From a virus, in UHGV virus genome UHGV-0312859: a stretch of DNA of 40,027 nt; one strand, written 5' to 3'. The translations under genes and the position numbers were made by a program. Shown here in pieces: positions 1 to 40,027 of this stretch (position 1 is the stretch's first letter; every line of letters starts with the position of its first letter). The notes below the pieces were generated by a model. That model saw only the letters and a list, made by a program, of their open reading frames with translations. It was not told where the DNA came from and ran no database searches.

Positions 1-24
1 CAAAATGGAAAGGAGACTATTAAC

Positions 25-669
25 ATGGCAGAAACAAATCAGAACCAGGGACAGCAGACACAACAGGCGGCAGGTACAGCCCAGGCACAGACACCGGCAG
101 CACAGCAGAATCAGAGCAATCAGCAGGGAGCAGCTCCAGCGATTGACTATGGAAAGATCCAGCAGATGCTTGACGGCACACTGGCAGCCAAAGAAGATAC
201 AGCGCTGAAAGCTTATTTTAAGCAGCAGGGACTCAGTCAGGCAGAGGTCGAACAGGCCATTGCAGCTTTTAAGCAGCAGAAGGCAGCCAATACTCCGGAT
301 GTTGGCGCTATGCAGGCTCAGATGGCACAGGCACAGGCTGCAGCACAGCAGGCCCAGATAAACAGCGCAGCTGTTATGGCGGCTGTATCACTTGGTATTG
401 AAGCAAGTACCATCCCTTATGTGATCAAGATGGCAGATTTCAGCCAGGTAGCAGGTCAGGATGGAAAAATCAATGAAGAAACATTAAAGGCGGCACTTAA
501 TAAGGTGCTGGAAGATGTGCCTGCTTTAAAACCCCAGGCATCCGCAGCGTCCGGATTTGTCCAGGTAGGAGCTGCAAGCGGCAGCCAGGGAACCGGACAG
601 GCCCAGCAGGCAACACAGACACAGCAGACAACGGTAGCAACAAAGCGTTGGAACCGTTGGAACAACTAA
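25..669 (+). CDS. putative head scaffolding protein (Gln/Ala-rich, low complexity)
   Basis: RBS AAAGGAG before ATG 25. Lies immediately upstream of the capsid gene. Composition is Q/A-rich and helical. Confidence 0.45.
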   Translation: MAETNQNQGQQTQQAAGTAQAQTPAAQQNQSNQQGAAPAIDYGKIQQMLDGTLAAKEDTALKAYFKQQGLSQAEVEQAIAAFKQQKAANTPDVGAMQAQMAQAQAAAQQAQINSAAVMAAVSLGIEASTIPYVIKMADFSQVAGQDGKINEETLKAALNKVLEDVPALKPQASAASGFVQVGAASGSQGTGQAQQATQTQQTTVATKRWNRWNN

Positions 670-688
670 GAAAGGATAAGGTGATAAA

Positions 689-1672
689 ATGGCAAATTTA
701 AACTATGCACAGGTATGGGAATCGGAGTTGTTAGAGATCCTCATTCAGGGAACCCTGACTTCTCCCTTTGTAACAAGTAATGTAAAATGGCTGGATGCGA
801 AAACCTTCCATTTTACCCAGATGAGCACATCCGGATATAAAAATCACAGCAGAAATGGTGGCTGGAACAGCGGAAGCTATGCGCAGACAGATATTCCGTA
901 CACACTGACTCATGACCGTGATGTGGAATTTATGATCGACAAGGCTGATGTGGATGAGACCAATGCGACCGCATCCATCCAGAATATTTCCAGGACATTT
1001 GAAAAGACCTGGGTGGTTCCGGAAACAGATGCGCTGTTCTTCTCCAAGGTAGCGCAGGCAGCTCAGAAAGAAGAAAGCTACCATTCTGCTACTGCGGCTT
1101 CCGGTTATACCAAGGCCAAGGTATTCGGCATGCTGAAAGACATCCTGGCAAAGGGGAAGCTGAGACGTTATAAGGCAAATGGTACTCTGGTCATGTATGT
1201 ATCCAGCGCGATCATGGATGCCCTGGAACAGTCCACAGAGTTCACACGCAAGATCGAAATGACCCAGATCGCAGAGGGCGGCCTGGGAATTGAAACTCGT
1301 GTGACCGACATCGACGGCGTACCGATCATGGAAGTAGTGGATGATGAGCGCTTCTATGATGCATTTGAATGGGAGCCTGAAAACGGCGGTTTTGCTCCAT
1401 TGAAAAAGGTGGCAGAGGATACCGGAAACCATGTAGCTGCTGTGACAGGAGCACACAAGATCAATGTACTGGTTGCCTGCGGACAGACCTGTAAGATCGT
1501 ACCGAAGATCTCCAGCATCTATTACTTCAATCCTGGTGCTCATACCAAGGGTGATGGCTATCTGTACCAGAACCGTTCCCTGTCTGATGTATTTGTTTTC
1601 CCGAATGGCCGTGATGGCAAGGTAGACAGTGTATACGTAGATGTGGATACCACAGAGTATACTGGAGCCTGA
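689..1672 (+). CDS. major capsid protein (putative)
   Basis: 327 aa. Position between scaffold-like and head-tail genes. RBS AAGGATAAGGTGA. Confidence 0.55.
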   Translation: MANLNYAQVWESELLEILIQGTLTSPFVTSNVKWLDAKTFHFTQMSTSGYKNHSRNGGWNSGSYAQTDIPYTLTHDRDVEFMIDKADVDETNATASIQNISRTFEKTWVVPETDALFFSKVAQAAQKEESYHSATAASGYTKAKVFGMLKDILAKGKLRRYKANGTLVMYVSSAIMDALEQSTEFTRKIEMTQIAEGGLGIETRVTDIDGVPIMEVVDDERFYDAFEWEPENGGFAPLKKVAEDTGNHVAAVTGAHKINVLVACGQTCKIVPKISSIYYFNPGAHTKGDGYLYQNRSLSDVFVFPNGRDGKVDSVYVDVDTTEYTGA

Positions 1673-1686
1673 TCGGAGGTGGTCTT

Positions 1687-2073
1687 ATGGCCTATGAGCC
1701 GTATGTAACACCGGAATACTACCAGAATGAGTACTGCGGCAGCATTGTGCCGGGAGAACAGCTTCCGGCAGCTCTGCGCCGGGCCAGCAGGCATATTGAT
1801 TCGTTGACCTATAACCGGATCCAGGGATATGGGTTTGACCATCTGACACCTTTTCAGCAGGATGTAGTTCGGGAAGTGGTATGTCTGCAGGCAGATTTTG
1901 AGACAGAAAACGCAGATGAGATCGACACGATCTTACAGAGCTATAACATTAACGGAGTGTCAGCCCAGTTCGGAAGTTCATGGAATGTGCTGACAGATAA
2001 AGGTGTAGCTATGAAGCGAGAAACCTATGCTCTGCTGTCACAGACGGGGCTGTGCTGCCGTTTAGCGAGGTGA
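1687..2073 (+). CDS. head-tail connector / gp6-like protein (putative)
   Basis: Small ORF right after the capsid gene. Position conserved in siphovirus head modules. Confidence 0.35.
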   Translation: MAYEPYVTPEYYQNEYCGSIVPGEQLPAALRRASRHIDSLTYNRIQGYGFDHLTPFQQDVVREVVCLQADFETENADEIDTILQSYNINGVSAQFGSSWNVLTDKGVAMKRETYALLSQTGLCCRLAR

Positions 2074-2077
2074 GACT

Positions 2078-2416
2078 ATGAAATATCCATGTTTAGTGCC
2101 AAAGCGGCTCTGTAAGACGCCTGTGCATGTTCATCTGGAATCGGAAGAACTGGATAATAAGGGAAGGCCGAAGTACAGCCTGGATGCGGATCTGATGTGT
2201 AATTTCCAGGATAAAGCCAAGACCATTCTGACAGCGGAAAAGAAGCTGGTGCAGATCACTGGTACTGCGCTTTTTACAGGAGACATCGCACCGGATATGC
2301 CGTCTTTAAGTGGCGGAACAGTAACGGTATTTGGTGAAGAACGCCGGATCGAGCAGGGATGCAAGAACAGGAATCCGGACGGTACGGTAAATTACTGCAG
2401 TCTGGAGGTGATCTGA
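2078..2416 (+). CDS. head-tail adaptor / head closure protein (putative)
   Basis: Synteny only. Its stop overlaps the next start (TGATG). Confidence 0.35.
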   Translation: MKYPCLVPKRLCKTPVHVHLESEELDNKGRPKYSLDADLMCNFQDKAKTILTAEKKLVQITGTALFTGDIAPDMPSLSGGTVTVFGEERRIEQGCKNRNPDGTVNYCSLEVI

Positions 2417-2796
2417 TGCAGGTAAAGTCAACTATAAAGCTGAACATGCCCCGTATCAGCCAGCTGACCCGTGCAGCAGTAGTTGCTTTGAAGCAGACGG
2501 CGGAAGCGCTGCATACGGAAGTGGTACAGGCACAGGTCATGCCGTTTGATACTGGCAACCTGCAGAATGAAAGCACCTTCGTGGACACCAGTGAAGCTTC
2601 TAACGGAAAAGTAAGCCTGGTATCCAGCACGCCATATGCAAGGCGGCTGTATTATCATCCGGAATATCAGTTCCAGAAGTATGAAAATCCTTTTGCAGGC
2701 GGTAAATGGTTTGAGCCATGGCTTCCGGGAGGTGTCAGCTCCGGTTTTTGCAGGGAAGCCTTTAAGAAGTTTTATAAAAAGGCGGGTGGCGTATGA
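2416..2796 (+). CDS. HK97 gp10-like neck / tail-completion protein
   Basis: Motif MPFDTGNLQ typical of HK97 gp10-like proteins. RBS GGAGGTG before ATG 2416 (internal Met of the listed ORF). Confidence 0.5.
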   Translation: MQVKSTIKLNMPRISQLTRAAVVALKQTAEALHTEVVQAQVMPFDTGNLQNESTFVDTSEASNGKVSLVSSTPYARRLYYHPEYQFQKYENPFAGGKWFEPWLPGGVSSGFCREAFKKFYKKAGGV

Positions 2797-3200
2797 TGCT
2801 GCGGTTAACGGACATACAGGATTGGATCATTTCTCTTGGAATTGCAGAAGAGAGCCATGTTTATATCGGCAAACTGGATAATAAACAGCAGAAATCCATA
2901 GGTATTTATAACCGAAGTGGATCCGGACCACCCAATATTGCTTTAGGTGGCCTGGAATACACTACCTATGATACAAAGCAGCTCTCTCTTCTGGTCCATT
3001 GGAACAGGGACAAACCGGAAAGTGAAGAAGCTGCTTATCAACTATTTGAGAAACTTAGAAGCATATCCAGTCTGGACATAGGAGATACCCACATTAATTA
3101 TCTTCGTTTAATGGTTCCTGAACCCCAGGACGTAGGAACGGATGATAATGGGGTATATGAATATGTGATCTGGCTGGATCTTATCTATCAGAGAAAGTGA
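2793..3200 (+). CDS. tail terminator / tail completion protein (putative)
   Basis: Synteny between the gp10-like gene and the major tail gene. Confidence 0.35.
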   Translation: MMLRLTDIQDWIISLGIAEESHVYIGKLDNKQQKSIGIYNRSGSGPPNIALGGLEYTTYDTKQLSLLVHWNRDKPESEEAAYQLFEKLRSISSLDIGDTHINYLRLMVPEPQDVGTDDNGVYEYVIWLDLIYQRK

Positions 3201-3210
3201 GGAATGTGTA

Positions 3211-3666
3211 ATGAGTGAAGTAGGAGGAAAAGTATATCCTGTACACAATAACGTGTTTAAATTTGGTACAAAGGGTATGGACAGCGTGGACGGCGATATG
3301 GTAATGCCTGCGGATCTGGAGAACTTTGCGCCAACCATTGACGGTACCACAGAAGAATGGTATGCCATGGACGCAGAAGGCTGGGCCAAATCTGCTATGA
3401 CTGGCAAAAAACTCAGCTTTGCTTTTAAGGGAAAGCGTTCCGTAGGTGATGCCGGAAATGATTATATCGCAGGCCTTGCATGGAAATTTGGCCAGGATGT
3501 AATGACCAAGTTTGAGTGGACCATGACATCCGGGGCTAAGCTGGCTTGTGATGTAGTAGTAAATGTGACTACCCCAGGAGGCGGTGATACAACGAATATC
3601 GATGCCCTGGAGTTTGAGGTTACCTGTTATGGAAAACCAACCTATACACCGGTAGTGGCAGCGTAA
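3211..3666 (+). CDS. major tail (tube) protein
   Basis: 151 aa. Directly upstream of chaperone ORFs and the tape measure. RBS AGGAGGAAAAG. Confidence 0.55.
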   Translation: MSEVGGKVYPVHNNVFKFGTKGMDSVDGDMVMPADLENFAPTIDGTTEEWYAMDAEGWAKSAMTGKKLSFAFKGKRSVGDAGNDYIAGLAWKFGQDVMTKFEWTMTSGAKLACDVVVNVTTPGGGDTTNIDALEFEVTCYGKPTYTPVVAA

Positions 3667-3682
3667 AAGGAGACAATGAGCA

Positions 3683-3982
3683 ATGGCTAAAGTAGTAGAT
3701 ATTACAGATAAGCTTATATTTGATGGGAATCCATGCCTGATGATCAATGGAGAAAAACTGGAGGTAAATGCAGATGCTCCTACCATGATGAAAGTAATTA
3801 ATGTTACAAGAAATGGTGGAACTTCAGAAGAAAATATGAATGAATTATACGAACTGGTATTTCCAGAAAAATCCAGAAAGGTAATTGATTCGTTGAAACT
3901 GCTGGTTCCAGATTGGATGACTGTCATTCAGGAGGCCATAAAGTTGATCACAGGAGATATCACAGGCCAGGGAGAGCGCTGA
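3683..3982 (+). CDS. tail assembly chaperone (gpG-like)
   Basis: About 100 aa, between tail tube and tape measure. The downstream reading frame is open from 3948, overlapping its 3' end. Confidence 0.45.
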   Translation: MAKVVDITDKLIFDGNPCLMINGEKLEVNADAPTMMKVINVTRNGGTSEENMNELYELVFPEKSRKVIDSLKLLVPDWMTVIQEAIKLITGDITGQGER

Positions 3983-4031
3983 CCCGTACTACGACCTGTT
4001 TGAAGACTGGGACCTGATCATTTCCAGTTTC

Positions 4032-4316
4032 ATGACGCAGTACGGGTTGCGTATAAGGACGAAAGAGTTTGAAACGGTCAGCTGGGATGAGTTCCGTTCC
4101 CTGCTGGCCGGACTTGGACCGGAAACTCCCCTGGGCCGGGTGGTAGCGATACGTTCTGAAACAGATGATAATGTGATCAAACATTTTACCACTGATCAGC
4201 GAAGGATCCATGACAGCTGGCGTAAACATCAGATGGAGCAGATGACTCCGGAGGCTTATGACAGGGAAATGGAAGGTCTGGAAAGGATGTTCGCTGCATT
4301 ATGCGGAGGTGGTTGA
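4032..4316 (+). CDS. tail assembly chaperone partner ORF (gpT-like?)
   Basis: No SD before ATG 4032. Frame open from 3948 and overlaps the upstream ORF by 35 nt in the +1 frame. Confidence 0.35.
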   Translation: MTQYGLRIRTKEFETVSWDEFRSLLAGLGPETPLGRVVAIRSETDDNVIKHFTTDQRRIHDSWRKHQMEQMTPEAYDREMEGLERMFAALCGGG

Positions 4317-4464
4317 AATTGAAAAAGTAAAGCATGAAAAAGTCCGGTGCCCGTATTGCGGGCATCCGGTCAATGCCATGAAGTCAGAAGATGCCAAATG
4401 CAAGGGCATCTTTTTTAAATGCAAAAATAAGGAATGCAGGAAAATATTTGAGTTAAAGATCTAA
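4258..4464 (+). CDS. small C4 zinc-ribbon protein
   Basis: CPYCG...CKNKEC pair of CxxC motifs. Overlaps the preceding ORF and sits just before the tape measure gene. Confidence 0.3.
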   Translation: MTGKWKVWKGCSLHYAEVVEIEKVKHEKVRCPYCGHPVNAMKSEDAKCKGIFFKCKNKECRKIFELKI

Positions 4465-4503
4465 GACGCTGTGCCGATGTGCCTGTCTTAACGAAAAGGG
4501 CAG

Positions 4504-7500
4504 GTGATATATATGGCAGCAGACAGCGTAGGCCAGATCGGGCTTGATCTGGTAGTAAATAAAAATGAGTTTGACAGTCAGATGCTGGGGATACAGAATC
4601 TGGCAAAAAAAGCTGGCAAAGCACTTGCAGCTGCTTTTGCAGTCAAAAAAGTATTTGACTTTGGAAAGTCCTGTATAGAATTAGGCTCTGATCTGGCAGA
4701 AGTCCAGAACGTAGTTGATGTTACATTTTCCCAGATGAGCAAACAGGTAGATAAGTTTGCCCAGAATGCAGCCACTCAGTTTGGATTGTCTGAGACCATG
4801 GCAAAGCGGTTTACCGGTACTTTTGGAGCTATGGCAAAGGCATTTGGCTTCAGTGAGAAAGCTGCATATGACATGTCCACAACTCTTACTGGTCTTGCCG
4901 GAGATGTGGCATCTTTCTACAACATCAGTCAGGATGAGGCATACACGAAGTTAAAGTCTGTATTCACTGGTGAAACAGAAAGCCTGAAAGACCTGGGCAT
5001 TGTTATGACCCAGACGGCTCTTGACAGCTATGCTATGGCAAATGGCTTCGGAAAGACTACAGCAAAGATGTCGGAAATGGAAAAGGTTGCCCTGCGGTAT
5101 AAGTTTGTACAGGATCAGCTGACAACGGCAGCAGGTGACTTTTCCAGGACATCCACTGGCTGGGCGAACCAGGTCCGTATCTTACAGCTGCAGTTTGACA
5201 GCTTAAAGGCAACCATAGGACAGGGGCTTATAGCTGCATTATCCCCGGTCATCCAGGTGATCAACGCAGTCATTGGTAAAATACTCAGCCTGGCGAATGC
5301 ATTTAAAGCTTTTTTTGCCTTGATGTCTGGTGGTAAAGATTCAGGAGCATCCGCAACTGCAGCTGGTATGGAAGCTGTAGCTGTCGCAGCAGATAAAGCT
5401 GGAACGGCTGCTTCCGGTGCTGGGAATGCTGCAAAGAAAGCTGCTAAGGATATCAAAACGGCTACCACTGGTATTGATGAGCTTAATATCTTAAACCCGG
5501 ATAGTGGTTCAGATAGCGGAAGCGGATCTGGCGGTAGTGGAGCAGGCGGCTACAATGCAGATGACTTTGATATGGGAACACTTCCGGAACAGGAAGATAT
5601 AGTCAGTGGTAAGCTGCGGAAGATAGCTGACCTGCTGAACCAGTTAAAAGATTCTTTTACAAGTGGTTTTTGGGATGCTTTTGGCGACACATCTGTATTT
5701 GATTCGATCCAAAGCAGCATCCAGTCCATAAAAGACAGCCTTGGGAATATTTTTACTGATTCTGATGTGCAGACAGCGGCTTTAGGTTTTGCCAATACAC
5801 TGGCCCAGTCCTTAGGACAAGTTACAGGTTCTGTAGCAAGTATCGGTGCAACGATCGCAGATAACCTTCTGGGCGGTATTAGCAGGTACCTGGAACAGAA
5901 TAAAGGCCGCATTAAAGACTATCTGGTCCAGATGTTTAATATTGGCGGTGAGATTGCGACATTAGTTGGAAATTTCACAAGTTCCATTGCGGGGATCTTT
6001 ACTGTATTTCGCAGTGACTCAGCGAAACAGATCACAGCTGATATAATAGGTATTTTCAGTAGTTCCTTTATGGGAGTTACAAAATTAGGCAGTAAATTTG
6101 TCCGGGATCTGATCCAGGTTATAACAAAGCCTATAACCGATAATGCTGGTCAGATCAAAGAACGGATACAGGGGCTATTAGACGAACTGCAGCCTATATT
6201 TGATAAGCTGAAAGAATTAATTGATAAGATATGGGATGGCCTGAATACAGCTTATGATACTGTTGCAAAGCCAGTATTTGATGCATTTACAGAAGCGATA
6301 TCCTCAGTTGTGGACTGGATAACAGAAACTCAGACACGCTTTGACGGAGCTATTGGAGTTGTTGCTGCTTTCTTTGGGGCATGGGAAGTTGTAAAACTTG
6401 GTGAATTCATCATTAATGCTGGTGGCGTCGTATCAATGCTTTCTGGAATGGTAGCTGGTTTTGTAGCAAATGCGGCTGCTATTGCAACACATACAGCAGC
6501 GCTTATAGCAGATAAGCTGGAGACAGCCGCTATTGTTGCTATGTATGCCAAAGATTTTGTAGTAAACCTGGCGCAAGGAACAGCGGCCCTGGTGCAGCAG
6601 GCGGCCCAGTTTGTTATCAATACTGCAGCAAAGATAGCAGATACCGCAGCTCAGATTGCCATGACTGCGGCTACAGTGGCATGGAATGCTGTATGTGCGA
6701 TCGCAACAACGGTTACTACTGCTTTAGGTGCGGCCATTGCATTCCTTACCAGTCCGATCGGTTTTGTTATCATTGCTATAACAGCGCTGATTACGGCTGG
6801 AGTTCTTCTGTATCAGCATTGGGATGAAGTCAAAAAGTTTGCAGCCGAAGCCTGGGAAGCAATTAAAAAGACAATAAATAATGCCATCGATGCGGTTAAG
6901 GTGTTCATATCCAGTACGCTTGAACTGATAAAAACAGCCTGGGAAACTAAGTGGAACCAGATCAAGGCATTTGCATCTAACCTATGGAATGCGATCAAAG
7001 CTCTTGCGACATCCATTTTCGAAGCGATCAGAGACAAGCTTTCCGAGATCTGGGACAGTGTAAAAAGCACCATTGAAGAAAAATGGAACGCTATCAAGGA
7101 TTGGTTTGAAGATATCTGGAAAAAGATCAAAGAAGTGTTTAAACCGGATGCAATGATCGAGGTCGGAAAGAGCATCATGAACAAACTCTGGGACGGCTTA
7201 AAATCCGTCTGGGGTTCCATTGCCGGATGGCTGCAAGGCTGTGCTGATTTTGTCGGCGGTGTTTGGGACGGTATTGTGGAAGGCGCGAAGAGTATTTTCA
7301 AGAGTGCTAAAGAAGACGCCGAAGATGATGAGGCAGATGACAGTGATGACTGGGACTATGGTACCAATTCGCCGGTATCCGGTCATGCTTCTGGTGGATT
7401 CCCTAAATCTGGTCAGATGTTCGTAGCCCGTGAGGACGGTATCCCGGAGATGGTTGGAAGCTGGGGAGGCCGTGCAGCAGTTGCAAATAACCAGCAGATC

Positions 7501-7857
7501 ACCCAGGGTATTACCCAGGCAGTCCAGAATGGCATGCGTTCCTGTATGGCTCCGCTTGTATCCATGATGTCAAGTGTAGCAGGTAATGCAGCACCACCGC
7601 TGGCAGTAACAGGCCGTGCAGCTGTTTATGAAAATGATGATGACAGGCTTATGAACCTGGTAAGCCGTGCTGTGGCATTATCACAGAATGGTACCGGTAT
7701 GGATGATTCACGTATCGCGCGCATCCAGGAACTCTTAGAGCGCATTGTGGACCTGATCGAAGCCATGGACCTGACAGTGAGCATTGATATCCGTGATGTA
7801 AAGAAGAAACTGACGGATCTGGAAAAGAGAAGCGGTTACACGTTAAGAACAACGTAA
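4504..7857 (+). CDS. tail tape measure protein
   Basis: 1117 aa with a long helical A/G-rich region. Shows periodic Trp-containing repeats (AWETKWNQIK, IWDSVKS, KWNAIKDWFEDIWKKI) and a C-terminal acidic stretch. Confidence 0.9.
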   Translation: MIYMAADSVGQIGLDLVVNKNEFDSQMLGIQNLAKKAGKALAAAFAVKKVFDFGKSCIELGSDLAEVQNVVDVTFSQMSKQVDKFAQNAATQFGLSETMAKRFTGTFGAMAKAFGFSEKAAYDMSTTLTGLAGDVASFYNISQDEAYTKLKSVFTGETESLKDLGIVMTQTALDSYAMANGFGKTTAKMSEMEKVALRYKFVQDQLTTAAGDFSRTSTGWANQVRILQLQFDSLKATIGQGLIAALSPVIQVINAVIGKILSLANAFKAFFALMSGGKDSGASATAAGMEAVAVAADKAGTAASGAGNAAKKAAKDIKTATTGIDELNILNPDSGSDSGSGSGGSGAGGYNADDFDMGTLPEQEDIVSGKLRKIADLLNQLKDSFTSGFWDAFGDTSVFDSIQSSIQSIKDSLGNIFTDSDVQTAALGFANTLAQSLGQVTGSVASIGATIADNLLGGISRYLEQNKGRIKDYLVQMFNIGGEIATLVGNFTSSIAGIFTVFRSDSAKQITADIIGIFSSSFMGVTKLGSKFVRDLIQVITKPITDNAGQIKERIQGLLDELQPIFDKLKELIDKIWDGLNTAYDTVAKPVFDAFTEAISSVVDWITETQTRFDGAIGVVAAFFGAWEVVKLGEFIINAGGVVSMLSGMVAGFVANAAAIATHTAALIADKLETAAIVAMYAKDFVVNLAQGTAALVQQAAQFVINTAAKIADTAAQIAMTAATVAWNAVCAIATTVTTALGAAIAFLTSPIGFVIIAITALITAGVLLYQHWDEVKKFAAEAWEAIKKTINNAIDAVKVFISSTLELIKTAWETKWNQIKAFASNLWNAIKALATSIFEAIRDKLSEIWDSVKSTIEEKWNAIKDWFEDIWKKIKEVFKPDAMIEVGKSIMNKLWDGLKSVWGSIAGWLQGCADFVGGVWDGIVEGAKSIFKSAKEDAEDDEADDSDDWDYGTNSPVSGHASGGFPKSGQMFVAREDGIPEMVGSWGGRAAVANNQQITQGITQAVQNGMRSCMAPLVSMMSSVAGNAAPPLAVTGRAAVYENDDDRLMNLVSRAVALSQNGTGMDDSRIARIQELLERIVDLIEAMDLTVSIDIRDVKKKLTDLEKRSGYTLRTT

Positions 7858-7871
7858 GGAGGCGGCAACAA

Positions 7872-8249
7872 ATGGCAGTAATAACGATCAATGGCCGGGA
7901 GTTCCCGGCTCCTGATGTAGGTGGTAATCTTGTGGTCGCAACCAATGTCAGCTCCGGAAAAAACGCAAATGGCGAATTTGTTGGACAGAAGGTTGGCAGG
8001 GATCAATATAAATTCGATGCATTGCAGTGGAAATTCCTGGATGCAGCTACCTGGTCAGCTATGTTGCAGGAATTTGACAAATTTGTAGTGACCGCCCGGA
8101 TCCCGGATATGGTAAACAATCGTTTCCAGACAATCCGCATGTATCCGGGAAACCGTACAGCCACGCCGGTGGAATTTAATGGATCAGGGCTTCCTACAAA
8201 GTACCGGGACTGTAAGGTCAACATCATAGACTGCGGGGTGATAGAATAA
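7872..8249 (+). CDS. tail component (distal-tail-like, short)
   Basis: First ORF after the tape measure. Only 125 aa. Confidence 0.3.
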   Translation: MAVITINGREFPAPDVGGNLVVATNVSSGKNANGEFVGQKVGRDQYKFDALQWKFLDAATWSAMLQEFDKFVVTARIPDMVNNRFQTIRMYPGNRTATPVEFNGSGLPTKYRDCKVNIIDCGVIE

Positions 8250-10480
8250 TGCAAGCTGTAAGCAATGCATATAAACAGGAAATGAAAAAGCAGTATCGTG
8301 ATCATTCCTATATGCGCGTCAGTATTGGCCTGATCAATCAGGAGGCCCAGGCATCTGCTTATATACCTGATCAGGAGAAATATGCTTATTATAGCAATCT
8401 GACCTGGCCACTCAACAACTATGAGGTTTCGGAACTGTATGAAACCTGTGACCAGGATTACAGTACCGTAGATGGGAGTATGTATTTTTTGCCAAGGGAA
8501 CGTCAGGATGCAGTCCTTAACCAGGGGATCGTTACAGATGATCTTTTAGGTGAGGTTGAGATCCGTTTTCCGGTACAGCACGATATAAAAGGTCTCACAG
8601 TAGAATTTGGCAAAGCGTATCCTGTGGATTTTTCCATTGTATCAGATGAACATACGGTTGAGATCACAGGGAATGATACAGGGCATTTTGTGACGGAAGA
8701 GATCTTTCCTGGTGCAACATTTCTCCGGTTTGTGCCAAAGGATATGGTCAATGGGCAAAGCCGGCTGCGGATCCACCGTATCACGATGGGGATCGGTATC
8801 TACTTTGATAACCAGAAGATATTGTCAGCCACAAAGAAAGAGCGAATCAGTCCTGTTATGGAAGATCTGCCATCCATTGATCTGAACATAACCATTGATA
8901 ATAAAAACCGTGCATATGACATTGAAAATGAAGAGAGTACGGTAAATTTCCTGGAAAATGGCCAGGAGATCAATGTGATTTACGGTCAGGAGCTGGATGA
9001 TGGAAATGTGGAGTGGATGCCCGGTACCACGGTATATCTGCGGGAATGGTCTGCAGATGATGAAGAAATGAGTTTTACTGCTACAGACCGTTTTGATGGC
9101 ATGGATGAAACTTACCGCCGCGGAAAATATTATCCTGATGGAATAAGCCTGTATGATCTTGCAGTTGATGTCTTTGGCGATGCCGGAATAGACAGCCGTA
9201 CCTATTGGCTTGATAATTATCTAAAAGATGTTATGGTTTATAATCCAATGCCAGTAGTATCCCATAAAGAAGCACTGCAGCTGATCGCAAATGCCGGACG
9301 CTGTATTCTTTACCAGGACCGGAATGGAAATATATTTATGAAGTCCAGTTTTATACCGGACATGCAGGCAAGTTCAGCAAATGAAACTTACTTTTCTAAT
9401 ACGGCTTCAGTACTGGATGCAACAGAAAAAAGCACTTATGCCACACCGGAAAAGGATCATACAGAAGCATCAGCTGTACAGTTCTTTTTGCCATATCAGG
9501 ATAAAAACTATCTGGATGTGGGATATGTATCGGAAGCAGTAGCGGATGAAGATGGGACATTTACAGAAGATCCATTGGTGACTATCGTTCTGGAAGCGCG
9601 GTACAAGTGCTTTGGCCTTACATTGGAATTTGGAGGCAATCATCCGTCTGGTATGGTATTCCGTTCCTATTTGGGAGAGGAACTGGTGGAAGAGTATAAA
9701 ATATCTTCTCTTTCTGAAGTTACTGTGGTCAATCATGAATTCCCGGAATTTGATAAGCTGCAGCTTGAATTTTTAAAGGGAGTACCGTTTAACAGGGTAA
9801 ACCTGAAACAGATCACATTTGGGGACAGTACTGATTATGAACTGTCTTACGGCAAGGAGCTTACTAAGACGCCAAAGGGTACACAGTTATCAAGAGTCAG
9901 AGAGTTGCAGATGACCAGGACAATTTATACATCAGGGACTGAAAAGAGACAATTAGTCAGGGAGGCTGTCCCGGCAGACGAAACCAGGCATACGTTTTAT
10001 CTTAATGCAGCGGCTTATGATTATGAAATAGATGCAGCTGGTGGCACAAATGTCCAGATCATTGATAGCAGCGCATATTACGTTACGGTAGAGGTTGACG
10101 GTGGAGCAGATACGGAAGTGACCATAAATGGATATGAATACAATGTAACACAGGCGCTTGTGACCAGACAGTTAAATCCCACAGGAACTGTTGAAACGTG
10201 GGAAAATCCGCTTGTATCTACGTCAAATCATGCAGCAGATCTTGCTGAATGGATCGGAGATTATCTGCGTTCTGACCGGGAATATGATCTGGAATATCGT
10301 GGAGAACCGCGTATTGATGCAAATGATATTGTATTCCTGGAAAATAAATACGTTCCGGATCTGCTGTTGCGGATATATGAACATACATTGAAGTTTAATG
10401 GGGCATTGTCCGGCACCATAAAGGCAAGGAGGGATATGAGCAATGTGGCAACAGCCAAAAACAGACTGGCAGGCCAGTGA
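8249..10480 (+). CDS. tail-associated minor structural protein (Tal-like)
   Basis: 743 aa, second ORF after the tape measure. Stop and start share ATAATG. Confidence 0.45.
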   Translation: MQAVSNAYKQEMKKQYRDHSYMRVSIGLINQEAQASAYIPDQEKYAYYSNLTWPLNNYEVSELYETCDQDYSTVDGSMYFLPRERQDAVLNQGIVTDDLLGEVEIRFPVQHDIKGLTVEFGKAYPVDFSIVSDEHTVEITGNDTGHFVTEEIFPGATFLRFVPKDMVNGQSRLRIHRITMGIGIYFDNQKILSATKKERISPVMEDLPSIDLNITIDNKNRAYDIENEESTVNFLENGQEINVIYGQELDDGNVEWMPGTTVYLREWSADDEEMSFTATDRFDGMDETYRRGKYYPDGISLYDLAVDVFGDAGIDSRTYWLDNYLKDVMVYNPMPVVSHKEALQLIANAGRCILYQDRNGNIFMKSSFIPDMQASSANETYFSNTASVLDATEKSTYATPEKDHTEASAVQFFLPYQDKNYLDVGYVSEAVADEDGTFTEDPLVTIVLEARYKCFGLTLEFGGNHPSGMVFRSYLGEELVEEYKISSLSEVTVVNHEFPEFDKLQLEFLKGVPFNRVNLKQITFGDSTDYELSYGKELTKTPKGTQLSRVRELQMTRTIYTSGTEKRQLVREAVPADETRHTFYLNAAAYDYEIDAAGGTNVQIIDSSAYYVTVEVDGGADTEVTINGYEYNVTQALVTRQLNPTGTVETWENPLVSTSNHAADLAEWIGDYLRSDREYDLEYRGEPRIDANDIVFLENKYVPDLLLRIYEHTLKFNGALSGTIKARRDMSNVATAKNRLAGQ

Positions 10481-10844
10481 TTATTTTAATATCAAGGATT
10501 ATAACCGCATAAAAGGAAATCTGAATGAGATCCGGCGGCAGGCGCTTATCCTGTGGCCGGATTTTACGTTTGAAGATATGGGCGGGGATAAAGCCTATAC
10601 GGATTATGGCTTTTATGCAGATGAGATCAACCGGTTTGAAGCCAATGTGGAACATATCTGTGTAGGTGTGTTCCCTTTTAAGGTAGGTGAACGGAAGACG
10701 TTTTACGAGAACCAGCTTTTTATTGACTGGAAGGAACTGAACCGTATCGAAGAGGCCTGCAGACTGATGTACAGTAATATCCAGAGCCGGATCACAGGGA
10801 GGCGTAAGCTTGCATTTACCCTAAACGGAGGAGAGATATGTTAA
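10443..10844 (+). CDS. hypothetical tail/baseplate protein
   Basis: RBS AGGAGGGA 9 nt before ATG. Overlaps the upstream gene end. Confidence 0.4.
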   Translation: MWQQPKTDWQASDYFNIKDYNRIKGNLNEIRRQALILWPDFTFEDMGGDKAYTDYGFYADEINRFEANVEHICVGVFPFKVGERKTFYENQLFIDWKELNRIEEACRLMYSNIQSRITGRRKLAFTLNGGEIC

Positions 10845-11287
10845 AAACGGATTATAAAGATGCCATGTATGATGGCGCACGGAAATATAAGATCACATCG
10901 AATGCTGATGGGACTTCCGGTATTACAGATGAAACAGTCTATACGCAGGAAGGGGATCCCTTTGGGGCAAACGATATCAATTCCACAAACAAAGCTATCA
11001 ACCGTATAAATGGTGAACCTGCTAATGTAACACTTACAGCAAGCGGCTGGACGGGAGATGCAGCCCCATATAGCCAGACAGTTGAGGTAGAAGGTGTTAC
11101 AGCAGAAGATAATCCCATCTTTGTAAGTCTGCTGGAAGATGGGGCTCCTGCAGAAACCCAGAAGGCATATATGAAAGCTTTTGGTATCATCGCTTCTGGT
11201 ACGGGGACAACGGCAGCCGGCAGCGTGACTTTTAAGGTTTACAAAAAGCCGGAAACTGACATTATGATCGGGCTAAAAGGAGTGTAA
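10838..11287 (+). CDS. hypothetical structural protein
   Basis: RBS GGAGGAGA before ATG. Lies in the tail fibre region. Confidence 0.4.
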   Translation: MLKTDYKDAMYDGARKYKITSNADGTSGITDETVYTQEGDPFGANDINSTNKAINRINGEPANVTLTASGWTGDAAPYSQTVEVEGVTAEDNPIFVSLLEDGAPAETQKAYMKAFGIIASGTGTTAAGSVTFKVYKKPETDIMIGLKGV

Positions 11288-11289
11288 CA

Positions 11290-12618
11290 ATGGGAAGAGT
11301 ATTAATGACTGGCGGTGGTGGAGGTGGTGGTTCTTCTGATGACTGCACTGCTACCGCTAATGATGTTTTAAAAGGAAAAACTGCTGTTTATAACGGATCT
11401 GGTGACGAACCGCAAGAGGGTACATTAGAGTTAACTGGAGATGCAGCTGATGGATATGTTTATAGCGGAAAGACCTATTATAATACAGATGCTCGTACCA
11501 AACGTACTGGCGCAATGACAGTAGGAAGCATCTTAAATTTTAGTGCGGCAGCATACAGTGGACGGCAGGTTCTGTTAAAATGGCAGAATCCTTATGCTGC
11601 GACAGGTAAGCCGTTCGGAGGTGTATTTATTAATTATTCCACCAGTGGTTATCCGGGAACCGGCGGCACAAGAATCTATACTGGGTATGGAAACAACAAC
11701 GCATCTGGTGGCTGGTCTCAAGTAGTTGTGACACTGCCAAATCTGAATACTACTTATTATTTCAGCTGTATTGCTTATTGTCCATGCAGTGTTTGTGATA
11801 TCCTGGGGAATACAATGAATGCCTCCTGTAGGACTTCTGGAAACATCGACAAAACCATAACATGGAGTCAAAACTATACCGTTCCAGCCGGATATAATTA
11901 TGTCGATATCTTCTGTGTTGGTGGCGGTGGTGCTGGAAGAGGTGGATGGAGCGATAGTGGAGGATATCAACATACTGGAGGTGGCGGAGGTGGAGGCTAC
12001 ACATCGACAGCACTAAACATAAATGTATCGGGAGGACAGGTATTGAATTGCAGTGTTGGCGCCGGTGGTGCAGTGCTTAATAGATCTGACGTTTCAACGG
12101 GCGATAGATCTGGATCAGGCGGGACATCGAGCGTAACACGAAACGGAAGTGTTTTATGCTCAGCAGGCGGTGGTCAAGGTGGCGATGCATGGCGTTATGG
12201 CGGTAATGGCGGTTCTGGCGGTGGTGCTCCTGGACATGGTAGCGATGTAGAGAGCCATAATGGTGGAACTAACGGCGGAAATGGGGTCAATGGAACAGGA
12301 AATCAACAAAAAGGCGGAACTGGTCAGGGACGCACAACAAGACCGTGGGGCAGTAATACAGGAACGGTTTACTCTGGCGGCGGAGGCGGCGGAGGAGCGG
12401 CTAGTAATAAGGGCTATCATGGAGTTGGTGGTAATTATGGCGGCGGTAATGGTGGAATGTATAAATATGGTGACCCTGTTACAGTATTAACCGCTACAGC
12501 AGGACAAGCAAACTCTGGTGGAGGCGGTGGCGGAGGACACGGAAATTACTATTATGGAGGCGGAACTGCCGTTGGTGGAGCAGGCGGATCAGGCATCATT
12601 TTACTCCGTCTCCATTAA
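11290..12618 (+). CDS. glycine-rich tail fibre / receptor-binding candidate
   Basis: Multiple Gly runs (GGGGGGG...), resembling the glycine-rich domain of phage fibre proteins. Contains a Cys cluster CIAYCPCSVC. Sits at the tail-fibre position. Confidence 0.55.
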   Translation: MGRVLMTGGGGGGGSSDDCTATANDVLKGKTAVYNGSGDEPQEGTLELTGDAADGYVYSGKTYYNTDARTKRTGAMTVGSILNFSAAAYSGRQVLLKWQNPYAATGKPFGGVFINYSTSGYPGTGGTRIYTGYGNNNASGGWSQVVVTLPNLNTTYYFSCIAYCPCSVCDILGNTMNASCRTSGNIDKTITWSQNYTVPAGYNYVDIFCVGGGGAGRGGWSDSGGYQHTGGGGGGGYTSTALNINVSGGQVLNCSVGAGGAVLNRSDVSTGDRSGSGGTSSVTRNGSVLCSAGGGQGGDAWRYGGNGGSGGGAPGHGSDVESHNGGTNGGNGVNGTGNQQKGGTGQGRTTRPWGSNTGTVYSGGGGGGGAASNKGYHGVGGNYGGGNGGMYKYGDPVTVLTATAGQANSGGGGGGGHGNYYYGGGTAVGGAGGSGIILLRLH

Positions 12619-12632
12619 AGAAAGGATTCAAA

Positions 12633-13061
12633 ATGATTAGAGAATTTGCAAAGCCATACATCATGCTTGATGAGGATAGTAAAATTTACAATATTGAAAT
12701 GCATACAAGCTATGAAGAAGCTAACCAGTTTGCCAGAGCAGTATATGGAGATGGCGCAGCAGCCGATGAATACCGTTATCTTGTGCAGATTGGCGATATT
12801 AAAAAAGATGGCGTTTACTACAATGTTGGTGAAAACGGAGAGTTGACTGAAGCGGAATATATTCCTTCAGATGAAGAAAAAATCGGTCAGTTAGAAACAT
12901 CTAATCGTGAGTTGTCAGATCAGCTCACCGAAGCACAGTTAGCCCTTACCGAGCAGTATGAAGCTAATTTAGCACTGGAAGATGAAGTCACTAACACCCA
13001 GTTAGCATTGACTGAACTTTATGAAGCAAACCAGACCACTACAACCACAAAGGAGGCTTAA
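12633..13061 (+). CDS. hypothetical coiled-coil protein (XkdW position)
   Basis: C-terminal heptad-like repeats (QLALTEQYEANLALEDEV / QLALTELYEAN). Located after the fibre gene. Confidence 0.35.
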   Translation: MIREFAKPYIMLDEDSKIYNIEMHTSYEEANQFARAVYGDGAAADEYRYLVQIGDIKKDGVYYNVGENGELTEAEYIPSDEEKIGQLETSNRELSDQLTEAQLALTEQYEANLALEDEVTNTQLALTELYEANQTTTTTKEA

Positions 13062-13063
13062 TC

Positions 13064-13177
13064 ATGGCAAGCTACATGGCAACAGTATATGCGGACCTGA
13101 TCCGCAAGGGAAAGAAAAAAATCGAAGAGGTACCAGAGAAAATCAGAGTGGAAGTCGAGGCATTATTAAATGCTTAG
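13064..13177 (+). CDS. XkdX-like small protein (37 aa)
   Basis: Strong RBS AAGGAGG 8 nt upstream. Motif LIRKGKK...VPEKI. Paralog of the next ORF. Confidence 0.35.
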   Translation: MASYMATVYADLIRKGKKKIEEVPEKIRVEVEALLNA

Positions 13178-13217
13178 GTTGCTGCTCTTTTTATTACTGA
13201 GGAAGGAGGTGGAGACT

Positions 13218-13349
13218 ATGGCAATCATTTATGCAACCCTTATTGTTAAGGGAAAGAAAACCTACGCACAGGTACCAGAAAAGATCAAGCCACAGGTAAA
13301 GCAGGTTCTGATCGACCTGGAGTGCGAAGATCTGATCACGGAGGAGTAA
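13218..13349 (+). CDS. XkdX-like small protein paralog (43 aa)
   Basis: RBS GGAGGTGGAG. Motif LIVKGKKT..QVPEKI shared with the previous small ORF. Confidence 0.35.
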   Translation: MAIIYATLIVKGKKTYAQVPEKIKPQVKQVLIDLECEDLITEE

Positions 13350-13352
13350 GTC

Positions 13353-13694
13353 ATGGAATCAATCATGCAGTACATATCTGTGCATTGGGTTTCATGGGTG
13401 TTTGGGATCATCTCTGTATTGCTTTCCGGAGCATATCATAAATTATCCAAACAGTTAAAGGCAGAACGTGCCAGAACAAATGCTATTAACGCAGGAGTTC
13501 TGGCACTCCTCCATGACCGTCTTTACCAGGCATGTACATTTTATTTAAAAAGGAAATATTGTACCTTGGAAGACAGAGACAATCTGGAGTATATGTTCAG
13601 GCCATATAAAGCGTTGGGTGGAAATGGAACCGGAGAAGATCTTTATAACAGATGTCTGGCTTTACCATATGAGCCGGCAGAACAGGAGGTATAG
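13353..13694 (+). CDS. membrane protein, lysis-cassette associated
   Basis: N-terminal TM helix (WVSWVFGIISVLL). Located immediately before the holin. Confidence 0.4.
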   Translation: MESIMQYISVHWVSWVFGIISVLLSGAYHKLSKQLKAERARTNAINAGVLALLHDRLYQACTFYLKRKYCTLEDRDNLEYMFRPYKALGGNGTGEDLYNRCLALPYEPAEQEV

Positions 13695-13696
13695 AT

Positions 13697-13960
13697 ATGG
13701 ATTTTGGAATTGGAAGTGTAACAGCGATCACAGCAATCTGTTACCTGGGCGGCATGGCCTGCAAGGCAACTACTAAGGTCAAGGATGAGGTTATCCCGGT
13801 AGTATGCGGAGTGACCGGTGGTATCCTGGGAGTAGCAGGTATGTACCTTATGCCGGAGTTTCCAGCAACAGATGTGATCAACGCTGCAGCTATTGGCATT
13901 GTATCCGGCTTGGCTGCAACTGGAGCGCACCAGGTTATTAAACAGGTTGGAAAGATGTAA
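13697..13960 (+). CDS. holin
   Basis: 87 aa with 2-3 predicted TM helices, Gly/Ala-rich hydrophobic segments and a charged C-terminus. Lies upstream of the endolysin. Confidence 0.55.
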   Translation: MDFGIGSVTAITAICYLGGMACKATTKVKDEVIPVVCGVTGGILGVAGMYLMPEFPATDVINAAAIGIVSGLAATGAHQVIKQVGKM

Positions 13961-13973
13961 AAGGAGGTGATCC

Positions 13974-14027
13974 ATGCATCTCCCGCGGCAGCCCGGGTTA
14001 CGGCTGCCTTTTGCGACGTCGCAATAA
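13974..14027 (+). CDS. 17-aa leader-like ORF
   Basis: Strong RBS AAGGAGGTG 4 nt before ATG. The ORF spans a hairpin and the 14-bp palindrome. Could be non-coding. Confidence 0.2.
   Translation: MHLPRQPGLRLPFATSQ
13987..14013 (+). terminator. hairpin GGCAGCC-8nt-GGCTGCC followed by TTTTG
   Basis: 7-bp perfect stem with an 8-nt loop and a short T-run. Located downstream of the holin. Confidence 0.35.
14011..14024. repeat. 14-bp perfect palindrome TTGCGACGTCGCAA (copy 1)
   Basis: Exact second copy at 39741-39754. Confidence 0.8.
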
Positions 14028-14107
14028 AACAGTAGTATAAACCACACTCATATGTTATAATGCCAATGTTACCGCCTCCGACACTGGTGACAGGAAGGAG
14101 GGCATCC

Positions 14108-14197
14108 ATGATGGAAATATTATTATCTCTTATTGTTTCCATTGCGGCAGGTGTGATTAGCCATCTCATTTGCAAATGGCTGGATGGAAACAAATAG
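14108..14197 (+). CDS. 29-aa hydrophobic peptide
   Basis: RBS AGGAAGGAGGG 7 nt before ATG. Single TM-like segment. Lies between holin and lysin. Confidence 0.3.
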   Translation: MMEILLSLIVSIAAGVISHLICKWLDGNK

Positions 14198-14243
14198 TCG
14201 GTAATCAGCCTATGGTTTAAGCCACCATATCAGAACGGAATAG

Positions 14244-14280
14244 AAAACCCCAGGGATCGCGACTCCCTGGGGTTTTCGTT
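14244..14280 (+). terminator. rho-independent terminator
   Basis: Stem CCCCAGGGA / TCCCTGGGG with loop tcgcgac, followed by TTTTCGTTTG. Confidence 0.7.
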
Positions 14281-14434
14281 TGTGCTATCCATGATGGATA
14301 ACTATTATCTCTTAGCCTACCGGCATTATATCATATGCAGAAATAGTTTTCAATATACTAAAAACGCGAAATTTGACCATGTGAAACATTGCATGGTCTT
14401 TTTCCATATTATTATAAAGAAAGGGGACAAACCT

Positions 14435-15229
14435 ATGAGAGATATTACTTTATGTCATCCGCGTTTACAGAAGATAGCTGCAGCCTGGATCAAAGCTTGC
14501 GCAGTAGAAGGCATTACTGTAGCCATCAGCGAAACCTTGCGCACTGCAGCAGAACAGGATGCCCTGTATGCTCAAGGTCGTACTAAACCGGGCAATATCG
14601 TAACCAATGCAAAAGGCAGTTCCTACAAGTCACAGCACCAGTGGGGAATTGCCTTTGACTTTTACCTGAAAATGGATGTGGACGGAGACGGTAAAATTTC
14701 CGATGATGCTTACAATGACAGTAAAGGCCATTTCAAACGCGCTGCAGAGATTGGCAAAAAACTTGGCCTTGCCTGGGGTGGCGATTGGTCCAGCATTGTA
14801 GACAAACCACATCTGTATCTGCCTGACTGGGGAAGTACACCAACGCCACTCATCCAACAGTTTAAAACTCCTGAACAGTTCATGAAGACCTGGGTACCAG
14901 AGCAGGTAAAGACAGGCTGGCAGCAGGAAAATGGCGGCTGGCGCTTCTATTTAAAAGACGGTTCTGGAAAATACGTTTCCAATGACTGGTACAAAGACGG
15001 AGATAAATGGTACTGGTTTGATGGTGCCGGCATGATGGTCCATGACACCTGGTACCAGTACAAAGGTTCCTGGTATTACCTCGGCTCCGATGGTGCCATG
15101 CTCAAAGGCCTTCAGACGATCAGTGGCAAGTGGTACTACCTGGATCAGACCGGTCGCATGGCAACTGAACCAGTAGTCCTCACTCCTGATCAGGACGGCG
15201 CTCTCCACTATCTAGGCTTAGAAAAATAG
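14435..15229 (+). CDS. endolysin: M15-type peptidase domain plus choline-binding-type cell-wall repeats
   Basis: N-terminus has SETLRTAAEQDALYAQGRT...SQHQWGIAFDF (VanY/M15-like H..D). C-terminus has repeated GWxxxxGxWYY motifs. RBS AAGAAAGGGGA. Confidence 0.8.
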   Translation: MRDITLCHPRLQKIAAAWIKACAVEGITVAISETLRTAAEQDALYAQGRTKPGNIVTNAKGSSYKSQHQWGIAFDFYLKMDVDGDGKISDDAYNDSKGHFKRAAEIGKKLGLAWGGDWSSIVDKPHLYLPDWGSTPTPLIQQFKTPEQFMKTWVPEQVKTGWQQENGGWRFYLKDGSGKYVSNDWYKDGDKWYWFDGAGMMVHDTWYQYKGSWYYLGSDGAMLKGLQTISGKWYYLDQTGRMATEPVVLTPDQDGALHYLGLEK

Positions 15230-15288
15230 TTATAATAAAATATAGCCTTGTATTGAGCGAATATCCATGCTACAATCAAGGCATAAAC

Positions 15289-15326
15289 AAGAGCCTCCGG
15301 GAGCGATCCCCAGAGGCTTATTTTCA
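15289..15326. terminator. bidirectional terminator between convergent lysin and integrase genes
   Basis: Stem GAGCCTC...GAGGCT with inner GGGA/TCCC pairing. T-run TTATTTTC on the + side and a T-rich run on the minus side. Confidence 0.55.
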
Positions 15327-15366
15327 TTATAAGGTTTTGCAATATGGTGGCCCGGACTGTAAAAAC

Positions 15367-16839
15367 TTATGATGTATAGTAAAAGAACGTAAATACGCCA
15401 TTTTTTCGGTCAAAAACAATCTTCTTGAGTATCCTTCTTAGAGCATTTCCCTTATCTTCGTAACTAATTTCCGGATCAGAGATAAAATCATATACGGTAG
15501 AAATCCGCGCCAGGAGCTGCTGCTTACAGGTTGCCTGATCGGGAGCCGCAGGCTGTTCCTGATGCAGACGTTCCAGATCGGCCATGAGATTTTCACGTTC
15601 AGTCTGAAGCCGCTTTTTGTTGGTCCTATATTCTTCCAGTGTATCTACCTCATTTTCGTAGGCTTCTTTGATCCTGCGTTCTTTTGTTTCCAGATGGGAA
15701 AGCGCTTCCTGGATCAAAGTTTCTTCGCTTTGCAGAACAGCATTTGTGGGTGCTATGTATTCATAATTAATAACCTGCTCATCAATGGCAGTGCGGAGCG
15801 ACTTTAATACGGCCTGCTCTGCGATCCGGGCAGATACAGCGCAGGAGTCAGAATGAAAACCTTTGGAGTATTTCCAACACTGGAAGAAATCGGGGCGTTT
15901 CTTATTATCTTTTGTACGGTTAAAGCCAAGGCTTGCACCGCAGGTACCGCATTTTAGAAGCCCGGACAACCAATGTGCAGTGGATGATACTTCCCGGCGC
16001 TGCTTGGGGCGGTATTCCATTTTCACGCGTTCCTGGACAGACTCAAATACAGAGGTTACTGTAGGAAGAGTTTCATGGGAACCGGTGAACTGGATCCCGT
16101 TCCAGATCACCTGACCATTGTAAAATTGATTGGTCAGTATTCGGTAAATGGTCCGCCGTTCAAATGGGTTTCCACGGCGGGTAAGGTGCCCCTGCTGGTT
16201 TAAACTGCGGGCAATATAGGTCATGTCTTTCCCCTGGGAATATGCCTGGAAAATATATTCTACCAGGGGAGCTGCTTTAGGATCCAAAACGAAAGGCTTT
16301 CCTTCACCAACGGCCTGATAACCCAGACAGGGAGTTGCCTGATAACCGGATCGGAGGGCTTTTTCTGTCATTCCTCGAAGAACTTCACCGGAAAGGTTAT
16401 AAGAATAGTATTCATCAAACCATTCAATGATCGTCTCAATCAGTCGGCCAAACATACCGTCAGCAATGGGTTCGGATACGCTTTTGATCTCTACATTGCA
16501 TTTTTTGCGCAGAATGCCTTTGTAAAAGGTACTTTCTTCCTGATTGCGGGCGAACCGGGAAAATTTCCAGAGATACAGACGTTTAAATGGCGCCGGTTTC
16601 TGTGATTTAGCAATAGCGATCATGCGCTGAAATTCCGGCCGGTTACTGGCCTTTCTTCCGGAAATACCTTTATGTTCAACAAATACAAAGTCCGGCGGAA
16701 TAAAGAAACCGTCTTTTTTAGCTTCTTCCTGGATCACACGCAGCTGTGCGTCAGGTGATAATTCAGTCTGATCGTCTGTGCTTACACGGATATAGGCTGC
16801 TCCAATTTCTAATATCTGTTCAGTTTTTTTAGTGGTCAT
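15367..16839 (-). CDS. large serine recombinase (integrase)
   Basis: N-terminal resolvase motif AYIRVSTDDQ with catalytic Ser. Recombinase domain present. Zinc-ribbon CGTCGAS...C. C-terminal coiled-coil. 490 aa. Confidence 0.9.
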   Translation of the reverse strand: MTTKKTEQILEIGAAYIRVSTDDQTELSPDAQLRVIQEEAKKDGFFIPPDFVFVEHKGISGRKASNRPEFQRMIAIAKSQKPAPFKRLYLWKFSRFARNQEESTFYKGILRKKCNVEIKSVSEPIADGMFGRLIETIIEWFDEYYSYNLSGEVLRGMTEKALRSGYQATPCLGYQAVGEGKPFVLDPKAAPLVEYIFQAYSQGKDMTYIARSLNQQGHLTRRGNPFERRTIYRILTNQFYNGQVIWNGIQFTGSHETLPTVTSVFESVQERVKMEYRPKQRREVSSTAHWLSGLLKCGTCGASLGFNRTKDNKKRPDFFQCWKYSKGFHSDSCAVSARIAEQAVLKSLRTAIDEQVINYEYIAPTNAVLQSEETLIQEALSHLETKERRIKEAYENEVDTLEEYRTNKKRLQTERENLMADLERLHQEQPAAPDQATCKQQLLARISTVYDFISDPEISYEDKGNALRRILKKIVFDRKNGVFTFFYYTS

Positions 16840-16866
16840 AATATCATCTCCTGTTCTATAAGTACG

Positions 16867-16883
16867 AAAAATGGGTACAAAAA
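16867..16883 (-). repeat. 17-nt motif TTTTTGTACCCATTTTT (minus-strand copy)
   Basis: Exact reverse complement of 39311-39327. Follows a hairpin and sits about 25 nt upstream of the int start. Confidence 0.8.
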
Positions 16884-16884
16884 A

Positions 16885-16905
16885 GACGCCCCTTGCGCAG
16901 ACGTC
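16885..16905 (-). terminator. hairpin GACGTC-9nt-GGCGTC followed by a T-run (minus strand)
   Basis: Read on the minus strand: GACGTCTGCGCAAGGGGCGTC followed by TTTTTT. Confidence 0.4.
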
Positions 16906-17028
16906 CTGGAGATGATATAATTCAGGTGTTGAGACTGATTATATCTTTCCGGGGGTCCGGCAAGAGAAAATCTATGTAAGAGGCCGTTCCTGTTGGCGCA
17001 GGGGCGGTCTCTTGCGTTTTATGACATT

Positions 17029-17655
17029 TTAACCTATGTTTAATGTAACTGTTTGAGTATTTGGATTATTCCAGCTAAAAAGTTCTTTAATTTCTAATGT
17101 TAAAGGTGTTTTATCTTTGATACGATAAGCTTTTCCTACCTTTATGGTAGTTCCCTGAGTAACTTTCTTTGAATAATTATCTAATGCCTCATCACGATCA
17201 TCATATGAAAGCCATGTGGTATCACATTCAATACCATTTTGAAATGCTGTAATGTAATAATCAGCTAAGAGTGCGCTCTGGGATTCAGATTTTTTATTTG
17301 TAAAATCATAATACAGTATAACGCAGCTATAACCATCGTAGTCAGATGCAAGTTTCCAACCGGTATAAGTAATTTTGGCATCATCTGTATCAAAATTAAA
17401 AAGTGGGGTTATCAATGCACCACTGGCATCGACTTTCTGACCGTCAGGGGTAGTGGTGTTGGTTAAAATGTAACCGTTATTATCAAAATAATATTGTTTT
17501 CCATTTATTTCTTTCCAGGTGTTTGTTGGATAACTTCCATCATCATTTTGGTACCACCAACCAGAAGTATCCTGTTTCCATTCTCCTGCAAAGGAGGTCA
17601 TAGAAAGGACAGCAGATGCAACGCTGACAGCGAAAAATAACTTTACTTTCTTCAT
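17029..17655 (-). CDS. secreted protein with cell-wall-binding repeats and a C-terminal Ig-like domain (moron)
   Basis: Signal peptide MKKVKLFFAVSVASAVLSMTSFA. Repeats GWWYQNDDGSY / GKQYYFDNNGY of choline-binding type. Located between int and ImmA. Confidence 0.55.
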   Translation of the reverse strand: MKKVKLFFAVSVASAVLSMTSFAGEWKQDTSGWWYQNDDGSYPTNTWKEINGKQYYFDNNGYILTNTTTPDGQKVDASGALITPLFNFDTDDAKITYTGWKLASDYDGYSCVILYYDFTNKKSESQSALLADYYITAFQNGIECDTTWLSYDDRDEALDNYSKKVTQGTTIKVGKAYRIKDKTPLTLEIKELFSWNNPNTQTVTLNIG

Positions 17656-17785
17656 ACTCTTTTCCTCTTTTCTTTTGTTTTATTAAAATGCCATAGGCTA
17701 TTTTAACCTTAATTCAATAAGTTCTTTCTGATATCCCAAAATTCGTGAAAGCTGATCTAACAGTACTATTATTTAACCTTCCCAA

Positions 17786-18265
17786 TTACTTTTCCCATAT
17801 AGGTAAAGTATGATATTCACCTATATCCAAGTATGGTTCAAACTGTATATAATAACCGTCGATAATTGTATGAGTTCCGTACGTCTGACGATAACGATCC
17901 AGAGCTTTGCAAACTATTTCTTCTGAAATATCCAGGTATTCTGAAATATCATAAGCATTTCTACAATGCGCTTTGTAGGCTTTTATAATATCTATAAGTG
18001 GGAGCTGTTTGGTATAAGCCCAGGCACGAGCAATAAATTCTTGCTTACGGGCATTGGATGAGTCTTGCTCAATGATCCTGCCTACAGTTGTATAATAATG
18101 TCCCATTTCTTCCGCCAGGACAGCAGCTTTTTCTTTTAAAGTAGGAATATCCTGGCGTATTGCTATGCGGCGTCCTTTACAACGTCCGTCACTGGACTGT
18201 AACGGAGCTTCCTTTACGATTAGATTATTGTTATCGGCTTCTATCAGTAATTCATCGTAGGTCAA
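17786..18265 (-). CDS. ImmA/IrrE-family (DUF955) metallopeptidase-like protein
   Basis: Adjacent to the XRE repressor. Motif region reads LAEEMGHYY, i.e. EEMGH instead of canonical HExxH. Confidence 0.5.
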   Translation of the reverse strand: MTYDELLIEADNNNLIVKEAPLQSSDGRCKGRRIAIRQDIPTLKEKAAVLAEEMGHYYTTVGRIIEQDSSNARKQEFIARAWAYTKQLPLIDIIKAYKAHCRNAYDISEYLDISEEIVCKALDRYRQTYGTHTIIDGYYIQFEPYLDIGEYHTLPIWEK

Positions 18266-18279
18266 TCAGATCAAGCCTC

Positions 18280-19041
18280 CTACTTTCCCCAGAACTCATC
18301 ATTATCCATAAGGTCATCATCGTGCTTCTTCATCTCATCAGTTGGATTTATGTCGGTTCGGTCATGAGCGGCATCTGGCATAAGATGAAGTTGTTCTTCT
18401 TCCATTTTCTGAACTTTCAAGAGACTTTCAGAGTAATAGCTTACTTTGCGTAAATTAGCATCGTTCAGATCCTGAATATTAGAGAATAATGTATCTATTT
18501 GTTGTTCTCTTGGTGTTTTATCGGCAGCATAAAATAGATGAATAGTATTTTTTTCTGTATTAATTAAAACCATGTTGATAATCCGTCTGAGTGCTGCGGC
18601 CTTTTTATTGTAGGATATATCAGGACTTTTTAAGAATTCTATTGCATTAAGAGTTTGAGTTCCATTAGTATAATCAATGAGATTATCTTTAAGCACCTCT
18701 TTAAGTGAGTTACAAATCGCATCGAAAATTTGTGGGCTATGTTGCAAGCTTCGTCCGGTGATTTCAAAGGCAATGCTATCTGCAGATACATATTTAGTAT
18801 ATGTTCCCTCAGTGGATTGTTCCATGGGGACATCGAAGCCCATAAGCCATGCTTCATTGACATTTAATGCCTTTGATAAAGTAAATAGCTTGTCTGATTT
18901 TGGCTGTGTATAGCCAGACATATAGTGACTGATAGTAGATTTAGAAAGCTTCGTTTTTTCGGCTAATTCAGCGGGTTTAATATTAGCATTTGATATCGCA
19001 ATATTAAACCTATTTTTAAATGTATCAACTGGCTTATTCAT
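18280..19041 (-). CDS. XRE-family HTH repressor (CI-like)
   Basis: N-terminal HTH (LAEKTKLSKSTISHYMSG). Divergent from the cro-like gene. Promoter TTGAAC-17-TATTAT on the minus strand. Confidence 0.75.
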   Translation of the reverse strand: MNKPVDTFKNRFNIAISNANIKPAELAEKTKLSKSTISHYMSGYTQPKSDKLFTLSKALNVNEAWLMGFDVPMEQSTEGTYTKYVSADSIAFEITGRSLQHSPQIFDAICNSLKEVLKDNLIDYTNGTQTLNAIEFLKSPDISYNKKAAALRRIINMVLINTEKNTIHLFYAADKTPREQQIDTLFSNIQDLNDANLRKVSYYSESLLKVQKMEEEQLHLMPDAAHDRTDINPTDEMKKHDDDLMDNDEFWGK

Positions 19042-19133
19042 AGTGTGTCACCCCTTCTTTGATATATAATATCAAAAGTGAAACAAAAGTTCAATAGTAT
19101 CAGTGTAAAAAGTTTAAAAAATGAAACTTTGTA

Positions 19134-19162
19134 TTGACAAGAAAATAATGTCGATGTATAGT
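19134..19162 (+). promoter_or_regulatory. early rightward promoter (-35 TTGACA, 17 bp, -10 TATAGT)
   Basis: Consensus sigma-70-like hexamers. Drives the cro-like gene. Confidence 0.6.
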
Positions 19163-19169
19163 AACTATA

Positions 19170-19185
19170 GTTTCAAAATTGAAAC
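19170..19185. promoter_or_regulatory. operator: 16-bp perfect palindrome GTTTCAAAATTGAAAC (copy 1)
   Basis: Immediately downstream of the -10 of the early promoter. Confidence 0.6.
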
Positions 19186-19203
19186 TAATAGGAGGTGATT
19201 AAA

Positions 19204-19467
19204 ATGTGTGATAAAACGGTATTTGATTACAGCAAATTACGTGGAAGAATAGTAGAAATGTTTGGAACACAATGTAAATTTGCTGAAGCTAATGGAATAT
19301 CTGATAGATCAATGTCCTTGAAGTTAAATAATGGGATAGGACTGTCTCAGGATGAAATTTTGAGGTGGTGTAATCTTTTGGATATATGTACAGATGAAAT
19401 TCCGCTATATTTTTTTAAACAAAAAGTTTCAAAATTGAAACAGCATGAGGTACAAACAAATGAATGA
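19204..19467 (+). CDS. Cro-like / DUF739-type HTH regulator
   Basis: RBS GGAGGTG. Divergent from the repressor. Small HTH-like protein. Confidence 0.45.
   Translation: MCDKTVFDYSKLRGRIVEMFGTQCKFAEANGISDRSMSLKLNNGIGLSQDEILRWCNLLDICTDEIPLYFFKQKVSKLKQHEVQTNE
19426..19441. promoter_or_regulatory. operator copy 2: GTTTCAAAATTGAAAC
   Basis: Exact second copy, inside the 3' end of the cro-like gene. Lies 18 nt upstream of the antirepressor ATG. Confidence 0.5.
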
Positions 19468-20206
19468 TTTAATTAAGGTTACATACAACGTAGGTGAACC
19501 TACCGTGTCAGCGAGAGACCTGCACGAAGGGTTAGAGATTGGAACCCGTTTTAATGACTGGTTTCCAAGAATGGCGGAATATGGTTTTACCGAAGGAAAG
19601 GACTTTTACTCAAAAATGAGTAAAACCTCAGAAGGAGGCCGCCCAGCAACAGATTATGATATCACCGTAGATATGGCGAAGCAGATCTGCATGATCCAGC
19701 GCAATGAAAAAGGTAAACAGTACCGTGAGTATTTCCTGGAACTTGAAAAAGCATGGAACACACCGGAGCAGGTATTTGCCAGAGCATTGCGAATGGCTGA
19801 TCAGACCATTAACAGTTTGAAAGATCGTTGCCAGTTTCTTGGTGGTCAGGTTGAAGAGCAGCAGAAGGTAATTGAGGAATTACAGCCCAAGGCTTCTTAT
19901 TACGATATGATCTTGCAGTGCAAAGATCTGATTGCGACCACCGTAATCGCTAAAGACTACGGAATGTCTGCAAAGAAATTTAATGCAATTCTTCATAAAC
20001 TTGGTATTCAGTTCAAGCAGAGAGATGTTTGGGTGCTGTATGCGAAGTATCAGGGAAATGGTTATTTGAAGACCAAGACTCACAACTATCCGGATGCCGA
20101 TGGTGTTCAGCATTCAAAGGAACATTCCTATTGGACGCAGAAGGGACGTTTGTTCTTGTATGATCTGTTAAAGCAGCACGATGTTTTGCCTTTGATGGAA
20201 GTTTAG
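19460..20206 (+). CDS. phage antirepressor (AntA/AntB N-domain plus KilA-C-like C-domain)
   Basis: RBS GAGGT before ATG 19460. Overall resemblance to Ant/KilAC antirepressors. Confidence 0.7.
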   Translation: MNDLIKVTYNVGEPTVSARDLHEGLEIGTRFNDWFPRMAEYGFTEGKDFYSKMSKTSEGGRPATDYDITVDMAKQICMIQRNEKGKQYREYFLELEKAWNTPEQVFARALRMADQTINSLKDRCQFLGGQVEEQQKVIEELQPKASYYDMILQCKDLIATTVIAKDYGMSAKKFNAILHKLGIQFKQRDVWVLYAKYQGNGYLKTKTHNYPDADGVQHSKEHSYWTQKGRLFLYDLLKQHDVLPLMEV

Positions 20207-20259
20207 GACTATATGAGTAGTCCCCATTGAGAAGCTGTTGGAATAGGGGGTGAGGAAAC

Positions 20260-20478
20260 GTGAAGCATTCAGTGGACGGATCAGAGATAAATGCTGCGGA
20301 TAGTTCCTATGCAGAACTCAAAAAAATCAAAGAGAGAACAGCTCGCAATGAAAAAAATGCTAAATGGTTAAATCGTGCATCTATCATCATCGCAAATTTA
20401 GCTGTCCTTTTAACGATTATAGCGTGCCTAGATAAGATAATATTGCTCGCAAGTTATGTATTATCTTGTCTGCATTAA
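20260..20478 (+). CDS. small membrane protein (GTG start)
   Basis: RBS GGGGGTGAGGA. C-terminal TM helix. Its 3' end overlaps the convergent gene by about 60 nt. Confidence 0.35.
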   Translation: MKHSVDGSEINAADSSYAELKKIKERTARNEKNAKWLNRASIIIANLAVLLTIIACLDKIILLASYVLSCLH

Positions 20479-20851
20479 TTATCAACGTGGCTATGAGGGC
20501 AGCGATAGAAACAATAAAAGATTTATTGGCTTTCAGTATAGCAGATACAGAGTTTTGTTCGGCTTTCCGGGCGACATCAAGTGCTCTGGCCTGATTTACG
20601 GAATCCATGAAGTTTAATCCTTTGATGGTGACATATGGAGTACCGGTGCATTGCCCAATAGAATTGCCGTCAGCCACTCTTTGTACGGAATATCCAATAA
20701 TAAGATTGTCAACTACACATTGATGAAGTATTTCAGAAAAATCTTTTTCGGTACATTCTGGAAAAAGTTCTTTTGAAAGGCGTTGACCAGAAATAATAAG
20801 ATTTAGCATTTTAATTACAAGATCTTCGTATTCGGATTTTGTTTGAATCAT
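20417..20851 (-). CDS. DUF2513-like protein with C-terminal TM helix (lysogeny-expressed moron candidate)
   Basis: RBS AGGAGAAG 7 nt before ATG 20851. Own promoter TTGTAT-17-TATACT on the minus strand. Confidence 0.4.
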   Translation of the reverse strand: MIQTKSEYEDLVIKMLNLIISGQRLSKELFPECTEKDFSEILHQCVVDNLIIGYSVQRVADGNSIGQCTGTPYVTIKGLNFMDSVNQARALDVARKAEQNSVSAILKANKSFIVSIAALIATLIINADKIIHNLRAILSYLGTL

Positions 20852-20979
20852 TATTTTTCTTCTCCTATGTACTCGGCTCTGGCGGGAGCCTGCAAGTACA
20901 GTATAGGACAGGAGATAACGAAATACAAGCAACAAGTACATGCTTCAGAGCATACAGATGAAGAGAGAGGGGTGGTGAT

Positions 20980-21129
20980 GTGAAGGAATATGACGTGGTA
21001 AATCAGGTGGAAATTAATGGAAAAAGTATCTGTATGGAAAGCTTAACAGCAGAGCAGCGTAAGCAAATGGTTCAAAAATGGCAGGACCAGATCATGCAGC
21101 CTGTTGGGTACATAAGAAGGACCGCCTGA
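20980..21129 (+). CDS. small hypothetical protein (GTG start, 49 aa)
   Basis: RBS GAGAGGGGTGGTG. An alternative reading exists in the overlapping listed ORF 21078-21356. Confidence 0.25.
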   Translation: MKEYDVVNQVEINGKSICMESLTAEQRKQMVQKWQDQIMQPVGYIRRTA

Positions 21130-21170
21130 GAGCGGCCTTGGTGGACAAGCTTGGAAAGGAGAGAAAAACA

Positions 21171-21356
21171 ATGGCAAAGATCAAGAACTATGACGGTCAG
21201 ACAGACATGGAGCTGTCCTATGTGGCAGTGCAGGCAACCAGGCCTAAGAAGAAAGCTGTGGACTGGGTAGGTATCACGGAGACATTTATAGCCGGTGGCA
21301 TGTGGGTGATAGTCTTCATGATGCTTGGGGCTGCGCTTGCGGTCCAGGTGCTGTGA
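21171..21356 (+). CDS. small membrane protein (61 aa)
   Basis: RBS GGAAAGGAGAG before ATG 21171. C-terminal TM helix. Confidence 0.35.
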   Translation: MAKIKNYDGQTDMELSYVAVQATRPKKKAVDWVGITETFIAGGMWVIVFMMLGAALAVQVL

Positions 21357-21553
21357 TGGCTGTGTGGAATGACCTGTGCGGTACCTGCATCAGGAAGAAC
21401 CGGTGCATGGAGAGAAGCCGCTTACAGGCATGCAGAGGTTACATAAAAAAGGACCCAGGCAGCGGCAACTGTCATAGGTCCGGTAACAAAAAAATTGTAC
21501 ACCCTCATTATACGGAGGGAGAAGGAGAAATGCAAGATGGCAATGAAAATTAA
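21356..21553 (+). CDS. small Cys-rich protein
   Basis: TGATG stop/start overlap. CGTC...C...C pattern. Confidence 0.3.
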   Translation: MAVWNDLCGTCIRKNRCMERSRLQACRGYIKKDPGSGNCHRSGNKKIVHPHYTEGEGEMQDGNEN

Positions 21554-22802
21554 CAAGCTTGAGATCGAGAACGTCAAGCGTGTAAAGGCAGTAAAGATCG
21601 AACCGACAGCAAATGGGCTTACGATCATTGGTGGAAACAACAACCAGGGCAAGACCTCTGTCCTGGATGCGATCGCCTGGGCTTTAGGCGGGGACAAATA
21701 CCGTCCGTCCCAGGCTCAGAGGGAAGGCTCCGCGATCCCGCCAAACCTTCATATAGTCATGAACAATGGTCTGGTAGTGGAACGCAAGGGTAAGAACAGC
21801 ACGTTAAAGGTAACGGATCCACAGGGACAGAAGGCCGGTCAGCAGCTTTTGAATGAGTTTGTGGAACAGCTGGCACTGGATCTTCCGAAATTTATGGAAG
21901 CTTCTGACAAGGAAAAGGCAGGTATCCTGTTAAACATCATCGGTGTGGGAGACCAGCTGGCCCAACTGGAAAAGGAAGAAAAGGAACTTTACAATGAGCG
22001 TACCTATGTGGGACGTACGGCAGACCAGAAAGAGAAGTATGCAAAAGAGCAGCCTTATTATCCGGATGTCCCGGCAGTCCCGGTCTCAGCAGCGGAACTG
22101 ATCCGCAAACAGCAGGAGATCCTGGCACAGAACGGGGAAAACCAGAGAAAACGTGAAAGACGCCATCAGTTGGAGCAGGAGATGCAGCGTGTCACGGATC
22201 AGATCCAGGAGCTTTTAAGAAAGCAGGCTGAGCTGGAAGCGGATCTTAAGATCGCCCGGTCGACCAGTGAGAACCTGCAGGATGAGTCTACCGCAGAACT
22301 GGAACGAAACATTGCAGAAGTGGAAGAGACCAACCGGAAAGTAAGGGCCAACCTGGACAAAGACAAGGCAGAAGAAGATGCCAGGGGATACCGGGAACAG
22401 TACAATGCGCTGACCGCAAAGATCCAGGAGGTACGGGATACAAAGCTGGAACTGTTAAAGAAAGCAGATCTGCCGCTCCCAGGACTGACGGTTGAAAACG
22501 GGGAACTGGTCTACAACGGTCAGAAATGGGATAACATGTCCGGATCTGAACAGCTTAAGGTATCTACCGCGATCGTACGCCGGTTAAATCCGAAATGCGG
22601 TTTTGTACTCATGGACAAGCTGGAACAGATGGATCTGCATACCCTTCAGGAGTTTGGAAAGTGGCTGGAGACAGAAGGTCTCCAGGCGATCGCTACCAGG
22701 GTATCAACGGGTGATGAATGCAGCATTGTTATTGAAGACGGGTATGTGGTGGGGCAGACCCCTATGGAAGAAAAGAAAGAATGGAAAGCAGGTGTTTTTT
22801 AA
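21537..22802 (+). CDS. SbcC/Rad50-like AAA ATPase
   Basis: Walker A GGNNNQGKTS near the N-terminus. Long central coiled-coil. RBS GGAGAAGGAG. Confidence 0.65.
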   Translation: MAMKINKLEIENVKRVKAVKIEPTANGLTIIGGNNNQGKTSVLDAIAWALGGDKYRPSQAQREGSAIPPNLHIVMNNGLVVERKGKNSTLKVTDPQGQKAGQQLLNEFVEQLALDLPKFMEASDKEKAGILLNIIGVGDQLAQLEKEEKELYNERTYVGRTADQKEKYAKEQPYYPDVPAVPVSAAELIRKQQEILAQNGENQRKRERRHQLEQEMQRVTDQIQELLRKQAELEADLKIARSTSENLQDESTAELERNIAEVEETNRKVRANLDKDKAEEDARGYREQYNALTAKIQEVRDTKLELLKKADLPLPGLTVENGELVYNGQKWDNMSGSEQLKVSTAIVRRLNPKCGFVLMDKLEQMDLHTLQEFGKWLETEGLQAIATRVSTGDECSIVIEDGYVVGQTPMEEKKEWKAGVF

Positions 22803-23972
22803 ATGGAGATTATCAGAGGGAGAATGCCAGGCGCGAAGAAAACAGTGATCTATGGTCCTGAAGGGATCGGGAAGTCTACACTGGCTTCCTGCTTCCCGGA
22901 TCCCCTGTTTATCGATACGGAAGGATCTACCAGGGATATGGATATCGCACGTACCAAAGAACCAAGCAGCTGGATGATGCTCATGGAGCAGGTCATGTAT
23001 GTAAAGAACCATCCGGATATCTGCAAGACCCTAGTCATTGATACGGCGGACTGGGCTGAGATGCTCTGCATTTCCCAGATATGTGATAAGAACCACAAGA
23101 GCAGCATTGAGGAGTTTGGTTATGGAAAGGGCTATACCTATGTACAGGAGGAATTTGGGCGTCTTTTAAATCTTCTTACGGAAGTGATCAAAGCAGGCGT
23201 GAATGTAGTCTTTACAGCCCATGCAAAGATGCGGAAGTTTGAGCAGCCGGATGAACTGGGAGCGTACGACCGCTGGGAGATGAAGCTGAGTAAGGGCGTG
23301 GCTCCCATGGTGAAGGAATGGGCCGACATGGTTCTGTTTGCGAACTATAAGACCATGGTAGTAAATGTAGATGGCCAGGGAGCCCAGAAAGGGAAGAACA
23401 AAGCACAGGGTGGAAAACGTGTTATGTATACGACCCATCACAGTTGTTGGGATGCAAAGAACCGCTACAATCTGCCGGATGAAGTGCCGTTTACATATGA
23501 GAGCATCCGGCAGATCCTGGAACCGGGAACAGCCCCGGCAGAGGAGAGGCAGGAGGTAAAACAGCCAGGCCCTGTACAGGAGACACAGCCAGCACCACCT
23601 GTCAGACCGGTAGAAACGGTAAAACATCCGGAGACAGCCAGTAGTAACAAGGGCAATGAAAAACCTGCAGAAGAAAAGAAAGGCATTGCGCCTGTGGAGG
23701 GCAGCAAAGGGGATGTAAAGCCGGATGGAAGATCGGCACTGGATCCACGTCTCCCAAAGAGACTGCGGGACCTGATGATCGCCAATGATGTGTGCGAATG
23801 GGATATACAGAACGTATGTGAAGCCAAGGGATATGTACCGGTGGATACGCCCCTTTACATGTATGAAGAGGTCAATCCGGGCTTTGTGGACGGCGTTCTG
23901 GTAGGTGCCTGGGACCAGGTGTATGCGGCGATCAGGGAAATGAAAGAAAAGGATTCTTTAGTATTTAATTAA
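22803..23972 (+). CDS. AAA_24 (Sak4-like) recombination ATPase
   Basis: VIYGPEGIGKSTLA...FIDTEGS motif arrangement typical of AAA_24. Confidence 0.65.
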   Translation: MEIIRGRMPGAKKTVIYGPEGIGKSTLASCFPDPLFIDTEGSTRDMDIARTKEPSSWMMLMEQVMYVKNHPDICKTLVIDTADWAEMLCISQICDKNHKSSIEEFGYGKGYTYVQEEFGRLLNLLTEVIKAGVNVVFTAHAKMRKFEQPDELGAYDRWEMKLSKGVAPMVKEWADMVLFANYKTMVVNVDGQGAQKGKNKAQGGKRVMYTTHHSCWDAKNRYNLPDEVPFTYESIRQILEPGTAPAEERQEVKQPGPVQETQPAPPVRPVETVKHPETASSNKGNEKPAEEKKGIAPVEGSKGDVKPDGRSALDPRLPKRLRDLMIANDVCEWDIQNVCEAKGYVPVDTPLYMYEEVNPGFVDGVLVGAWDQVYAAIREMKEKDSLVFN

Positions 23973-23989
23973 TGAGGAGGATGAAAGAA

Positions 23990-24433
23990 ATGGCAGATTT
24001 AGGAAAAGAGATCGGCTGGGATGATGCAATCGAGAATGAAGGGACTGAGCCCCTTCCGGAAGGGACTTATGAATTTACAGTGGCATCCATGGAACGCGCC
24101 CATTTCGGAGGAAGCGAGAAGATGGCGCCGTGTAACGTGGCAAACCTGGATCTTCTGATCAAGGATAAGGACGGCAAGGAACACCATGTATTTGACAGCC
24201 TGTACCTGAACTCAAAGGCAGAGTGGAGACTGAGCCAGTTCTTCTTATGCATTGGACAGAAGAAGAAAGGGGAAGCACTGCGTCCTAACTGGAATGAAGT
24301 GCCATGCTCTACCGGCAAGGTGGAAGTCATGATCAATGAATATGTGGACAAGAACGGCAATAAGCGCAGGAATAACCGTGTCAGTCGTTATCTGGAGTAT
24401 GAACCAAAGCAGTTTAAGGCGGGTGTGTTCTAA
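23990..24433 (+). CDS. DUF669-like protein (replication-module accessory)
   Basis: RBS AGGAGGA 8 nt before ATG 23990. Position between the Sak4-like ATPase and the helicase. Confidence 0.35.
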   Translation: MADLGKEIGWDDAIENEGTEPLPEGTYEFTVASMERAHFGGSEKMAPCNVANLDLLIKDKDGKEHHVFDSLYLNSKAEWRLSQFFLCIGQKKKGEALRPNWNEVPCSTGKVEVMINEYVDKNGNKRRNNRVSRYLEYEPKQFKAGVF

Positions 24434-26023
24434 ATGGAATTAAGACCGTATCAGTCTGAGGCAAAGGCAGCCGTGTTTACACAGTGGGACAAGGGAGCAC
24501 GAAAGACCCTTGTAGTGCTGCCAACAGGCTGCGGAAAGACGATTGTTTTTGCGAAGGTAGCGGAAGAATGTGTGCGCCAGGGGAACCGTGTGTTGATCCT
24601 GGCACACAGGGGAGAACTGTTGGAGCAGGCGGCAGATAAGATCAAAAAAAGCACGAACCTGGGATGTGCAACGGAAAAAGCAGAGCAGTCTTGCCTTGGG
24701 AGCTGGTTCCGGATCACGGTAGGCTCTGTACAGTCCATGCAGCGGGAAAAACGTCTGTCGCAGTTTTCGGATGATTATTTCAATGTGATCATCATCGATG
24801 AGGCCCATCACTGCATTTCAGACGGATACCAGAAGGTGCTGCAGCATTTCCCCGATGCAAAAGTGCTGGGAGTGACGGCAACGCCTGACCGTGGCGATAT
24901 GCGTAATCTGGGAGAATTTTTTGAGAGTCTGGCTTATGAATATACCCTTCCGAAAGCGATCCGGGAGGGTTATCTATCCCCGATCAAGGCCATGACGATC
25001 CCGCTGCAGCTGGATCTGTCTGGGGTATCCATCCAGTCCGGTGATTTTAAAGCCGGTGACATTGCAACAGCCCTGGATCCGTATCTGCACCAGATCGCGG
25101 ACGAGATGATGAAATACTGTAGGGACCGAAAGACGGTCGTGTTCCTTCCACTGGTAAAGACCAGCCAGAAGTTCAAAGAGATCCTGAATGAAAAGGGATT
25201 TAAAGCTGCGGAAGTCAATGGTGAGAGCAAAGACCGCGCAGAAGTCCTGGAAGCCTTTGATAAAGGAGAATACAACGTCCTGTGCAATTCCATGCTGCTG
25301 ACGGAAGGCTGGGACTGCCCGTCCGTTGACTGTGTGATCGTGCTGCGTCCAACAAAGGTGCGCAGTCTTTACAGCCAGATGGTAGGACGCGGGACCAGAC
25401 TGTGCGAAGGAAAGAGCCATCTATTGCTCTTGGATTTCCTCTGGCATACAGAACGCCATGAGCTCTGCCATCCGGCGGACCTGATCTGTGAGAAGAAGGA
25501 AGTAGCCCGGAAGATGACGGAGAATCTGGAAGAAACAGCCGGATGCCCTATCGATCTGGAAGAGGCTGAGAGAAAAGCGTCGGAAGATGTGATCGCAGAA
25601 AGGGAAGAATCCCTGGCAAAACAGCTCCAGGAGATGCGTACCAGAAAAAAGAAACTGGTGGATCCATTACAGTTTGAGATGAGCATACAGGCGGAAGATC
25701 TGTCCGGTTATGTCCCGGCTTTTGGCTGGGAAATGGCACCGCCTTCTGATAAACAGAAACAGGAGCTGGAAAAGAGAGGGATCCTTCCGGATGAGATAGA
25801 CAATGCAGGAAAGGCAAATCTGATCCTGGACCGCCTGCATAAACGGCAGGAGGAAGGCCTTACCACACCGAAACAGATCCGGTGCCTGGAAAAATATGGT
25901 TTCCAGCATGTAGGAACATGGACGTTTGAGGCAGGAAAGAACATGATCGACCGGATCGCTGCGTGCGGCTGGAGAGGAGCCCCAAGAGGTGTGGACCCAA
26001 GAAATTATGTACCTGAAAATTAA
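24434..26023 (+). CDS. SF2 DEAD/DEAH-box helicase
   Basis: Motif I LPTGCGKT. Motif II IIDEAHH. Motif VI QMVGRGTR. Confidence 0.85.
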   Translation: MELRPYQSEAKAAVFTQWDKGARKTLVVLPTGCGKTIVFAKVAEECVRQGNRVLILAHRGELLEQAADKIKKSTNLGCATEKAEQSCLGSWFRITVGSVQSMQREKRLSQFSDDYFNVIIIDEAHHCISDGYQKVLQHFPDAKVLGVTATPDRGDMRNLGEFFESLAYEYTLPKAIREGYLSPIKAMTIPLQLDLSGVSIQSGDFKAGDIATALDPYLHQIADEMMKYCRDRKTVVFLPLVKTSQKFKEILNEKGFKAAEVNGESKDRAEVLEAFDKGEYNVLCNSMLLTEGWDCPSVDCVIVLRPTKVRSLYSQMVGRGTRLCEGKSHLLLLDFLWHTERHELCHPADLICEKKEVARKMTENLEETAGCPIDLEEAERKASEDVIAEREESLAKQLQEMRTRKKKLVDPLQFEMSIQAEDLSGYVPAFGWEMAPPSDKQKQELEKRGILPDEIDNAGKANLILDRLHKRQEEGLTTPKQIRCLEKYGFQHVGTWTFEAGKNMIDRIAACGWRGAPRGVDPRNYVPEN

Positions 26024-26037
26024 GGAGTAAGCAGGAA

Positions 26038-28329
26038 ATGGAAAGAAGCCAGTATGACCTGTTGGAGGTCTTAGATCATATAGAGCCGGCTGAACTGGAT
26101 TACCAGCAGTGGCTGAATATCGGCATGGCCCTGGACCTGGAAGGATACAGCGTGGATGTGTGGGACAACTGGAGTCGGAGAGATCCCGGCAGGTATCATC
26201 CTGGGGAATGCCAGAAAAAATGGAAGGGATTTAAGGGAAACGGATCCCCCGTGACCGGTGGGACGATCGTCCAGTATGCAAGGGAACAGGGGTGGACGCC
26301 GCCCTATGATCCGGGGCATGCCCTGGGCTGGGAAGATACCATTTCCAGTGAGGAAGGCGTGTTCATTGACCGGAACTGGGTGGAAGGAAAAGAAGTACGG
26401 GAACCGGCCCGATTTGACCCGGCCAAGGAACTGATCCGGTATCTGGAGACCCTGTTTGAAGCAGGGGAGAATGTAGGCTATGTGGTAAAGAGCTGGCAGA
26501 AGGATGATAAATGGCTCCCTGCAGATAAGGGATCCTTTGACCGCACTGCAGGACAGCTGATAGAAGCACTTTCTGCCTGTGGCGGTGATATCGGCAGTGT
26601 CCTGGGGGATTATGATCCTCAGGCTGGTGCCTGGATCCGTTTTAACCCGCTGGATGGAAAGGGAGTAAGGAACGACAACGTGACAGACTTCCGTTATGCC
26701 CTGGTAGAGTCAGACAGCATGGAGATCGACAAGCAGCATGCGCTGATCCGGGAACTGGAACTTCCTGTGGCGTGTCTGGTCCATTCCGGAAAGAAGAGCC
26801 TCCATGCCATTGTAAAAGTAGATGCCGCAGACTATGGAGAATACCGTAAGCGTGTGGACTATCTCTATGATATCTGCCGCAAAAACGGTCTGGAGATCGA
26901 CCAGCAGAACCGGAACCCATCCAGACTGTCCCGTATGCCAGGTGTGCTGCGTGGAGAGAATAAGCAGTTCCTGATCGACACCAACATCGGAAAGGAGAGC
27001 TGGGCTGAATGGAAAGAATGGATCGAGTCAGTCAATGATGACCTGCCGGATCCGGAGAGCCTGGAAGATGTATGGGATAGCCTGCCGGAGTTGGCCCCGT
27101 GTCTGATAGAAGGGGTACTGCGCCAGGGGCACAAGATGCTGATCGCAGGGCCCTCTAAGGCGGGTAAATCCTTTTTACAGATAGAAATGTGCATTGCCAT
27201 CGCAGAAGGCCGTAAATGGCTGTCCTGGCAGTGCTCACAGGGGCGTGTGATGTATGTGAACCTGGAACTGGACCGGGCAAGCTGCCTGCACCGTTTCAGG
27301 GATGTTTATCAGGCAATGGGGATCCATCCGGAACATCTGGATAACATTGATATATGGAATTTAAGAGGCAAGTCCCGGCCTATGGATAAACTGGCGCCCA
27401 TGCTCATCCGCAGGGCTTCCAAGAAGAATTATATAGCCATCATCATCGATCCGATCTATAAGGTCATCACAGGCGATGAGAACAGTGCGGACCAGATGTC
27501 CAATTTCTGTAATCAGTTCGATAAGGTCTGCACGGAACTGGGCGTGGCCGTGATCTACTGCCACCACCATTCAAAAGGCAGCCAGGGCAGCAAGAAGTCC
27601 ATGGACCGTGCTTCCGGTTCCGGTGTATTTGCCCGTGATCCAGATGCAATGCTGGATATGATCGAGCTGGAACTGTCCGAAGAGGCTCTGAAACAGGAAG
27701 AGAATAAAGCTGTATGTGAAGCATGCAAACAGTACCTGGATTCCCATTTTAAATGGGATGACGACCTGTCCCAGGATGATCTTTGCAGCAGTTACCAGAT
27801 GCTCAATTACTGCGAAAACAAGCTGGATGTGTGGCAGTGGGCAAACCTTCAGAAGATGGTGGAAGCAGCCAGGATAAGGGCCAGGAGCGTTACAGCGTGG
27901 CGTATTGAAGGCACTTTAAGAGAGTTCCCGAAGTTTCCGGCAGTCAATGCGTGGTTCAATTATCCAGTCCATACCATTGATCAGGTAGGGATATTGAGTG
28001 ATATTGAGCCAGAGACAGAGAAACCGCTTTGGCAAAAGGCAGCGGAAAAGAGAAAAGAACTGGCTCAAAAAGCGAAGGAAAAAAAGCTCAGTTCCTTTGA
28101 AGTAGAGTTTGCCAACATTGAATTTGAGGGCCGTGAGGTGCCTGCCCAGGAGCTTGCAGATAAACTTGATACATCATCAAGGACACTGCTTTCATGGTTA
28201 GGGGACAGCAATAAAAGGAAGAAAGATCTGGCAGATCATTATGAAAAATATCAGGGGGCTGATGGCAAAATGTACATCAGGAGAAAGGAAAAACAGGGTG
28301 CGCCAGACCAGAAAAACGGCGCAGTCTAG
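26038..28329 (+). CDS. primase-polymerase plus AAA_25 (RepA/DnaB-like) replicative helicase fusion
   Basis: P-loop GPSKAGKS. Walker B VIYCHHHSKGS. N-terminal prim-pol-like region. 763 aa. Confidence 0.7.
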   Translation: MERSQYDLLEVLDHIEPAELDYQQWLNIGMALDLEGYSVDVWDNWSRRDPGRYHPGECQKKWKGFKGNGSPVTGGTIVQYAREQGWTPPYDPGHALGWEDTISSEEGVFIDRNWVEGKEVREPARFDPAKELIRYLETLFEAGENVGYVVKSWQKDDKWLPADKGSFDRTAGQLIEALSACGGDIGSVLGDYDPQAGAWIRFNPLDGKGVRNDNVTDFRYALVESDSMEIDKQHALIRELELPVACLVHSGKKSLHAIVKVDAADYGEYRKRVDYLYDICRKNGLEIDQQNRNPSRLSRMPGVLRGENKQFLIDTNIGKESWAEWKEWIESVNDDLPDPESLEDVWDSLPELAPCLIEGVLRQGHKMLIAGPSKAGKSFLQIEMCIAIAEGRKWLSWQCSQGRVMYVNLELDRASCLHRFRDVYQAMGIHPEHLDNIDIWNLRGKSRPMDKLAPMLIRRASKKNYIAIIIDPIYKVITGDENSADQMSNFCNQFDKVCTELGVAVIYCHHHSKGSQGSKKSMDRASGSGVFARDPDAMLDMIELELSEEALKQEENKAVCEACKQYLDSHFKWDDDLSQDDLCSSYQMLNYCENKLDVWQWANLQKMVEAARIRARSVTAWRIEGTLREFPKFPAVNAWFNYPVHTIDQVGILSDIEPETEKPLWQKAAEKRKELAQKAKEKKLSSFEVEFANIEFEGREVPAQELADKLDTSSRTLLSWLGDSNKRKKDLADHYEKYQGADGKMYIRRKEKQGAPDQKNGAV

Positions 28330-28515
28330 TGCAGTCATGCGCAGGTGCGCTGAACCAGAAATTTACGGTCTGGCGCACGGTGCGCATGACCTGGGTCTGG
28401 TGCAGTCCCGCGCAGTGCGCCAAAAGGGGTGCGCCGGACCTATACTTACGTATAGTGGTGTAGCGCACCCCTCTATGCGGGGGTAGGTAGTCGTGCGGAA
28501 GCCAAGCACGACGAC
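28329..28515. promoter_or_regulatory. putative replication origin (iterons and inverted repeats)
   Basis: Direct repeats of GTGCAGTC..GCGCAG at 28329 and 28400. GGTCTGG appears twice. At least 5 GTGCGC motifs. Palindrome CTATACTTACGTATAG. Inverted repeat GTCGTGC-9-GCACGAC. GC-rich island next to an AT-rich stretch. Confidence 0.45.
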
Positions 28516-28582
28516 CACCCACCCCACAGACACAGAGGGCACCAAACCTAGAGCAGGGGAAAAATGAAAGGAAGTATGGTTT

Positions 28583-28822
28583 ATGAATAGACCTAAAAAC
28601 GAAAGACTTAATTGCTTAAGGCATATGCCACCATTACATCATGTGACTGGAGAAAAATATGACATTATGAACAGCGAGGTCATGGACTGGATTGTAAAAC
28701 AACCGGAAGTACGTCAGTGGCTATATGACAAAATTACAGATAAGTCAGGGGGAAGAAAATCAGAATTTATAAAATACAATCCGGAAACTAGAACTTGGCA
28801 AGGGGTTGATTATGGTGATTGA
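28583..28822 (+). CDS. hypothetical protein
   Basis: RBS AAGGAAG. ORF of 79 aa. Confidence 0.4.
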   Translation: MNRPKNERLNCLRHMPPLHHVTGEKYDIMNSEVMDWIVKQPEVRQWLYDKITDKSGGRKSEFIKYNPETRTWQGVDYGD

Positions 28823-29204
28823 GTTTTTTATGGCAATGGTGCCACCGACAGTGACACACCAGGAGAAGCAGGTACATGTGGTAAAAGGCAAGCCTGTTTT
28901 TTACGAACCGGCAGATCTGAAAGCTGCCAGGCAGAAACTGATGGGGCATCTGGCCGGACACAGACCGGAGCAGCCATTTGATCGGGGAGTACGTTTGATG
29001 GTCAAATGGTGCTTCCCTAAGGGGAAACATGCAGACGGTGAATACCGGATCACAAAGCCAGATACAGACAATCTCCAGAAGCTTTTAAAAGACTGCATGA
29101 CAGCTTGCGGATTTTGGAAAGATGATGCCCTGGTAGCTGCAGAGATGGCAGAGAAGTTCTGGGCAGAGATCCCAGGGATCTACGTGAGGATAGAGGAGAT
29201 ATGA
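28812..29204 (+). CDS. rusA: RusA-family Holliday junction resolvase
   Basis: Motif KPDTDNLQKLLKDCMTACGFWKDDALV matches the RusA catalytic region. RBS AAGGGG. Confidence 0.7.
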   Translation: MVIEFFMAMVPPTVTHQEKQVHVVKGKPVFYEPADLKAARQKLMGHLAGHRPEQPFDRGVRLMVKWCFPKGKHADGEYRITKPDTDNLQKLLKDCMTACGFWKDDALVAAEMAEKFWAEIPGIYVRIEEI

Positions 29205-29446
29205 CACTGGATGATGTGGCGATCCTTTCAGACCAGCAGGTCAAAGGAATTTATTACGACGTATACAATGGCTTCTGGAAACGCTACAGCAAGGCAGTCC
29301 CATCCTGGCAGTCAGAGGAATGGGATGAGATCGTAAGGCAGGCCCGCTTCCTGATGGAACGATATCATTCCTGTCCGCTGATAGTCCACCAGATACAGGA
29401 TCTTTTGGATCAGCTGGAAGCCAGGAGTAGGAAAGGGGAAAAATGA
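29201..29446 (+). CDS. hypothetical protein
   Basis: ATGA stop/start coupling with RusA. Confidence 0.4.
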   Translation: MTLDDVAILSDQQVKGIYYDVYNGFWKRYSKAVPSWQSEEWDEIVRQARFLMERYHSCPLIVHQIQDLLDQLEARSRKGEK

Positions 29447-29586
29447 ATAATGCCAAGAAAACATTCGTTCCGGTCTGCTGCATCTGCCAGAAGGTGATCA
29501 ATGGGGATGCAGAGTGGATCAGGACAAAGAGAGGGACGGTATTGTACATGCATAAGGAGTGCGTACGGAAAGGGAAAAGACAATGA
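29443..29586 (+). CDS. small Cys-rich (zinc-binding?) protein, 47 aa
   Basis: CCIC...HKEC. ATGA-coupled to both neighbours. Confidence 0.3.
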   Translation: MNNAKKTFVPVCCICQKVINGDAEWIRTKRGTVLYMHKECVRKGKRQ

Positions 29587-29675
29587 TCATAAAACAGATA
29601 ACGATCGCTGAGGAAATGCAGCTTGCACCAAGTACAGTATGCGGGTATTTGAAGAAGATGGAGGAAGGAAAATGA
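29583..29675 (+). CDS. 30-aa HTH-like peptide
   Basis: ITIAEEMQLAPSTVCGYLKK resembles a helix-turn-helix. ATGA-coupled. Confidence 0.2.
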   Translation: MIIKQITIAEEMQLAPSTVCGYLKKMEEGK

Positions 29676-30220
29676 AGATCAGATTATCAACTCAGGGTAT
29701 GTCCTTGAATGTAGAGGTACCGGAAATCAAGGCAATGATGGTATATCGTGGGCTGGCGGAAAAGCTGCTTATGCATGCAGGTCAGCAGGAAGCACAAATG
29801 CCGAAAACAGTGCTTCAGCCTAAAATCGTAGTAAATCCACCAATGCCTCCTGAAACCATAAAGCAACACATTGAGGCAGAAACCCAGGAAAATACTATCT
29901 TACCAGAAACGGAAGATGAAAAAGAAAATGAAGGATACACTGGCTTCATGAAAATCCGATGCAGCAAGTGTGGTAAGGAAAGGACTTTTTGCAGCAAGTC
30001 ACCTTTAACGTATTTCAAATGCATGGAGTGCGGAACAAAGACAGAGCTTGTAGGATTGGCTAAGTTATATGCTGACTGCAGATGTGGTCGTGACTCTTAT
30101 TATTTTACAAACATTGAAGATGCAGAAATTGATGTTAAGTGCATTGACTGCGGAACTGCTATAAAAACCGAATGGGATGTAGCAAAGAAATGCTACAGAA
30201 CGGTAAAAGAGGAGGATTAG
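29672..30220 (+). CDS. multi zinc-ribbon protein
   Basis: Four CxxC pairs in the C-terminal half. RBS GGAGGAAGGAAA. Confidence 0.5.
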   Translation: MKIRLSTQGMSLNVEVPEIKAMMVYRGLAEKLLMHAGQQEAQMPKTVLQPKIVVNPPMPPETIKQHIEAETQENTILPETEDEKENEGYTGFMKIRCSKCGKERTFCSKSPLTYFKCMECGTKTELVGLAKLYADCRCGRDSYYFTNIEDAEIDVKCIDCGTAIKTEWDVAKKCYRTVKEED

Positions 30221-30225
30221 TCATA

Positions 30226-30852
30226 ATGCGATTAACAGAAAAGGATGACCTGGGAAACTGGTGTCTGAAGGGTGTCAGGTGGGAGCAGTTACGGGAAGGC
30301 CAGGTAATCACCAAAGAAGTAAGTGAAAGGCTGTATGGGGCGCTGTGTAAGCTTAAGGACTATGAAGATACAGGCTGTAGCCCAGATGATGTAGAACGTC
30401 TGAATGACTTTATACAGAGTGAAGCTGTAAAACTGGTGCAAAAGCTGAATGCAGAAGAGAAGAAGCACAGATGGATCCCGGTGGAAGAGAGACTTCCGGA
30501 AGAAGATAAATGGGTACAGGTAGTAGTAAAGAGACATCGGTGGATCAGTGATTTTGGTGATAAAAGTGTTCCGGACGAGGAAAAAGAAGATCACCCGGAA
30601 CAAAACTATGTCACCATGGGCAAGCTAAAAAAGGACAATACATGGGTGTATTTAGATCTTGAATCGGATGATGAGTGTTTATGGACAAGCGTAGCAGATG
30701 ACTGCAGTCAGGAAGATTTGAGCTATCCATTGACAGAAGTGCTTGCCTGGTTGCCACTTCCTGAGCCATACGGGGCAGAGGTGGAAGAAAAGCCAGATGT
30801 AAGCACTGACTGGAAAGGCCATTACATGGGGCGGTTTGAGAAAGTTGAGTAA
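30226..30852 (+). CDS. hypothetical protein (DUF551-like WIPVEERLPEE motif)
   Basis: RBS AGGAGGA before ATG 30226. Confidence 0.45.
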   Translation: MRLTEKDDLGNWCLKGVRWEQLREGQVITKEVSERLYGALCKLKDYEDTGCSPDDVERLNDFIQSEAVKLVQKLNAEEKKHRWIPVEERLPEEDKWVQVVVKRHRWISDFGDKSVPDEEKEDHPEQNYVTMGKLKKDNTWVYLDLESDDECLWTSVADDCSQEDLSYPLTEVLAWLPLPEPYGAEVEEKPDVSTDWKGHYMGRFEKVE

Positions 30853-30867
30853 AGCTAGGAGATTATC

Positions 30868-31005
30868 ATGAAAATGTTGTTAAGCAATAATAGCAGAAAA
30901 ATAGCTGGCTTGCCGTTGCATAGAAAGAAAGACAAGCGAAAACGCTTTTTTACACGTTGCGAGTCTGATGAAACAGTTAAGGCGTTTTTAGATTATTGTA
31001 ATTAA
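30868..31005 (+). CDS. small basic hypothetical protein (45 aa)
   Basis: RBS AGGAGA. Confidence 0.25.
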   Translation: MKMLLSNNSRKIAGLPLHRKKDKRKRFFTRCESDETVKAFLDYCN

Positions 31006-31023
31006 GATACGGAGGAAAATGAA

Positions 31024-31275
31024 ATGGGATTAGCAGATACGTTTGGCGCAGAGGATAGAGTGCAGGTGAAGTTTTCAGATTTTTATAAACTGATGAAACA
31101 GGCTACGCAGTATGAAATAGCCATGAATGCGGTGGGATGTGATGTGCCGCATAGATACATCAGAGAATGCATGACAGGAGTAAAAGAGCCGCAGAAGCAG
31201 GGTATACAGATTGAACTGGAAAATCCGGCGAATAAGAGCATGATGTCAGCCAAGAAAGGACAGGTCAATGGATAG
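31024..31275 (+). CDS. hypothetical protein
   Basis: RBS CGGAGGAAAATG. Confidence 0.4.
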   Translation: MGLADTFGAEDRVQVKFSDFYKLMKQATQYEIAMNAVGCDVPHRYIRECMTGVKEPQKQGIQIELENPANKSMMSAKKGQVNG

Positions 31276-31423
31276 AACATTAAAAGCTGTATATGTGTGG
31301 ATAGTGCTGGCTTTGATCTGGATGGGATTAGAGCTGTTACTGTACGGCGAAATCCAGCCGAGAACAGTAGATGATATTATGTGGTTTCTGTTTTTGCCAT
31401 TTATTTATATGGCGGTAAATTAA
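31268..31423 (+). CDS. small membrane protein (51 aa)
   Basis: Two hydrophobic segments. Overlaps the previous stop. Confidence 0.3.
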   Translation: MDRTLKAVYVWIVLALIWMGLELLLYGEIQPRTVDDIMWFLFLPFIYMAVN

Positions 31424-31440
31424 GATTTGGAGGAAATATT

Positions 31441-31731
31441 ATGGCTAAATATAGAAAGAAACCTGTGGTTATTGAAGCGTTTCAGTACGATGGAGATTTA
31501 AAAGACTGTGATGGTAACTGGTATGTACCGAACTGGGCGGTTGAAGCTTACGAAAAGGGTGTCATGCATTATGCTTCCGAAAGCTGTGACGCTCCGCCGT
31601 GTGAGCTTTTTATAGAGACTCTGGAAGGCACTCACCATGTTTCAGTATGGGATTATGTGATTAAGGGCGTCAACGATGAACTGTATCCGTGTAAGCCGGA
31701 TATCTTTGAAAAAACCTATGAGAATATTTAA
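31441..31731 (+). CDS. hypothetical protein
   Basis: RBS GGAGGAAATATT before ATG 31441. Confidence 0.45.
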   Translation: MAKYRKKPVVIEAFQYDGDLKDCDGNWYVPNWAVEAYEKGVMHYASESCDAPPCELFIETLEGTHHVSVWDYVIKGVNDELYPCKPDIFEKTYENI

Positions 31732-31768
31732 AGTTAAGATTCCAGAAGGAGATTTTAGAACGTAAAAG

Positions 31769-31972
31769 ATGAAAAGTTTACAATTGTATGTATGTGACCA
31801 TTGTGGTACGCAGTATAAAGACAAAAATGAGTGTAAGCAGTGCGAAAGTAACCATAAGTCTGCACTAGAAATTCATGACATGAGGTTCCATGCTTGCAAA
31901 GATAGTGATAACTATCCTGATAAGGTAGAATTGAAAATGGCTGATGGCAAGATGGTTTGGTATCATCGGTAA
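31769..31972 (+). CDS. small zinc-binding protein
   Basis: CDHCG...CKQCE. Confidence 0.35.
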   Translation: MKSLQLYVCDHCGTQYKDKNECKQCESNHKSALEIHDMRFHACKDSDNYPDKVELKMADGKMVWYHR

Positions 31973-31995
31973 ACTGAAATTTAAAGGAGGTAGCT

Positions 31996-32127
31996 TATGA
32001 ATAACAAACATGTAAAGCAGTATATCATTCAGAATATAAGCCACATAGAAGACAGCCTGTTCCTCCGTCAGATCTACACGCTGGTAAAGCTATACCTGGA
32101 AAGAAAAGACCGGAAGCATACCGGTAA
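31996..32127 (+). CDS. small hypothetical protein
   Basis: Strong RBS AAGGAGG 6 nt upstream. Confidence 0.3.
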
Positions 32128-32385
32128 AGCAGCGTAATGTGGAAACGAGTAAATCCCAACGTGGAATACGTGATAGCTGCCATGCGCAAGAAGGGGGAAG
32201 ACATAAAGAATGGGATTAGTAAAGTCAGATGCCCAGAGAAAGGCAAACCAGCTGCAAAGAAAAAGTGCCATAGCTGCATCAGACCATGTGATCATTAACG
32301 GGCCGAAGCCTACAACCTGGTCAGCCAGGATGCCAGCCTATGCGGGGACAAGCCTCTGCCCGGATCCAGAATACAGGGGGAAGAG

Positions 32386-32772
32386 ATGAGCAAGTCAGAT
32401 AAAAAGAGGACACCGGCAGAAGCGCTGGAAGATTTTTTAAACTATTACGATAGCAGCGTACTGGAATACCGATATGCATGTGACATGGTCAGCGAAGAAG
32501 ATAAGCGCCTTCAGGATCTGCTTCATGCTATGGAATTTGCAAAAGATAGGTCAGAGAGAAATAAGGTAGCTACCAGACTACAGCAGAGTAGAAAAAGCAG
32601 ACGGAATAACAAAGATCTTGTAAAGATGAATGAGAAATTGGTGAAGTTTTTTGAAGATCAGAAGAACCGGGACACGCTGAACCGCCTGCGCCAGCTTTTA
32701 GGGCAACAGAGGAAGGAAGAGGAATATCTTCTGGGAGAACGTACATACAAACCAAGAGCAGGAATGAGGTGA
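32386..32772 (+). CDS. hypothetical basic protein
   Basis: RBS GGGGGAAGAG. Confidence 0.4.
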   Translation: MSKSDKKRTPAEALEDFLNYYDSSVLEYRYACDMVSEEDKRLQDLLHAMEFAKDRSERNKVATRLQQSRKSRRNNKDLVKMNEKLVKFFEDQKNRDTLNRLRQLLGQQRKEEEYLLGERTYKPRAGMR

Positions 32773-33203
32773 TACCGTTGGACAAGCAGATATTGGTGCA
32801 GTACATAGATGCATGCGCCCAGGTGGAAGATACAAAAAAGGAGATCCTGAAGCTTAAGAAAGCCAGAAAAAGGATTGAACAGGATGCAGTGAAAGGTTCT
32901 TCACATGAGTTCCCTTACACACCGCAGACGTTTCATATCGAAGGTCTGGCATATCCTGTAGTAAAGGATCCAGATGAGCTGGACCGGCTGGAAGAGATCC
33001 TGAAAGAGCGGTTGCAGACTGCGGAACGGATCAAGCATGATGTGGAAGCATGGTTGAATGTGATTCCGCAGAGAATGCAGCGCATTATCAGGTATAAGAT
33101 TTTCGAGGAGCTTACCTGGAAAGAAGTCGCAGAGAGAATGGGGAGAAAAGCTACTGAGGCAGGAGTAAAGATGGAGTACTTGAGATTTATGGAAGAAAAA
33201 TAA
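32769..33203 (+). CDS. ArpU/RinA-like late transcriptional regulator
   Basis: C-terminal sigma-70 region-4-like HTH (RIIRYKIFEELTWKEVAERMG). Position immediately upstream of the packaging module. Confidence 0.5.
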   Translation: MIPLDKQILVQYIDACAQVEDTKKEILKLKKARKRIEQDAVKGSSHEFPYTPQTFHIEGLAYPVVKDPDELDRLEEILKERLQTAERIKHDVEAWLNVIPQRMQRIIRYKIFEELTWKEVAERMGRKATEAGVKMEYLRFMEEK

Positions 33204-33206
33204 AGT

Positions 33207-33246
33207 TTGTTACGATTGTTACACATGTTACGAAACAAAGTGTTAT
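33207..33246 (+). repeat. direct repeats TGTTAC x3 at 9-bp spacing plus TGTTAT
   Basis: GTTAC copies at 33208, 33217 and 33226. GTTAT at 33242. Confidence 0.6.
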
Positions 33247-33297
33247 AGTGTACCATGAAGCCAAAGGCATACGGCCGGCGGCTTAATTCCCCTGAAA

Positions 33298-33348
33298 CCT
33301 CTGCCGGGGGTCACAGCTTGGCAGAGGAAGCTGCCGGGTCGCTCCCGG
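33298..33348 (+). other. GC-rich structured element
   Basis: Stem CCTCTGCC / GGCAGAGG. Direct repeat CTGCCGGG. Stem CCGGG / CCCGG. Confidence 0.4.
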
Positions 33349-33498
33349 ATGAACTGAGCGTATGCGCAACACCTCAGAGAGATTAAAAAAGCCTTTTTGA
33401 ATAAAACATGGAATGCATTTGTGCACGGATGTACTTATCTGATTGCTCTGAAGAGACATTGAGGATCAGGACGGTGGAGTTCACTTAGGAAGCGCTGT

Positions 33499-33566
33499 TG
33501 GAACGTAGCTCAGAGGTAGAGCAATAGCTTGTGTCCTAAGCGAAGGTTCGAGTCCTTCCGTTCCGA
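33499..33566 (+). tRNA. tRNA-like element with non-canonical (3 nt short) anticodon arm; possible pseudo-tRNA
   Basis: Acceptor stem TGGAACG / CGTTCCG. D-arm GCTC-AGAGGTA-GAGC. T-arm GAAGG-TTCGAGT-CCTTC. Only a 4-bp GCTT/AAGC anticodon stem with loop GTGTCCT can form. Confidence 0.45.
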
Positions 33567-33598
33567 TTCGTTTTCTCATTTTGTATTTTCTCCTTTTT

Positions 33599-33631
33599 GA
33601 GACCTTCATGATAGCATGAGGGTCTTTTTAT
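33599..33631 (+). terminator. rho-independent terminator
   Basis: Stem AGACCTTCATG / CATGAGGGTCT (one mismatch), loop ATAG, then TTTTTAT. Confidence 0.65.
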
Positions 33632-33657
33632 ATGACTGGAAAGTGAGGTGAGCCTGG

Positions 33658-34170
33658 ATGACTGAAAAACAGAAAATATTCGCAGATGAATATCTGATCG
33701 ACCTGAATGCCACCCGGGCTTACAAGGTCGCATATCCAAGAGTAAAAAATGACGATGTGGCCGCTGCTGCGGCTGCCAGGCTGTTAAGAAATGTTAAGGT
33801 TGCGGATTATATCTCTGAGCGCATGCAGGAGCGTCAGAAGCGTACTGAGGTTACCCAGGACAGAGTGATCGAAGAACTGGCTGCTATCGCATTTGCCAGG
33901 GCCACAGACTTTGCACAGATCGTGGATGGCTGCGTAGTGCTGACAGATACGAAAGAGCTGTCTGAAACTCAGATCAAAGCCATTGCCGGAATCAAAGAAG
34001 GCAAGTTTGGGATTGAACTGAAACTGAATGATAAGGAAAAGGCTCTGGAGCTGCTTGGCCGCCATCTTGGCATGTTTAAGGATAAAATTGAGGTATCTGG
34101 CTTGGAATCTGAGCAGAGCAAGTTGGATGACCTGATCCGGCAGATGAGAGGCGGTGATGCAACCTCATGA
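33658..34170 (+). CDS. terS: terminase small subunit
   Basis: N-terminus MTEKQKIFADEYLIDLNATRAYKVAY matches the Terminase_2 family signature. Confidence 0.85.
   Translation: MTEKQKIFADEYLIDLNATRAYKVAYPRVKNDDVAAAAAARLLRNVKVADYISERMQERQKRTEVTQDRVIEELAAIAFARATDFAQIVDGCVVLTDTKELSETQIKAIAGIKEGKFGIELKLNDKEKALELLGRHLGMFKDKIEVSGLESEQSKLDDLIRQMRGGDATS

Positions 34171-40027: not shown

What the first reader, a model, noticed from the sequence alone, without database searches (positions are those of the whole stretch)
16867..16883. Identical 17-nt element TTTTTGTACCCATTTTT after terminator hairpins upstream of both the integrase and the lipoprotein moron (inverted copies 22 kb apart)
The 17-mer occurs on the minus strand at 16867-16883, about 25 nt upstream of the int start codon. 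It occurs on the plus strand at 39311-39327, 20 nt upstream of the lipoprotein start codon. In each case it forms the U-tract side of a different GC hairpin. A 17/17 match with a GTACCCA core is unlikely to be chance similarity of T-runs. Both downstream genes are expected to be expressed in the lysogen. Possibilities: a shared regulatory RNA or protein-binding element controlling read-through into lysogeny-expressed genes, a moron-boundary cassette, or recombination sites.
Basis: seen in the sequence. Interest (0 to 1): 0.55.

Follow-up and report, generated by a model that had tools for sequence, protein, structure and literature searches.

The report
Conserved terminator tail at phage module boundaries
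The repeated 17-mer is real: it is the near-invariant tail of a terminator-like hairpin element found in many gut Lachnospiraceae phages just ahead of integrase, accessory and some structural genes, where gene cassettes are swapped, but what the conserved core does is unresolved.

Summary
Observation confirmed. TTTTTGTACCCATTTTT lies at 16867-16883(-) and 39311-39327(+). Each copy abuts a different GC hairpin and precedes an RBS. Within the window alone the repeat is only suggestive: 12% of Markov simulations contain some repeated 17-mer. Outside evidence decides it. Of those sites, 95/120 and 93/119 abut a hairpin. A composition-matched control gave 39 hits and 0 hairpins. More than 90 different hairpins carry the same tail. 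Of 51 downstream gene clusters, 14 are serine and 7 tyrosine integrases; the rest include portal, tape measure, capsid, lipoproteins and anti-defence genes. Isolated Anaerostipes, Dorea and Coprococcus phages carry it. Homology between phages often breaks at the element, for example where a tyrosine integrase replaces the window's serine integrase right after the 17-mer. Best reading: an intrinsic-terminator "punctuation" element with a selected single-stranded tail, which insulates the next cistron and serves as a homology patch for modular exchange. The two copies are independent family members, not partners. Why RTACCC is conserved remains open. At int the element lies inside a conserved leader: a predicted divergent small RNA gene plus an anti-RBS pairing.

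The parts
16867..16883 (-). 17-mer copy 1 (TTTTTGTACCCATTTTT): U-tract plus conserved tail, 27 nt upstream of the int ATG
16884..16907 (-). Hairpin H3 (GGACGTCTGCGCAAGGGGCGTC) abutting copy 1. Its loop carries the -35 (TTGCGC) of the predicted divergent sRNA promoter on the + strand.
   Evidence: terminator-like; fold. Compensatory changes in relatives: column pair 55/69 is GC in 8 sequences and AU in 8; pair 58/66 is CG, UA or UG.
39311..39327 (+). 17-mer copy 2, 20 nt upstream of the ATG of the VG64-family lipoprotein gene
39282..39313 (+). Hairpin abutting copy 2 (AAATACCACCAGTCAGTAGGCCGGTGGTATTT). It starts about 2 nt after the stop codon of the 52-aa ORF.
   Evidence: -22 kcal/mol, z -5.3. 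The same hairpin plus tail, followed by different downstream genes, occurs in L004, L006, L101, L102 and L112.
16837..16853 (-). int translation initiation region (AGGAGATGATATTATG)
   Evidence: It pairs with 16908-16922.
16908..16922 (-). Anti-RBS arm (AATTATATCATCTCC). It is the complement of the sRNA promoter's extended -10, and can pair either with the int RBS or with the left arm at 16938-16945.
   Evidence: -26.8 kcal/mol, z -3.7. (cognate -11.2 vs non-cognate -8.7 kcal/mol; 0 of 5000 permutations)..
16893..17022 (+). Predicted divergent small RNA unit: -35 TTGCGC at 16893-16898, extended -10 TGATATAAT at 16913-16921, TSS near 16928, and terminator H1 at 16978-17013 followed by a T-run. 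The 17-mer lies at -61..-45 of this promoter.
   Evidence: No Rfam family. Expression not shown.
39740..39755 (+). Small palindromic hairpin ATTGCGACGTCGCAAA just 5' of the next RBS. In relatives this element follows the 17-mer directly. A second copy lies at 14010-14025.
   Evidence: I10

Best explanation
The 17-mer is the conserved 3' tail of a family of intrinsic-terminator-like 'punctuation' elements in temperate phages of gut Clostridia, mainly Lachnospiraceae. Each element has a GC hairpin of arbitrary sequence, then at once T5-6, R-T-A-C-C-C-(A/T) and an A/T run, then 0-50 nt, then an RBS and a co-directional gene.

Shown: the anatomy; the fixed junction with the hairpin; the variable distance to the start codon; the hairpin diversity; positional conservation in relatives; and the clustering of homology breakpoints at the element.

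Inferred:
1. The hairpin and U-tract stop or attenuate transcription entering the next cistron. This insulates int from the repressor operon, and accessory or module-leading genes from their upstream neighbours.
2. The tail is kept single-stranded and is under selection, most likely as the stretch where the downstream mRNA unit begins (read-through leader, processing or ribosome/RNase entry) or where RNA polymerase behaviour at the terminator is tuned.
3. Because the tail is nearly invariant, it acts as the microhomology at which integrase cassettes, morons and structural modules are exchanged between phages.

The two copies in this window are independent members of the family. They are identical because each carries the commonest variant, not because they interact.
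For: - Abundance and specificity. Of their sites, 95/120 and 93/119 abut a hairpin, against 11.5% of control T5 runs. The composition-matched control gave 39 hits with 0 hairpins.
- Hairpin diversity. 91 distinct hairpins precede the exact tail, and the stem ends 0-1 nt before the T-run. The distance from the tail to the start codon ranges mostly 8-53 nt, with two outliers at 75 and 111.
- Host range. Hairpin-type hits in GTDB genomes are mostly gut Clostridia; hits in other taxa mostly lack the hairpin.
- Unbiased samples. Integrase relatives down to 40% identity keep TTTTT[G/A]TACCC at the same place while the hairpin and spacer change. Lipoprotein relatives of at least 83% identity mostly keep it, as the exact 17-mer or a variant such as GTACTCA, GTGCCCA, ATACCCA or ATATCCA.
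- Downstream genes. 14 serine and 7 tyrosine integrase clusters out of 51, plus portal, capsid, TMP, Prp, VG64 lipoproteins, Tad2-like and Abi_2.
- Isolated phages. Anaerostipes AC844P1, Dorea DO134P1 and Coprococcus NatCom_24345 carry it; the last has two identical copies, before portal and before TMP.
- Mosaic junctions. 53% of similar locus pairs are discordant across the element, against 2-5% at +60 and +120. In L036 a tyrosine integrase replaces the serine integrase immediately after the 17-mer.
Against: - No transcript ends have been mapped. Termination, read-through and processing are all inferred.
- Nothing here explains why RTACCC specifically is conserved. No cis partner, known protein site or Rfam family was found.
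- A strong terminator in front of portal or TMP would starve essential late genes unless read-through is efficient, so simple insulation cannot be the whole story.
- The H3 hairpin at the window's int site is weak on its own (-11 kcal/mol, z -0.25).
- The ungapped junction test is crude, and breakpoints at gene boundaries are common in phages anyway.
Confidence: 0.45

Rival explanations
1. Conditional terminator. The RUACCCA tail is the recognition site of a trans-acting factor on the nascent RNA or on RNA polymerase, such as a host RNA-binding protein, an RNase or a phage antiterminator. This would make read-through into the next gene regulated rather than constitutive.
For: - The tail is near-invariant across hosts and phage lineages, strand-specific and single-stranded.
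- The variants listed are mostly transitions by my reading.
- The element also occurs in a host chromosomal leader with the order promoter, hairpin, 17-mer, RBS: the Blautia DUF2798 gene (L149, L226, L236). That points to host machinery rather than a phage-specific protein.
- It sits inside essential late operons, where read-through must occur.
- A small 5' hairpin or a strong SD directly follows the tail, as expected if a new 5' end is made there.
Against: - No candidate factor was found.
- No protein is known to be shared by all carrier phages (not examined systematically).
- Copies within one genome can differ (DO134P1, AC844P1).
- The transition bias could simply reflect mutation bias.
Confidence: 0.25
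2. Compact sigma-A promoter fused to a terminator. The 3' arm of the hairpin plus the T-run reads TGnTATTTT (an extended -10), transcription starts at CCCA, and the tail is the discriminator and initial transcribed region. The downstream gene would then have its own promoter.
For: - Copy 2 reads GGTGGTATTTTT.
- In the generalised-motif set, 38 of 123 distinct contexts end in TGnTA and 53 of 123 end in TA. Nearly all integrase relatives read (G)TATTTTTT.
- int is shielded from upstream transcription by H1 and by the converging sRNA promoter, so it needs a proximal promoter.
Against: - The window's int copy reads GCGTCTTTTTT, with no -10 A.
- The Coprococcus phage copies read GTGCTTTTTTT.
- Presence of TGnTA does not correlate with sites that lack room for another promoter.
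- There is no -35.
- The model does not explain conservation of the second T-run.
Confidence: 0.12
3. At int loci only: the two A-tracts of the complementary strand (AAAAATGGGTACAAAAA, at -61..-45) act as an UP-element or activator site for the divergent small-RNA promoter.
For: Position relative to the predicted -35 and -10. The A-tract falls at -43..-48 in alignment A3. The sRNA promoter is near consensus in 52 distinct loci.
Against: - More than half of the contexts have no divergent promoter; a co-directional gene ends just upstream.
- The orientation of the motif follows the downstream gene everywhere.
- UP elements do not need a GGGTAC core.
Confidence: 0.1
4. The two inverted copies are sites for site-specific recombination (a 22-kb inversion, or att-like sites), or the match is chance.
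For: Inverted orientation, and one copy lies next to a serine recombinase gene. Within-window statistics alone are weak.
Against: - T5-N7-T5 is a direct, not inverted, arm arrangement.
- No relative shows a chimeric hairpin/downstream junction of the kind an inversion would create.
- The same motif precedes tyrosine integrases and structural genes.
- The contigs of about half the integrase relatives end close to the int stop codon, suggesting attP lies downstream of int (inference).
- Chance is excluded by the family-level data.
Confidence: 0.02

Closest known systems
Intrinsic (Rho-independent) terminators and leader attenuators
   Same: GC-rich hairpin followed at once by a U-tract, placed after a gene or in a 5' leader. 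The hairpin sequence is free to vary as long as pairing is kept.
   Different: A further roughly 12 nt (RTACCC(A) plus a second T/A run) beyond the U-tract is conserved across more than 90 unrelated hairpins. The element sits directly 5' of an RBS within co-directional gene strings, including essential late operons.
Botstein-Susskind 'linker' or boundary sequences proposed for modular exchange in lambdoid phages (from general knowledge; not retrieved here)
   Same: A short conserved non-coding sequence at module boundaries. Homology between genomes breaks there, and alternative cassettes (serine or tyrosine integrase, morons) follow the same linker.
   Different: Here the linker is coupled to a terminator hairpin, is strand-specific, and also occurs in a host chromosomal leader. 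This argues for an expression function first and recombination as a by-product.
nut-type antitermination sites (boxA with a boxB hairpin; in rrn leaders the hairpin precedes boxA)
   Same: A hairpin plus an adjacent conserved linear RNA motif acting on transcription read-through.
   Different: No boxA-like sequence. The hairpin is a bona fide terminator shape with a U-tract. The element sits at each terminator, not at the operon start. No N, Q or Nus evidence.
Intercistronic mRNA processing sites (T7 RNase III sites; RNase Y sites such as cggR-gapA or saePQRS)
   Same: A hairpin that would protect the upstream 3' end, a single-stranded AU-rich stretch with a G, then a small hairpin or strong SD that would protect a new 5' end.
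   Different: Known RNase Y and RNase III sites have little primary-sequence conservation. Cleavage is not shown here.
Antisense-RNA / RBS-occlusion control of recombinase genes (IS10 RNA-IN/RNA-OUT; Rfam int-alpA and Lacto-int motifs upstream of integrases)
   Same: At int loci: a face-to-face promoter arrangement, a short highly structured divergent RNA, and an anti-RBS segment that can pair with the int SD/AUG.
   Different: No Rfam model matches. The overlap of the two transcripts would be only a few nucleotides. The unit is shared by serine and tyrosine integrases. This concerns the surroundings of copy 1, not the 17-mer itself.

Membership tests
Intrinsic terminator | GC-rich stem-loop immediately followed by a U-rich tract (at least 5 U in 8 nt) | tested here: met
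   Copy 1 was flagged by the terminator scan. Copy 2 folds at -22 kcal/mol with z -5.3. The tail UUUUUGUA has 6 U in 8. Across IMG/VR loci, 95/120 and 93/119 sites have an abutting hairpin.
Intrinsic terminator | RNA 3' ends form at the U-tract in vivo or in vitro | not testable with these tools
   Needs Term-seq or in vitro transcription.
Curated RNA families (Rfam 15, including int-alpA and Lacto-int) | Covariance-model match at or near the gathering score | tested here: not met
   The whole window at gathering threshold returned only a tRNA hit and an SpF66 hit elsewhere. The region 16780-17120 at E<=10 returned only noise.
Sigma-70/sigma-A promoter | -10 hexamer TAnnnT (with or without TG) at the right distance from a start, plus -35 or an extended -10 | tested here: inconclusive
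   Copy 2 reads TGGTATTTT. Copy 1 and the Coprococcus phage copies lack the -10 A. There is no correlation with need for a promoter.
Site-specific recombination site (att or inversion site) | Inverted half-sites around a crossover core; recombinant junctions in relatives; specificity for one recombinase | tested here: not met
   The T-runs are direct repeats. No chimeric junctions were seen. The motif is found upstream of serine integrases, tyrosine integrases and non-recombinase genes.
Module-boundary linker (mosaic junction) | Homology between related genomes ends at the element more often than nearby | tested here: met
   53% of similar locus pairs are discordant at the element, against 2-5% at +60 and +120 nt. 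Specific cases: L036, L181, L006 and L101. Caveat: the comparison is ungapped and no control at other intergenic sites was run.
Antisense/anti-RBS control of int (IS10-like logic) | A segment complementary to the SD/AUG of the recombinase gene, conserved with compensatory change | tested here: met
   (-26.8 kcal/mol, z -3.7). Searches show different arm sequences in different lineages, with cognate pairs more stable than non-cognate (0 of 5000 permutations). Within one lineage the helix is 90% paired but shows no double changes.
Antisense/anti-RBS control of int (IS10-like logic) | The antisense RNA is expressed and acts on int | not testable with these tools
   Only the promoter and terminator are predicted.

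The most novel reading that the evidence does not exclude
A dedicated class of 'addressed' terminators exists in gut Lachnospiraceae and their phages. The invariant RUACCCA tail would be read by a conserved host factor (or by RNA polymerase itself) to set or switch read-through or mRNA processing at module boundaries. The same tail would serve as the long-postulated linker for modular phage evolution. At integrase genes it would be embedded in a previously undescribed antisense-sRNA / anti-RBS switch shared by serine and tyrosine integrases.
Probability: 0.25. Interest if true: 0.8.

Novelty: new variant of a known kind. Interest (0 to 1): 0.6.

Why it matters
If the tail is functional, it is a widespread and easily recognised cis-signal in some of the most abundant temperate phages of the human gut. 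It could be used to find transcription-unit and module boundaries, moron insertion points and integrase cassettes in uncultured phage genomes.

It would also give a concrete, testable example of a conserved linker at which phage modules are exchanged.

The conserved int leader (divergent small RNA, terminator, anti-RBS) offers a testable model for how integrase expression is kept low in these prophages, whatever the integrase type. Isolated carrier phages and hosts exist (Anaerostipes caccae DA844/AC844P1, Dorea DA134/DO134P1), so experiments are feasible.

Tried and rejected
- GenBank phage BLAST of the int region: no match. The lipoprotein region gave only weak matches.
- Literature searches for the 8-mer and 12-mer, and for the Heliusvirales paper: only primers or unrelated hits, and no mention of terminators or motifs.
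- Rfam: no family.
- Near-variants in the flanks of exact-hit loci: none at up to 2 mismatches in 1.06 Mb. Variants only became visible in gene-anchored, unbiased samples.
- Promoter with -35 = TTGTAC: the spacing to any -10 is 10-14 nt, so rejected (reading).
- TGnTATTTT promoter as a universal feature: rejected.
- Pseudoknot, or a cis partner for GUACCCA (hairpin loop, 5' flank, adjacent sRNA): nothing consistent by eye.
- Chi-like over-representation: GTACCCA outside the element is not enriched. There were 54 other copies in 1.06 Mb, about 129 expected by my estimate.
- Known operator, sigma or MazF-type consensus sequences recalled from memory did not fit.
- Alignment of all sRNA subfamilies for covariation: MAFFT could align only the terminator.
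- The PHROG 'RDF' label of the lipoprotein raised the idea of int-RDF co-regulation. I rejected it because the protein has a lipoprotein signal peptide, matches only Pfam Phage_VG64, and has no NCBIfam match.
- ARAGORN finds no tRNA where Rfam reports one.

Full report
**1. Setting**

The window is a circularly permuted temperate siphophage genome. Its layout is:
- head-to-tail genes at 1-14000;
- holin and endolysin up to 15229;
- a 490-aa large serine integrase at 15367-16839(-), with Resolvase, Recombinase and Zn_ribbon domains;
- on the same strand, a DUF5067/choline-binding protein, an M78 protease and an HTH repressor, followed by three operators;
- replication genes;
- an ECF-like sigma-family late regulator;
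- terminase, portal and a minor head protein;
- a 127-aa lipoprotein of Pfam family Phage_VG64 at 39348-39731

.

**2. The observation**

TTTTTGTACCCATTTTT occurs exactly twice, at 16867-16883(-) and 39311-39327(+). Each copy abuts a different GC hairpin and is followed by an RBS: 27 nt to the int ATG and 20 nt to the lipoprotein ATG.

The pattern-specific shuffle test is clean. A look-elsewhere simulation, however, shows that 12% of Markov-simulated windows contain some repeated 17-mer. The case therefore rests on comparative data.

**3. It is a family**

- Abundance. So did the A variant TTTTTATACCCATTTTT. A composition-matched control (TTTTTACCGTCATTTTT) gave 39 hits in all.
- Hairpin association. 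95/120 and 93/119 motif sites have a hairpin ending within a few nt of the T-run. The figure is 11.5% for other T5 runs in the same loci and 0/39 for the control.
- Hairpin diversity. 91 clearly different hairpins carry the same tail. Only a weak GGTGnT(A/T) bias is visible in the 3' arm.
- Geometry. The distance to the hairpin is fixed. The distance to the start codon ranges mostly from 8 to 53 nt, with two outliers at 75 and 111.
- Hosts. In GTDB genomes the hairpin-type hits are mostly gut Clostridia (Blautia, Dorea, Lachnospira, Jutongia, Acutalibacteraceae and others). Hits in other phyla mostly lack the hairpin and look like chance.
- Isolated phages. Anaerostipes AC844P1 and Dorea DO134P1 carry variants at both the int and head positions. 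Coprococcus phage NatCom_24345 has two identical copies (TTTTTTTGTACCCATTTTTAGGAGG), before portal and before the tape-measure gene.

**4. Unbiased view of variation**

Loci fetched through the integrase protein (99-37% identity) mostly show the hairpin, T5-6 and RTACCC at the homologous place. The hairpin, the spacer and even the integrase lineage change around them. Variants include ATACCCA, GTACCCT, ATACTCA, ATATCCA and GCACCCT.

Relatives of the lipoprotein at 83% identity or more mostly keep the hairpin plus tail, either as the exact 17-mer or as GTACTCA, GTGCCCA, ATACCCA or ATATCCA. More distant relatives sitting in other genome contexts lack it.

By my reading of these lists, most changes are transitions. 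The H3 hairpin shows compensatory changes.

**5. What lies downstream and upstream**

Of 51 downstream protein clusters (80% identity), 14 are large serine recombinases and 7 are tyrosine integrases. The others include portal, capsid, tape measure, Prp protease, VG64 lipoproteins, Tad2-like, Abi_2, HTH_17, DUF6275 and DUF2798, plus a few host genes.

The link to lysogeny-expressed genes is therefore not general.

At non-int sites a co-directional ORF usually ends just before, or inside, the 5' arm of the hairpin. The gap is 12 nt or less in 46% of 63 cases.

One host chromosomal case has the order promoter, hairpin, exact 17-mer, RBS: the Blautia DUF2798 gene, conserved in three species representatives.

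**6. Mosaic junction**

The window's upstream block continues through the 17-mer in L181 and L036 and then diverges. In L036 a 381-aa tyrosine integrase replaces the serine integrase.

At the head site, L006 lacks the lipoprotein gene between the 17-mer and the palindrome TTGCGACGTCGCAA. L101, L004 and L043 have other genes there.

Among locus pairs that are at least 80% identical on one side or the other, 53% are discordant across the element, against 2-5% at 60-120 nt into the downstream gene. A second breakpoint zone lies just upstream of the hairpin.

The phage encodes a Sak4-like annealase and an SSB-like protein. This fits recombination on short homology, but that link is my inference.

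**7. The int context**

Upstream of both serine and tyrosine integrases there is a conserved block of about 150 nt. Its parts are:
- a bidirectional-looking terminator, H1;
- an inverted repeat whose right arm, read on the opposite strand, is a near-consensus extended -10 (TGATAYAAT), with a -35 (TTGCAA, TTGCCA or TTGCGC) lying in the loop of hairpin H3.

Together these predict a divergent RNA of 64-95 nt with two hairpins, seen in 44 distinct sequences. In the window it runs from about 16928 to 17021 on the + strand. No Rfam family matches.

The same right arm is complementary to the int SD/AUG: 16908-16918 pairs with 16841-16851, giving -26.8 kcal/mol and z -3.7. This pairing recurs with different sequences in other integrase lineages. 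Cognate pairs average -11.2 kcal/mol against -8.7 for non-cognate pairs, and 0 of 5000 permutations reach the cognate mean. Within the window's own lineage the helix is 90% paired.

The right arm can alternatively pair with the left arm.

Copy 1 of the 17-mer thus sits, with H3, in the loop of an anti-RBS helix, and at -61..-45 of the predicted sRNA promoter. This is a plausible antisense/occlusion switch for int, but it is inferred only.

**8. Mechanism**

The fixed junction with a covarying hairpin and a U-tract places the 17-mer in a terminator. The variable distance to the start codon argues against a translation-geometry signal.

My best reading (confidence 0.45) is a punctuation element that:
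- terminates or attenuates incoming transcription;
- provides a selected single-stranded leader for the next cistron;
- and, being nearly invariant, serves as the microhomology for cassette and module exchange.

The reason for conservation of RTACCC plus the second T-run is not explained. The rivals are:
- a trans-factor or RNase recognition site that makes the terminator conditional (0.25);
- a compact extended -10 promoter TGnTATTTT starting at CCCA (0.12; contradicted by copy 1, by the Coprococcus copies and);
- an UP-like element for the divergent sRNA promoter, at int sites only (0.10);
- an inversion or att pair, or chance (0.02).

**9. Novelty**

No Rfam model and no paper in the searchable library mentions the motif. 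I rate it a new variant of a known kind: an intrinsic terminator or leader element with a conserved extension that acts as a module-boundary linker. The int-leader/sRNA architecture is a further undescribed feature that follows known antisense/occlusion logic.

Noticed in passing
window 16893-17022 (+): Predicted divergent small RNA gene between int and the DUF5067 gene. It has a near-consensus promoter (-35 in the loop of hairpin H3; extended -10 TGATATAAT) and an RNA of about 94 nt with two hairpins ending in terminator H1. Homologous units of 64-95 nt lie upstream of both serine and tyrosine integrases in 44 distinct sequences. No Rfam match.
   Followed up: partly
window 16908-16922 (-) with 16841-16851 (-), and 16938-16945 (-): Anti-RBS pairing in the int leader. 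The complement of the sRNA -10 region pairs with the int SD/AUG (-26.8 kcal/mol) and alternatively with an upstream left arm. The pairing is conserved, with different sequences, across integrase lineages.
   Followed up: partly
window 14010-14025 and 39740-39755: Perfect palindrome TTGCGACGTCGCAA at two places: upstream of the lysis genes, and just after the lipoprotein gene. In relatives, small GC hairpins of this type with compensatory variants (GTGCGACATCGCAC, GTTGCACCGGTGCAAC, TTGTGACATCACAA) often sit between the 17-mer and the RBS.
   Followed up: partly
L036 10856-12079; L181 3106-4679: Integrase cassette replacement. Relatives of the window phage keep the DUF5067 gene (in L036), the sRNA block, H3 and the 17-mer, but then encode a tyrosine integrase (L036) or a different 508-aa serine integrase (L181).
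   Followed up: yes
L391 (Coprococcus phage NatCom_24345) 20006 and 26718: Two identical copies of TTTTTTTGTACCCATTTTTAGGAGG in one late operon, before the portal gene and before the tape-measure gene, each after a different hairpin.
   Followed up: yes
L149 about 4296-4400 (-); also L226, L236: Host chromosomal example in Blautia: promoter-like TGGTATAAT/TGGTATAAA, then a hairpin, the exact 17-mer, an RBS and a DUF2798 membrane-protein gene. Neighbours are ordinary host genes (RelA_SpoT-like, hydrolase, GH43).
   Followed up: partly
window 39348-39731 (+): The 'lipoprotein' matches Pfam Phage_VG64, and PHROG 478 is labelled 'recombination directionality factor'. However, the protein starts with a lipoprotein signal peptide (MKKKILAFGVALSVMLGMVGC), so the RDF label looks unreliable.
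   Followed up: partly
window 19111-19441: Three copies of the palindromic operator-like AGTTTCAAAATTGAAAC between the repressor gene and the early lytic genes.
   Followed up: no
window 33204-33260 and 32769-33203: Three direct GTTAC repeats followed by GTTATAGT, just downstream of an ECF-like sigma-70-family late regulator gene. This is a candidate late promoter ahead of terS.
   Followed up: no
window 33499-33566 and 14068-14288: Rfam reports a tRNA (46 bits) that ARAGORN does not call. Rfam also reports an SpF66 sRNA hit that overlaps the holin gene and its terminator.
   Followed up: no
window about 21105-21137 (-): A third, degenerate hairpin followed by CTTCTTATGTACCCA, inside or antisense to ORF 21078-21356. 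It may be chance.
   Followed up: no
window 16837-16857 and 31361-31381: A 21-nt inverted near-identity (20/21) between the int RBS/start region and a sequence inside a small membrane ORF. It is unexplained and possibly chance.
   Followed up: no
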